Assembly: GCA_038496445.1 (NCBI GenBank) | Contig: JALMLS010000013.1 | Location: 62,001 to 126,000, forward strand | DNA from: Trichosphaerium sp. ATCC 40318 | Taxonomy: Eukaryota > Protista > Tubulinea | Reading direction: 5' to 3' | DNA: 64,000 nucleotides | Part shown: piece by piece, positions 1 through 64,000 of the stretch | How the letters are laid out: each line of letters opens with the position of its first letter | Position numbering within the stretch: the stretch's first letter is position 1 | The notes under the pieces: generated by a model | The model's database searches: none | Told to the model about the DNA's origin: nothing | What the model saw: only the letters and a program-made list of their open reading frames with translations | Made by a program: the position numbers and the translations under genes

Positions 1-16
1 AGTAAGTTATACACGT

Positions 17-408
17 ACGTTGATTTTTTGAAGCAAAACATACAGCAAACAGTGTTTGAGGCATTCATACCGTGTTTGGCGGTAATGCGATAGCTTTGTA
101 GGACATCATACCTTTTTAATTCGCTTTTAGCGCATTGAACACCTCTGTGGTTTGATCGTACCGTGTACAGTTGGCGTAGGTAAAATACTGCGATCATCAA
201 TGGTATGTTGAAACTTACATTGAAAATTTTGCTATCACTTACCGTAAGGTACCTAAGTCATACAATGAAGGACAACATTGTAACACAATAGTTCACATTG
301 TGATAGATCTACACCATTTGACAGAAGTGTCAGATCTTGCTAGATCTGCTAAAAGTGCTAAAAACTCACTTTCTAGAAAATATTAGTAAAACTTGAATGA
401 GACAGACA
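17..408 (+). repeat. Dispersed repeat, copy 1 of an element family ending in CTTGAATGA(G/T)AC(G/A)GACA
   Basis: Aligns by eye with 39796-40141 (e.g. GATTTTTTGAAGCAAAA..TACAGCAAACAGTGTTTGAGGCATTCATAC; GCGTAGGTAAAATACTGCGATCA). Both copies end at the same terminal motif. Confidence 0.85.
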
Positions 409-632
409 ATATTTTATAAAAACAGATTTGACTGCAAAATATCAAGTTGTCAACGTAAGATTTTTTGGGACATTTGCTTCATTCTGTTTAGTTAATAGAT
501 AATCTCTCAAGTAACATTATCATGCAGATCATTTCAAGTACAGAAAAGACTACTTGAGGCATTATTTGGGGTGCAAAGAAGTGCAATACTCGAAGAAAAT
601 AAAAAGCTTGTAAGATTAATCATTTAGTTTGT

Positions 633-2061
633 TTACTTGAAAAAAGTAGGCCAGAAGGTCACGTTGCTGTTGACATGTTTGCATCCTAGATAATCAGTCA
701 TTTTCTTTGTTATTTGAGTGCGTTTACAATCAATATATTCAAGGCTTGTTAAATTAACAACGCCCTTGTCTGTGATTTGTGTACACTCTGTCAGATCAAT
801 TTTCTTAACACCAACAAGACTGTTCACTCCATCGTCAGTAATATTCTTGCATCCGTAAAGGCTTATATGTTTAACACCAACTAAGTATCGAATGCCTTCA
901 TCAGTCACACATTTTGCAAAATCAAGGAAAATTGTATGTACTCCGGCAAGTGCTTTCAATGTACTGTTGTCAACACAAGCAATACTTGTCAGATCAATCA
1001 CTTTTACACCAGCCAATTTCTTTATACCATCATTTGTTATAGATGAGCACATACCCAAATCTATATGATAAACTCCCGCTAAACACGATATAGTACCATC
1101 GTTTAGTTGAGCACAATCAAAAAGGTCTATACAAGGTATACCAGCCAAGAGTTTCAACACGTCATTTGATAGTTGAACACACGTGTCAAGTGAGATTTTC
1201 TTGATTGTTTTTGAACGTTGATTCTGTGTTAGCAAGTACTTGACTCCTTCATCAGTAATGTTGTTACAATCGCTTAAAGAGATTACACTTGCTTTTGTTA
1301 AAGCTTTTACAGCTTTATCTGTAATATTAGTTTCACTTACGTTTATCGTATGTATGCCATGTGAAATGGTGATAACTCCTTTGTCTGTGATATTTCTACA
1401 ACGACTCAAGCTAATACTATGAACTCCAGAAAGTGCTTCTAGTCCTCTATCTGTGACTTCTGTGTTTGACAAATCGATTGAATGAATACCACTAAGTCCT
1501 TGTAACCATTCATCTTTTAAATACCCTCCTGGTATGCTAAGTGTATGAAGTGATCTTAAACCAAAATTTGTAAACTTGCAATCACTTTTTCGTATCTCTA
1601 ATTCCAGATGACGTACATCCGATATATGTTCAAAAACAGCATCTGTTAACAAACCTCTGCCCTTTAATACAAGGTGGCGGACACCAGAGATGTATAAAAA
1701 GTCGTCATCGGTCATTGTAATGCCAGAAATAGATATTTTCGTATTTTTTAAAATAGGACTTCTGGAAAGTTTTGATAGATTTTCTCTTGATTTGACATTC
1801 ACTTTAAAATACCCCAAATGCTCTAAAATGATTGTAGAAAACATTCTACACACAAATGTTGCTTGTATACGACATCTTCTGCCTAATAACGCCAGTATAC
1901 AAAATATAATTTCAGTAGGCAGCCAAAGCAATTCAAATGGCCTGTAAATACAAGTCAGATAACAAGATATCATTTGAGAGTAGAAAGGCAGCTATATAAT
2001 TGTTGTATGTATTTATATGCACTAACACGTACGCAGGAATATCTGTTGATGTGTGAAGCAT
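633..2061 (-). CDS. F-box / leucine-rich repeat (cysteine-containing LRR, FBXL-like) protein
   Basis: F-box-like LLWLPTEIIFCILALL..FVCRMF, then many repeats of type IxLxxCxxITDxGVxxL. A short first exon MLHTSTDIPA (ATG 2061, GTACGT donor about 2032) splices in frame to TTACAG about 1942. Confidence 0.85.
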
Positions 2062-2976
2062 GCTCACTATGAAAATACTGTTGAAATGATGCTTATTTGT
2101 TCAGAGTTAAACAAACAAGAAAGTCGAAGAAAACGAAATAGGTTAATGTCCAGGAAGTACATTCATTGATCTCCTTAAAACGAAATATCTTTCTGAAACG
2201 TGGGCTACATCAGACCTTTGTAGTTGCGCACACCATCATTATGTAGTACAATTAAAGTCTATTCACTTGTGAAACCACGTGATTTGGTTTTTTTCAACAC
2301 TTTCGAACGGACGAGTTTTTGTGTTAGGAAGCTAAAACCTTGACAGTTTGCAAAAAAATAGACAAGGAGCAACTTTAAGCACTCGGTTAGCTAAATGAGT
2401 TTAAGATATTGAGATAACAATTTTCTTATTTGAAAAACCAATTTCAAAGTAACACGTGGTAGCTTTCTACGTCGACGACTCGAACAAAAAACGACGTTAC
2501 CAACTTTAGCTTCGAATAATCATGGTTGCAAGCGGGGTTGTTTGAGTGCGCTAACTAACTACATTTGTGATGCTCTGATACAAAAAAAAACAAAGTTGAT
2601 AGCTGTACACGACATTGTGTTATTCTTTGTTTGCACAGTTGAGAGAAAAATACAACAATCCAATCTTAACTCAAAACCGCTGTATGTAGTTTACGCTGAA
2701 GCCTATCTAGCAAACCTACAGAAGGCAGTAATAAACTAAAGTACATACGTGCTACACCATCAAAAAAACCGCAATCCTTCAAAGTTACACTGTACAGCAA
2801 GCCACAAGCTTTAGACAGCGAAAATAGTTGATTTCTGTCCTCAGAATTCTGTTTTCATAATGCTCTTGTTAACAAGACCAAAAAGTTAACAATCTTTGGT
2901 TTTTCAGTGAAATGACAAAAACCGAAACCAAAAACAGAAACATAACAAATAAACAACACTAAACACACAACACATC

Positions 2977-4598
2977 ATGTATTTCTGGGGAAGCGGTAAT
3001 AAAAACGTAGTATCAAGAGTACAAGGCCTTACAAACGATTCACGCGCAAGACAAATTGCTGGTACGTTCGATATCGTTAATTAACGCTATTTAAAGTACT
3101 TACATTGCGGTTGTAGGAAAATATGGTCTTTCTATCACAAATGTTACTTATGAAGACAACGGACGCTTTAAAAACAGTTGTTGGGGTCCATGCATCAGCG
3201 ACATGACTTTACAAGGTAAGTATTGCAACCGACTCTTTTTTCTTAAAACCACTCCTAACTCGTTTAAAACTAGTTGACGGTTCTCGTTTACCTGTAATTC
3301 GATCACCAAACTTCGAAGATTTGACTTGGGACGTTCCTATGGAGAAAATTCCTCTTGTCGTCGGAAACGAAAAAGGACAACCTTTGAGGACGATTGCCTT
3401 GTCTGAGTATTTACAGAACTATGAATACTACCTCTCAAACACCAACTCATATCGAAGTGGTTCTCTTTACAACGCATCACGTGACTCACATGTGATCATG
3501 TCGGCTCAAGCGTGCATGCTTCCAATTTCCAAAAATAACGAAACAAAATTCAACGTATGCTTGTTCAATTATCAAAGCACAGCAAGCGATCCTGCTGTAC
3601 TCGTTATAGTAGCAAACGCAAAAGGAACATCCGCTCAAGTAGTAGATGGTAACTATCAGGTACGAACAAAGCTTTTCAAGCAAGAACAAGATCTTTCAGT
3701 GCGAACGACGATGTTTGACTGACACTTTTTTTTACAGGGTCAAAAATTATTCTTTAACAAAAACGGATCAAGATGCTCTTTTGTTGGACAACGATTAAGC
3801 GATAATAGAAGAGAAAGAGGTGTAAGAGATAGAGGACAACCAATGACACAACAAGAGAAACAAGAAAACGTTATTCTTGTTATTCAAGTCCCTCTTAAAA
3901 AGAAAAGACCTGTTGCGTCTTATCCACCTCCTCCTGGATCATTTTACTCTATGGAGTGCAACGACATGTCATTTGGTGGTGGTATGAACTGTGTTCCGCA
4001 ATCGGCACCAATGAAGAAGAAGTGTAGAAAACGTGGTAGTAACGTCGAAAACGCAATTGTCAAAGTTGGTAGATCAGAAGGACACTTCAGTGAGTTAAAT
4101 GGTACGTTCAAGGAACTTTGGTTTTTCTTTTTTTTTGTTTTCTAGTGTTGAGACTTACTCTTGTTTTCAGGACTTTCTATTGAACGTGATACTCGATTCC
4201 CAGTCCGTGTCACATTACAGTACTATAAAGGAACAGATAATGGCGTTGTTAATGACTCTGTTATGTCTGAAATCTCACAACAACTACGACAAGCAAGAAA
4301 GTACGCTGATAATATTGGATCTTTAGTCGTTGGAGGATACACCAACCGTCCTACCGAACATCACGTTCCAAATCCTGCGCCATACAGCGTATGCCCTGCG
4401 CCAATATGGTGGGAAGACTTCTGGTGCATGTACGGTAGCACTTATCCGCAATGGACGAAGGAAGCTGCAAGACAACGTCTCTTTCATGGAGGTAGATACA
4501 TTAATTCATCAATGACTCAAGTCAGAGATCAAATGTTAGATTTACTTGGAAAAGACGAAATGCAAAAAGACGCTGCAACGTGGAATGTTGTATGGTAA
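2977..4598 (+). CDS. Hypothetical protein, 5 exons
   Basis: In-frame GT-AG splicing gives MYFWGSG..VTYEDNGRFKNSCWGPCISDMTLQ..SAQACMLP..ERDTRFPVRVTLQYY..WNVVW*. Function not recognised. Confidence 0.75.
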
Positions 4599-5210
4599 AA
4601 CAATCATCAACATGTCTTCTCAGCACAACGGACATAAACCCAAAAAAGTGTAAATAAAACTTGTATTTTGCAAAAAAATAATTGGATTTCTGTTGTTTGT
4701 TGATTATTGAACTTTTGTTTCCTTATCCACACGAGGGTTCATATCGCAACAATGCTATTAGTCTAAAAATCTGATTTACTGATATTTAGAACAGAACGGC
4801 TGTCCAATAATTACTGTTAGTTGCTGTGTATAACTTCAAAAAATTGTAACGTTGAAAAACAAATTATTATTTTTTTGATGTATTTTACTATACCAGAATT
4901 GTGACTAGCTTTGAGTTACCGAGCACAAATCACACTTGCTCCAATACCAGACTTAATTTGTTTACAAAGCTTCACGTTTATTGGAGCCGGCTATAGTGGT
5001 TTTTTCTAAAATCGAAAGAACTGTGTTGATGTCAAATAGTGGAGTTTTTTATTTACAGTGCACTCTATGTGACTTCAAATCATTATGCGAAGTAGAACAA
5101 GTACATCATTATTCTTCTAATATTTTGCATGACGCAAGTGTTTGTACTAAAAGATAGTTAGAAATAAAATAAGAAAAAAATAGGATTGTTTGAGCTGTAT
5201 CATAATAGTG

Positions 5211-6776
5211 TCATACCTCTTCACGTTGAAGCGTATCGTCAAGAACTGAGTTAAGATTACGTTCTTGAACATTCGATGTATGTACTTTAGTGAACTCAAG
5301 GTTAGGAGTATACTTGATACGCATCCTTTGAGTCATTTCATACCGAATTGCCTCTAAAAAACAGTTTCAATATTTAATACATCATTACAGGAACATGTGG
5401 TTTTCAAAAATAGTCAATCACACTCAGCAATATAGCACAAGTATGTTAAAAAAATATATTCGGGTGGTAGAGTCAAGATAGGGTGTCAAAGAAGTGGTAT
5501 TTGTTGAAAGTCAATAAAATTTTTGATTGCAATAAAAGGCTTGCGTACTTTGGTGTCGATGAAGCATCAAAGCTACTTTTTCTTCATATTCTGGAGCACA
5601 ATCCCATTCTACAAGAGCTATACTAATATCTTTTTTCATTTCACACGATACAAAGTCCAAACCAGCATTGAGCTAACAACGTTAAAAAAATTCAAATAAA
5701 AATTCAAATAAAAATCCAAAACGGTTTTAGAAACGCTCAAAATAGCCCACAAAGGCATCCTGAACTATAGAATAGTATCATAGTTAGAGGATGATGGTAT
5801 TTAAAAGTAAAAAAAATTGCGAAGTGGAAATGAACGGTCTTGGTTTTTTTTTTTTGCTTTTAATTTTCCGTACAAAATTGAAGCCCAAATCTGTTGAATG
5901 GGTTGATATGTGTATAACAGCAGAAAGCAAGTGCTTCTTTACTGCACTTGCAATTACTTTTTGACGTCTTGTTTTGCCTTCATGATCTTTTTTACGCCTT
6001 TGAATGAACTCATCAGAAAAAATGTGGAAAACCTCAGACGCTGTATGCTACGCGCGTAGATCGCAATTCCAAGGTTTTGATAGCGTTTGAACCAAAAAAA
6101 AAGCCAAAAGAGGTATCAATCAGGTTAGGTACCTCATATTCTGGAATTCTCCTTCTGCTTTACGTCTAGCGAGCTTTTGCCATTTCTTATCTACTTTAGC
6201 ATCACGTTCTTTCTTTGGACCGTAAGGATCAATGAACCAATGCTCATATTCTGGTGGCACTAGCGTGTTATTTACAAATAAATGCTCAGCGCCAGGCTAG
6301 TACTTGTTTTAGAAGAGTTTTTGTACAGAGTAGATGAAAAGATGCCTATACGCTATAATAAACGTATTCCAGGCGATTTATCGGCATTAAACGCGTACCT
6401 CGCCTTCCCATTTTAATCTCTTATCACGAAGCTCAATAAGCTTACCAGGATCACGTCTAGACCGCTTAGGGATTTTGTAGCGACCAATTTTCTTTGGTTT
6501 ATCAAACCATGATTTGGTGCGTGTGAATTCACGTAGAGGAGTGTATAATGATTTGTGGTCCCACCTGTACGTACCAGCTGCAGTTGAGTTAAAAAAAACA
6601 AAAAAACGCAACAAAAACATACGCTGATCCGATGGATCGAATTTTGGCTTCTTCTGGCGGATGTCCATGCGATCCTTCAGTGGCGTGCCAAGATTTTCTG
6701 TATACTTCGTACGCACTATTTGGCGCGTACTTGATTGTACAACATTCCTGGATGGCAGGACACGCAAAGCGCGCAT
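5211..6776 (-). CDS. RBFA: Mitochondrial ribosome-binding factor A (RbfA family)
   Basis: Arg/Ser-rich presequence MRALRVLPSRNVV; RRQKVIASAVKKHL; C-terminal RbfA motif AIRYEMTQRMRIKYTPNLEF. Exons join through canonical splice sites. Confidence 0.7.
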
Positions 6777-6818
6777 GTTTCGTTAATTATGAAAGTGTTG
6801 AAGTTAAGTTTTGCTTTA

Positions 6819-8505
6819 ATGGCAAACAGATACAGCAGACACTCTTCACGATACTTGTTGGTACCAAATGGTAATAGAGCCAACGTGAATGACAGCGTAC
6901 GGAAGAATAGTAACTACAGAAGCAATATCACGCAGCCAATGGAAATATGTAACTATAGGATTACAAACGGGCGATTAACAACACCGGCTGAGCCGGTAAG
7001 CTTTTTATAAAGCAAAACTTGTTGTTAACACACCAAAAGTACGAGCTCCAAGACGTGACGCTCCCATTGGATCTAAATATTGGGTTTTCACCGTCATTGA
7101 AGGAAGTAAACGATACTAGCCTTCAACCAGTTTTAGACACACTTGTGACATCGAAAATACAGGTGAGAACGCCCACAGAGCTATCTAACCAGTAACGCCT
7201 TTCATTAAACCGATTTCGCTTAGTGTAACCGCTACGACTTTATATCTTACAGGAACAACTTCAACAAGATACTAAAAACCTGTTACAACAATAGAGACCC
7301 TTGGCAAATAAACGGTAAGTTTTTTTTTTTAAATTTAACTTTTTTTCCCACTCACCCTGTCTGTTTAACTTATGACGTTCTATAATAGCGTACAAGTTGA
7401 ACGGCACAATATATTTTGATATTGTAGAGTTACCAGGTCGGCATGACGATCAGGACGAGAGATCCAAGCGATTTTGTTATTGGGGGTAAGAAAATGCTTT
7501 TTTATTCCTTAACACACTCTTACTGTTCATTAACATAACGGTGTAGGCGTAAATTCGAAGATTATTGTACACAGAAGGAGCTTGCAAGCTCGGAGGATAA
7601 AGATCAATTTTGCTCAGTTGTAAAGTTTTCTCTGGACAAACACAAGTACGTCATTGTCACAACTGGCGTTATATCGCGTTGGCGATTTACTTTGATAGCA
7701 CCTTTCGGTTTTTTTTTTCAGAATTTTTTTTCTACTTTGTTTGCACGTGATTGTCATGTGACGCTCGTTAAAATATGTGCAAAATTTTGCTTCTTTTTTG
7801 TTGTTAACAAGAAACTGTTTTGGGTTTTTTTACCGTTGTTTTGTGACTTGTTTGTAGAATTTTATTGGCTGCTGAGATTGATTGTTTTGAGACTTTAAAA
7901 TCTTCTTCTGGAAGGACTTCTAAGCAATATGTTGAGCTTAAAACGTATAAACAAGTAACACATAAGTCAGAGTATTCGTTTAAACGTTATAAATTACTTG
8001 CGTTCTGGATACAGGTAGCGTCAAGGAACATCTCAATCTTTTTTTAAATTAAAGCTTAGTCTTTTATTGCTGGTGTTCCAAAGATTGTTTGTGGCCACCG
8101 TGATGCTGATGGATTCGTAAGAGAGATAAAGTAAGATACTAGTTAATTGGATTATTCTCATTTTACTTCACAAGGACGTATGAAACGACAAAGCTGCCAC
8201 GAATGGCTGGGAAGTTATGGGTATGTTTTTTTTTTACAAAACAAACTTTAGTTTAGCTCAGACTTACAGTCTTACTTTAGAACGCACATAGTTGTCTTAA
8301 CTTTCTAAACACTGTTTTGACTCTAACAAAACGTATTGTGAAGGAAGGAATAATGTATAAGTTATCTTTTGAGCATCCATTCCGAGAAGTTACAATTAAT
8401 GAAATTGGAACAACTGATGGATTTCTACCTGAAGAATATAAACGTTATGCTACATCTCAAGAGACGAAAACTAATCAAAATAGTACGAATGATACTAATC
8501 AATAA
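6819..8505 (+). CDS. DXO: RAI1/DXO family decapping exoribonuclease
   Basis: Family motifs [46 protein letters not shown] across exons. Confidence 0.85.
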
Positions 8506-8614
8506 CATATAAGATAATGAAAGCCTTTGATGACAATGCTATTGTTCGTAATTTACCTTTTTTTTACCCGACTTCAAAATGCGAAGAAAAGTTTCGGTTA
8601 ATGGTTTTGGACTC

Positions 8615-8719
8615 CATCCCATGTAGGACTCATTAAGCCTTTTTTTTTTGGCCGAACCTGCGCGGGACGAATCCCATACGGACCTTAACCGTACGCCTTA
8701 ACCACTCGGCCAAACATGC
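8615..8719 (-). pseudogene. Chimeric / interrupted tRNA: tRNA-Leu(AAG) 5' part + 22-nt insert + non-cognate tRNA-like 3' end
   Basis: Minus strand reads ..GCAGGTTC|GGCC-A10-GGCTTAAT|GAGTCCTACATGGGATG. The acceptor strands do not pair. Confidence 0.6.
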
Positions 8720-8809
8720 CTTAACACACTGGATATTCACTTTGGTGGTGATTGGATACCCAAAAGCAGCCTAAAAGTGGTACCTTTGTTTTACCGAATA
8801 TCAAATTCC
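8654..8809 (-). repeat. Perfect 156-bp inverted duplication of 9361-9516 (90 bp of upstream flank plus tRNA-Leu up to the T-loop TTC)
   Basis: Base-for-base reverse complement of 9361-9516. Confidence 0.95.
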
Positions 8810-9450
8810 TTTTCGTTAAAAATTGACTCTTTCTTCATTTCTTGGCATCCACATTATGTCATGTAATCTATAATGCTCAATGCCAGGTACAGTCTTAAAA
8901 CGCTTTGCTTATTGCAAATGCTTATGAACGCTGTTTCATCTTCACGCTCTACAAAATAATTTAATAATCAATCAAATTCCTGACTTTAGAGTAATTGAAC
9001 TAGGGACGTTATTCTTCCATATCTCGCTGACCTCCAGCCACAAAAAGTACTTGTTGACATTTCCATAACAGCTGACAATTTTGTAGCACAAACATAACGT
9101 ACTGTTTCTTCCAAACATTGCAAGATCCAAACATAAAGAGGTATGAAAGAAATATTCTAGAATACAATATCAAAAACATCACTACAGGCAAAGTGGCGCA
9201 AAAAACAACAAAAAAGTGAAATGAAAAAAAAACAAAATTAGCACAGGAAGTTCTCTTTGGAAGTGCAAGACGTATAACCGTATATGATCAATATATCTAC
9301 CAGATCTGCCTAATGACGCTAGGAGTTTGATTATATACAAATCAAAAAGTTGGACTGTCCGGAATTTGATATTCGGTAAAACAAAGGTACCACTTTTAGG
9401 CTGCTTTTGGGTATCCAATCACCACCAAAGTGAATATCCAGTGTGTTAAG

Positions 9451-9533
9451 GCATGTTTGGCCGAGTGGTTAAGGCGTACGGTTAAGGTCCGTATGGGATT
9501 CGTCCCGCGCAGGTTCAAGTCCTGCAGCATGCA
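9451..9533 (+). tRNA. trnL-AAG: tRNA-Leu(AAG)
   Basis: GCATGTT/AGCATGC acceptor stem, D loop GAGTGGTTAA, anticodon arm TACGG-TTAAGGT-CCGTA, long variable arm, T arm GCAGG-TTCAAGT-CCTGC, followed by a T-run. Confidence 0.97.
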
Positions 9534-9753
9534 TCCGTTTTTGCTTCTGTGTACTTTATGCACTTTTTGAAGACAGTAAAATGCATTTTGAGCACTTTTA
9601 TATTTTTTCATCGACTTTTGCGTTTGTTTTAATTCACTGAACGTTCCTTTTTAGCAACTTAAACTCTGGTGTACTTTATTGTTAACAAACACCACATTCC
9701 CGGTATTTGCTCGTAATACAATTAATAATTTTTTTTCCGTTTTGCGTTGTCGT

Positions 9754-12700
9754 TTATTCGCTTTGTGGAGATTCCATTGCTTTTATCTTTATCAAATACT
9801 TGATGTAGCGATGTAGTAAAGCCTCGTCAGCTTTATAACACACGACATTAAGTTTTTTAAGTGATGAAACACAATAGTAATCGCTAACTCTTGATGAACA
9901 AGGGAATTCGCCTCCTGCAATACTAGATGATTGTGAGGGAGAGTATTGAGTCAATGAAGATGGTGCACTTGAAATGAGACTATACATGTTTAAGACGAAA
10001 GTTTTAAAAAAGGACAGTGTTGTCATCTCCGTCATAGTGTTGGTTTTTTTTGCTGGTCAAAAAAAAAAAATAAGGTGCTTTACATCCTTGATACTTTTCA
10101 AAAGCCCAAGTATATGTTAGGGACGTTGCAAGGGTTATGAGATAGAAGAAAAATAAATCGTACAAATTATGGAGTGGAAAGAGAGCGCAGGAAGGATCTT
10201 CATAGACTTCACTCAGCCAATTTCTGTAATGCTTGAAATTCTCTAGGTTATATCCAAAAGAAACTAAGCTCTTTGTGACCATATCAAATGAGATAGGATC
10301 TGAGTTTACATGATAAGCTCTACCTCTAGAACTCTTCTGTTCACTAAACGAAACAAAACTATTAGATAGTTGTTCTTTGCATTCGATTACTCGCTTTCAA
10401 ATTAGTACCTTAATAAAACTATTGCTTTGCTTACATAATCTACTGGTGTATATTCTACTTTTGAGTAAGTACATGTTGGATACATACCTAGGCAGGTGTT
10501 AATCAAAACAGGAAAAAATCGAGTATTGTATTATCAAAACAAAAAACTTAAACTGTTTACCCAGCTGAACGATTGTAACAAGAGTTCGGTTGATAAAGTC
10601 CTCTTGCTTTAAGTGACCTGTAACGCTATGACCTAAGAAGAAGGAAAAATTAAAGTCTGAACATACAAGTGATGAAAGTTTTAGCAAACACACCACTTAT
10701 CGATCCAGGTCTAAATACTGTGAGTTCCAAGTCATCATTCTTTTGAGCATCCCAACATAGCTTTTCAGCCATATACTTAGAGTGAGCGTATTCTTTTCTT
10801 ATAGGCGGAGCTGTATCCTCAAGTCTATCAATAGACTTAGCATTCAAAGAAAAATGTCACCTTCGTCTGTACAAAAAAAAAAACCAAACAAAAGAACACG
10901 TGCTTTCTGTTTTCAGAGATGTGGACGCCAAGCTTTTTGTTTTGCCAGACAGATAGCGTTGATACAAAATTGAACGCCACGTTTTTTCCCTTTAATGCCA
11001 TTTCTATCAATGTAGCAGTACCACCAACGTTGACAGGTTCTAAAGCAGAATACGGTAGTAACTACAATTAAACTTTGTTAAAAAAAAGCTACTGCATAGA
11101 GTCAATGATTTCTGGAATTCATCGACTCCTATATATTTTATGGACCTACCCAGTTTACAATAGCTCCATTGTGGTATATTGCGTCAATATTTTGAGAGAC
11201 AGTCTTAAAATCTACAGTAAAAGTCAAGGGTGTTTAATCATAGTTAGATAAGAAAAAAGTGAGATACCTTCTTCGTGGATCCCAAGCTTAGGTAATCCCA
11301 AATCACCTTAAATATGATTAGTTATTATGTTATATATTTTGCAATATTACCAAGCAATATTGTTATGCGTTTGTCTACATCAATGTTTGGTAAGCCAACA
11401 GTCTTTAAGATTTTGTCAATATTCTTTCTTGCTGCTTTAGTATTTTTGCGTCTCATTAAGCATATCACATGGACGTCTGTCTTCAACAAATCGTGAAGTA
11501 TATACATTCCTAAGAATCCAGTACATCCAGTCAATAACGCAATCCGTTCCTTTTTAGAAAAGGTATCACTTGTGAACTGCTTTGACCTGACTTGTGCAAC
11601 AGAAGCACGTTTTCCCACTTTTTTCTTTTTTCTTCTTTTCTTCGTTTCATCTTTTTTCGTCTCGTCCATTTCTCCGACTCCTCGTCTCTTTGCTTCAACG
11701 ATATCAATGATATCTTGTAAGTTTGATGCTTCAAAAACCTTAAAATAGGATTATTTACTAAAAAGGTCACGTGACATGAACTTACGTCCTCAATAGGAAC
11801 ATCTACTCCAAGTGTGTCTTTGATCAAACTAGTAAAGCGAACAGCGCTCAAAGAATCTCCTCCTAGAATTACAATAAGCGCCCAAAGAAGTAGTATCTTT
11901 TAAATAAGTTCATTTTAACAAACTAGTGTAAAGCAAAGTTAGAGCCAGCACTCTCAGTGTGGCGGGTTGGTTTTTCTAGTTCGCTTAACTATTTCATTAA
12001 CTTGCGTTTCTTAGTCCAATGTGTTGCATTGTACGAACCTGATTGCATGAATCCTTCTGTTTCTTTCACGTTTGTTTGTAAAGCATCTTTAGCATTACTT
12101 AGAATGATCTCTTTTGTCACACTGTTCATGACATTATCGATATTCTTTGTTGATGTAATAGTCTTTGATTTATAAAGTCTCTTGATTTCCTTTTTATAAG
12201 CTTTTTCTAGTTCATGTCGGCATAGTTTATTAGTTGCTGTTACTTGTCCATTTTCAATTGTAAACGCATTTGGTGTCAATGAGATATTTTGAGGGATCTC
12301 ATAGGCTTTCAACTAAAAAAACTCAATTAGAAAGAAGATCTTGTAGAAAAAAAAGCGTTTCATTCTCTTTGTTTCTGAAGGTACACTAAAACTTTTTACA
12401 CAAAGCGCATTATGACCCTTACAATAAAGTATAACTTAACAAAATAAACATGGGTTACTTCAGTGCTTACTAATAACACCGAAACCAAGTAAAGGTAATT
12501 TCAAATTAAGTTTTAAATCAAATCTGCCTTCTTTCTTACCTTTTGTAGTGCTGCTTGTTTTATCATATTCTCCTGGATATGCGTTATTAGCTCACTGCTT
12601 TTATATATGTCTTCTTTTCCAGAAACCTACAAGTTAAATTACGGAGCAAATCCACAACGGACAGGATGGCCAGTCAAAAAAAAAAAAGAAAAACATGGAT

Positions 12701-15389
12701 TTACGTCAATGTTATTGACAGATGCCCATTGCTTAACAATCGCCATATTAGGGTGCACGATAGCAACCAATGATTCCTACACAAGGTAAATAGAATTACT
12801 TACACATTATGTCTTAGCACATTACCTGAAAACTATCTCCGAACACAAAAAGCTGACTTATGATATCGCTCTTCAAAAATGCGTTTTCAAGATACTCAGG
12901 GCTATTAAATCAGTGATTAACCAATAAAAAGCACACATTTTGATTAGAAAATAGTATATGTAAGAGCGCATAAGTTAATGTAAGGGAATCTCGAGTTCAA
13001 CCAAGAAAAACAAACAGGAAAAAAAGAGGAAAACGCAAAAAGACTTCTTCTAAAAAATAGGTTCCCTAATACATACCTAACATATTCTCCTTGAGCTAGC
13101 TTAAATATATGTTTCTTTCTTCCTATTATTATGACATTTCCTTCAGAATCTTTTGTACCAATATCTCTTCAAGTGAAAATGTTAATGATACAACAAAACA
13201 GTTTTTTGTAGTTCTTACCCAGTATGAAACCAACCGTCCTTAAAAGCATCGGCACTAAATATGTTAAAGACTTAATTGTTTGTATTGACACAGTATCATA
13301 CGTCTTCTTATCATCTTTATAGTATCCAAGAGCAACATTTTTACTAAGAACTGCTATTTCACCTCTCGGCGGATTATCTGTACTTACAAAAGAAATTAGC
13401 AAAACGAACAAACTTGGTTTCAGTTCGAGTTACTATGCCTTCTCACAAAAAACTCTTGTAATATTGAATGCCAACGCGTAACATGATACAATAAGAGAAG
13501 ATTTGAATGGAGTAGACTTAAAGAAAAAATACGTTTTTGTTCTAGCTTACTAATACTTACGTTTTGTACTCTGCCCAATCTACAAGCTTTACTCTTACGT
13601 CATGTGCTACTCTATAAAGAAAATTAGCATCGTTGATAATGGTAACTAATATCATACTTATTATTGGCTGTGATACCACTGCACTCTGTAGCGCCATATC
13701 CATCAGCAACATTACAACGAAAACATCTTTTTGTTTATTAGCTGATTGCCTTGGCTATATTTTTCTGATTACCTTCGAAGCCAGTGAAGTACTGAAGGCG
13801 ATGTAGGTGCTCCTCCTGTTGTCAAAAAATCTATTCTTGTACCCAAAACTGCAGAATACTGTCTAAGTAATGCCCTTTCAATCTTTTTTTCTTCAGAAGG
13901 TTTAACATCTTTCAGCTTCGCATTAAGTATAGTTTGAAAATCAGTGTAAAGCTTATTCCATATTCTAGGTACACCAGCTAAAGAAGTTGGATTAACAGCC
14001 CTAATATCATGCAAAAGGTTCGCAATATCCTAGAAGCACTGTTTAGCATGTGACACGTGATGCTTAAGATACAAAATAATTTACAACTTAAGTTGGCTTA
14101 CTCCTGAGTATGCTGCGAATCTGCCACCATTAATGAGTGTACCGAGGTCATTTCTATTAAATATATTAGAAAGTGTGTATGTGTATATTTACGGTTACTG
14201 CAAGCGGCCGTACATGCGTGAGGAATGAGCTAGCGGCTCATAACTTATTGATATTGAAAATAATTGATATTCCCATATTCTGCTGTTAAAACTTCTATTC
14301 GATATCATTACACCCTTTGGTTTTCCAGTAGATCCACTGGTGTAAGAAATTGCAAATAAGTCATCTGGTGAAAAGTCATCTACGCTTGGATCTACAGGAG
14401 GTAGCTTCTTGCCCTAAAATAAACAAAGACGTGTTAGAATAAGGTGAACAACAAAAAAAAGCCAAAAGTGTGCCATACCTTGTTTATGACCTTATCAAAC
14501 GTTGTCAATGTAATACCTTGCGGACATTGCACAGTAGGTTTTGTATTATCCATACACACAATGTATTCCAGATCAGGACAGTCTTTTGTACATGTAATAA
14601 ACTAGCTTATAAAGTTAGACTTTTCTTATTTTTTTCTGAAATTATCTAACCTTATCCAAGAGCTCTCCAGAGCATACTACGCATTTTATCTCTGCGTGAT
14701 TTATGATATAAGTTAGATTATCTTGTTCGAAAGTATAATGTATTGGCACAGTCATATAATGAGCAAGAATATTACCATAATCGCTCAGAAACCTATTTTT
14801 GACAAATGAGGAAAAACTGTTTCTTCAAGCAATGATAAAAAACGAGTTTCTTACCATTCCAGGCGATTACGACCGCTTACACCTATTCTAGCTCCCTTGG
14901 TGGCGTTAATTATATACGTTACAGGGTAAAACAAGTATTTCGTACCTTTTTAAAACCCGTTAACGCTGTAATGCCAGTTGCGAACTGCATTATTTTTTTT
15001 TCGATATCGGAGAACGTCAGCCAAGTGCATTCGCTTTTTTGAAGCGATTTATTGTATTTCAGCACACCAATTGCCGGTCTATCTGTAAAATACTGAAACG
15101 AACTCCTTTTAGGCTGTTAGGGCGCGTAATAGTAATATCTATTAAAAGTGTTGTACATTATTGATGAACAAACTGTTTTCCCTCTACTTGGTCGTTTTAC
15201 AATAGCCTTGCACTTGAAGAAGCGGTGGCCCTTTCTATTCTTCTTTTGTTTGTAGCATTGTTCGCAAAGGTCGTAATCTTGATCATAATCTGTGTGTTGT
15301 ATTGAACCTGGCTCTAAGGGTTCATCACATGCGTTACAAACCCATTGAACCACTGACACGCCAAAAAAGTTACTAGTACGTAAAACCAT
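9754..15389 (-). CDS. Carboxylic acid reductase-like enzyme (adenylation-carrier-SDR reductase) with N-terminal ZZ-type zinc finger
   Basis: ZZ-like CNAC..DYDLCEQCY..H; AMP-binding ISYTSGSTGKPKG, GVPRIWNK, GYGATE, NPPRGEI; carrier GDSLSA (about 11850); reductase LLTGCTGFLG and YAHSKYMAE, FRPG. Many introns; start codon uncertain. Confidence 0.85.
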
Positions 15390-15543
15390 GAAGTGCCGTT
15401 ACAAATAGCAAGCCACAATCAAATCAACGTATTTTTGGGCGTTAGAGCAACAAAGACTTAAGTGGCATATTTTCACGTGAAGAACAAATGTCAGCTTTTT
15501 TCTTTTTTTATTTCGAGCTTAAACAGCGTGAAGCGCGTTAATT

Positions 15544-17326
15544 ATGTACAACCATGGGAACCCAGGGTTATTTGATGACCTTCTAGTAGAAAAGCACCGT
15601 ATGCTGCCTAAAACCATTAAATCCTTTCCTTTCGCGTCTAAAACTCTTTTAGAAACGGAAACTACAGCCAAAGCGAAATATGGATTTAATTACATTCCAG
15701 GCACTACAATAGCTGCTGGATATGGTCCCTACAAAAACGTCAGTCCATTAATAAACGCTTATTAGTACTAACAGAACTTTTAGGTGGCGCTAAACTTAGG
15801 AATGCAAGGACATAGCAATTACATGGGCTTAGTACAGTATGGCAACTATTTTAGCTCAAGGGGGTTGTTGTTGTCGTGTTTGAGTCGTATTTCGGTGGTA
15901 ACAGCGAGTAAAGCAGGTTTGAAAGAGTTACTGGCAAAGGCTCATTATAAAGGTACTAAAAACGCGGTTTGTAGCTTTAACAGCGAAAAAGGAAGGTATT
16001 ACACAGCATCTATGGATTTTTGGCTGGGAGGTCATGATAAGGGACAACGTGTTAGAGGATTGAATATTTCTTATACACAGAGTGTTGCAAAGAACACAGC
16101 AGGCAAGAAAATAACAACTTGTAAAATAGTTTTTTGTTGATGTGTCACGAAATGTCAACCTCTTTAGTTTATAGTTGGTATTACGGTTGGAAATGTATTG
16201 GATTTTAATGCTCATTACGTTGCTTCAGATTTTTGGCCTACAGTACGGCTGGTACGAGCCTATTTTTACCTTTTTTTTTGGTTTTTTTTCCAAAACAAAA
16301 AGTTTGTTATGTAGTACTGACGTTAACATTTGTTCTAGGCTGCACGTACTTTTTTTGATAACAGTTACGTATAAATAAGTATACTCTTTTTCTATTTCGA
16401 AAAACACCTTTTTTTCGTGAGCTCTGTGAGTTCAGCTTTTTTTATAATGTATTATTTTTTTTTCTTTTAGCTCTAAAGTACATACTAGATGTATTCGCTG
16501 CAAACGTTTTTGTTAGTACTAAAGCGCCAAACTTTCCGTTACTGTGCCAAACAGCAATGGTAGATCTAATGTATAGTCGATATCTTATTAACACCAAAAG
16601 AACAAAACTGAAATTAATCTCAAAAATGGGTCATCGCTCAGAGCCTACTGTAGCTTTTGGTGTGATGTATGAAGATAAGGATCCAGAAATACAAGCAAAG
16701 GTAATCACATTACAAACGCTTTAAAACGTAGCATGTCACATTAAGTTTAGGCATTAATTTTTTTTTTTCAGGTTATTTTGAAAAAAGTCAAGAAATCGCC
16801 TTTGGTAATTGGTAATATATTGTGGCAACTACCTTGGTGTCCTCAATTTTCTATTCGTTCAGAAATAGGAGTAATACTACAACATAATTTCCCAACACAG
16901 TACGTCATACCACAAACAAGCTGAAACAAAAACCTGAAAATGTTTTGACTTTTTTTTACAAACACTCACAACACAGCAAAAATTAATGATAAGATTATTT
17001 GTTGTGTGTCAATTCTAGATAACTGTAGTCGTTTTTTTTGTGAAATAGGAGTGGATTCAATTTTCTTCTTATTATTTTCTTATTTTTGGAACAGCTTTCG
17101 TTAGTCCTGTTTGTTGGCCATGCTTGGTTATATTAATTATACAAATAGATTTACAATTGGTGTTCTATACTACCCTGATGCTAATGACGTATCTTACGTC
17201 AATTATGAACGTCATAACAATGATAATCCTGAAGGATTTGAACATGGTGACAATGATGATGATAAAAATCAACAACGTGGAACGTATTTTGAATCTGTTT
17301 ATTGTAAGAACGTGTTCTTGAAATAG
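15544..17326 (+). CDS. Hypothetical multi-exon protein, possibly a divergent mitochondrial porin-superfamily (Tom40/Mdm10-like) beta-barrel
   Basis: N-terminal GNPGLFDDL, alternating beta-strand-like segments, last exon FTIGVLY then an acidic tail. Exon chain only partly resolved; family call is weak. Confidence 0.4.
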
Positions 17327-17355
17327 AACTAAAACACACAAAAAAAAGAAATGAA

Positions 17356-17571
17356 AATAAACTTAACTTGTGGGGTTCATTTCTAGAGACGACCTTTTTG
17401 AAGGTCGAGTTGTTCTCTCAATCCAAAAGGAGCCTTGGTTAGCGAGAACCACAGGACTTTCCACGGTGTTAAAGGACACTAACAATACTAAGTATTCTTA
17501 GCCCTTTGTTCCTTGTATGTAAAAACGTTTCCGCAATCCTACGATAGCCCCACCCAACCAATAAACTTAAC
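17356..17571. other. Structured insert of about 190 bp flanked by a 12-bp direct repeat
   Basis: AATAAACTTAAC at 17356-17367 and 17560-17571; GTGGGGTT/AGCCCCAC closing helix; internal hairpins. Confidence 0.45.
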
Positions 17572-17665
17572 ATTTTTGTATTAGAAATATTAGCTGATGT
17601 TTACTTTCTAATTACAAAGCGCAAAATGATATTCTTACGAAGTAGAAAGGATCTCTTTATTTAAA

Positions 17666-19313
17666 CTAAACAACAATTTCACCAGCAGGTCTAATCCAAA
17701 ATATTTCAGTAGTCTTAGTACCACCCAAAAATCCATGAGGGAAAGGTAACTTATAATCAACAACCTTAGCCAAACGATCCATGTGATCTATAAGAAGTCC
17801 AATGTAAGTCTCAATAAAACAGATGAAGTTACCTTGAGTTAGTCTGAATTTGCTCTCCAAAGCACCAATGTTATCTTTCAAATGACGAAGTTTCGAAATA
17901 CCAATAAGAGCGGAAGTGACACCACGTTGTTGGAGTGCCCAGTTCAATGAAACTTGAGATTGACTGCATCCAAGTTCTTTTGAAATTTTTGCAAGTTCTT
18001 CAGCAATATCGTAGTCTTTTTCACTCATCTGAACAACCCTGTGGCCTTCGCCAGCCTTTTTATTCATGTGTAAGCACAAAAACATGACAAAGAAAACGCT
18101 TTCTTCTTGTCCACGTAGAAATCTTCCCGTGTACTTGCCACTGCCAAGAACGCCCCATGGAACGCCACCAAGACCCAATTGGTTAGCCATTGGAAGGATA
18201 TCGGCTTCAAAGTCTCTATCACCCACGTTATAACGTCCTTGATAGCCAATGAATTTACTAGTTCAAAGTCAAGTTGAAATAAGCAAACTTAAGTACATAC
18301 GTCCAACCTCGTAGTTGAGCGACTGCCTGAGCATACGATACAACCCACGCTGGTGCATCAGATACTGCAATGTATCGTACTTTACCTGAACGAACCTACA
18401 CGGAACTAGTTAAACTAAACGTTCACCACAAGTTATCTTGTCGAGCTTTGTTTAATCTGCCAAAAAGAAAACCAAAATATTTTCGAATGAAATAATTGTT
18501 TACCAAATCATCCAATCCACGCATGACTTCCTCTATTGGCGAGGTATAGTCCCAGAAATGTACATAAAAAAGATCCTAAAAAGACCTATTACCACCACGT
18601 GATACCCTCTATAAAAATTATACAATGTAAGTTGTTTTAAGCCTTTTCAACGATAAGTCTACAGAATACATCATATTCTTTCTCCCATTCCCAGCATGAT
18701 TAACATTTACTTTGAGTCCGAAATTAAGCCCAGTAAACTTTGTGGCAATGACAAGCTACAAGAGAGTAAATCACGTGACTCTTTGACATGGAAAACAAGA
18801 CAAAACAACTCATACCTCTTCGCGGTTTCCTGCTTCTTCCATAAACTCACCCAGCCATTCTTCGGATTGTCCGTTTTGGTAGTTAACAGCAGTATCAAAG
18901 AAGTTACCACCTTGAGAAATAAAGTGGTTGAACACCTTCTTTGCTTCTTCTTTCTCCATGTGTATGCCTTGATAGAAAGTTAAATAGCTATTACAGTTCA
19001 CGTGATATTTTTTAACTAGCGCTAGTTCGGACTCTAATTACAACGAAAGAGTGGGCTTCAGTCAAGTAACAAAACTTGATTCTGGTGAAGAACAACGGAT
19101 AACAGTTACCAAACAACACAAAAAAACGGACCCATAGGCTTCCAATTTTGTCCCCATGTCATTGTACCCAAACATAAAGGCGACACACGAAGTCCTAAAG
19201 CAAGTCATCAAAATACAAACCCTTTGTTTCTCCGCCTCACCTGAACTGCCAAGAAGCCTGTACTCATTGAGCCCACTTTTACGTTCCGGATGTTTAAGCA
19301 TTTCAGCTGCCAT
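17666..19313 (-). CDS. Aldo-keto reductase (aryl-alcohol dehydrogenase-like)
   Basis: YRLLGSSGLRVSPLCLGTM, GGNFFDTAVNYQNG, VIATKF, SLKRLKTTYIDLFYVHFWD, VRSGKVRYIAVSD, PWGVLGSG. Confidence 0.93.
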
Positions 19314-20322
19314 GATGTGTTGCTTTGTGCAAAAAAGTTATTTGTAAAAAACAACATTTTAATCGGAAAGTGTTTCGGAAAATTAAATGCGAGCGGGATT
19401 TATGAAGAACCGATTTTCTTTGACATTGATGTAGGTTGCATGTTTAGGTAATCAGGATGATCAACAAATCATAAAAGGAAGAAGAAAGTGGCCTATCTGC
19501 TTTGACCACCAAATTCCAACATACCAACGATGGCCTCTAATACCAACATGAATTGTTTCCCACCTACACGAAATTGTTGAGTTGGAAGGAGATTTTTTTA
19601 AGTCAAGTGCAACCGCAGGAACATTAGACAATAGCGCTTATTTAAAGAAAACACGTGAATCTTGTGGGTGATGATAATTTTGGTAAAACTAGCAGATGAA
19701 TTTGGTTGCTCCATCTCAAGTTTCATGAACTGGGCACTCCAAAAATGTGGTGTTACTTCATTTATGCTTGCTACAGCCTTTTGACCATGTTCAGTTTATT
19801 ATTTTCCATTGTTTGATAGATGTAAAAGCAGCATTTCAAGCAAAAGAAATGGAACATTTTGATAAAAACTTGTTGGAACGTATGGAGAAATGTCAACATA
19901 GTTTGGTGATTATGTGTTATTTATGGGTGGATACTGGAATGGCATCCCGTTCTACATCACGTGTTTGTCAAATGAATCAATTGTAAGCGCGTATTTCGTC
20001 CGCAATAATGAAAATAGTAATATTTCCTAAATGGTGTAAGGTCAAGCATCGTTTTCAAGGCACAATGAATGTAAATGTTTTTTTCCTGTTCTACCAAACA
20101 TACAACACTATATCACCTTTTCTACGGGCAAATAAGTATCTGAAGGCCTCCTATTAATACACAAACATGTCTTTTGTGAGTATGATACTAAACTCTAACA
20201 AAATGTCGTTGTTTTATTATGTGGCTGTGCTTAACATGCGTTAAAGGCCTTTGTAAACTAACCACAATAAATTAAATCTAACGACACAACAGTTTTTAAT
20301 GATTATTTGTGGTGACTGGGTC

Positions 20323-20611
20323 GACCAGTTAAAGGGATCGTTTGTCAACGTCATTCATCCGGCAGTTCCTCTGAAATTTTCAATACGTCAACATTGGGGC
20401 TGCGTTGTAAGGCTTCACGGTTTCAATGTTGACGTATTGAAAATCCTGGGGGAACTGCCGGATGACTGGGTATTGCCGCTGTCATGTCTGCAGCGAGGTA
20501 GTGATAGTTAACAAGTCTACCTACCTTCTCATGTGATGCTCAGCTGAATTAGGTGAAACTCCAATTCAGACGTGAGGCGTTGTTGACAAACGACTACTGG
20601 TCTTTCTTTTT
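20323..20611 (+). ncRNA. Unidentified highly structured RNA-like element (about 280 nt)
   Basis: Paired ends, a hairpin of about 45 bp, two further hairpins, many G-U pairs on the + strand, terminal T-run. Confidence 0.6.
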
Positions 20612-22530
20612 TATGGAAAGTTCTTGCCAATGACGGTTATAACAATTTTTAAACAGCCCAAACCCTCGCAATCCGCTCTTGTATATCTCCAACAGCTGTA
20701 GCACCAACCGCAATACAGTGCCACACGTCCAATAACATTACCGCCTATGACAATACCTTCAGCAGTGTCACCAACACGTGTCCTTTCAACTGTAGGGCCA
20801 ACAACACCTACCATGACACTTTCAACCACAACAAACCTCTGGAATTGACAGTCAAGTTAGTATTGTTGCTATGACACCTGATAACGCGTATATGCCTAAA
20901 CGAACAAAAATAACATAAACCAATTTCTCAGTTGCCTCATACCAAAATTTCGTACACCTTTTGAAATGTAACCTTGTTTACAAGCTAGATTGCACAGAAA
21001 ATAGAGTTAACAACCAAACAATAATACTGCATGCTAAGTAAGAAAAGTTCCAAACAGTACTCTCGTACATTGTACAACCGGTTTTTACTTGCAACAAAGC
21101 AGTAGGAACTACTTACCTCTGAGGACTCGCAATGGTTCCACAGTTTTGATGCCTTCAACATTATGTACAAGCTCTGGTAATCTGACGTTTGTAAAGACAT
21201 CGCCAGACATGCTGCAAAGGAAACACGCCTTAACAAAGAATGGTTTAAAAGGTTTACAAAAAACAGCACGTGATGCCTTCCAATATCAACAAAACATCAC
21301 TACACGCAAAATACGTTAGGCCTTGTGACCTTGCATAAAAATGGATGTTGGCTTGTTTGATTTGTTCACTGAATGTGAGGAACGCTTTATGCTTTTAAAT
21401 CTCGGACCGTTTCCGGACCGAAAACTGATATCTTAGGTCCGGTATCAGATTGGTGTTCGCTACCTCTACAATAAACTGATTCAAACAAAAAGACTGACTC
21501 TGATCATTTTTTGCAACTTGCAATTTATGTGTAAAGTGTTAGTGATTGAAATAAAAAAAGAGCTATGAGAACTTCCGAAGACATGTAGTCAAAAATAACG
21601 GTCTGGATACAATGTATTCATTAGTGAGATGATATATGATAGGACATATGAAGGCGAAATTCAAGTTGACATTACTTTTCAGAACAGAATCCTGTACAAT
21701 ACACTCTACAGCATTGCTGCCACATGTGAATACTATTTTACCCCAGTTCTCCTGGTGGTACTTGACAATCTTTTCCCACAACTCGACATTTCTCGCGGTG
21801 ATTATCATATATTATGAGCTACTAACCGAATCAGAACTTTTTCTCTTTGAGCACTAGATTTGTAAATCCTGTTTTTGGGATACACCACTTTTCACGAAAA
21901 ATAATAGATCCAAGGGTGTTTTGACAACATTGATTCGTTATAGGTACTAAAAGAGCGGTAGTGAATAGTACTAGTGATAAAGTTTGTCTGCTGAATGTTT
22001 GCGAAAGAGAAGTTTTAGATTGTGATTTCTCTTTAACTAAAACTGTAGCGCTCTGTATGGAGCGTTACAAAAACATGTTTCGTCAGTTAAAGCTCTCTAT
22101 TAAAACCATTTTGATATTCCGTAATAAAACTTAAAAAAAGTGACACCAACAAACTCCTTGGGACTTTCCGTCATGTTTATCACTGGCTTGGTTGAGAAAA
22201 TAAGCAGGCAGTTTTAGAGCTTGAAACAAACATTATTCGGTGATAACACATAAAAGGGTGACCACAACAAACTCTTCGTGCGAATCACGTGACAGAACAC
22301 ATTTTTGGAGAGGTTTATATGGTGTGAATAACTCTTCATACGCTCGAGAATTTACGTGTAAGCTGTTAATGTTACCTTTTAAAAAGATCTTTTTGAAATA
22401 GACATTAATCGTTGATCAAGAGGTAAAAAAACGTGGGCACTGGCTAGCGAAATAGGAAGTTCTCGCTATTTTCAAGTAAATCACATAGTTGTCTGCATTT
22501 TTAAAGGCAACAACTTTCAGCATACAAACA

Positions 22531-23238
22531 ATGCATCGCCTCTCGCTAATACTGGCCCTTCTCGCTCTGGTAGTACTTTGTACGGTACGTGTTACTAAAA
22601 CAGAAATAACCTGCCCAAGTATTTTTGCTAACTGTCTATAGTGCCAACCTGCAGCTGGTCCACTAACCACTGATACAACTACAGTTTCTCCAACTACTAA
22701 TGATCCGCCAACTGATGCTACAACTACAGTTTTTCCAACGGATGAAACCGACGTTACAACTACAGTTTCTCCACCAGATGACACTACAACAGTTTTTCCA
22801 ACATCTAATGATTCACCAGCCGACACTACTACAGTTCCAAGTTCTCCAACAGCTAATGATCCACCAGCTGATGCTACAACAGTTTCACCAACTTCTTCGA
22901 CAACTAATGATCCGCCAGCCGACGCTACAACAGTTTCGCCAACTTCTCCAACAACTAATGATCCTCCAATTGACGCTATTACAGTTCCAACTTCACCAAC
23001 AACTATTGACCCACCAGCCGACGCTACAACAGTTTCTCCAACTTCACCAACAACTAATGACCAACCAGCCGACGCTACAACAGTTTTTCCAACTTCTCCA
23101 ACAGCAACAGCTTCAACAAGTAGTCGTGTAAGCTGTATACGAGGTTGTAGGGCCGATTATAGAGAATGTGTCCGTAATACCCCTATTGCTGTATGTAGAG
23201 TTGAAAGACGTTCTTGCCTTAGACTATGCCTTATTTGA
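22531..23238 (+). CDS. Secreted mucin-like Thr/Pro repeat protein with C-terminal 6-Cys domain
   Basis: Signal peptide MHRLSLILALLALVVLCT, one intron (about 22585-22641), NDPPADATTVSPTSPTT repeats, C-terminus CIRGC..ECV..VC..SCLRLCLI*. Confidence 0.85.
22697..23100 (+). repeat. Coding tandem repeat, unit about 48-51 bp
   Basis: Repeated CCAACAACTAATGATCCGCCAGCCGACGCTACAACAGTTTC variants. Confidence 0.9.
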
Positions 23239-23972
23239 TGGTATTGTATGGCACACTGTTTAGTATTGTTCCCAATAGTAAACCCCTTCACATTCCTTTG
23301 TTTTGTTAGTCATTTGACTTTTAAAGGTTAGTGTTTTAGACAATAACCGTATATCAAATATATTTTCTGCACGTGATAGATTAGTTTGAATTATTGCTAA
23401 AATAGTGAAACAAGAATGGAAATAAAATTACTAACAACAATAGACAGTACTGCTCTGCGTACCAGTATAGTCATTTTGTATAAATGAACAGTTGATTAAG
23501 GCCTTGATGTTTAAGGTCAACTTAAAACATGATGGCTAAGGTACAAGATCATCAACATTGACACGTGTTTTGCAGATGCTTCAACAAATACATTCATGCT
23601 TTTGTGCAATTCCTTTCCTTCTTCTGTTTGTTACTTGTCTATCTTCTTCTAAGTCCATTTATTTCCCACAAGCAATTACTATGTTCTGTAAATGTACTTG
23701 CAGGCACTGGTGTCACACGGGTATACGTGGAACCTGGAGTACTAAAAAAAAATTTTTGCGAGCGCACGAGGTTGACCAGTCACGAGGTATGAAATCTGTA
23801 ACCAACTTCTTCCACTGTTCAATTGAATCACTAACCTGCCGGCTAAAGGACGGACCACGACCACCTCTAGTTACACATGGTAGCTACGTAATTAGCAGAT
23901 ACTTGTGCTTAAGATAAGCATTGTATTAAAGAGTACACAGGAGCGTTTTATTGTTTTATTTTTTATTGTTTT

Positions 23973-26900
23973 TCAAGTATTTCCATTGCTTCTTTCACGT
24001 TTTGCTGTTGATCTTTTTGTTCTTCTTGGTTTATCAACTTTATCAGGTCTAAATGTTATCTCATATAATCCTAAATCGCCGATTGTTTTAGCTGAGTCTA
24101 TAGCACTACCATTCAAATCTCTAGCAACATATTCGTTCATTTTGAGACCTCTTGCTTGACATATCTTTGACAACAAGTCTCTCAACACGATTCCTTCTTT
24201 CCAAAAAATACGTTTAACATGACCTAGAAAAAAGTTGGTTTATGTTCTCGTGTTGACAATGTTTTTTAAGGTCACGTGCCATGTGGTAAGTGTACTGTAA
24301 ATGTCTTATTTGCTCGTGCTTGAGGTGAATCGCCTGGCATTGGTAGTGTCTTGATTCGAGTATTAACATCATCGTCGGATTTTTGTCTGTTTGTGTCTCT
24401 CAGTTTTGGTGATGGTGATGCTTCTTTGTTGTTCAGTTGTGCTTTCTTTTTGCGTAGGTTGCGCAACTCTCTCTTTAGCTTATCATTTTGTCTCTTTAGA
24501 CGGCTATTCTCTTCATCAAGTTCTTCTAACTTAAGAAAGGTGTAAGCAAGTGGTGACGCTCATTTCGCAAAGCCAACTTAAAATAAAATGTTTCAAATGT
24601 AAGTACCTCAGCAACTTGCTCTTGAAGCTCATGCTTACTTTTAGTAAGGTTGTATACAGCTTGCTTCTAAACATAAATATATTAGATAAACCGAACGAGG
24701 TAGACTGCAAAGGAAGAAAATTTAATATCAAGAAGAAATCAAAACCTTACCAAGTCATTGTTTTCAAAAGTTAAAAGATCAACAGTTTTAGCCATTGACT
24801 GCTTTGAATTTCCATCGTCCATTCTATCCAGCTTTTCTATCTATATTATTACTTGCTGTTAGGATTCGGAATCACGATTAAAGAAATAAAGGACAAGACA
24901 TACTGTTTTTTCTTTTTCTGTGATTTCTTCTTGAAGACATCTTATGTGTTCTTTTCGCCGTTTCAAGTGCAGCTCAATATCATCATACTAAATTAATACG
25001 TAAGCGCTTACACAGTTTAAAAATGTATGCATAGAAACTATAAACCTAGGAGTGATGTAGACTTGCTTGTATCAAAGTTCGAAAACAAATAAAAGTGGTA
25101 CCTTTGCTTGCAATGCTTTATGTTTGACTTCAAGTTGAGCGCTTGAATCGTACAGTATAGCCTTTTCTTGCTTCACTTTGGCGACTTTCGTTTTAGATTG
25201 AGATAGCTCAGAAGATAGTTTACTCTTAGATATTTCAAGCTCTGTATTTGTAGCTTCAAGTTTTGATACTTTTTCCCTTAATTCTCCTATCTCTGAAACA
25301 TGAAATGAAGTCTTTGTTTTAAAGTTAGCTTCAGATAAAATATCACGTGTTTTTCACGTGCTTTTTCATTCATGCGATCTATTCTCTCACATAATTTATC
25401 ATTTGTTGATTTAACAGTTGTATACTGATCTTGCATTTTTTGCATTGCTTCAAGAGTTTCCTTAAGAAAATAATGAGAAAAACTAAAAAAAAAGTTTGTA
25501 GTTTGATGCGAAGGTTACCTGTTGCTGAAGTCTATGAGTTTGCTCTATTTCTAACAGTTCAACTTGGTGTTTTTCAATAGCTTTTTTGTAATCTTTTTCA
25601 CGTGTTTCAAGAGTCATTTCAGCTTCCATTTGAATTCGTTGTTTTTCTTCTTTTACAGTTAATACCATTGTCTGTGCAATGGCAAGTTCCTCCTCTTTTG
25701 CATCAACATAAGCCTCTTGGTAAAAAACGTTACTTTATGATAACAAAGAGTATATGTGCGTACTCATTTCAGCTTCTGCTTTTATCTTATCTGCAGAAAG
25801 ATCCTCCAAAGCATCATCCAATTGTGCAATGTCATCAAGTAGCTGAATTTCTTTCATTTTTTGTGCTTCGAAATATGACTTCATTTCTTCTATTTATAAT
25901 TCTCCTTTAGTGTCCAGGTAATAGCGTGTTGTAAAGAAATAATATGACTAACCTTTCTCACGCATCATTTTTTCATTGAGTGCCTTGACCATGGTATTCT
26001 CTTCAGTCAATAATTTATTCTTTGTGATTTGCTGTTTCAGCTCTTTTTCAAAGTTTTCTAGCGTTTCTCCGGCTTCTTCTAGTTCTGCAGCGTATCTATC
26101 TTGTTCCTCTATTTCAATTTGAACTTGTTGTTTGAGTCTTTGATTCTCTTCTTGTAGTACAAGCATGAAACCCTCCACCTCGCCTTTAGCTCTGGAGAAT
26201 TCTGACTGAGTCAACAAATCTCTTCCAGATTTTTTTGGCTTTGTCTTTTGTGGCTTTTGCTGTAGCTCCTTTGATGACGAACTTGATGTGCTTGATGAAG
26301 AATTAACTTTGTTATTCTCAAATTCAAGCTCAGCCTAAACAGAATTACAAAGACGACCAGTGAGGACAGTTTTTTTTTGTGAATTTTTACCTTCATATTT
26401 TCTAAACTTAGTTTCTTGATTTTCTCGCCGCATTTTCTTGCTAACTGTAATCCGTTTTGTTGAGGACCATCAGCCTCAAGAGCGTTTAATACATGCTTAA
26501 AATCTCTTTCTATTTCTTCTATTAGTGCAGCATTACTCCGAATACTAGCAAAAGGTCTCGAAGAAACAGATCCTACAGTGAAAAAACAAGTTAGTGCTAC
26601 AAGTTGTTACATAGTGAACTTTGACATGGAAAACTCGTAACAAATGTTACGCCATATAAATAGATACATAGATCATGCTTTTTCAAGCTAAAAGCCGCCA
26701 AAATGTTATCACAAAGTTAAGTAATTAAACAAAAAAAAAGTGAAAAAAACGAACTTTTCGTTTTTCTCAAACCTTTCGCCTCTGTAGATGACTTCTTCGA
26801 TAAGCTTTTAGATTTCTAAGCACAAAATATCAATATACAATATAACTGCAATAAAATAAAATCACGTGCATTATCACTTGATTTATGTAATGCCAACTTC

Positions 26901-28832
26901 AACTGCAATTTCTCATCCTCCATCGAACTTAACTGTGCTTTTAAGTCCTACATGAACAACTGTTAGCGCCGTTCAATTTAAACCACACCCTCAGAAGTAC
27001 TCCAAAATTATATATGTAATCACTGACGTACATCAACTTCATTATTCTGAGATTGGTTACCAACATACTCACCAAAACTCGAACCAGATAAAATGAGCTC
27101 TTCATGCAGTCTTGGTGTATCCAATAATTTTGTAGATGACTTTCCAGGCATACCATATAACGCTTTCAACTCATGTTTCGTTCTTGGCGTTGAAGGGCTT
27201 GCATTTGCGAATACTACAGGTAATCTAACTTTGTCGTCATTGTAACTTGATGATGAAGACATTGAAAGAAACTCTTCGCTACTGCTGTTTTCAGACATAT
27301 CACTTTCGCTTTCGCTTTCATCTAAAGGCTTCTTGGTTGGTACTGATTTTTCTCTGCTATTTTTCTGCTCTGTAGGCAATAACTGATCTAATAAGCTTCT
27401 TAGATTTGCTACTTCTCCATGTTCTTTAGGTTTGGCGACATCACCTTTGTACTACCAAGTTAGATGTAAAAAAAATTATACTTCAAATGTTTTTTTTAGC
27501 TGATTTTAAAAACTCACCGTTAATTCCTTGCATGACGTCACTTGCAACTTGCTGTAATTTAGCATCTTCAAGTTGAAGCTCTTCAAGTTTCTTAGCGAAT
27601 TTACGCCCAAGAGTGTCCATTGTGAAAGCTATTCGACTGTTAACAAGGAAGACTTGTTTTTTCCAAAAAATCATTTTAGTACCTAGTTTTTTATTTGCTG
27701 TTGCTTCTGAATCTGAATCGGTTGTATGACTTTCCGAAGATGAAGACGAAGACCCTTCATATATATCATCCGGTTCTATTAACGCTGCTCCAGCACCAGC
27801 AAATCGAAATTCGTTATCACCTTTAGAAGCAACCAAAGCACGAAGTTTTGCATGACTAACATGTACGTTGTGAAGTGGTGTACCGTGCCTGTTTAAAGAG
27901 TTAATACACGTGATAAGGCCGTCTATAAACAGGTACCCTGGTTCATCTTGAAATTCCACAATATCTCCTAAATCTTTTACATCTTCTTCATCTTCTGATG
28001 TATCACTTGAAGCGTATCCTAAATTTGTGTTGGTATGAGAAGTTCTTTTGTATGTTGTAGAAATAGCAATTGTCAAGTTCAAGGCATAGATACAACTCAA
28101 GAGGTTGGAGAGTACACGTGTTGGGTAGTAAGATATTATTTTTAGAGGTGTACAAAGACCAAAATAGCGGTAATTGGAAAAGATCTTCAAAGTGTTTACA
28201 ACGTACCTATTCCTTTTTCATCGCTTAATACCGAACTAGAATCTGATGTATCTGCAGAGTTTGTAGAACATGTGAGGCCATTATCGAACTATAAGAACAC
28301 ACGTATTAGCCTAGAGATATCATAAAAAGAAAATAGTACTCCACTAGATGACTCATCTTTTAACTCGTTCATAAGTCTTCTCTCTAGTCCTAATAGCCTA
28401 CGCACTTTCCTATCTCCTCATGAGACGAAAAAAAAATAAATAAAAAAGTTAAAAAAAGAACTAAAGATAACACGTGGTTATCCACAGCGCGTAAACGTCT
28501 CAGAAAAACGAAATTTTTTGCAAAAAAAAAAATAGAAAAAAGAATTTGAACCAAACACGTGATAAACTCCTTCATACCTTCCCTGAAAAATAGCTTGTAC
28601 GCGTAATACTCCTTTTCGAAGGCGTAAATACTCTCTTCGTTTTATAACCATACGGCCTTGAGATTGGCATTTTACAACATTCTTGTACGTTCTAAGGTAA
28701 AGACGCCTATAAAGTAAAACGCCAACCAATTTTAGTTCGTTTTGTATTGTTTTCATTCTTTACGCACCTTACAAGTAATCCACGTATCAGTGCCTGTAGG
28801 TATATAACGGCTTGATTTTTCTCTTCGGACAT
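23973..28832 (-). CDS. IQ-motif / acidic / coiled-coil protein with C-terminal Raf-like Ras-binding domain
   Basis: IQ motifs LQALIRGLLVR, CQSQGRMVIKR, VQAIFQGR; Ser/Asp-rich tracts; long heptad exons; FTVHLPHG..LRDLLSKICQARGL..TIGDLGLYEITF. Could be two genes. Confidence 0.6.
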
Positions 28833-29811
28833 ATCACGTGTTCATAATCAGCAAGTTGAGAACAACTATTTTCTAACAAAAAAAGTCTCACCTTTTCTTG
28901 ATAGCATTTTGCAAATACTTGCCATTGATAAAAACCAGATACTATGCTATGAATCACGAATTCCTCGACTACGTACTGTCGTTGTTTGATGCTCTATTTA
29001 TTGCTACTACAAATCAACTAAGCAGCCTATAGTATGGGCCTATTTTAAGGCACTTTGGCGTTTGCAAGCGAGAGCAAACTACCAGTACAGTGCTACTAAT
29101 AGGTGTAGCGAAAGTAGAGAGGTAGTGTATGTAGTATTTCTATATTGACTGTACATTTTTCTATTTCAATTAGTAGCTCGCATTTTTTGATTGACGCTGG
29201 GTTTTATTAGATTACACACTTGCCAAGGCCTTCAACACCTCATCTAGTACATCTGTACATAATAAAGCAATCACAAAAATAAACCACAAGCCAGCTTTGA
29301 CTCTTTTTAAGTACAATTGACAAACGCTCTTTCCACCAATGAAAAAAACGTCCTGACAATACAGAACGTGTGTACACTATATTTTAGAGTATGCAGGACC
29401 TTACGACATACCACGCATTTTGTGTTTATGCCATGTCAGATACATTCACATTGTGCTAGTCAACTCTGCCAGGTCTGTATGTTTTGCACGATTCACCCTT
29501 TGCTTGATTAACGTAATTATACATACTGTGGTGCATACTATCCGTGGAATAAATAAAAGCAATGCTATTGTAAGTTGACAATTAAGATTGGGTTATAGCG
29601 CTCAAATAGGTGTTGGTCTCTTTTGTATGTCCAAAGCTACTACATACTCTACGTGCTACAAAAAGACAACAACCTTTTTTGCGGATGTTGTTACATTCCT
29701 TAATACAACAGGCAGCTGATGTTGTTCGCTGTAGCAGTTTTAGCTTATTTCAACAGGCAACCTTTGCCTTAGGTTTGTACGAAGCATACTATTTTCCACC
29801 AGAATAACACT

Positions 29812-30015
29812 AAAATCCACTTGAGTGGATTTTGGTACCTAGCAAATATTAACCTGTGCTGCCACACCCACCAATGGATGACATTTTGTGAGCGAAGGTC
29901 GGGTTCTTTTCCCGAGCGAAGCGACGGGCCCGACCGAAAGCGAACAGTGCTCTATATTAGCTTGCATTCGCTGTTTAAACCTGGGAATATAAATAATCTC
30001 TTGAGTGGATTTTGG
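29812..30015. mobile_element. Candidate small non-autonomous element: 16-bp direct repeats around a GC-rich GCGAAGC hairpin core
   Basis: CTTGAGTGGATTTTGG at 29820-29835 and 30000-30015; palindrome 29812-29833; GGTCGGG..GAGCGAAGCGA..CCCGACC core. Confidence 0.4.
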
Positions 30016-30221
30016 CTCATATTTTGTGGAAAATGTGTCGTCTGCAGGTTTGTAACTTCCTACTTGTTGAGTCGACAAGGATCATTATAATAGCGAAACG
30101 TCGTGTCGTGTAGGGTAGTGTAGTTTCGTGTTTTTGTGGTTATTTGAAATCGGGATTACATCGGACAAACTCTTGAAAAACTCTCTACACCTTTTCACTC
30201 AAAAAATTATTATCACTTACA

Positions 30222-30619
30222 ATGAGCAACTTATCTTTAATACCTACGCTATCCTTGGCTATTCTTTTTGTAGTCTTTATGTTCGCATGTCCTGTATCAG
30301 GAAATGACGAAGAGGTAGAAGCGTGCATAGGCAAATGGTGTTCAAGGCTGTATGAAAAAATTGAGGGAGGTTCGGGAACTTTTTGCGCCGACCTTTGGGG
30401 ATCTTGCCCTAGTACGAGTTATGATAATGTACGCACTTCTCCATTATCTACACTGTTCAACTTTCGACTCACTTCAAAGTATAGTATGACCACATATCAG
30501 GCAAGAAAAAGTGTAAACGATGCAATCAGAGAACACCTAGCGCTGGAAGATGTAATAATTATAATGGTATCATGGGGGTTGGTACTAATGCGAAAGTATC
30601 CCGCTATAGATGTGATTAA
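30222..30619 (+). CDS. Small secreted cysteine-rich protein, paralog A
   Basis: Signal peptide. Removing intron about 30429-30484 gives ..WGSCPSTSYDN|YDHISGKKKCKRCNQRTPSAGRC..RYRCD*, matching the paralog at 40474. Confidence 0.8.
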
Positions 30620-30869
30620 GCGAGTGTATCTATATAGTAACCACATCCATGTTGTATGTGACTTGCTATCTCAGTGCTAGTTAAGCAAACTATAAATAAA
30701 TTGATTGTTTGTTGGCATTTTCTTTTTTTATTTTAGAAGCCTTTCAACCCATTGAGTCACAAGTTTTGAAGCATCACGTGTTACTATGATAAAACAATTA
30801 AGCAAATTTATGACGTGTGTAAATGTAGATACGTTTGTTATCGCAATATCACATGCCTTGTACTTAATA

Positions 30870-31139
30870 TTGTCCGTATCATTCAAGTTTGCAAAACTGT
30901 GCAAATTTTTGCTGTTTGTGACTTTTGGTTTTCGTGTTTAGTCAGATCTGACAGATCTTGCAAGTTACGTTAGTTCTTACATAACTGACTATTTTGCTAG
31001 AACTAGCAGATACAACGTTTGAAATGTGATTTAATTTACAGCAAAAACTGACAAGATATTACGGGTCTGATAGTTCTTGTGCAATATCTTACACTTTGAT
31101 ACTTGTGCCAACTGTTGCAAACTTGAATGATACGGACAA
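30870..31139. mobile_element. MITE-like element with perfect 25-bp terminal inverted repeats
   Basis: TTGTCCGTATCATTCAAGTTTGCAA (30870-30894) and its reverse complement (31115-31139). No clear target-site duplication. Confidence 0.7.
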
Positions 31140-31759
31140 GGAACACTTATTACTTGCGTTTCTTTGTCATACTCTGACCTTATGACCATGTCCAAACCTA
31201 CAAGTTTAGTGAACATTTAGCACAACAGTGCTCCAGTGACGTCATGTTAAGTTGAAGGTTAGAAAAAGGCTTAAAATCATGGAAAAGAGTCATTCGCTTT
31301 TGCTCACGAAAAAAAAAATGAAGTTCAGATGCTCTCTGGTAACATGTTACTCCAGAATACAGAAATTGGCTTGTAAAAAAGTGTATTAACTTTCCAAGTG
31401 TTCTTGTATGATATAACAAATGCTTGGGGCTAGAGCCACAAGACATTTTTTCTTCCTCCCAACATCGTCTTAGTTAATGTTCCTTGGCTAGTTGACAGAA
31501 GAAAGTCAGCTGAGAGTGTTAGAACTCTAACAGCTGATTGGTGGTAGAGTAGTTTCGACTTCTGTTTAGGAATAATGAACAGTCCTAATAAAGCTAGCAG
31601 TAAGTTTACTTTTTAATTAGCTTACAACATTTTGGGCCAAGTTTGTAGCTTCGCGTTTTTGGTTATTAGAGGAATTATATCTTGTATGCAATTGATGGCC
31701 TGCAATTGTTGGTTCGATGTGTTTGAATAAAAATACTCATAACCGCTTTCAAATACACG

Positions 31760-32326
31760 TCAGAATCTGTAAAAAAAAACACAGTTTGAAATTCTTAGAT
31801 GAAATTGGCAAGACTGTCTATAACTCACGGACTGTAGATATGGTACAATAGTGTTTTTATTTGATTTTCGTTTTACAAGTGTTTTATAAGTGCTAGGTGC
31901 TACCTCGACTGATGTACTACCAATGAACACTACATGCTGCTTCTTTTTTTTTCCGAATAAAAACCGCTTCAGTTTGTTTGACTTTTTCTTCTTCAATGTA
32001 GGCTTGCCAAGATCCTTACTTCTATTACTACTTGGAAACAACCCACGATCGCTTGATACTTTACGTAGCATAGGATTTGATGTGTTTGGTTTCAGTGATG
32101 ACCCGATATTTTTTGCTTCTGGTAGAGTTTTCGCATGAATGTTATCACGTGCTGGTAACTTTTTTCGGCGTGGTTGATGTCGTTTTGGTCTTTGCCTTCG
32201 ATGTGTCCTTTTCATAGGTGCAGGTAGTGCTACTGTATTTAACAGGTCCAGAAAAGATACCACTAAGCACATTACGCATTTGGCGCACTTTGTAACAATA
32301 CACCAGACTGACATTGCTTCAAACAA
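31760..32326 (-). CDS. Basic Lys/Arg-rich orphan protein, paralog A
   Basis: Shares SFLDLLN..ALP and KLKRF..KKKK.H.VFIG.TSVEVA..TYK with the ORF at 38781. Confidence 0.7.
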   Translation of the reverse strand: MFEAMSVWCIVTKCAKCVMCLVVSFLDLLNTVALPAPMKRTHRRQRPKRHQPRRKKLPARDNIHAKTLPEAKNIGSSLKPNTSNPMLRKVSSDRGLFPSSNRSKDLGKPTLKKKKSNKLKRFLFGKKKKQHVVFIGSTSVEVAPSTYKTLVKRKSNKNTIVPYLQSVSYRQSCQFHLRISNCVFFYRF

Positions 32327-33156
32327 AAATTATTAAATATTTGCGTTAAGTTACCCAAAGGCCAACCCGACATATTATGTTAAATACCCTAACCCACACA
32401 AACTTAGATATGTAATAGAAGCTTGTAAGTATCCATTAAGATAAAGGCCCAACAGACCGTGACTTAAATACCCGAGACATAAATAGCTACCCAAAATAGT
32501 TGTCGGGCTCATACATTACAGAAGCTTGTAAAACACCTCGGTGTAACCAAAAATGGAAAACGGGCAACAGTTCATTGATAAACAGCTCAGTATGGCTTCA
32601 GTATTATGTAGACAAGTCAAAGTACACAAATGCTGCTTTCAACTGTTCGCTAGTTATTGTACTAGCGCTTTGTTTGGTAAGTTTATGGCGATATGCTTGC
32701 AGTATTTACAAAGTATCACGTGAAATTCTCGTTGACAGATACATAAGAAAAGATTACACTTCGGGTCGTGCGTAATATTTATTGACTTAAAAAACGGGCA
32801 TTTGTTCAAGAAAATCTTCCGCTTACTTGCGTTATGTTCGAAAAAGTAAAGAAAAACAAACAAGGTTATAAATATATTACAAGATTTTATTTTGTTTCTC
32901 CTTTTTTTGTTGTTTTTACAGACGTCATTCCCTTTTTTTTTTTTTTTTTTTTTTGTCCCCAATAGTAAGTTACACCCACAAAGTCCGTAAAAAATCCAAA
33001 AAAGAGAATACAAAAAGGTTTCATAGGATCAAAGATTTTTGAATGGATTATTCATCATCCAACCAAAAATAAGAGCCACAAGTAAATTGTATAAGGTCTT
33101 GTGGCTTGGGCGTTAAAAAACCAGGAAGGACCCAAACTTGGTTTTTTTTTTTTTTT

Positions 33157-35671
33157 TCAGACGCCTTTCCGGTCTTGATCTTTGTATTCATGTCCACCTC
33201 CTCCGTTCTTTCGTACTTGTTGCTCATACTCTTCCCTATCATAAGCCCCAATTACTTCATATGTATTACCTCCTTCAAAGTCAAGGTTTGGAGCATAGGC
33301 GTTGTTGTAAGGGTCTGTGAAATTCTCGCCATACATTTGAGCATAAAAGTTCGTAGATTGTACGGCCTGTACAGGGTACGCTGGATAAGTGCTCGGATAA
33401 GGGGCTGCAGTCCTGATATTTTGGTTAACTTCAAAACTAAGCGTAAAACTTCAACCAAAAAATCACGTGATATTTTTTCAAACATAATAACGTTAATCGG
33501 TATACATGGATTTATAAAATAAAAGGTTTCGCGCCATTAGAAGAATTCTGTTTTGAATTGTGAGTTTTTTTGCTGTGAATTATTTGGCAAAAAAACGCAA
33601 AAAAAATAAAAAAAAATCTCATTCATTTTTGTTGTGTAGGTTTTATACTCCCAATAGTTATTGATACACAAAAACGACGTAGTCAAGGAGATCCGGACTA
33701 TGACCGTGAGCCGTTCACACATTTTATGCGTTTGTTAATTAACGCTAATTAACTTTTTTTTTGTGCTTTCAAAAACGCTTTAAAGCGACCGTGTGAATAT
33801 CTTTGGAACGTACCATGCGTAGTTAGTGTATCCGTAAGGTACAGGATAATGAGGTGACCATACCCAAGACGGCGAAAAGTACGTTGCAGGCACTTGGTAT
33901 GGCTGTGGTTGGTTGTTTGGAGATTCTGGTCTTCCGGTGTTATGTGCAGGGCTAGAAGGTGGTGTATTGTTTGAGGACTTACGGGGTTCTGCTCTCTTTA
34001 CTTCAACCTACATCATGTTTAGTAATAATACGCGAACAAAACGCTAAAGAACAAAGTTTTGTTCGTTAATTAAAGAAAAAGTCCACATTTTGGTTAAAGG
34101 CGTTTTCAGAAATTTACAAAAGACCACTGTTGGCGCTAGTAAACATGTAGGTTCAAGTAAGTTTTTTGTAAAGTAATTTTCCTAGCTTACCCTTTTACCG
34201 TTAATTTGATGAGAGTGGTGGCTCAGTACTAAGCTGACTGTATCCTCCTCCTTGAACGTTACAAAACCGAAACCTCTAGATCTTCCGGTAAGTTTGTCTC
34301 GCATCAGTTGCGACCCAACTAACACCCCAAACTGCTTAAAATATTCTCTAAATTGATCTAGGACTATCAGCGCTAATGCACAGGCAAAAGTCAACCGTCT
34401 AGCGGCTCTTAAAAAGTCCCAAAATACGTCTTAGGGAAAAACTTGATAATTTTTTGAGTTTTGCCCGTTTTGTGCTTTGAAATCACGTGAGGGACTTCCT
34501 CTTTTTTATTAAACTGAAGAGGTGGCCCACCACATGAAACAAATTAGTAGCGCCTTGAATTTATATAGAAAAAGCGTGTTTTAACGTAAGGGTAATTGAT
34601 AGGGCAAACAGGTTATAACGTGATAAAAAGTGGTTTGGGTTTTTTTACTTGTATTGTTCAAGTAGAAGAACTATTTTTTTCTCGTCTACAATACTAAATA
34701 AATGACGTACCATCATCACAGTCGTTTGGTATACCCCCTACGAATATTTTGGTAGTATTATCAGGCATGTTCGCCTTAGGTATGGCTCTCTTGGCCTCAA
34801 CCTTTTTAAAGTTAGTATAAAGCCAAGAACTTAGTTTACAAAACGATGGCGATGCAATATGGTCACGTGGAAGGAACCTTTATAAAAATATTTTTCAATT
34901 AAAAAGAAACCACGTCGTTGTGCTGAAAACTTACTCGCCTTGGGTACAAGATCACCCAAAATTGCATAAAAACAAGATAAAAGAACCAAAAACAAAAAAA
35001 AAAAAAGAAACTTCCAACTTTTTACGCGATACCGGTGAGTTAATTAAAAGACTCTTTGACGCACCCGAGACCCTAAAATCTGATGTACATCTCCCACAGC
35101 TCGATTGGCGCTGCCGAGGTCTTTAAATGTGACAAACCCAAAACCACGGCTACGACCGGAGTCTCTATCACGCATAATAATAGCGTCTAGAATGACACCA
35201 TATTTTTCAAAATACTCTTTTAAAATCTCTAAACATGTGATTAGATCATATATATCACGTGAGTATTATAAAAATAACGTTACAAAAATAAATAAGCGAG
35301 ACACAAAGGCGTTTTGTTTTCCTCTTTTTTTTTTTTCAGCTTTAAATTAACTTGTTTTACCTGCTGTTGTAGACCAAGTTAGTCCTCCAACAAATATCTT
35401 TGCGCTAGTAGTTGTAAATTAATAAGGCTATGTGGCACTGTGTAGCAAAAAAAAGTTGTTTAATTAACTACCGAACTAAAACCGTTTTTTTGTTGTTTAT
35501 CCACAACGTAGTTTTACAAATCACGTGTTCATTAGTACTTTAAGAAACACTACGAAAATAATGCTTTCACATTCGTTTTAAGACGTACCTTGGGTCTCCT
35601 TCTACTGGTGGTAGTGTATTCTTTCCGGTTAACAAGTTATCTCCTTGAGGTATCTCCATTGTTGCAAGCAT
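33157..35671 (-). CDS. Two-RRM RNA-binding protein (hnRNP A/B, Musashi/DAZAP1-like)
   Basis: KIFVGGLTWST, RDRLRS.SRGFGFVTF (RNP1), VEAKRAIP, KIFVGGI, RSRGFGFVTFKEE, VEVKRAEPR, Tyr/Pro-rich tail. Confidence 0.9.
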
Positions 35672-37467
35672 TTGGGACAACAAAAAATAATCAAAAAAAC
35701 TACACTTTAGTCAAACCCAATAATGTGAATTTAAAAGTTCACCATTGAATTCTTGCGCATTGTTTTTTAATTAACCTATCATTGATAGTCTCAAAACAAA
35801 CGTACTTGTATTATTAGAGGGTTCACGATAGGGCACGGCACCTTGGAAGTAAAAAATCACCTTAAACAGCCCTTGAACAATGTGTTTATCAACGCAACGA
35901 AGTTAACGGAGCTAATTTATAAGTGATTGATCATTGAAACAGAAACTTAACGAACTTTCTTATTCGGGGCCTTGTGATATATAGCCAGTCCACACGGAGA
36001 TTGATACGAGTGAAAAATACTCAATCTCGTTGGTTCGCTAGAATAAGACAATAGAGAATCACTGCACTGCAGTTAACTCTGTTTAATACGAACATAAGAA
36101 AGATTATACATACACTCTGCCAGTGAAGATCAAACAAGCTTGTGGCTGTCGCGTCGATCGTGATTTCTAAAGGCGTTTCACGTGCTCTTGTGTTATTTTC
36201 TACACAAACACGTTGGCATGGCTAAAAAATGTCTCTGTAGGTGTAATTATATGCCATGTCCCTTCTAACTAAAGATTCCCGAAGCTTTTTGATGCTGACT
36301 TTAAAAAATCCCAAAGCAGATAGATTTTTGTCGCTGGCCTCTTTAAGTGCGCCATACGCACTCCAAAAGCCTCAGGTAGCCAAACATAGATGGTTTACGC
36401 GTATACAAGCAACAAAGACGACTGGTAGATAGTTTTAAGAGCCAACGCATTGTTTGAACTCCCTATCGATCTAGTACAACGCCAACATGTATATACGGAC
36501 AGAATGCGTTGACTTGAATGATGTTTTAAGCAATACAACTCGCTACATTTGAGTTTACAAAATCAACGTGTCGTTAATGGTCAAATTCTCTGCTTGTATT
36601 GGTTATCACGTGCTCTTTTGTAGCTAATTCATGTACGGTTGTAAGCGTGTACCTCTCAAACCTAAAACTAGGTTCCGTAACATATCAGGCTGAACGTCGA
36701 AAGGTTACGCTCCACACGTTGTTTGCGCAGTGGCCTCGTTTCGCTTACTTAGATCTCCGTTTGTGAGAAAAAAAATTGGGACACTTTACCTGATTTGGGA
36801 CTTTTCATTTTTGACTAATTCTTCTGTCTACGCTTATGTTCTTAGAGTAAGTGTTCCGTTGAAATTTTTTGAAACAACCTCCTACATCGACCACGTGTTG
36901 GACCTTTTTTTTAAACAACATTTATTTTATTATTTTCACTCATACTAATTTCGACGAAAATAATCATTGTGAACTTTGACGAAATACACAAATGTAGTGT
37001 GAATGATCACAACGTATGTCACTACAATAAATTACACTATTACCCTACAACTAAGGCCACGTCTCTTACACGTATTCTCATCTTTTTTGTGTCCTTTAAC
37101 GTTTCACTTGTACCTAATTTAGTTATGTAAATACGTTAGAGCAAAAGGCCGACTCTGTTCAATTTATATGTGCTAAGCTATGGCTTGCATAGAAAATCAA
37201 TGTAAACTTCAGCGAATATTGTTTCATATGAAAGTCATTGAATGCACCTTTTTTATATTGAAACTCCATCAACGCACCTCAGCAATGTTTACCAACGTAA
37301 TTTACGTACTACAACGATACTTTTACATTATATATCGTGTTTTGACAAGTGTTTTATCGCCTTACTTTACATCCAACTCCACACGTGTCCGACAATTTAA
37401 ACCGACTAAAAAACGAAAACAAAAAAGAAAAAAAAGAAGAAGAACAAAAACTAAGAGAGTCTATAAC

Positions 37468-38092
37468 ATGTCTTCTGAAGAACCAGCAGAAGATATTATT
37501 AATAGATTCGTATCAAGCAAGATCAATCAAAAAGTTGCTGAGCGACACAGAGAAAGTGATGAGTACGTTTGTTGTCATTTTTTTAATGTACCAATTCTTA
37601 TCCTCTACCTCAGAAGCATTGTCGAATATCTACCTCCGGAAGTGCTCCGGTGCTTATATGATATTGCTAAAGAAGACAAAGTCTTAAAGACTCAGTTCTC
37701 GGTTATCAATTATGAGTTTGCTGTAGCTTCTAGCTTTGTTGGTATCCAGTACAGAGTATTGTGACGGAAATCTTCAAGGATTATGCGAAGTGTTTAGTGA
37801 GCAAACTGGAAAAATGATATCTAGGAAAACGTACAAAGATGGTAAGTTAGACGGATTACAAGAACAGTTTAGTAAGAATACAGGAATGATTGTGTCACGT
37901 GAGGAGATTAAACACCAAAGAACGAACGGAATAAGAATACGTTGGTATAAAGATACTACACAAATGTCAGAACGTGGCACTTATGTGTACGGACAGAAAC
38001 ATGGCGTATTTGAGAGGTGGAATATTTGTGGTGGTAAGACAGAGAGTACACTTTATTCTAAGGGTGAGTGGATGGGAGAACTTATTGCTTGA
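37468..38092 (+). CDS. MORN-variant (MORN_2 / YwqK-like) repeat protein with F-box-like N-terminal motif
   Basis: TYKDGKLDG, GTYVYGQKHGVFERW repeats; EYLPPEVLRCL. Introns about 37563-37613 and 37681-37726 join the two ORFs. Confidence 0.7.
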
Positions 38093-38780
38093 GAGTTTAC
38101 CTCTAGTGTTGTACTATAAATAAAAACTAATATCACAAGGAAGTACTTAAGTAGCTTGCTATTGCTGAAAGGGAGGAATGTATCTTTACATCCAACTTTT
38201 ACTGTTGGTACTTCGTAATTGCTCTGTATGCGAACAGTCTTGGTTCAAGTGTTACTGAAAAGCAACGATCAACAGCTAAAAGAACCAAACTGGCAAAAGC
38301 CATACAAATCTATTGACCAATTCTTGTGAACAAGAGTTAGGAGGTTTTGGGCAAAAAAAAAGATTCGGATGTTCTTGGGTGATTGGATAGGCGACTTTTG
38401 GTTCACTATGGACAAACACGGAACACCTTGGAAAGCATACTCGGGCACGTTTTAACTGCTAGGTGTTGAATACAGACAACATTCGCGATAAGCTAAAATA
38501 CGCGCTAGTTTGTCTTTGGTTTAGTGAACTGTCGGGTATGATTTAGCCTCATCCTGATGACGATATTAAACGTGTTTTCGGAGGGTGGTCGTAGAGTCGT
38601 GGCGTTTCAGTCGGCTTAGTACTATCGCTTGACTTCAAGTATTACAGTGTATAGATCTATGGCTAGAATGATATGTATAGGCGTCGCATGTTGAGGGAGA
38701 TTTTGGGTTGATTTAGGAGACACAAAACTTAAAAATACGTAACAGTCCGATTATTCTTCGGTTTCTATCCCACCAGCGAC

Positions 38781-39194
38781 ATGGCTCTCTTTATAAACTG
38801 TTTTACGTATGCGATACAATTGCTGATATCGTTTTTGGATCTACTGAATCAATATGCTTTACCAACATCAGCAAATATAGAGCAACATCATAAACCGCCA
38901 AAAAAGAGGAGTAAATCAATTAAAAAGTCACGTGATCGAAACGAAGCTAAAAAAACCAAACAAGAAACAAAACATACAGTTATAGATGCTACAAGTGTTG
39001 TTAAACCCAATGTGACACGTGAGGTGTCACGTGAGGCGAGACAATCTTCAAAATCTGCTGATTCAAAAAAAGGAAAACTAAAACGTTTCTTTTTGAAGAA
39101 AAAGAAAAAACATATTGTGTTCATTGGTAAGACATCAGTTGAGGTCGCTTCACATACTTATAAATCAATTGCGAGACAAAAAAAAGGTCTGTAG
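38781..39194 (+). CDS. Basic Lys-rich orphan protein, paralog B
   Basis: Conserved blocks shared with 31760-32326. Confidence 0.7.
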   Translation: MALFINCFTYAIQLLISFLDLLNQYALPTSANIEQHHKPPKKRSKSIKKSRDRNEAKKTKQETKHTVIDATSVVKPNVTREVSREARQSSKSADSKKGKLKRFFLKKKKKHIVFIGKTSVEVASHTYKSIARQKKGL

Positions 39195-39795
39195 AATTCG
39201 ACTATGATTGTAACAAATAAACACCACATTGTACAGTATCAGGTTTGTCTTCATTGGCTAATTAATAAAACCTAGTGCTAGCTCTTAGCATATAATTTTA
39301 CATTGCGTTAAGAGACAGAACTTGGCACCACAGTAATTGTTTAATCAATGGCCAAAGATTAACAATAGTATACCATCAATGACACACTGCAATTGAAGTT
39401 GTCGACACTGATGTTAGTATGTCAGTAGTATTAAAGGTTTCTGGAGCAAGTGTACACTTGGAGATGCATTTCAGTTTTCGTTAGCATTAAAGTTGCCTGT
39501 CGTGGCCAGAGCGCTGTCAATGCGTCTAGAGCCCAGATATGATTAAAAGGGATGGTAGGAAATTGGATGCTTGGTCTGCCCTCACGCTTGGCTAGAGAAT
39601 CCAACCGTTTCGAACCCACGTGATTAACAAAACAGCAAAAAAAATTATTTATATTTTGACACGCGGCAGCGTTTACAAAGCCTACAGCATCACTGGCGGT
39701 GTTTTTGGGGTTTAACGTTATTACCCCTGTATTGCTGGTTGGATACTACCAGAGTGCTGGTGTTAGCGTGGGGTAAGCGCTAGCATAGAGCTGTA

Positions 39796-40141
39796 ACGTA
39801 GATTTTTTGAAGCAAAATACAGCAAACAGTGTTTGAGGCATTCATACGTGATTAACGGTAATGTGATAGCTTTGCAGCAGGGATAATACCTTTTTAATTC
39901 GATTTTAGCTTATTGAACACTTCTGTGGTTTGACCGCACCGTGTACAGTGCGTAGGTAAAATACTGCGATCATCTGCCAAGGTCTATTGAAACTGACATT
40001 GAAAATTTTGTTATCACTTACGTTCCAGGTTAGTCTTGCTATGAATAGGATAGTCACACAAATAGTTCACATTTTTATGGATCTATTTGAACTCTGCTAA
40101 AAGTGCTAGAAAATATAAACAACACTTGAATGAGACGGACA
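39796..40141 (+). repeat. Dispersed repeat, copy 2 (homologous to 17-408)
   Basis: Long near-identical blocks; ends CTTGAATGAGACGGACA. Confidence 0.85.
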
Positions 40142-40473
40142 CTAGTTTCATATTCGAGCAACCAACTCCATGAAATATGTGTTTGCTGGTAAGGGGTCAG
40201 TCGAGTCATCGGGAAAACTTCGGAAAAACTCTCTGGTTAACAAACGTTATGTGAATTTTCCTTTTCTTTCAAATGACCGCCCTCGGCTTTGATTACCAGC
40301 TCTATAACATCGTGATATACCGTGTTAAGTGTATCACAACACTTAAGCCAATTTTTTTTAGCCATAACACATTCATCAAACGTGCTTTATACCTTATTAC
40401 CGGTACATCTCACAATATAGTGATGCTGTATCTTACCTTACTACAGGTCTCCATCTGGTAAAAATCTAACAGA

Positions 40474-40845
40474 ATGAACCTTTACTTAGCTACTCTACTC
40501 GTAATCATTGCAGCATGTGCCAGCTCCTCATGGGGATCATGTGCTTTCGACTGGGGTTCTCGTGTGTTTGAAGTTGCGGGCGGAGACAAATACTGTGTTG
40601 AGCGCTGGGGAAGCTGTCCTCTCCCAGGCGCTAACGGCAAATGGTACTCCGACTATAAATTCAACTATAACAACAACCGCGCTGAATGTGCTGGAAAAAG
40701 CCTTGATAGTGGTACATGTAAGTGTAAGAGATGTAGAAGAAGAAAGCCAAGTGATGGCAATGGTGGAAACTTGCGCTGTAACAAAGAATTATCTGGAAGT
40801 AACATTCACTCTTGTAATGCATTAACAACGTACCGGTGTGTTTAA
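40474..40845 (+). CDS. Small secreted cysteine-rich protein, paralog B (intronless)
   Basis: Signal peptide; WGSRVFE..GG..YC..WGSCP..KCKRC..RKPS.G..RC..YRCV*. Confidence 0.85.
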   Translation: MNLYLATLLVIIAACASSSWGSCAFDWGSRVFEVAGGDKYCVERWGSCPLPGANGKWYSDYKFNYNNNRAECAGKSLDSGTCKCKRCRRRKPSDGNGGNLRCNKELSGSNIHSCNALTTYRCV

Positions 40846-41879
40846 AAATAACTCTAATACATGACTTTATCCCAATTTTGGTTTATTATTGTGAACGTAG
40901 ATGAAACTGATAAAGGGCGAGGTTTCGAAAGGTAAAACTAAAAGCTCAACACTTGTCAGTGTAAGAAAATGTTTAGCCAGAATGTAGTTTAAAAAAACAA
41001 GAAAGCGTTTTCGTTAGCGTCCAGGTCCAGTCAGTTCCATGGACGGTGTCTAAAATGTGAAAAAAAGTAGAAACAGCAAAAACATAGAAAAGTACTTCAC
41101 AAGGTACACCCAATGGTTTTCGACGCTCGCAACAGTTTTTCCGTCCTTGCAAGTGTTTTCTGACAGAAACTTGGGTGTGTTTTTCTCTTTACGGTGTTTA
41201 AACCTTTTCAACCAAATATCATCAAGTGTGGTTACTTTACTTTAGGAACTAGCTCACGCCAACACGTTCAGAGCCTTTTCCAGTGTCTTCCTCGATACAT
41301 CAGGCTCCATTGGTCTCTTTCAGAACTCCAGTATTGCCTACAATAGTACCCACAGTGCCAGAGAACATAGAAGCATCACCAGAAGCTGTGAGTATTGTCT
41401 TTGGAGAAGCATCGAGCACAGGTTCAGAAGTTTCTGAAACAACCTAGCTTTCAACATGCATATAATCAGTTCAAGAAAATAGTACCTCAATGACGTTGAC
41501 GAGATGCTACGGTTTTTTGCTTTGTTACAGATTTGTTTTTTTTGTACTGCACCTGAATCACATGTAAGTTCTGTCAACTGTCAGATCCCGTCGGATTGTC
41601 TAGGTCTGACAAAAACCTGCGAGTTCTGTAAAAAGTCACTTGTTGGCATTAACTTGACTGCCACGGACACTAAGTTTCGATGAGGACTGTTTTGCGCAAC
41701 ATGTAGGCTCTACTTTAGTACTATTAGGCCAATGATGGTCACTTGCAGGATGATTAAGATAAGACGCCAATTACTGCTGTACGCAATTTCCACTCAAGCA
41801 CCGTAAACTGTTGACAATAAATACCAGGAAATTATTTTTTTACACTCTGGACCATATTTTTATTCCACAACATTTTACT

Positions 41880-43764
41880 TCAATTTATGTTTTCTTTCTG
41901 TAAGAATAGTTGCAAGTCTTTTAATTGCTTCTTCCATATCCTAAATAGTTATATCACGTGATAAAAAGAAACAGCCAAAAATACAATTACAAAAACAAAC
42001 TGTTTGGTACCTCTTTAGATGCTGTAGAATACGCTATCCGAACACACGATGATTTGTCCCCCGATGCTGTGTAAGGTGATCCCCACCTGAGCAATACCTA
42101 AAAGCAAGTGTAAGCGTAAGCGTGAAATGAGAAGATTTTAAATGTTGAACATGTACCTTTGATGCTACTACTTCTTTGCGTACAAGCTCCTCAGTGTCTT
42201 CTACATCAGTCAATCTTAGCCATAGGAAAAATCCTCCTTTAGGAATAACCCATGTTGCTAATCCTTTGAGGTGCTTGTCACATGAGGAAATCAAAGCATC
42301 TCTCTTTGAAGTGTATATTTTTCTTATACTTTTTGAATGTTGTTCTATGCCTTCCTTTCCCCAATGTTTTAGTATTGATAACACAATCGCTTGACTGACA
42401 CCTTATAATAACAATTAATTAGAATTGCTGGATTTCATTGCAGCCATCAAATGCTATGAGCGATATTGTAGTTTCTGAACAAGAGTGTGAAATACCAATG
42501 GCGTATTTTTAACAAAAAGGTGTTTGTGATTACTGGTAAGTTTACGCTCTTGGACAGAATCCAGATAAAAGTATGTTTAAAACTTGAAGTATTTCTACAT
42601 ACCAGACGGATGAATAATGTCTCCTTGGTTCAATAACTCTATTTTATCAACCAAATACTTTGGCCCTGTAACCCACCCAAGACGAAGCCCTGGTGCTATG
42701 ATTTTACTAAAAGAGTCTAGTCTTAGAACTCTTCCTTCTGTATCCATAATTCTACGAACCAGTATGGGTCATCCTCAATTATTATTAGGTTGTGATCTGA
42801 AGCTATACTCAATAATTCTTTACGTCTTTCGTAAGGTAAAATACTTCCTGTTGGATTTTGTCCTGTAGGTACTACATAAAGAACCTAAAATCGAAAGTAA
42901 GACAACCTTCAAAGCGTACTGAGGTAAACCTTTGGTTTTTTGCTATCTCCAGGCCAATCATATAGTGTCTTCCTTAACAAATCCGGTTTAATACCATCCT
43001 CATCTATTGGTATACCATGCCAAACACATTGTTCCCGAGTAACCTTTGCTCCACTATTTATTTGGTTGATTAGGTAACTACTTTTAAATACAAGTGATCA
43101 AAGAACTTAACTAGTATAGAACCTCTGAGCATAGTATTGTGTCTCCTGTTTCAGTTAAAATCTTCAATATCTTTCCTATACCATCCTTACTTCCTATTCA
43201 AGCATGAGACTCTTTTAATCATCCGCGATATGTACCAGCAAGTGTGCAAACGTCCCAATCACCTTTAGGATTATGCAGATCTTTTTGATATTGCATGAGG
43301 TACTCTAGTAGCTCGTGAATACCTTTCTATTACAAGACTTGTTAGTGGGGTTGATAAGAAATTGAAAAAAAACATAAGATCACGTGATTTCGTAAAATAA
43401 TTTTCAATAGAAAAATGCGTACAGTTGTGGAGTAGCTTACACCTTTCGCTACCATAGGCGAAGAAACATCAATAGATTCTCCTATGTGAGGTTCAATTGA
43501 CATTACAAACGATTTTTCTTACCTGACTTTAATTTGATTGTTATACCAGTTATAGGTATTGCATTTGGTTCAGGCTGACCATTTCCAAGGCTAATCTATA
43601 AAACTTGAGGTAATAAACGAACTTAGATAAAGAACTGTTACCATATCATCGTGTGCGTTAAATACCACGTCAAGAGACCGAAGTGGGTTTGATTTTAGTG
43701 ATTTGCCTTTTGTACTTAATAGCTTTATGTAATCCGATGGACCAAGTCTCTTACTCATGCTCAT
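41880..43764 (-). pseudogene. Class I PLP aminotransferase (AADAT/KAT-II/Aro8-like) with an apparent frameshift
   Basis: ISLGNGQP, VPTGQNPTG, IIEDDPY, MDTEGRVLRLDSFSKIIAPGLRLGW, PKGGFFLW. EDDPYW and MDTEGRV are in different frames at about 42745-42762. Confidence 0.7.
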
Positions 43765-44211
43765 GAAGTGTTGTAAACGGGGCAATAAGTATTTTTGAAT
43801 CACAATAAAAACCAAGCACGGTGACACTTATGAATTTTTTGACAAAGGGCTTAAGAGTCACGTGTTAAAACGCTTGTAACAATTTCTCCTAGCAGAGGCT
43901 TTTCAAAAGATAAAGTTTCTAAAAGTTGATAAGTTGCCATGTTCGTATTTACTACCCAATCCGCTTTTAACAGTATCATGCTTTTGTTCAGTAGGTAATT
44001 GCTCTGGCGGCAATGGCATACCTTGGTATTTCTATAGCAGATGTAACAATATATACAAGCTGGTACTTCTAACCACAATCCTTGTTTAATTAGTCTTGAA
44101 TATGGATTAAACAACTGGATCCAAACAATTCGTGGTTTCCTTTTACTCATTGGCATTCAATATGGACTTCTACTGAATCTAATTTAGACCCTTAATAGTA
44201 GTATTACATCG

Positions 44212-47200
44212 TTATTTTTTGAAAGGGTTTTTCTTTAGCGAAGAACACCATGTTAAAACGTCAGGTGACCTGTCTGTAACTTGTGTATGTTTCATCGTTT
44301 TAAGACTCCTTGCATCTGCAATGTTTTCACAAAACACAACAACAGGAATATTCTTCCACCCTTTATGTCCACGTACTAACCTGTTGACAAACACGTGAGT
44401 TAAATATTAGAACTGATCCGTTCAAAACAAAATTACTTGATGAGATCATGTGCTGCTTTATCACCACCATCATTTTTTCGATATCTGTTTGTTACAATCA
44501 TAAAGTTCCTTCCCTTCAAATGAGGAGCAATTGTATCAAGCCACGACTTTAGTTCCACAGATGATGTCATGCTTATCACCTAAACCAATAATAAAATTAG
44601 ACGTTAATACACGTGACACTAAAAGACTTTTGAAGAACATACTTTGACTTTATGTTTGCTTGATTTCTCGATGACCTTTACTAATTCCTTGTTTTGAAAA
44701 GATAAGTTGTTGTCAACCCAAAGAACAAGTTTATCAGCATCACGCCACTCCACATTTTTGCTTTTCATTTGAGCGAAGACCAGCCCAGAGTTTTTATTGC
44801 TTGAAGTTGTATCAACACGCTTATAGTACACAAGGTATCGAGGTAAAATCTAGGTTAAAGTGATAAATGATTACTCTGTTGTACTAGCTGGTGTTGTACC
44901 TGATCTTTGTTGAAAATTACTATCTCGTCAGCGTCTGGCACTTCGCCAGGCTTACAAGGTGCTTGAATATCCTTGGAAATTGTACTCTTTGTAACAACAT
45001 AGTGTGAGTCATATCCCGCCTACAGCACCATTTATAAGGAACGAAAACAACGGGTAACAACATACAACTAAACCTTTACCAAGAAGCGAAGTTGAGGCAC
45101 CTTTGAAGGGATCCTCTGTAACAGGATATGGTCTACCTAGCATAACTTGTAAGAAAATAATTCTAACATTGTACTGTTACCCATCAGTATCCAAGAAATA
45201 ATCATACACTTCATATTTCCTTGTTTTTTGTTTGCTTTAGCGTACAAAGAACCTAACCAAGTACTTAGTTACCATAAAGGACGTTCTAACTATTGTACCA
45301 TATGAAGGGTATTGTGTAAAGTATATGCCATTACCTAAATAATTTTAAGGAGTAATTGAGAAGAGACGTGTACCAAAATATCCAGGATCAGTGACAGTAA
45401 TGCCCATTTTTTTCTTCTCAGCAGCTTCTAAGAAATTACTTTCTGCTATCTTGAAGCACGTATCCTACACCAGTATAGTTAAAATTCTGCAATGCTAGTT
45501 AGACTTACTTCAGAAGTACCATTGAACCCTGCAATGAGGTTGATTTGCTCATTTCCAGATACACGCATGGTGTACTGCTCCAGATGAGATAATATCCTAC
45601 CAATTCTGTCAAAAAAACTACAACAATCTGAACCCATGTGGGTTATTTTCATACCATTGCTGCCATTCCTTTTTATCCTTCTCTTGGGTTGTATTTGATC
45701 CTGGATCTTGAGAGTTGTGTTAACTTTTTAGGCACAACAATATTACATACTAGAAGGTGGTGAAATAGTATCAGCCTTTAACACTCTTTTTACAAGTTTG
45801 TTGTACATTTCTCCAAACTTTTTCTCAAGGGAAGGGTTGTAGAGCACAGTTGCCTTTGTCATCTCAAACAAAGAACTCTTCTCGTTTCCTACAAACTTGT
45901 AGAACATATCACGAATACGAAGATATTCTTCTTTGCAGTCCTAACTTTGTTAGTAGTGAGTGAAAAAAAAAAGAAAAACACCAAACCTGATGTAATTCAT
46001 TGCCAGTAAGATCAGTATATTTCAGGTTCCCTTTTTGCTTCCACAGTTTCTTAGACTTACCCATCATTGAGGATCTAGTAATATGTTATTATACTGTATA
46101 GTATTGTTTTATAATCGCACTTGATGGTGCTCCAGAGAGGATTGAGAATATCGTTCTGAAAAGGAAAGCCATGAACTAATTCTGACGGACTTATTTGAAG
46201 CCCTGTAAATTCACACTTTTTTCCATGTTTAAGCTCACGTTTTGTCAACGGCAGTATCATGCCCATTTGGGCGCCACATGGGCAAATCGGATTATCTTTG
46301 AGACCAAACTCATTGAGCTCTTTGGAGAGATTTATCTGCCTTAAATTAACAATTTGGCGCTGTATTTTTTCAAGTACCTTCCACATCTCTGGTGCAAGGC
46401 CTCTAACAACAATTGCTATACTGCCATTTTTATAATACAAGGATATCACGTTTCCATCAGGATCTTTAATAATCATAGAATTTGCAAACAACTTGTATCT
46501 GTTGTCTTTTAAACCTTGAATATAATATTAAATACAAACAACGATGAATGCTGAGTTGTGAGTGTACCTTTTAGCTTTCCTTGAAGTTCATTGAATGTGT
46601 CAGTGGTGATGCTTCTATTTTGCTTTACAAGACTGAATGCAAGCACCCTAACAGTGTTGTGAAAGGTGATACAATCTATTTCTGAATGCTTCACTTTCAC
46701 TTTCTTGATAGCCTTTTTGAATACACAATGATAAGTTGTAGTTCTTTCACCTAACATTGTTATGGCTAGTGGGTAGGGCAAAGATAAGCACCTTTCTCAG
46801 TGTGATGAACTCTCATGATTATATCTTTTGCTTTGGTATCACTGATAAACTTCTCCTTGTGGTCTTTGTCCGTAGGTGGAGGCATGTACATCATTTCAGC
46901 TTCAGGTCTCAAGCAATAAAACAAGTATCCTTCTTGACCATAGTTTTTCTATACAATCAACGTTAGTACTTGTCTAGTAGTTTACAGGACGTACAACTTC
47001 TTCATCACCTAGTTTGTAGCATATGTTCATAGATTCAATGTACAACATGATGGCATCACATTCATTGTCAGTAAGTTTTGATAGCTCTGGTATTGCTTTG
47101 ATTTTTTTAACAGCAACAGCATGACTAACGATTGCCGTTCGATGTGTCAATAAGCTTGTTGTGTTTCCATGTACTCTTTGTATATGTTCTTGTGGACCAA

Positions 47201-49322
47201 TAAAACTTGCAATGACACGTGCAATAGTTTGTGGTCTCAAACACACCGTTTGTGTTGCCTAGAGAAGGAATCAATTTATTCAAGCTAGGCATGGGCGTGT
47301 AACAGCTAGCCGGTTAACCCGTAAGATATTTTGTGGCCGTATAAGCCCGAACCACCTCTACAGTGTAAAAAAACACCATAAAGGGTTGTTGTGGTACCTT
47401 ATTGTATGTTATCTTTCCCAGAGAATGTAAATACTCGATTCCATCCATTAGGTTGTGGAACACATCAGGTGAAAACCCAGAATAAACGTTGTACTTGAAC
47501 TTCTGTTCAAGTAATGGTATTATAGTACTCTTTTTTCCCTTCAATAATATAAACATGTCATCTCTAGAATGCGTTTATAAGCACCAAGTGCAACAAAAGG
47601 AAAGAAAATTATGAGAAAAATGAAAGGTATGAAAAACTCGTACACTGTCCACAATACTTGTGATGAATCAAATATGCTTGTTTCTTCTATTAGATATGTA
47701 AATTGTACTTGTGATTCAATGGACCACGTTGTTGTTGAGCTTATACACGTTGATAGTATTTTCCTGAACTTATCAACACTTTTATCTGAATAGTTGAAAC
47801 AACTGAATTAGTAGAGTTTACAACAGTAACCAGTCAGTGTACACTTACTAGATAACGATGACATGACCATATCCTTGCTGAATGTAACTTCAATCTTATT
47901 CTTAGGCGCTTTGGATATATGATCACTCAATTGTTTGTTTATGTTGGCCACAATATCATCTAGAGTATTTTCTGGATCTCGAACAAGATCAAGTTTGTTT
48001 CCGACAACTATCAAATGACGTTTTTGCCTTGAATACAACAATCCCTTGGAACCAAGAACATCAAGCCAATGACAAATATGTTGTGTTTGTATACTCAAAT
48101 TAGTTGACACATCAATCTCATTTAACAAGTTAGTTACAATGAACAACAAACGCAGTAAATGTTGGAAATACCATAATAATATAAATAGAATTTCTGTCAG
48201 AAAAGAAAGACTTGTGACTTGTTAAATACTCCATCTGACCTCCAAAGTCATATGCAATACAATCTACATTCTTAACTAAATTCAATTGTCGCGTACTCAA
48301 AGATATAGTGGATTTTGTTACACCTTTTGATCGCTGTTGTTCAACTTTGTTTAGCAAAGTCGTTTTCCCTGTTAAGAAGTTAAAAGAGATAGCATTCGCC
48401 AAGTACTGGTACCTGATCCACCGTGTCCGAGTATAAGTAGTTTTACTCCGCACTTATATACGTGGCGCACTCTCTTTGATCCGACATAATTCACACAAGC
48501 ATCAAACACCTCACTTATATGTTCCGTCCATAGTATATCCAGTGAACACTCCCAGTAATCAAAGGCACTGATATCATTAGCAAGTAGGCTTCCTTTGTTT
48601 ACGTTGATTAATAAACTATCATGTGATAAACAAGGTACCTTGTTCAAAAGTAATATGTTCTGAACCACTGATTCCCAGGGCTGTATCTTTTTGACTAGCG
48701 GAACGTGAGTTGTTTGAGTCATCTCTAAGTTCTATTTGACTGCCAACCAACAAATAAGGTGTGTATGGAGCAAACTGTCTTAGTTCTGGCAACCACTAAT
48801 AGTTACTAAATAAGCACCCAAAATCAATCACTTCAATAAAGGCCTGTACCTTATCTTTTACAGAATGAAAGCTCTCATGGTCAACAACAGAGAAAATAAG
48901 AATGAAGACATCAGCCAACTTGAAAGAGTTTGTTTTAGTTGTAGCTTTCAACAAAATAAAGAAAACCACGTGGTTACACATACTGGGTAATATAAATGTC
49001 TTTCTGGATCTGATTCATCTGTATTCTTAAATCAAAAGTAAGTTCAAAAGGTTTGTAACCAATGTGTAGTACTAGTATCGCCAATTCTGTTTTCCCTGCT
49101 AGTATATAATGTGTCTCTACAGTTAGTTAACAAAAAGTTAAAGTCACGTGCACCACGTGCGCCCAAAGATAAAAAAGAGCAGAATAAATAAAAATAAAAA
49201 GCACCTTCTTTGCTAATGCTTTTACGTTGATATATCTCGCGGTGTCTTGCTTCGAATGATTTGATGAGCTTTTTCTTTAACTCATCTTTACCAACAAGTT
49301 TAATAACTGGGAATTCCGCCAT
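44212..49322 (-). CDS. Atypical Roco protein: Rho-like pseudoGTPase + Roc + COR + PARP-like ADP-ribosyltransferase + receiver-like domain
   Basis: ADVFILIFSVVDHESF, WLPELRQFAP (Rho-like); GHGGSGKTT, DFGGQ, GNKLD (Roc); VCLRPQTIARV (COR); FNGT, DPGYFGNGIYFT, DEIVIF..QILPRYLV (ART); LVLWVDNN..IPVVVF. Confidence 0.8.
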
Positions 49323-49796
49323 TGGAGAAGGCGCACACTTACAATCTTTAACGATTAGGGTAAAACACGCGTTTCAAACTGACGAGCTACAAATATTTGA
49401 GTTTTGTTGCTTGATATGGCTTTTACGTTGTATTATTGCGCATGCAAGCGCTAGATTACAAAAGGGTTCCTCTACAGGATAAAAAAAATATATTACCTTC
49501 AAATACAGTCCTTTAGCATGTAAGAGCTTAGAATGTTTGTAATAGAGTTCCAACAAGAAAATAGCGCCATTTGATATTTCTACATTTCAGCTTTTGATGT
49601 TGTCACAGCTGGTCAAATAGCATTCATTGAAATAAAAGACAACACTTGATAGTATTGTGGTATACACTCCTAAGATGCTATTTGGTACAAGTTCATTGTA
49701 CATAATTACTAGTACTTTAATTTCAAATGGACACTGGGCATGGTTATGTGTAATCGTGTTTTTATTGTTATGGTACATTTTTTTGGTTTAAGGCTT

Positions 49797-51846
49797 CTAA
49801 AAATGAAGGCCGAATATCCCTATGTTCAAAAGGGATTTACCGATTTTGGAAGAAGTATAAGTAAATGATTTGTTAGGTCCACGTGTGAACTGAAATGCAT
49901 CATTAGGAAAAAGTTGAGATTGATCAGAAGATGCAACAGGCAAGAAAGTATTTACACCTTTGACATTCATTGTCGTTGATAGAGACACTGAACTAAATAC
50001 AACAGATGAACTCAATTCATTAGTTTTACCAAAACAATCTCTATCATGTCCTCTATAATAATAAAACAGTCAATAACTTAATGATTCATCAAAGACGTAA
50101 GACTCCACTTTTGTTGAAAAAAATAAGAAAAAAGTAAGTACTTTTTTTGGCAAACAAGAAAAGAGCAAGCTACTGTTTTCAGTATGCCTAATTCTCCATC
50201 TAGTATTGCTAGTATGTATCTTTGATTATCTGTAACACCAGGAAGCCTTTGTAGAGGTTATTAAGGATGATAAAACAAGAAGAGCTTACTTTACTTTGTA
50301 CTCTAATGAGCACGTAGTGTTGCCTTGTGTTATCGTAACTGAACCTTCCGCGATCTCAGAAGTATTGATTTCTATCGAATTGAACTTGTCTAAAATAAGA
50401 ATAAGCTCTTTGTTCCGCTTTTCGAAAAAAGGTAAAACCGGTACCCAACTTGACACCAGTAGCGAGCTCAAGCACTTTTTCCTGGTACTCTACTACTTTA
50501 ACGTTGTTTGCTGGTACTTCTGCGATCATGAGTTTAGACTGGCCTTTCCCTGATGGATTGAAGAAAGTCTGCAAAACCGTTGAACTGCTATAAATACCAG
50601 ATCCAGAATTAAACCTGAAATAGTACATTAATTTGTGAGTTTGACATAGTACGATCCTTACCAACTATGCCCAGAGCCTGAAGCTAGAAGATTGACATCT
50701 CTGAATAATGAAAAAGCGCTTTGGACCTACCATATATAAGTACAACTCAAAACAAACTAGTTTTTTGAGTAACTTTGAGCTGCAATATTCAACTTACTTG
50801 TGTTGCTGTTAAAGCGGGCGGCGTATTGACCCACCACGCTGAGTAAGTAAAGTCTGTAATACCCAAACTTATGAGATCAAGTAGTGGGTGCTCAAACATT
50901 ATATCAAAGCATATACTCATACCAAAGCGAACACCTTTTGCCAAAAAATTGTTAACAACAAATACAAACAATTTCTTCATCAACACAAAAAGCGTACCGA
51001 AATCTGTATCAAAATACTTTGGTGATTGATTTACTGGTGTATCGAACTGAGGTTCAAACCATAAGTGCGTTTTATGGTATTTTTGAAGAATAGTGCCTTT
51101 GTTTGAAAAAGCAACTTGGGTATTAAACTGATACCGCCCATCATGTGGACAGTTTACATCATTTGATGAACTACAGTATTGTACATCCCCCATATCAAGC
51201 ACAATGTATATACCAACATCTCTAGCTATACAACTAGCTTTGAAAAGCGTAGGAGAAGATTTCTACAAAAAAACGGAAAAACAATTAGCAATAAATCATA
51301 ATCAGTCACGTGCTAAGCCAAAATAAAAAAAAATGACGATTGACATGAGTACTCAAGTATGTCGCTGATTTTACGATGAGTATGAGGTACGCTGGCGCCA
51401 CGGTGGATAACAAAAAGCTACGCACTTGTTTTGAAATATCATTTGACCATTCTGTGCATGGTGTCACTGTAGTGTCCGGTATCGCTTCTAGAAACGGTAA
51501 AATGCTGTCCCTAGTATTTAAATTAGCAATTGGGGCTATTTACAACTCACCTGGTAGGGAATAGAGGTCCATATAGACCATCCTCTGGAAATACAATTAT
51601 TTCAGCTCCAGATGCTTTCGCTGTACAAGCGAAGTCCTATACACGCGTAAACAGGCATCGCTTTGTAATAACTACTTGATACAGTGCCAAGTTCTTCAAC
51701 ATCGCCGTAGAGGCATCTAACTTGCTTGTTGTATTATATGGGGGTAAAATGGGGCTATACTCAACCACAGCGGCCTTGTATCCATTATGGCCTAACACAA
51801 TGGCGGCAAATACAAACAATAGGACTCTTACTGCCAAATGGAACAT
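49797..51846 (-). CDS. Vanin/biotinidase family (pantetheinase-like) secreted amidohydrolase
   Basis: Signal peptide, YKAAVVEY, IIVFPEDGL (Glu), YHKTHL (Lys), ICFDIMF (Cys), plus C-terminal base domain. Confidence 0.9.
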
Positions 51847-52529
51847 TACGACAGCATTACCTGACACTCGAGAGATTTTTTTGAACTTCGCACTTTCTCG
51901 GTCTTTAAAGGTCTTAGTCCGGACGCAAAACGACCCATTGGCGCAATGTCACTGAAGAGGAAGAGGGTAGATGATCATGGAAAGGATAAACGAGTAAGAA
52001 TTTTGCAGCTTGTGACAGTTTTCTTACATTTGTAGGCCAAAATTGAGTATATTCCGCTCGGAAAAGGAGATGTAGGGCCAAACTTAGGTAATATACGTTT
52101 GTTAAAGCAATTATTCACAATTTGTTAGTGGCATTTCACCAAGGATTGCCTGAGGCAGATCTAGCAGCACGTAGGCCAATAAAAACAAATTTGTAAATAA
52201 TGGACTTGATAGGCACAATAGAGTTCAGGCCAGGGTCTAAGGATGCTTTAATCGCCGAAACTGAACAAATGAAGTTCACAGGAAAAGTTAGCGCTGATAA
52301 ATCAAGAATAACAACAAAGTACGCATCAAAATACCTCCAAAACGCCTAAAAACATCTCAACGTTTCCAAAAACGCATAAAACGGCAATCTGTTAAAAAGT
52401 AGGAAAACGCAGTGATAACTCTTATTTTATCGCAATTACCCTCACAAACGACTCATTAGATACTACATTGGCGTATACGATGCAGAAACAAAGCAATTAA
52501 AAATAATACCAACAAAAGGCATACACAAG

Positions 52530-54587
52530 ATGGAAAGCACTATAAAGTCACACGATGAGATTATACCAGATAAGGCTGCTGAATATACACAAGAAGATAA
52601 AATGAAACGTGCTCATGTATTTGGAACACGACGGTACGAGTTTTGTTTTTTTTTTTTTTTGTTTTTTTTTGGATCTCGGACAGCCTCTAACGAAGCTTGA
52701 TGCTTCTATACTCTTGTAACAAATTACAGTATTTTCTACTATCAATTTGTACAATTGCAACGTGTGTGTTGTGTCGCAGTGCTCTATTCTAAAGACCAAA
52801 CTGATAAAAATATTAATTTTTTTCCATTGTACATTTTTCTTTAAATATTGTTGAACATTTCGTCAATGCTGAGGTTGCTGAGGCTGATTGTTTTTATTTA
52901 TACTAAAACTGTAACTTACATATATTAGAGAACGTCGTACAGCTGGTAGAATGATGGTGGACAAACACATGCACAAAGAATTCCAAATGAATACTAAAAT
53001 GAAACGTGAAATGAATACCAAAATAGATCAACTTAGTACGTCTCTTTGTTTGTATTTAAAATCATCTCTTGTATTAATTTCTTGGTTTAGAGGAAGCCCA
53101 AGGTGTACATTCAAACCTAGCAGATGTGCTACCACCTATAAACAAGACTACAAACAAACGAGCGAGAGTGTTTGTCATACGAGATTGTACGTCAAGATTT
53201 TTTGTTTTTGGTTGACATGATTGTTAGTGTTACTCAAAGAGGAACAATTTTTTTTGAAGAACAACTATATAAAATCCATAATGGAAAACGAAAAGACAGT
53301 AGACGATTATTCAGAACACTTTGGAGACTGGTAACACTTTTGTTTATTTCGTCTTTTACGTACCTTATTTTTCTCACTTTTTTCTTATTATTTCTATTTA
53401 AAATAGGGCTTCAAAGTTTGTTGTAGCAAACCTTTCGAGGTACCAAGACGAGTGGCGTAAGCACTTGGAAGCTGTTGCTTTGACTACAAAGGGTCAAGAA
53501 AATCAAGCAAAGAAGCTTATGTTAAAGACAAAGGTTGCAACCTACGTCCAATATTTGTTGATTTACCTTGGTATCTTCCGACAAAATGCCGGTAGAAAAA
53601 TCCTCTTCTCGGCTGCAAAGGCGGCTGAATCTGTTGTACCAAGAAAGCTTCTAGCTGTTTTCGCTAATAAGTATGGTAATAAGTACGTGATGGACTTCCA
53701 AACGAAGTTTGATAAACTCCTCCAAAACAGCTTTTTTTTTTTCATTGCCGGATGATTAGCAAGATCTTAGTTTGATTATGCTTCACGACTACTTGAGTAC
53801 CTGGGTTGTATTGGAATCTTTAAACACCTTCAAACTTCCTGTAAGGCTCTTGTAGCTACAGTTTCGATGAAGCGCTTGTGAGAAGAACCGAGAGGTCTGA
53901 CGGCTTTTTTTTTTGAAAAGAGAGAATAAGTTGTAACGTTTATGTTACCTTTTTCTTTCTTTCTATCATTTCTTTGTTGGAACTTTACTTGTTACACAAT
54001 TTAACCTTGTCTTACAAAGAAATTTAGGACTATATCTGAGAAATATGGAGAGTCCAACTGGGTCCAGTACGTGGTTTTGGTTTTTCACTCTTATATTTCT
54101 TCTTTTTTTTTTGGTTAACTTTCTTTGTTAGGAGTTGTATCACAGCAACTGATAATAAGCGATATCTTATCGAAAATTATATAATCGCTTTATGTCTATT
54201 TTTAAGCGATTATTCGTTATGCCTTAATGTACTACAAGAAGACCTTGAGCATCTAACAATGAGAGAGTACGTACCAACAACAAAAAAGTCAACTTCAAAA
54301 AAAAAATTCCAAAACAATCTTTCTTCTTCTTTCCCTTCCCCTCTACTCTTCCATTCTTTGGGATATATACCACAGATGGTTAAGCGTTAAATTTTAAATG
54401 TAGGTTACTTGAAAGGTGCATGATGATGGGATGTATGAAAAGAACACCTAAAGTCAGTTCAGGAGTAAAGAAACTTCACTTTGCTGAACTCAAAGCACCA
54501 TACACAGATTTTTTCCAAATAGCTCAGGAAAAGAAAAAGAAGCAAGCAGAAGAGCGAAAAAAGCAAATGATGGCTAAAAGAGTATAG
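52530..54587 (+). CDS. Hypothetical multi-exon protein
   Basis: Chain of open exons with GT-AG boundaries from MESTIKSHDE to ..KKQMMAKRV*; some junctions unresolved; no family recognised. Confidence 0.5.
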
Positions 54588-54823
54588 AGAAAAATAAAGT
54601 AACACAAAAACAAAAAAAATAAAAATATATCACTCAAAAAAATCGCCTTGTTTCTGTAACCTGAACTCGACTATCTTCATAAACCATCCATATCATAAAT
54701 ATTTGTTTATTACAAAATGTCAATTCCGAAGAACAATATGATACACGGGGATAGTACAAAGAACAGTAGATTTTTTATTGATTTCTTTTTTTGGTTTTTT
54801 TTTTTTTGGATACAATGCATTAA

Positions 54824-56228
54824 TTACTGTTTAGCTAAATAAGTACGTGCTAATCCAAACCCAACAGCTCCACATATAGCAAATACTACTCCTAAAACCA
54901 CAGGAGACTCAAAGACAGAAAAGAATCCGGATGACGCTTCTTCGTTTTCAGTAAAATTTACAATCCACTTTAAGTAGCGTAAACCTTCTTTGAACTCTTT
55001 AAAATCAATAGTACCTAGTTTAAAATAAATACAACAAAGACCAACAAGCCTTCAGAAGAACAAAAACAACAAAAACAAAGAAGAACAAGCCTTCAGAAGA
55101 ACGAAAAATCGGTTCAAAAAAAAAAATAACAAAAAGCAACACATACCATCCATATCTTTATCCAATTGCTTCATCAACTGTTCCAAAGTCTTCTTTGGTA
55201 ACTCAACACCACTCAAACGCCTTTTAAAAACAAGTAAGCTTCGAAATAACTCCAAATTTCAGATATTCTTTCACATCAACACCATACCTTACGAGTTGTC
55301 CAAGTTCTTCCATATCAATTGAACCGTTACCATCTAAGTCAACATCGCAAAAGATTTGCTTGTAAAGCTCTAACTTTTCACCTGTAAACTCACTCTCAAC
55401 GTAACGTAGTTGCCCTAAGCCAGCCAATTCACGCTAAACCAAGAAAGTCAGTGAGAAACGTCTTGGCATTGTTTTTCCGTTAAAACGAACCTTGAAACGT
55501 CCAAATCTGTCGTTAGCAGTTCTCTCAAGTTCTTGAGCAAGCTCAAGGTGATTACCACGAATCTACAAAAAACTGTCAAGGAAGTGGTTGCAACCATTTC
55601 GATTTTGTTTTTTGAATGAAATTCACAAAAAACGCACTCTGTTAAAGTCTGTTTGAGCAAATACTGCTAATGTAGCAGTCTCTGATGTACAGTGAACGCT
55701 AGCAGAACGTGGCATTGTGTATAATAGACCCTAAATAGAATTAAACGCCAAAAACATCAAAATACTTGAAAAAGCGAAAAAAACCCACGTCTGTGTTTGC
55801 TCACCATTTCGCCGAAGAAGCCACCTGTGCTGCAATCACCAACTTTCTTGCCGTCACCAGTCAGTATATCAAATACGCCTTTTTTAATGAACGTTAGTAC
55901 TATTGAAGCATGTACTTATGCTAGGAGCACTGTAGTACCGTCTAGAATAAAATACATCTCTTTTGGGATATCACCTATTTAAAATGCGTTATTTCATCTG
56001 CAAGTAATCCTATATGGTAGTAGTACCTTTGCGGCATACATAGTCGCCTTGTTTTACTTGTCTTATTTGCAACGAGGCTTGTACTTCCTCGAGTAAAGCT
56101 ACTGAGCTTCCTAGTTCATTATAAAGTAAGCTTGTGAAGGTAAGGCGCTTTGTCTCTTGGTAGTATGCCGTACCTTTAAATAGAGAAACCTTTTTAAGGT
56201 CTTCTAGAGTTGGTTTACGTGCAGCCAT
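54824..56228 (-). CDS. Cyclic-nucleotide-binding + EF-hand pair protein with C-terminal membrane anchor
   Basis: GDYVCRKGD..MYFI, GGFFGEMGLL..PRSASV; EF loops DLDGNGSIDMEE and DKDMDGTIDFKE; hydrophobic tail VVLGVVFAICGAVGFGLA. Confidence 0.85.
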
Positions 56229-56490
56229 TATTGTTTATACGTTCTTAGAGGACGTGGAAGAAATTAACTGACTGAAATGTCGTTGCAACTGCCTTATTTA
56301 ACTAAAAACTGACACTATGAGCGTTGGTTACGTAACAAAAGATTACTGCGTACCGTAAAGTGAGTTATTCTGAATGAACGAAATAATACGACCATACATT
56401 AGCAAAGCACAACTTGCTAAGCAATTTAAGGTCAATGCGGCTGTAAGTAGCTAAGTGAACCTTTTCAGCTTTGGGCGTATCAACCACAAC

Positions 56491-56973
56491 ATGCGCTTGT
56501 TACTAGCTGTATCTACTGTCGTGGTGCTTGCCATTGCCATTGGGTTTTCGCTTCGCGACCACGTTCATAGGTCAGATATTGTAGTAGATATACCACCCAC
56601 GCGTAGCAAAGCGGATGTGCTTACTCTCTTGATGAATCCAACTGAACTGTTAAAATTTCATCCCAAAGTTCTACAAGTAATCATTTCACATAAGAACGAG
56701 TCGTACGTACACTATGACGTCGAAGATCGCATTTTTGGCTTTTCATTTAAATACAGCGTTGAAGCGCAGTTATTGGAGTGCGGTACCGTGTACAGTAAGG
56801 CAAATACTGGGTTAGGAATGACTATAATGTCTTTTTGGCGTATTACAGAAGATAAAAAATTGGCTGAACATTACGTAATGAAAGGGTACTGGTTGATTGT
56901 GACGTTGTCCAAAGACATCGCAAAATACTCCCACACAAAGATGCTACAAGGAGCTGCCTCTGGTGGAATCTAA
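56491..56973 (+). CDS. Probable SRPBCC/START-like fold protein with N-terminal signal or anchor
   Basis: Intronless ORF, hydrophobic N-terminus, VLTLLMNPTELLKFHP, YDVEDRI, C-terminal helix SHTKML. Confidence 0.55.
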   Translation: MRLLLAVSTVVVLAIAIGFSLRDHVHRSDIVVDIPPTRSKADVLTLLMNPTELLKFHPKVLQVIISHKNESYVHYDVEDRIFGFSFKYSVEAQLLECGTVYSKANTGLGMTIMSFWRITEDKKLAEHYVMKGYWLIVTLSKDIAKYSHTKMLQGAASGGI

Positions 56974-57560
56974 AACACTTGTGAACTGCTTAATAAGCCA
57001 AGTTTGAAATAAATACAAATCCAGTCAAAACACGTGACATTGGATTTAATTCACTCCAGTGATAGCCTATTATTTTAATGAGTTTTGGTTTGCAGTGCAT
57101 TTCTTGCAATAACGTTCACTACAACAAGCAGTTTGAGCCTAACTTGGTAACTTATGCACTAATACGACAACCAGTGAATAAAATACGCTCACACGTAACT
57201 AACAATGCTTGAAACCATATTTTTCTAGCGTATACGCGTTAAACAACGGTTTAACTTTTCTGGATCTGGTATAGCTCTGTGCTAGGTAATGTGGCTCTGA
57301 TTAAACCAGTTTATTGTGATACGGTGAGAATTATGCTAGTACAAGCTTTGTAAGCGAACACTTCGCCACACGCTTTTATCACCGGAAAAAAGCACATAAA
57401 TTATTCGTTAGTGGTAGTCAGTGCGTCGCGACGTTTTTGCAAAGCATGTCAGCTAAGATGAATAAAATTGATAAAGTTGTCATTTAGCCTAAGCCGAATC
57501 TGTTAGGCTAATAATGAGCAGTTACTTGGATCTAAAATGCTCTAAGTGCGAAAACGCACA

Positions 57561-58591
57561 ATGTCAGACGATTGTACCGACATTAAAGTCGTTTTAGTAG
57601 GAGATGGTGCAGTTGGTAAAACTTCATTGCTCGTACGGCACTACTGTACACTAGTTACTAACTTACAGAGTTTAGCTAACTTACACAAATGGTGGCGATT
57701 TTCCAAACTCTATGGCTCCCACAGTGTTCGATAGCACAAGTGAGTATCTTTCTGGCACGTATTAATCTCACCAGTCAAGTCATAGCTAAGTTTTCAAAAG
57801 TGGACGGAAGAAGGGTGAAATTGAACTTTGTAGACACAGCAGGTGCGCTAGCGATAATTACTAGCGCTGGTAATTATTCAAAAAAACTTACCGTTTTGAT
57901 TTTTAGGACAAGACGAGTACGATAGAATCAGACCGTTGAGGTAAGTACATGCGCAAATACGCTAGCTATTAGCAAGGGTGACGACTAATAAACGTTACAG
58001 CTATCCGAGCACGCATGTATTTTTGCTCTGCTTTTCAGTTATATCCCAAGGAGCGTTTATGAACATAACAGAAAAGGTACGAATGCGAACTAGTTGTTGA
58101 CAAAGTCATTTTTTTTTTCTGTCAAAAAAAGATTGACTGACGTTTTGGTTTATTAGTGGTACCCAGAATTGAAACACTACTGCCCTGGTGTACCCATTCT
58201 ACTTGTTGGAACAAAGAAGGATGCTAGAGATAATCGTGATATCCAATATGAGCTAATGAGGCGCGGACAGAGCCCCACTACAGTAGAACAAGGTAATTGC
58301 AACAAAAAAATAGTAAAGATTCAGACTTTTTGTGTCAAGAAAACTCACGTGTTTATTGTTTGTCATATTATTTGTTACACTTGGAGTGTTTTTTTTTCTG
58401 ACTTTTTTTCACCAGGAGAGCATCTTGCACGTACTATAGAGGCTGAAAAGTATATGGAATGTAGCTCACTACAAAATAATGGTGTTTCTGAAGTTATGCA
58501 AACAGTTGCACGCATAGCAATGAGTAGAGAAGGTGGTAGGCCTTCTAAAAACAATAGACGAAAGAAAAAACGGAAATGTAATGTATTGTAA
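57561..58591 (+). CDS. Rho/Rac family small GTPase
   Basis: GDGAVGKT, PTVFD, DTAGQDEYDRIRPLSYP, GTKKD, ECSS, polybasic tail plus CAAX (CNVL); six GT-AG introns keep frame. Confidence 0.96.
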
Positions 58592-59101
58592 AACAAAAAA
58601 CAAACCAACAAAAAAAAAAACCAAATAAAAAAAAACAAAAGGAAAACTTTGCTTTTGGTTGCTTTGATATAATCCCTCACTTGATTGTTTTCAATGTATT
58701 GCTCTGATTTTGGGGTGGGTCAATCTCTTCCAGGATACATGTGATTTTGATGTAACAGCTATGCCAGGCACAGACATGGTTACAGTTGGTGATGTTTTAC
58801 GAAATGATGCGCACATAGCCATTTGAATCTACATATTAATACTATGTGCTAGGGGTAGTAGTGGTTAACCACAACATGTTGATGAAAATTGAGAATCTTC
58901 AAAAAAAAGTGTCATGATAATGCGTATGGATTGATTTAATTTACAAGGCTTGTGAATGACATCCTTATTGATCCTAGTTAACCTAATCTGGTAGCTTGTA
59001 ACTAAATTGTACTTCGTTTATGACGTCATTCGTACAGGTTTACTAAATATAGACTTTTTGTTCACAATATCTGTTATCCCTCCGCTCCACGCCTCTGAGT
59101 G

Positions 59102-60472
59102 ATGGAAACTTGCGTAATACGACTATCATGTATTCTTTTAGTCGTTTTTACTTTATCGCATGCTCAAATAACTGTAACATACCCTGAAGAGGTCTCTGGA
59201 GAATACGATGCTGTCACGATGCTCTTCGGGGTAAATTTAGAGTTTAATACGTTCACTTTCGAAAACGTCACAGCTGTCCTTGAAACAGCCGCTGATAAGA
59301 ACGGATCAATCGTTATTGCCAAAAGAGAGTCTCGGCCGTACTATATAGAATGGCTTGCTCAAGGTGCCTTGGCTATTATAGAAGCTAACGGACGTACAAC
59401 GCCATCGTTTGCGACATTTAGAGCTGAAAAAGAGGATCCTAAAATAGGAATAAACGCTGTTGTTTCAAATTCTGAATGGATTGACACGTGCTTTGAAAAA
59501 GGGTTTACGAACGTGACACTTTGTATAAGTAGTCAAGAGAACTTTTATAGAAGGTTTTATAAGTCTGCTTGGCCGTATGTTATATTCTTTATTCACTTGG
59601 GTATTCACATTGCTACTTTCTTTTATTTTATTTGGAGGCTTTGGATGGTCTTCAAAGTAGGTCAATGCAAGCTTCAGATTATGACTGTTGTTATGATTTT
59701 AGAGACAATAGGATGTGTACTACGTGTGCCACCAATGATATTGATTACATTGCTGCCACTGGCTATTCCATACTCTGGATTAGCTGTCACTTTGACTTTC
59801 AGTTTTGTCTTCACTGCGATAACTAATTTATTGATTATTCTTTATTGGCATGAAGTACTCCTAGAAACATCTCTTCAGATAAATCTGTTTCTGTCTAAGC
59901 TTAAAATACCATTCTTTGTACTCTGTGGGATATGTACGCCACTTTCCATGTTTTTTCTATTGTTGTAATTTCACAACAACGTTAACAAGCGTTTCCTCTT
60001 TTTTTCTTAAAGTTTCTTACTTTCTTATTAAGTGGTTGTGTTTGAACTTAGTGCTGATGTTACTATACTATTACTCCCAAGGAAGATACCTATGCTTGCT
60101 ATGGTCAAGAACAGTGTATACTCTTTGATAGCAATAGGATTGTTTGTTTATTGCTTAAGCGTTACTCTACAGCTTTATCGACTCGCTACTAAGTATCAAG
60201 ACAAATCTGTATCGCAAGGAGTTAGGAGACGTATTATCCAAACAATTGGTGCTCTCACTTTAATATTTGCGTTCAGTATTCTCTTGCTTGCAAACGTTCA
60301 GTATAAATTTCCGGCTGGGTTTTCACTTACATGGGCAGGTATATATTCATCCTCTAACCTACTTGGTATTGTAACTGTCATGAGCTTTCAGATTAGAAGC
60401 AAGCCAAGAAGAGTTTCATCCAGTACAAAGTCAAATGGAGACAGTACATCACATACATTAACTAAAGTGTAG
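59102..60472 (+). CDS. Seven-transmembrane receptor-like protein with signal peptide and PA-like ectodomain
   Basis: Signal peptide, ectodomain (GSIVIAKR, QGALAII), about seven hydrophobic helices, Ser-rich tail; one intron about 59934-60011. Confidence 0.65.
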
Positions 60473-60612
60473 TTTATTAGTTGACATTTGAATATTTGTA
60501 TGTAGTGATGTTGTACATGTTTAAAATAAAAAAAGCTTCATAGTTGCGAAGCCTATATGGCAAAAACTGGCTACTGTTGTTGGTTGTTCTGGTTTTTTTT
60601 TTTTTGGTGGGC

Positions 60613-60620
60613 TATAAATA
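60613..60620 (+). promoter_or_regulatory. TATA box of the permuted tRNA-like unit
   Basis: TATAAATA about 29-30 nt upstream of the first paired nucleotide (60642/60643). Confidence 0.55.
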
Positions 60621-60641
60621 GAACGATTAATGTAGTTTGAC

Positions 60642-60774
60642 AGATCCAATAGTAACTTCTCGAAAAACTAATTCTCAATCAATTAAGGCCCGGGTTCGAT
60701 TCCCGGTGGGGGGACTAAACCCCTCATGGTGTAATGGTAGCAAATACTTCTCTCCCGCAAGGGTTGGATCTTTT
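60642..60774 (+). ncRNA. Circularly permuted tRNA-like RNA (3' half precedes 5' half)
   Basis: T arm CCGGG-TTCGATT-CCCGG 60690-60706; acceptor 3' strand TGGGGGG 60707-60713; loop ACTAAA; acceptor 5' strand CCCCTCA 60720-60726; TG + D arm GTGT-AATGGTA-GCAA; AGATCCAA/TTGGATCT terminal helix; TTTT. Confidence 0.75.
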
Positions 60775-61026
60775 GTTTTAATGAACCAATAGAGTTTTAT
60801 CACCAAGTGAGCGTGTTGCAAAGTTGTAATACTTATTGAGTAATTTAACCTTCAAGAAGAAGATACGTGATTTTTTTGTAACGTAAAAAATTACATAATG
60901 TACACTGTTTACTTTTACAAGTTTTGTTTGTTTTTGTTCCTCTTAAGATATCTATTGTAATAGTTTTCAACTTAAAACCTGTTTCACGTTTTACTCTTTA
61001 AGACTTGTCTAAACCGATTCTAGCAG

Positions 61027-62679
61027 TCATACGTCTTTCAGTTCTTGGTGTCCATGGTTCGCGAATATTCCTGTTTGTTCTGAATCATGAATTAGCACTG
61101 AAGGTATACAAAAACCATTTTTTTAACAATGTACTTGAGTGTTGCTAAAAGAGCGATATCATCCTGAATATCACATCCAACCATTTCACCTCCTTCTACC
61201 TCACCAATACCACCTTCTCCCTTTTTAATCTTATAAATATCACGTGATTTTAATGAGGAAACACAAAAATGATGACAACCAAAAAAAAAAAACTTCAACG
61301 AACCTGAGCGATATCTTCTATAAAGTCTTGTACAACTTGACCTTTTTCGTCTACTACTGGTTGTAGTACATTAATCATATCTTGTGAAAGAGTCAATCTT
61401 GATCGATTAGCTGTACACTGTATGACTTTAGCTGCTAATATTTGGACTTTACGGTCTTGTGTTGTTGCTGATCCGTCTTGTGGAAGTATATTGTGTAATT
61501 CAGGTGTTATAATACTTGGGCATACAAATCTAAAAATAAAACGTTAGTATCAGCCGATTGAAGAAAAAAAACGTCAGAAAAAAAAACTGTTGCTTTAACT
61601 ATTTTTTTGGTATTTGTTTGTTTAGTCACTAGATCAAACGCTCAATGTGTTTAGTGAACGTTCCCACAATACTCAAGTACGTGTAGCATATTGTCAGGTA
61701 ATATTGTAGAAGTACAGTGTTCATGGGAGTAGAGAAAACGCTATTTTCAAAGAAGAAAACTGTACAAAAAAAAAAGAAAGTAAAAAGGCACCTTTGATTG
61801 TAAAATACCTTCGTTAAGAACGTACCTTAAGAAGAAGAAACCACTTAAAGCGCTAACTACAGCATCAGGAAATCGTTGATGAACAGCATCCTTAATCATT
61901 TTCATAATAAGCACTATACCTCTACAAACAGTCATAAGAAACAAGCGGAAGGCGAACTAACTCTTTAAGAGGTATGCGCTCCTTAACACGTACCTAGGCA
62001 ATTGATCCTTAGACGCAATGACACGGTCTAGTGTATCACAGAGTAGTTTAGCCAAATCGTCTAGGTTTGATGTACCAGTAGACCTCATATTGAGTATAGG
62101 ATCTGCTAACGTGTTCCGTAGATACTCCTGGTTTCTTTTGAAGCAAAAGTAGTACTTTAGGATCTTAGATGCTGAGCTGTTTCCTCTGAATATCGTATGT
62201 TTGTTCTCTAAAGGGTTTGAAGCGATTAGGATAGGATTTGATGTGATAGAGTTGGTTTTAAGAATTGAAGCCGATAAATCGCTTGTGACACTTTAACAGT
62301 ATGTAAAGCTGGTGCGTGGTAAGAGACTTATGTCGTACCTTTGGTCCGCTGTACTTCATGTTTCAAAACATGGTCAAATAACGCTACTAATTTACGTTTT
62401 CGCGCACAGACTCTAACTAGAGCTGCTAGATACGGTTCGTGCTCCGGTATTTTTAATAACTCAATTTGTTGAAGCACTGTCTTGAAATCAATAGTGTACG
62501 TATTCAAAGGAACCGGTTTACGCCGTTTTACAGGTTTCTTAGTCTGTTAAGTAAATTAGTACGTAAATATTACAATAAAGTACCTCAGTAGATCCGCGGA
62601 GTAGCCACAGTGCCGCTATACCTGCTATACTAGAAACTACAAGTACAACTGCCGTTATAGATACTGTAGAATGATCCAT
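61027..62679 (-). CDS. Small RasGAP-domain protein with N-terminal transmembrane anchor
   Basis: TIFRGNS (Arg finger), GFFFLRFVCPSIITP signature, AAKVIQCTAN; hydrophobic N-terminus. Confidence 0.85.
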
Positions 62680-62970
62680 AATAGCTCTGCCTACTTGCTT
62701 GGTAGTATAATGGCGGTACAACTAAAATAAAACAATAAAAACCGTTGACCGCTTAAGCTACCTTCTAATTGTACTAAACGAGAAAGAAGACATGATCCAC
62801 GTTTATTTATGTAATAATACGTCTGAAAATAACAGTTTGAGTACAGTTACGCAGAGTTTTGTTGATTAGTAGCTTTTTTTTTTTTACAATTTTCTGAACT
62901 TCAACGCTTTGTCTTTCTCAGTCGTATATGTTCAAAGGAAATTCCTTGAGAATGTATACCTATAACAGAC

Positions 62971-64000
62971 TCAATTTAGTACGTTGTTATGAAGTATTCT
63001 ATTCCGTTTTTGTACCTGTACAATACCGAAAATACCGAGAATGAAAAGAACTGTCGCAACAACAAAACTTAATACTGTTCTCGATACTTTTGAACTGAAA
63101 ATCGCTGCTAGAAGAGCTGATACACCAGAAATAAGAGAAGGTATAAGAATATATGGATAAAGAGTTTCTAAAGGGCTGACTCTTCCTTTTGATGATCCAA
63201 ACTCGAACATGCATACTACTGTTGCTGACATTGAGAAAACGAGCACGTGACTAGTTCCTGTTGCAGTAACGAGTTCCCATCTTTCCAAAAAAGCGAATAA
63301 AATTAGAATAAACACGTGACATAAATAGAGAAAATATGAGAAAAAGAAGGTGGTACCCCAAGAAAGCACAAAAACAAATAATCAGAAGAGTTCCACTTCC
63401 AACCCCTATTAACCCGCTAGCAGCCGCTGCTGCCGCTATTGCCATTATACACATACTATGAGCATAGATATTACAAGGTATACTTCTTTTGGGTTCAGGT
63501 AAGTCAGCAGTAATATCATCGAACCTAAACAAAAACAAGGTTAAACTATAGAAAAAATATATCATCGTACGATTCTGGTTGATCCATGCCTTCATAAACA
63601 GCCTTGAAATTTTACTTTAGGTATTTGCATGTAAGTACACGCGTTCTAAAAACTTACACGAACTTTGTCCTTCTTCCACTCTTGTACCCATTCTCTGACG
63701 CCTATTTCCAGAATGAATCATTTTTACTCAACAACCGCCAATCGTATTAACCGTCAAAAAGCAATTGAGTGTAAATTATCTCAAAAGAACTGAGGGCGAT
63801 AAAACGGAGTAAAATAGAAAAGGAGATGAAAAGTAAAGTGTCATCGTTTTTATAAGCGAAAAAGTTTACCTTTTATCAAAAACACTGCTGCGAATAACAA
63901 AGCCTTTGACCATTGTTAGAAACATGTCAAGATACAGAAATACATACTAGGTAACCACCACCTTGTGCCAAGAGCGTATTAATAAACTGCCATTGAAGAA
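62971..64000 (-). CDS. Sulfite exporter TauE/SafE-like membrane protein, 3' part (continues beyond window)
   Basis: SGLIGVGSGTLLI followed by TATGTS and further TM helices. Confidence 0.6.

Follow-up and report, generated by a model that had tools for sequence, protein, structure and literature searches.

Rho-derived and Roc G domains joined to a PARP-family domain in a lineage-expanded Roco-type gene family of Trichosphaerium

Introduction

Interest in Roco proteins stems chiefly from LRRK2 as a cause of Parkinson's disease, and how Roc-COR controls the output domain is still debated. To our knowledge, every Roco protein studied has either a kinase as its output or no enzyme at all. A 2019 review divides Roco proteins into three groups, none with a PARP-bearing member, and never mentions PARP (PMC6337361). 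The gene described here lies on the minus strand of a 64,000-nucleotide window of the Trichosphaerium sp. ATCC 40318 genome (contig JALMLS010000013.1, positions 62,001 to 126,000; coordinates below are positions in this window). With LRRK2, LRRK1, Dictyostelium Roco4 and GbpC, and the C. tepidum and M. barkeri proteins it shares a Ras-like Roc with DFGGQ and NKxD in a large multidomain protein, a region of several hundred residues at the place of COR, an N-terminal repeat or interaction module and a C-terminal output. It differs in that the output is a PARP-family domain with a receiver-like tail instead of a kinase, that the N-terminus is a dead Rho domain instead of LRR or ankyrin repeats, and that COR is assigned here by position and pattern.

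Other described systems resemble individual parts of this gene. The PARP-family domain has the motif order and spacing of PARP/ARTD proteins (HG[ST], GxGIYF, 11 residues on another Tyr, then YDS, E-I-V-I/V-F and Q-x-LP-x-YL), but compared with mono-ARTs and the triad-degenerate members PARP9, PARP13/ZAP and RCD1/SRO it is fused behind Roc and a COR-like region, with Asn in place of His and the Glu kept. Among pseudoGTPases and tandem-G proteins (RhoBTB, Miro, CRACR2A, CENP-M) there are likewise Rho-family sequences that have lost nucleotide motifs and second G domains in the same chain; here, however, the fusion is direct, with the dead Rho ending about 12 residues before Roc. In brown algae, ROCO genes have been put forward as candidate immune receptors (PMC11378527, PMC3341825). 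The brown-algal ROCO and NB-ARC candidate receptors, like plant NLRs with integrated decoys, form expanded lineage-specific families in which the nucleotide-switch core stays constant and the N-termini are shuffled, as does the family described here, although in it entire domain types vary, not LRR exons by shuffling.

On balance, we favour a reading in which the gene is an intact, selected member of a lineage-expanded Roco-type family, the cycle of its Roc domain would control a PARP-like output, and the pseudo-Rho domain would serve as an input surface.

Gene structure and integrity

The gene (44212..49322, minus strand) comprises 26 exons with a CDS of 3702 nt, encoding 1233 aa plus a stop. 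From high to low coordinate, exons 1-7 are at 49322-49205, 49116-49073, 49025-48984, 48918-48850, 48795-48639, 48592-48413 and 48368-48172; exons 8-14 at 48116-47849, 47785-47644, 47563-47398, 47258-46995, 46948-46792, 46750-46568 and 46514-46121; exons 15-20 at 46074-45987, 45940-45751, 45700-45655, 45596-45509, 45464-45374 and 45334-45299; and exons 21-26 at 45252-45181, 45136-45066, 45019-44900, 44849-44643, 44579-44437 and 44380-44212. We assembled this model manually, guided by GT-AG sites, reading phase and intron length, with splice logic as the sole basis for the junctions at exons 2/3, 9/10, 13 and 17. Introns measure 39-139 nt (mode ~46), phases are consistent and there are zero in-frame stops between the start ATG at 49322, which opens MAEFPVIKLVGKDELKKKLI, and the stop codon at 44214-44212. 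The product begins with a pseudo-Rho domain and Roc; a COR-like middle and a small Cys module come next, and a PARP-family (PF00644) domain leads into the receiver-like tail. All of the motifs quoted in the preliminary description were found on the minus strand where it had placed them; to its model we add two mini-exons in the Rho-like domain, the start of exon 21 at 45252 (which supplies GSLYAK) and the replacement of the PARP His by Asn.

It had also been claimed that the domains form one spliced frame. Two of the joins hold whatever is assumed about splicing: exon 6, which lies in the stop-free frame 48731-48375, carries the Rho C-terminus together with Roc beta1 and its P-loop, and exon 24 carries both the last C-terminal strand of the PARP domain and the start of the tail. 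At three paralogous loci (C399, C37 and C186) exons 4-26 were all matched, in the same order. Transcript-derived proteins from the Trichosphaerium sp. transcriptome, which belong to paralogs and not to the window copy, place PARP and tail on one mRNA (P0004, P0006) and confirm the junctions there, those of exons 18-26 corresponding to a contiguous stretch of P0004; a look for RNA of the window copy itself found none.

A second haplotype is present as haplotig C403, which we considered as a separate paralog and rejected as such. It differs from the window gene by 38 synonymous and 16 replacement codon differences; exons diverge by 1.5% with 0 indels, introns by 3.2% with 15 gap columns, and splice dinucleotides are conserved at 50 of 50 positions. 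This excess of silent changes argues for purifying selection, and the gene is, judged on its sequence, intact and under such selection. Because of the single-exon joins, the layout conserved in four loci and the purifying selection, we treat the locus as one gene rather than two, in agreement with the earlier claim.

The locus might instead be decaying or mis-modelled, either as a pseudogene or as a Rho-like gene wrongly joined to a Roco gene. Such a reading would suit a Rho domain that lacks every nucleotide-binding motif, as well as the outcome of a HMMER search with the whole of exon 14, which among 1.84 billion representative proteins drew only three spurious low-complexity or repeat proteins and no relatives. 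It is nevertheless most improbable and largely refuted: no stop or frameshift occurs over 3702 nt, both haplotypes are intact and dominated by silent changes, one exon holds both the C-terminus of the Rho domain and the P-loop of Roc, and three further loci share the layout. Tandem duplication within the window was also ruled out, the gene being single-copy on this contig.

A Rho-derived first G domain

The pseudo-Rho domain (48486..49322, minus strand; from exon 1 into the beginning of exon 6, ~aa 1-180) is connected to the Rho family chiefly through exon 5, which matches TC10 at 7.5e-7 and Cdc42/Rac at 7e-6 among PDB sequences. ITFEQG and AFDYWECS align with ITYPQG and AVKYLECS of Rac, and a segment of Rho-insert length is present in the domain. 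The motifs for nucleotide binding are gone: at G1 a shortened P-loop, VGKDELKK, stands where GDGAVGKT is expected, NTDES replaces DTAGQ at G3, and SQIE replaces TKLD (TKxD) at G4. The second of the two mini-exons (49116-49073 and 49025-48984) encodes NTDESDPERHLYYP, a decayed form of DTAGQE..YDRLRPLSYP. A Rho-like first G domain with its P-loop replaced and no DxxG, as originally proposed, is thus borne out by the exon 5 matches and by the loss of G1, G3 and G4. With these motifs lost, we regard the domain as a pseudoGTPase, a Rho member by sequence and not by function; it is Rho/Rac-derived and predicted to be unable to bind nucleotide.

The paralog C37 retains LKLVVVGDDVEKIKT..FPFEYVPTVFDNY..LGLWDT..GQEGYDRLRPLTYP. 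A graded series exists in one genome, from C37, with its switches kept and its P-loop altered, to the window gene, in which all motifs are gone.

Roc domain, COR-like region and Cys module

An intact Roc was expected directly behind the pseudo-Rho domain, and the motifs there (47849..48485, minus strand; from the end of exon 6 through exon 8) uphold this, with G1 as GHGGSGKTT (GHGGS|GKTT, across exons 6 and 7), G3 as DFGGQ in exon 7 and G4 as NKLD in exon 8. An exon-7 profile returned two PDB matches only, both Roco and both weak (4wnr from M. barkeri, 0.032; 3dpu from C. tepidum, 0.89). PDB searches with exon 7 or exon 8 by itself gave nothing useful, and a scan of GTDB genomes with the Roc exon profile gave no match. 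An environmental relative (L065:126-4580), for which Pfam PF08477 Roc is on record, shares 43% identity with exon 7 in its second G domain. The second G domain is Roc-like by these measures; GTP binding and hydrolysis, and dimerisation mediated by COR, are predictions.

Directly C-terminal of Roc, where COR would be expected, sit ~430 conserved residues. The COR-like region proper (46339..47785, minus strand; from exon 9 through the first ~58 aa of exon 14, residues ~359-720) contains what we take to be patterns like those of COR-A and COR-B (IEYLHSLGKITY, VCLRPQTIARVIASFIG, EGYLFYCLRP and SIAIVVRG), and is colinearly conserved in ~40 paralogs and in two environmental relatives (L065, L062). 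No COR match was found with an exon-11 profile against PDB, in NCBIfam, or among the Pfam matches on record for L065. We call the region COR-like from its position after Roc and from these patterns. The Cys cluster reported in this part of the protein is likewise present: the end of exon 14 (46121..46338, minus strand) encodes a Cys module, PICPCG...KKCEFTG...LWSTI, with the pattern CPCG...C, and environmental relatives have counterparts in the same place (CPRC..C..C in L056, CPFC..C..C in L065).

PARP-family domain

The PARP-family, ART-like domain (44814..45940, minus strand) runs from exon 16 through the first 12 aa of exon 24, residues ~824-1073, and includes GIYFTQYP and ADEIVIFNKDQ|ILPRYLVYY. 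Membership in PF00644 was shown on paralogs and is carried to the window gene by exon-wise identity. A stop-free frame covering exons 19-23 of C37 (L021:924-1463) gave a score of 0.95 in an ESM-Atlas feature search, 84 of 100 matches falling in PF00644, and it matches P0004 (4.7e-21) as well as P0005 (1.9e-11), each of them recorded as PF00644; over the same exons the window gene is 44-91% identical to C37, exon by exon. The domain is very divergent. Neither stop-free paralog pieces nor profiles built on exon 18, exon 23 or fused exons 16-18 gave a PDB PARP match; the N-terminal half of the domain gave no match in a word search and low-score noise only in the Atlas, and an NCBIfam search with 18 pieces yielded nothing useful. 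A single-sequence fold of the stop-free PARP piece, which contains intron-coded inserts, reached pLDDT 35, too low a confidence to count against an ART fold. The earlier claim of a PARP-type domain in place of a kinase holds as regards sequence family: a kinase is absent, and the C-terminal enzyme-like domain is, on the evidence from paralogs, a member of the PARP family.

The catalytic triad of the window gene and its allele is N-Y-E in place of H-Y-E. The Asn (FNGT, codon AAT) is at 45523-45521, the Tyr at 45323-45321 (GIYF) and the catalytic Glu at 44926-44924 (ADEIVIF), while the second PARP tyrosine is in GSLYA, supplied by exon 21. We know of no described PARP with an N-Y-E triad. With the NAD-binding His replaced in this copy, catalysis is uncertain. 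Across 30 loci both tyrosines and the Glu are invariant; C399 and C186 have S-Y-E, and C37 and the ~25 MORN-type copies examined have H-Y-E.

This pattern bears on whether the window copy is a pseudo-enzyme, acting as a scaffold, as a reader of ADP-ribose or NAD, or as a regulator of intact paralogs paired through the COR-like region. The His is replaced in three of the four pseudo-Rho genes and in none of the ~25 MORN-type copies, so that its replacement accompanies decay of the Rho domain, and PARP9, PARP13/ZAP and plant RCD1/SRO provide precedents for the use of an inactive PARP domain. That such domains can retain a function is documented (PMC9614482; bioRxiv 10.1101/2021.06.22.449398). 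Set against this, both tyrosines and the catalytic Glu are retained, and between alleles the PARP domain shows 1 replacement to 13 silent changes, the strongest constraint of any part of the gene. Moreover, in the diphtheria-toxin type of ART fold Asn was reportedly the only residue tolerated in place of the equivalent His, a finding attributed to Blanke et al. 1994. We therefore rate a pseudo-enzyme as rather unlikely, while taking it seriously. A graded series in one genome, from an intact-looking Rho with H-Y-E to a dead Rho with N-Y-E or S-Y-E, is useful for studying how pseudo-enzymes and pseudoGTPases originate.

Receiver-like tail and proposed mechanism

The tail (44215..44735, minus strand) had been described as CheY-like. 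The quoted motifs (LVLWVDNN, IVTNRYRKNDGG, IPVVVF(C)), together with VTDRSP, and an alternating beta/alpha order make it receiver-like in pattern, but it lacks the acceptor Asp: the phospho-acceptor position (57-equivalent, at the end of beta3) is Asn, at 44489-44487 in IVTNRYRK, and every paralog has Asn there too, as do P0004, P0005 and P0007. Conservation of the tail itself extends to every paralog and to P0004-P0007, and the alleles differ in it by 2 replacement and 11 silent changes. An AF2 model of a paralog tail piece (30 rows) has a b-a-a-b-a-b order at pLDDT 52, and Foldseek with this low-confidence model gave no match at E<=0.001, which does not count against a receiver fold. No receiver family was matched in NCBIfam, and P0004, P0005 and P0007 have only PF00644 on record.

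Under the reading we favour, the GTP/GDP cycle of Roc, with dimers formed through the COR-like region in the manner of other Roco proteins, would control the C-terminal PARP-like module, taking the place of the kinase control known from LRRK2. The pseudo-Rho domain would be a protein-binding input surface where relatives carry MORN or LRR repeats, and the tail a receiver-like regulatory or docking module that could not be phosphorylated. Since strong constraint has preserved both tyrosines, the Glu and the remainder of the domain, we expect the PARP module to be still NAD-dependent and not decaying, probably with a weaker or altered activity of the mono-ADP-ribosyl-transfer or NAD/ADP-ribose-binding type. 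GTP-gated ADP-ribosylation is what we infer from the domain order and architecture. A Roc switch wired to a PARP-type domain would offer an independent natural test of how Roc-COR is coupled to its output, and the family would link GTP switching with ADP-ribosylation, two signalling chemistries.

Gene family and environmental relatives

The window gene belongs to a lineage-expanded family of Roco-type GTPases that, by sequence comparison, numbers roughly 43 loci in the Trichosphaerium sp. genome. Roc, the COR-like region, the Cys module, the PARP-family domain and the receiver-like tail form a fixed core, and the N-terminal module alone varies: most loci have MORN repeats, with identical Roc exon borders in the MORN-type copies, and four (the window gene and three others) have pseudo-Rho. 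Environmental relatives begin with LRRs, or with a Ras domain and LRRs.

Such a large, lineage-specific family, in which varied N-termini (MORN, LRR, Ras, pseudo-Rho) precede an unchanging signalling core, recalls the candidate immune receptors among brown-algal ROCO genes. The pseudo-Rho domain might accordingly be an integrated decoy in an innate-immune sensor of pathogen effectors or toxins aimed at host Rho, with Roc-controlled ADP-ribosylation as the response and the family as a repertoire of receptors with swapped sensors. Allelic replacements do concentrate in the pseudo-Rho domain (4 replacement to 1 silent, versus 12 to 37 elsewhere; Fisher p=0.023), but this excess rests on 5 changes and equally fits relaxed constraint. 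Switch I and switch II, the loops that bacterial toxins modify, are decayed in the window gene and well preserved only in C37. The decoy idea, raised at the outset, thus finds no support in the window copy, and we hold it improbable. The broader proposal of an undescribed Roco class in amoebae and uncultured microbial eukaryotes, with an ADP-ribosylation output, swapped sensors as a receptor-like repertoire and pseudo-Rho decoys guarding Rho against pathogen effectors, is, in our estimate, similarly improbable.

We found no published description of a combination of Roc, PARP and pseudo-Rho. The layout occurs in many unnamed sequences, but we found no paper on it. The architecture, initially not recognised, is to that extent undescribed, but it is not unique, given the ~43 loci here and the relatives in metagenomes. 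A giant-virus origin was considered and rejected, a scan of IMG/VR with a PARP-tail alignment having returned no viral relative. Roc through PARP is colinear on at least seven environmental contigs. One of these has an uninterrupted 1485-codon ORF, reading Ras-LRR-Roc-COR-like-PARP-tail, which could serve as an intron-free expression construct.

Domain architecture

Every long stop-free frame between 49322 and 44212 lies on the minus strand, and reading of the sequence, with a phase check by script, gives a predicted model of 26 exons in which a 3702-nt coding sequence runs from an ATG at 49322 to a stop at 44214-44212 (1233 aa); the queries used in searches were single exons or stop-free frames. 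All introns are GT-AG and 39-139 nt long (mode ~46 nt). They are small and uniform, 20 of 25 falling within 39-58 nt and seven being exactly 46 nt. Exon 21 starts at 45252, leaving a 46-nt intron and adding GSLYA, which is conserved across all paralogs as G.(K/L)YAE. Genes are closely packed, since a further ORF (MPMSKRKPRIVW..., 43851-44156) starts on the same minus strand ~60 nt downstream of the stop.

The preliminary description had a single frame passing from a Rho-like domain into Roc, and exon 6 alone indeed holds the C-terminal helix of Rho (AFDYWECS...EVFDACV) together with beta1 and the P-loop of Roc (KLLILGHGGS); likewise, exon 24 alone encodes the final PARP strand (ILPRYLVYYKRV) together with the strand that opens the tail (LVLWVDNN). 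Because each of these exons spans a join, the Rho-Roc and PARP-tail fusions are independent of splice calls. Exon 5 matches TC10, Cdc42 and Rac (7.5e-7 to 1e-4), and direct reading of its domain agrees with the proposed absence of a P-loop motif: the P-loop is shortened to VGKDELKK, NTDES stands in place of DTAGQ, and Glu has replaced the Asp of G4. Roc, by the same description intact, reads so at G1 (GHGGSGKTT), G3 (DFGGQ) and G4 (NKLD), and the PDB matches of a four-sequence exon 7 profile at E<=1 were limited to two chains, each a Roco protein (4wnr from M. barkeri, E 0.032; 3dpu from C. tepidum, E 0.89), a weak but specific result. Pfam Roc is also on record for an environmental protein whose second G domain shares 43% identity with exon 7.

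The ~430 residues following Roc are conserved family-wide and in environmental relatives, and show patterns that we take to be those of COR. We infer that this stretch, described earlier as COR-like, is COR; profile searches with it returned no match. Further downstream, piecewise profiles of the PARP region found no match in PDB. The corresponding stop-free frame of the C37 paralog (exons 19-23), however, scored 0.95 on Atlas language-model features (194/256 shared), with 84 of 100 Atlas matches in PF00644, and in HMMER matched proteins P0004 (4.7e-21) and P0005 (1.9e-11), both with PF00644 on record, as has a third relative, P0007. Exons 18-26 of the window gene align on P0004 gapless at every junction. 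The motifs of the domain follow the order and spacing of PARPs, lying 39 residues (H/N to Y), 11 (Y to second Y) and 92 (Y to E) apart, and these relatives uphold a PARP-family domain after the COR-like region. In the tail, described earlier as CheY-like, the pattern resembles that of a receiver (VDNN, TNRYRK.DGG, IPVVVFC, VTD); the acceptor Asp position is Asn in every copy, family-profile searches gave no match, and a model of pLDDT 52 likewise found none in Foldseek.

Second haplotype and selective constraint

Positions 32423-52157 of the window have a colinear counterpart, at 96-99.5% identity, in contig C403 (26.4 kb), which carries a 5.7-kb insertion and is therefore a second haplotype. 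The insertion (C403:8719-14398), probably a mobile element, lies just downstream of the gene and is absent from the window at ~43450, between the 3' end of the gene and the next gene; identity between haplotypes ranges from 96% to 99.5% over 20 kb. Exons diverge by 1.54% without indels and introns by 3.2% with 15 gap columns, and all splice dinucleotides are kept (50/50). Codon differences comprise 38 silent and 16 replacement changes, the replacement:silent counts being 4:1 in pseudo-Rho, 1:2 in Roc, 8:11 in the COR-like region, 1:13 in the PARP-like domain and 2:11 in the tail. The C-terminal half is clearly under constraint, while pseudo-Rho is relaxed or fast-evolving, on small counts (Fisher p=0.023 against the remaining gene, again with small numbers). 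These results show the architecture, intactness and selective constraint of the gene.

A family with exchanged N-termini

The genome searched comprises 70.3 Mb in 642 contigs; the published draft has 70.87 Mb at 37.7% GC (PMC10521059). In the genome searched, the PARP/tail junction exon has 43 matches, all open and most covering nearly the whole query, and exon 14 has 45. Only six matches (E<=1e-3) exist for the Rho exons and for exon 8 of Roc, and they represent four loci: the window contig plus haplotig C403, C399 plus near-twin C49 (probably its haplotig), C186 and C37. These form one clade in the junction-exon tree (support 0.99). By tblastn, the remaining copies have a Roc homologue with identical exon borders (GHGGS split from GKTT, DFAGQ, SKLD), preceded by MORN repeats. 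It follows that the N-terminal module has been swapped around a constant core. MORN-type members have nine repeats, GKGEYYWP.G.KYIGDFVD (C3 paralog, L054:3408-4508). Losses of introns differ among paralogs, exons 16-18, 21-22 and 25-26 being fused in MORN-type copies. P0004 and P0006, from transcriptome MMETSP0405, are close to the paralogs on C3 (L045) and C138 (L034), respectively, at each exon checked, and P0004 is labelled taxid 498012, Trichosphaerium sp. ATCC 40318.

MORN is among the commonest domains in putative giant-virus transfers in the genome paper (PMC10521059), and a ~40-member MORN-carrying family may inflate its MORN count; for the PARP-tail part, no relative turned up among viruses. 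An exon-14 HMMER search also returned P0002 (1146 aa), with repeats containing 'APICPCRQVQAVILPTT', whose match to PICPCGAQMGMILPLT of the window looks like chance or low complexity.

Decay among the pseudo-Rho copies is graded. In C37 the Rac sequence is near-canonical (FPFEYVPTVFDNY, LGLWDT, GQEGYDRLRPLTYP), the P-loop alone being altered, and the PARP His is kept; in C399 and C186 the Rho motifs are decayed and the His position is Ser; in the window gene Rho decay is the strongest of the series and the His position is Asn. Codons CAT, AAT and AGT are consistent with a path from His through Asn to Ser, and a single-exon tree is compatible with one or two losses of the His.

Possible function

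All functional claims for the window gene are ones that we infer. Roc/COR probably controls whether the PARP-like module is active or available, pseudo-Rho serving as an input surface. A working NAD site in this N-Y-E domain is favoured by its strong constraint and by retention of both Tyr and the Glu; loss of the His argues against it. A decoy or immune role for the window copy is possible but unsupported. The architecture had been called unrecognised, and full-text literature searches pairing Roco, Roc-COR or Ras of complex with PARP or ADP-ribosyltransferase turned up no description of the combination; a Roco review gives three topologies and nowhere mentions PARP (PMC6337361), and neither PARP nor GTPase appears in the genome paper on Trichosphaerium (PMC10521059).

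Environmental relatives

Among JGI metagenome contigs, the PARP-tail alignment picked out 27 loci; a scan of IMG/VR found no relatives, and the Roc exon profile had no match in GTDB genomes. On contig JGI24212J29972_1014083 (L065; GC 38%), an uninterrupted ORF of 1485 codons (126-4580) is on record in three samples; further identifiers are JGI 3300002343 and Logan SRR5248430. Read directly, it begins with a Ras-like G domain (GAGGVGKS, DAAGTE), followed by LRRs, Roc (GHGAAGKTS, DFAGQ), a COR-like region, a Pro-rich insert, CPFC..C..C, a PARP-like domain (GWHG, GIYFTQF, DEIVVF) and a tail; Pfam records Ras, LRR_4/8 and Roc, and NCBIfam two small-GTP domains and LRRs. The GTPase ahead of Roc is Ras-type here and Rho-type in the window gene, and therefore arose at least twice in Roc-PARP proteins. 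In at least six further contigs, a Roc-like match lies 2.5-3 kb ahead of the PARP match, and L056 holds the COR-B/CPRC module, PARP and tail within 1763 nt. The source of L065 may be an intron-poor eukaryote, and its ORF would make an ideal target for expression or folding. A convergent ORF lies just 26 nt downstream of it.

Follow-up and report, generated by a model that had tools for sequence, protein, structure and literature searches.

A putative permuted tRNA-like gene with Pol III-type signals in a probably amoeboid protist

Permuted tRNA genes, which encode the 3' part of a tRNA ahead of its 5' part, have been described in Cyanidioschyzon merolae, prasinophytes, the Bigelowiella nucleomorph and Thermofilum pendens, with published break points at 15/16, 20/21, 37/38, 50/51 and 59/60 (PMC3978253). 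Their maturation proceeds by cleavage, circularisation and reopening, the signals of the algal genes are a TATA box plus a T-run, and tandem duplication has been proposed as the source of the arrangement (PMC3978253). A second group of tRNA-like RNAs, the bacterial YrlA RNAs, carries the bacterial Y RNA motif GNCGAAN(0-1)G near the 5' end, and in the YrlA of M. smegmatis, which has a 7-bp acceptor, RNase P cuts and CCA is added (PMC4201824). YrlA has likewise been proposed to be dimeric-tRNA in origin, with leftover arms suggested to make the terminal stem (10.1101/312249). Reports of permuted tRNA genes, which rely on a bulge-helix-bulge (BHB), have come from a few algae and a single archaeon, and those of closed-acceptor mimics from bacteria and phages; within the incomplete coverage of our literature search, neither was found reported in an amoeba. 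Here we describe a locus that is, as judged from its sequence, a non-random permuted tRNA-like gene standing between these two known kinds, with a putative function.

Position and layout of the permuted unit

The window (the whole stretch of DNA analysed, 64 kb in length) has a base composition of ~36% G+C and is eukaryotic, with short spliceosomal introns that were confirmed by contigs of a RasGAP-like gene. Next to that gene, in a ~420-bp gap between the stop of a membrane-protein gene (60472, plus strand) and the 3' end of the RasGAP-like transcript (~60896, minus strand), sits the permuted unit, the parts of which are listed here with both neighbours.

59099-60472, plus strand: orphan multi-pass membrane-protein gene, two exons
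60613-60620, plus strand: TATA box TATAAATA, which may serve as an external Pol III promoter; the terminal stem begins ~29 nt further on
60642-60649, plus strand: terminal stem, 5' strand (pair probabilities 0.73-1.0); transcript start predicted at or near 60642
60650-60668, plus strand: leader, mostly unstructured, without a Ro60/Rsr motif
60669-60685, plus strand: anticodon arm, positions 27-43 in canonical register, with a 5/5 A-U stem and a 7-nt loop
60686-60689, plus strand: variable loop of 4 nt, class I type, with C48
60690-60706, plus strand: T arm and B box, five G-C pairs, loop matching the consensus
60707-60713, plus strand: acceptor 3' strand (positions 66-72), followed by discriminator A73 at 60714
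60715-60719, plus strand: intervening sequence of 5 nt, closing the acceptor stem
60720-60726, plus strand: acceptor 5' strand (positions 1-7), with C1-G72; 7/7 pairs, one G-U
60727-60744, plus strand: U8 and G9, D arm and A box, and A26; D stem of three pairs plus G10·A25; A15
60745-60763, plus strand: trailer, a putative decayed second anticodon-arm copy, with a 3-bp GNRA hairpin at 60754-60763
60764-60771, plus strand: terminal stem, 3' strand, 8 Watson-Crick pairs with 60642-60649
60771-60779, plus strand: T4-G-T4, putative Pol III terminator
60896-62545, minus strand: RasGAP-like gene with five spliced introns (55-296 nt), confirmed by contigs of two runs

The original prediction of tRNA modules in permuted order was borne out to within one base, and the closed 7-bp acceptor, the TATA box, the pairing of the two ends, the T-run after the unit and the tetraloop hairpin in the trailer were all recovered; the modules had also been described as intact, and in this they fall short by a G10·A25 mismatch and by A15·C48. 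The architecture is confirmed as real, with a core far above chance: the pattern of T arm, closed acceptor and A box occurs at one site in the window, and 20 Mb of DNA simulated with matching dinucleotides contained no instance. Among the flanking signals, TATAAATA has 14 occurrences in the window (both strands counted) and would lie ~29 nt ahead of the stem start by chance with a probability of roughly 1e-3 by our arithmetic; T-runs are common in window DNA, and T4-G-T4 is weak evidence by itself; and a terminal stem of 8 bp is modest when taken alone (stems that long were found in 126 of 5,000 shuffles). The folding energy of the whole unit is unremarkable (z of -0.36 to -0.93). Pair probabilities of 0.7-1.0 were obtained for the terminal stem, T arm, acceptor hairpin and GNRA hairpin, the D stem is absent from the predicted fold when tertiary contacts are left out, and the anticodon arm folds weakly (0.13-0.18). 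From the variable loop through the D arm, the T to D region has 58% G+C and its T and acceptor stems are perfect; the anticodon arm has 18% G+C.

An AATAAA of the upstream membrane-protein gene is found at ~60525, and because it precedes the TATA box at 60613 the unit is unlikely to be a 3'-UTR element of that gene, for which the homolog search gave no homolog and which has zero contig coverage in the probable RNA runs. In the contigs of four runs, none extends over 60572-60895; the contigs seen nearby are those of the RasGAP-like neighbour in spliced form and some short pieces of DNA that end at 60571. The two runs with the spliced neighbour look like mRNA libraries, the probable poly(A) contigs of which would miss such an RNA, and the missing coverage of the permuted unit therefore says little. 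The only ordinary tRNA in the window by ARAGORN and Rfam is tRNA-Leu(AAG) (9451-9533, plus strand). No TATA box lies within 60 nt upstream of this gene, whose anticodon stem starts TAC and finishes TA, as does the putative relic arm of the permuted unit. On the minus strand at 60533-60554, just upstream of the putative promoter, an 8-bp hairpin is followed by a T-run, probably by chance.

The rejoined cloverleaf and the trailer

The register of the anticodon arm, an arm missing from the original prediction, was found by counting backward from the T arm across the 4-nt variable loop, and its loop holds C32 U33, the anticodon CAA (60676-60678) and U37 C38. The chance of a stem with Y32 U33 at this place is 0.0009 if judged by shuffling the leader and 0.0034 if judged over all positions of the window, figures that become ~0.01-0.02 once the handful of alternatives examined is allowed for. 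Since positions 27-28 are identical on either side of the break, the break is placed at 26/27 to 28/29, and the permuted unit is, on the letters of the DNA, a complete cloverleaf permuted at about 26/27. Three other joins were rejected: at a 41/42 junction, a 5-bp stem needs a 9-nt loop and C37, and the fold is ~11 kcal/mol poorer; a 37/38 junction gives anticodon CUC, a C·U mismatch and C37; and Gly(CCC) joins require extra nucleotides ahead of the stem. The body of the unit looks Glu-, Gly- or Gln-like, each of these being a candidate for the parent isotype.

When rejoined, the tRNA has U8, G18G19, U33 and U54U55C56, and lacks R37, a 10-25 pair and a complementary 15-48 pair. Its four defects (U37, an anticodon stem without G-C, G10·A25 and A15·C48) were compared with a benchmark of 865 distinct ordinary tRNAs from phage and bacterial loci, which is a prokaryotic and phage set and not an amoebal one. 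Position 37 is a non-purine in 20 of these tRNAs, 10-25 is unpaired in 46 and A15·C48 occurs in 31; an anticodon stem free of G-C occurs in none. Two of the four defects are found together in four tRNAs, and three in no tRNA of the set. At the permuted unit as it stands, no ordinary tRNA was called by ARAGORN or Rfam. In a tRNA scan of the re-permuted sequence, which the original prediction had proposed, ARAGORN accepted the best rejoined form with a score of 112.8 (121.2 for the ordinary tRNA-Leu of the window), but it also accepted about half of the trial joins (316 of 622), which makes its call on the rejoined form weak.

Eukaryotic tRNA-Leu has a long variable arm, as does the tRNA-Leu(AAG) of the window; in the permuted unit, the Leu anticodon CAA stands on a class I body with a 4-nt variable loop. 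Reassignment of the UUG codon was considered and rejected, since the TTG codons of window genes sit on conserved Leu positions and no codon reassignment is therefore evident. With these features, the rejoined molecule is probably not a working tRNA. As had been noted at the outset, no BHB is visible either: in canonical geometry, the 4-bp central helix lacks at least one pair at every junction from 21/22 to 43/44, and all four pairs at 26/27-28/29. The known route of cleavage, circularisation and reopening is therefore without its entry signal.

The trailer resembles parts of the tRNA that lie elsewhere in the unit, a likeness that the original prediction had likewise passed over. The eight bases after position 26 are identical in register to seven of the eight bases at upstream positions 27-34, and are followed by a CUC triplet and C37; further on, 60761-60769 matches T-arm positions 51-59 at eight of nine bases, a match that is not significant alone (p ~0.13) and becomes so only in combination with the in-register match. 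For the whole second-copy alignment (positions 27-59), p is 0.002-0.013 when anchored at its start with a free end and ~2e-4 if its end points are chosen. The T-loop relic of this apparent second copy coincides with the 3' strand of the terminal stem. These matches give moderate support to the view that the trailer is a decayed second copy, left by head-to-tail duplication of a tRNA with loss of its outer parts. The search for a relic of the tRNA 5' half upstream of the permuted unit gave a non-significant result (p ~0.4). A collapsed tandem of two tRNA genes, raised in the original prediction as a refuting case, thus survives in part, as an origin, in the form of a decayed second copy in the trailer, but not as two ordinary intact genes: the two complete normal-order cloverleaves of an ordinary tandem pair are not present.

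Two further details of the unit were recorded. The leader holds a third near-copy of (A/T)ACTTCTC (60654-60662, plus strand), which lies 15 nt ahead of the anticodon arm and may reflect local duplication on a small scale. After A73 (60714-60719, plus strand), the linker reads CTA-AA, a single base off CCA plus two A, and is compatible with a retro-copied tRNA that had been circularised and CCA-tailed, for which it would be weak evidence.

Readings of the permuted unit

We lean, at somewhat better than even confidence, towards a stand-alone gene for a TATA-driven, non-decoding Pol III tRNA mimic. Such a gene would have arisen when a single tRNA or tRNA-like gene was doubled head to tail, 5 nt separating the copies; positions 1-26 would have been lost from the first copy, the second would have decayed past position 34, and the T-loop relic of the second copy would now pair with the leader, closing the molecule. 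Because the A and B boxes are inverted, the polymerase would be recruited by the upstream TATA box, starting near 60642 and stopping in the T-run, and would produce a non-decoding RNA of ~130 nt shaped like the elbow and top half of a tRNA. In its fold, the terminal stem, T arm and acceptor hairpin would be stable, the D arm would rely on tertiary contacts and the anticodon arm would be marginal. As there is no splicing-endonuclease site, neither circularisation nor religation would be expected; RNase P may still open the 7-bp acceptor, which comes with a normal T arm, at a site predicted at 60719/60720, and trimming and CCA-tailing could then yield two pieces that stay joined through pairing in the acceptor and terminal stems. 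In what is the least supported step, the elbow and acceptor would be shown to readers of tRNA shape (modifying, end-processing and uncharged-tRNA-sensing proteins), and the RNA might serve as decoy or tether in the manner of bacterial YrlA, through convergence and not descent.

Between the two possibilities first offered, a permuted tRNA or a YrlA-like mimic, the mimic fits better, since the rejoined molecule departs from tRNAs in four features that are nearly universal among them; the uneven decay, with T and acceptor stems perfect and the anticodon arm eroded, also counts for it. Counting against it are the lack of a contig over the locus, the empty homolog search, which leaves no covariation, G10·A25 and A15·C48, which weaken an elbow that a mimic should keep, and the retained 5/5 anticodon stem, which is superfluous to a mimic. 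That same stem, with its C32 U33, favours a true permuted tRNA gene that gives a working tRNA(CAA), whether by BHB-independent rejoining at 26/27-28/29 or, once RNase P, RNase Z and the addition of CCA have acted, in the form of a two-piece tRNA left unligated, as do the filling of each cloverleaf position in register and the ARAGORN score of the best join; we nevertheless consider this decidedly improbable in view of U37, the all-A-U anticodon stem, the 10-25 and 15-48 mismatches, a Leu anticodon with a 4-nt variable loop and no evident reassignment, the missing BHB and the permissiveness of the ARAGORN call. All four structural defects, of which two lie in the elbow, would also suit a relic in decay, either silent or transcribed without function, that began as a tandem or retro-copied tRNA or was copied from another permuted gene of the genome, and the second-copy remnant in the trailer, the lack of any folding-energy excess, the empty homolog search and the absence of a contig over the locus point the same way. 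We regard this leading alternative as unlikely, however, since erosion is seen in the flanking copies but has spared the T arm, B box, A box and 7-bp acceptor, all of them G+C-rich, and since a TATA box at the right distance, the 8-bp terminal stem and the T-run coincide at a locus in a window whose ordinary tRNA-Leu gene has no such box. Rather improbable, too, is the broader proposal that the permuted unit belongs to a eukaryotic family of permuted tRNA-like RNAs that do without splicing; some members would perhaps be charged or decode, and the family would span stages from tandem tRNA copies to YrlA-like mimics.

The least probable reading, and in our judgement a very improbable one, is a genuine Y RNA, inherited or acquired from a bacterium or phage, in which an amoebal Ro60 would bind the terminal stem and the tRNA-like domain would tether an effector. 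The YrlA module order, similar size and paired 5' and 3' ends all agree with it, the 5' strand of the terminal stem matches the animal Y RNA motif GGUCCGA at 5 of 7 positions, and closed-acceptor units with the same D/T motif are found near TROVE genes (see below). Against it, the terminal helix is fully paired and unbulged, and GGUCCGA in a bulged terminal helix, as in animal Y RNAs, is absent; so, as first reported, is a visible Ro60 motif, with no GNCGAA(N)G in the permuted unit and the nearest approach (CTCGAAA(A) at 60659) outside the terminal stem. The Levitt pair is a non-complementary A15·C48, where the YrlA criterion is A15-U48 or G15-C48. The Rfam YrlA (RF02553) and Y_RNA models, which the original prediction had singled out, gave no match to the unit at E up to 10, while a positive control for the YrlA model, the metagenomic unit L050, scored 6.9e-05 (30.6 bits against a cut-off of 69, and thus itself below the gathering score). 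No TROVE/Ro60 gene was matched within the 64-kb window, although eukaryotic Y RNA genes need not adjoin it, and no near-identical DNA was found in metagenome, viral and prokaryotic collections. By family criteria, then, the permuted unit is not a YrlA or Y RNA, but it may work like a YrlA. The further suggestion of a new class is not established, the homolog search being empty and no contig extending over the locus.

Comparison with tRNA mimics and permuted tRNA genes

A loose D/T pattern, modelled on the permuted unit, pulled 120 metagenomic loci, among which any likeness in D/T sequence is circular because the query pattern came from that unit. Ninety-nine of the matches overlap ordinary tRNAs, none of them with a 7/7 cross-acceptor; 21 do not, and 12 of these 21 have one. 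Two closed-acceptor units lie within ~0.6 and ~3 kb of TROVE/Ro60 genes, and U48 is present in 12 of 15 metagenomic closed-acceptor units. A perfect in-register anticodon-like arm was found in 4 of 15 closed-acceptor units (metagenomes and phages; 0.31 expected); one of the four has a Ro60/TROVE gene 0.6 kb away and obtains a score with the Rfam YrlA model, and none of the armed units that were scanned at the Rfam gathering score was called YrlA. With YrlA-type units that combine a closed acceptor and an anticodon-like arm, the topology of the permuted unit thus also occurs among YrlA-type RNAs. The arms precede the variable loop and read GCA, GTC, GTC and TGA (L050:4161-4296 on the minus strand, L001, L044 and L101, respectively). 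Phage and bacterial YrlA-type units often look like a whole tRNA permuted at about 26/27; in published YrlA work, the same arm region is described simply as a variable stem-loop. Two closed-acceptor contigs (L085:3109-5427 and L117:1025-2587) carry DUF2828/DUF7788 or VWA-domain genes and no recognised TROVE gene, and these genes are possibly divergent Ro60-like partners.

Other tRNA-derived RNAs offer partial parallels. The mascRNA and menRNA have the normal order and are cut out of Pol II long RNAs; the permuted unit resembles them as a putative eukaryotic tRNA mimic without a functional anticodon arm and differs in its permuted order and its own TATA box, and its score against the Rfam mascRNA/menRNA model is at chance level (E of 1.4-3.9). 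As with two-piece (permuted) tmRNA and permuted rRNA, its product could act as two unligated pieces after processing of the acceptor end (PMC3978253). Unlike tmRNA, it has neither a tag reading frame nor a tmRNA body, its two-piece processing is hypothetical, and the tmRNA model is touched by the T arm only.

If the permuted unit is merely a relic, its significance is modest; if it is expressed and processed without splicing, it would represent a second way for eukaryotes to use permuted tRNA genes. In either field duplication is the proposed origin, and here a relic of tandem duplication is apparently retained, its T-loop reused as a closing stem, which makes the duplication-origin model directly testable. 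Like permuted tRNA genes, the permuted unit encodes the 3' part ahead of the 5' part, has a short intervening sequence (5 nt, within a known range of 1-74; PMC3978253) and combines a TATA-like box upstream with a T-run downstream and pairing between leader and trailer. Unlike them, it breaks at ~26/27, which is absent from the published list (PMC3978253), its exon departs from the tRNA consensus (U37 and G10·A25), a BHB is found at no junction, and its host is an intron-rich, probably amoeboid protist. With YrlA (RF02553), it shares the succession of T arm, closed acceptor and D arm, a terminal stem closing a molecule of similar size, a hairpin upstream of the T arm and, with the YrlA of M. 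smegmatis in particular, an acceptor of 7 bp; it differs in a terminal stem that is short and unbulged and in signals of the eukaryotic Pol III type. Both also bear apparent traces of dimeric-tRNA origin, and in the permuted unit, as in the dimeric-tRNA model of YrlA, a leftover arm would pair as the terminal stem (10.1101/312249).
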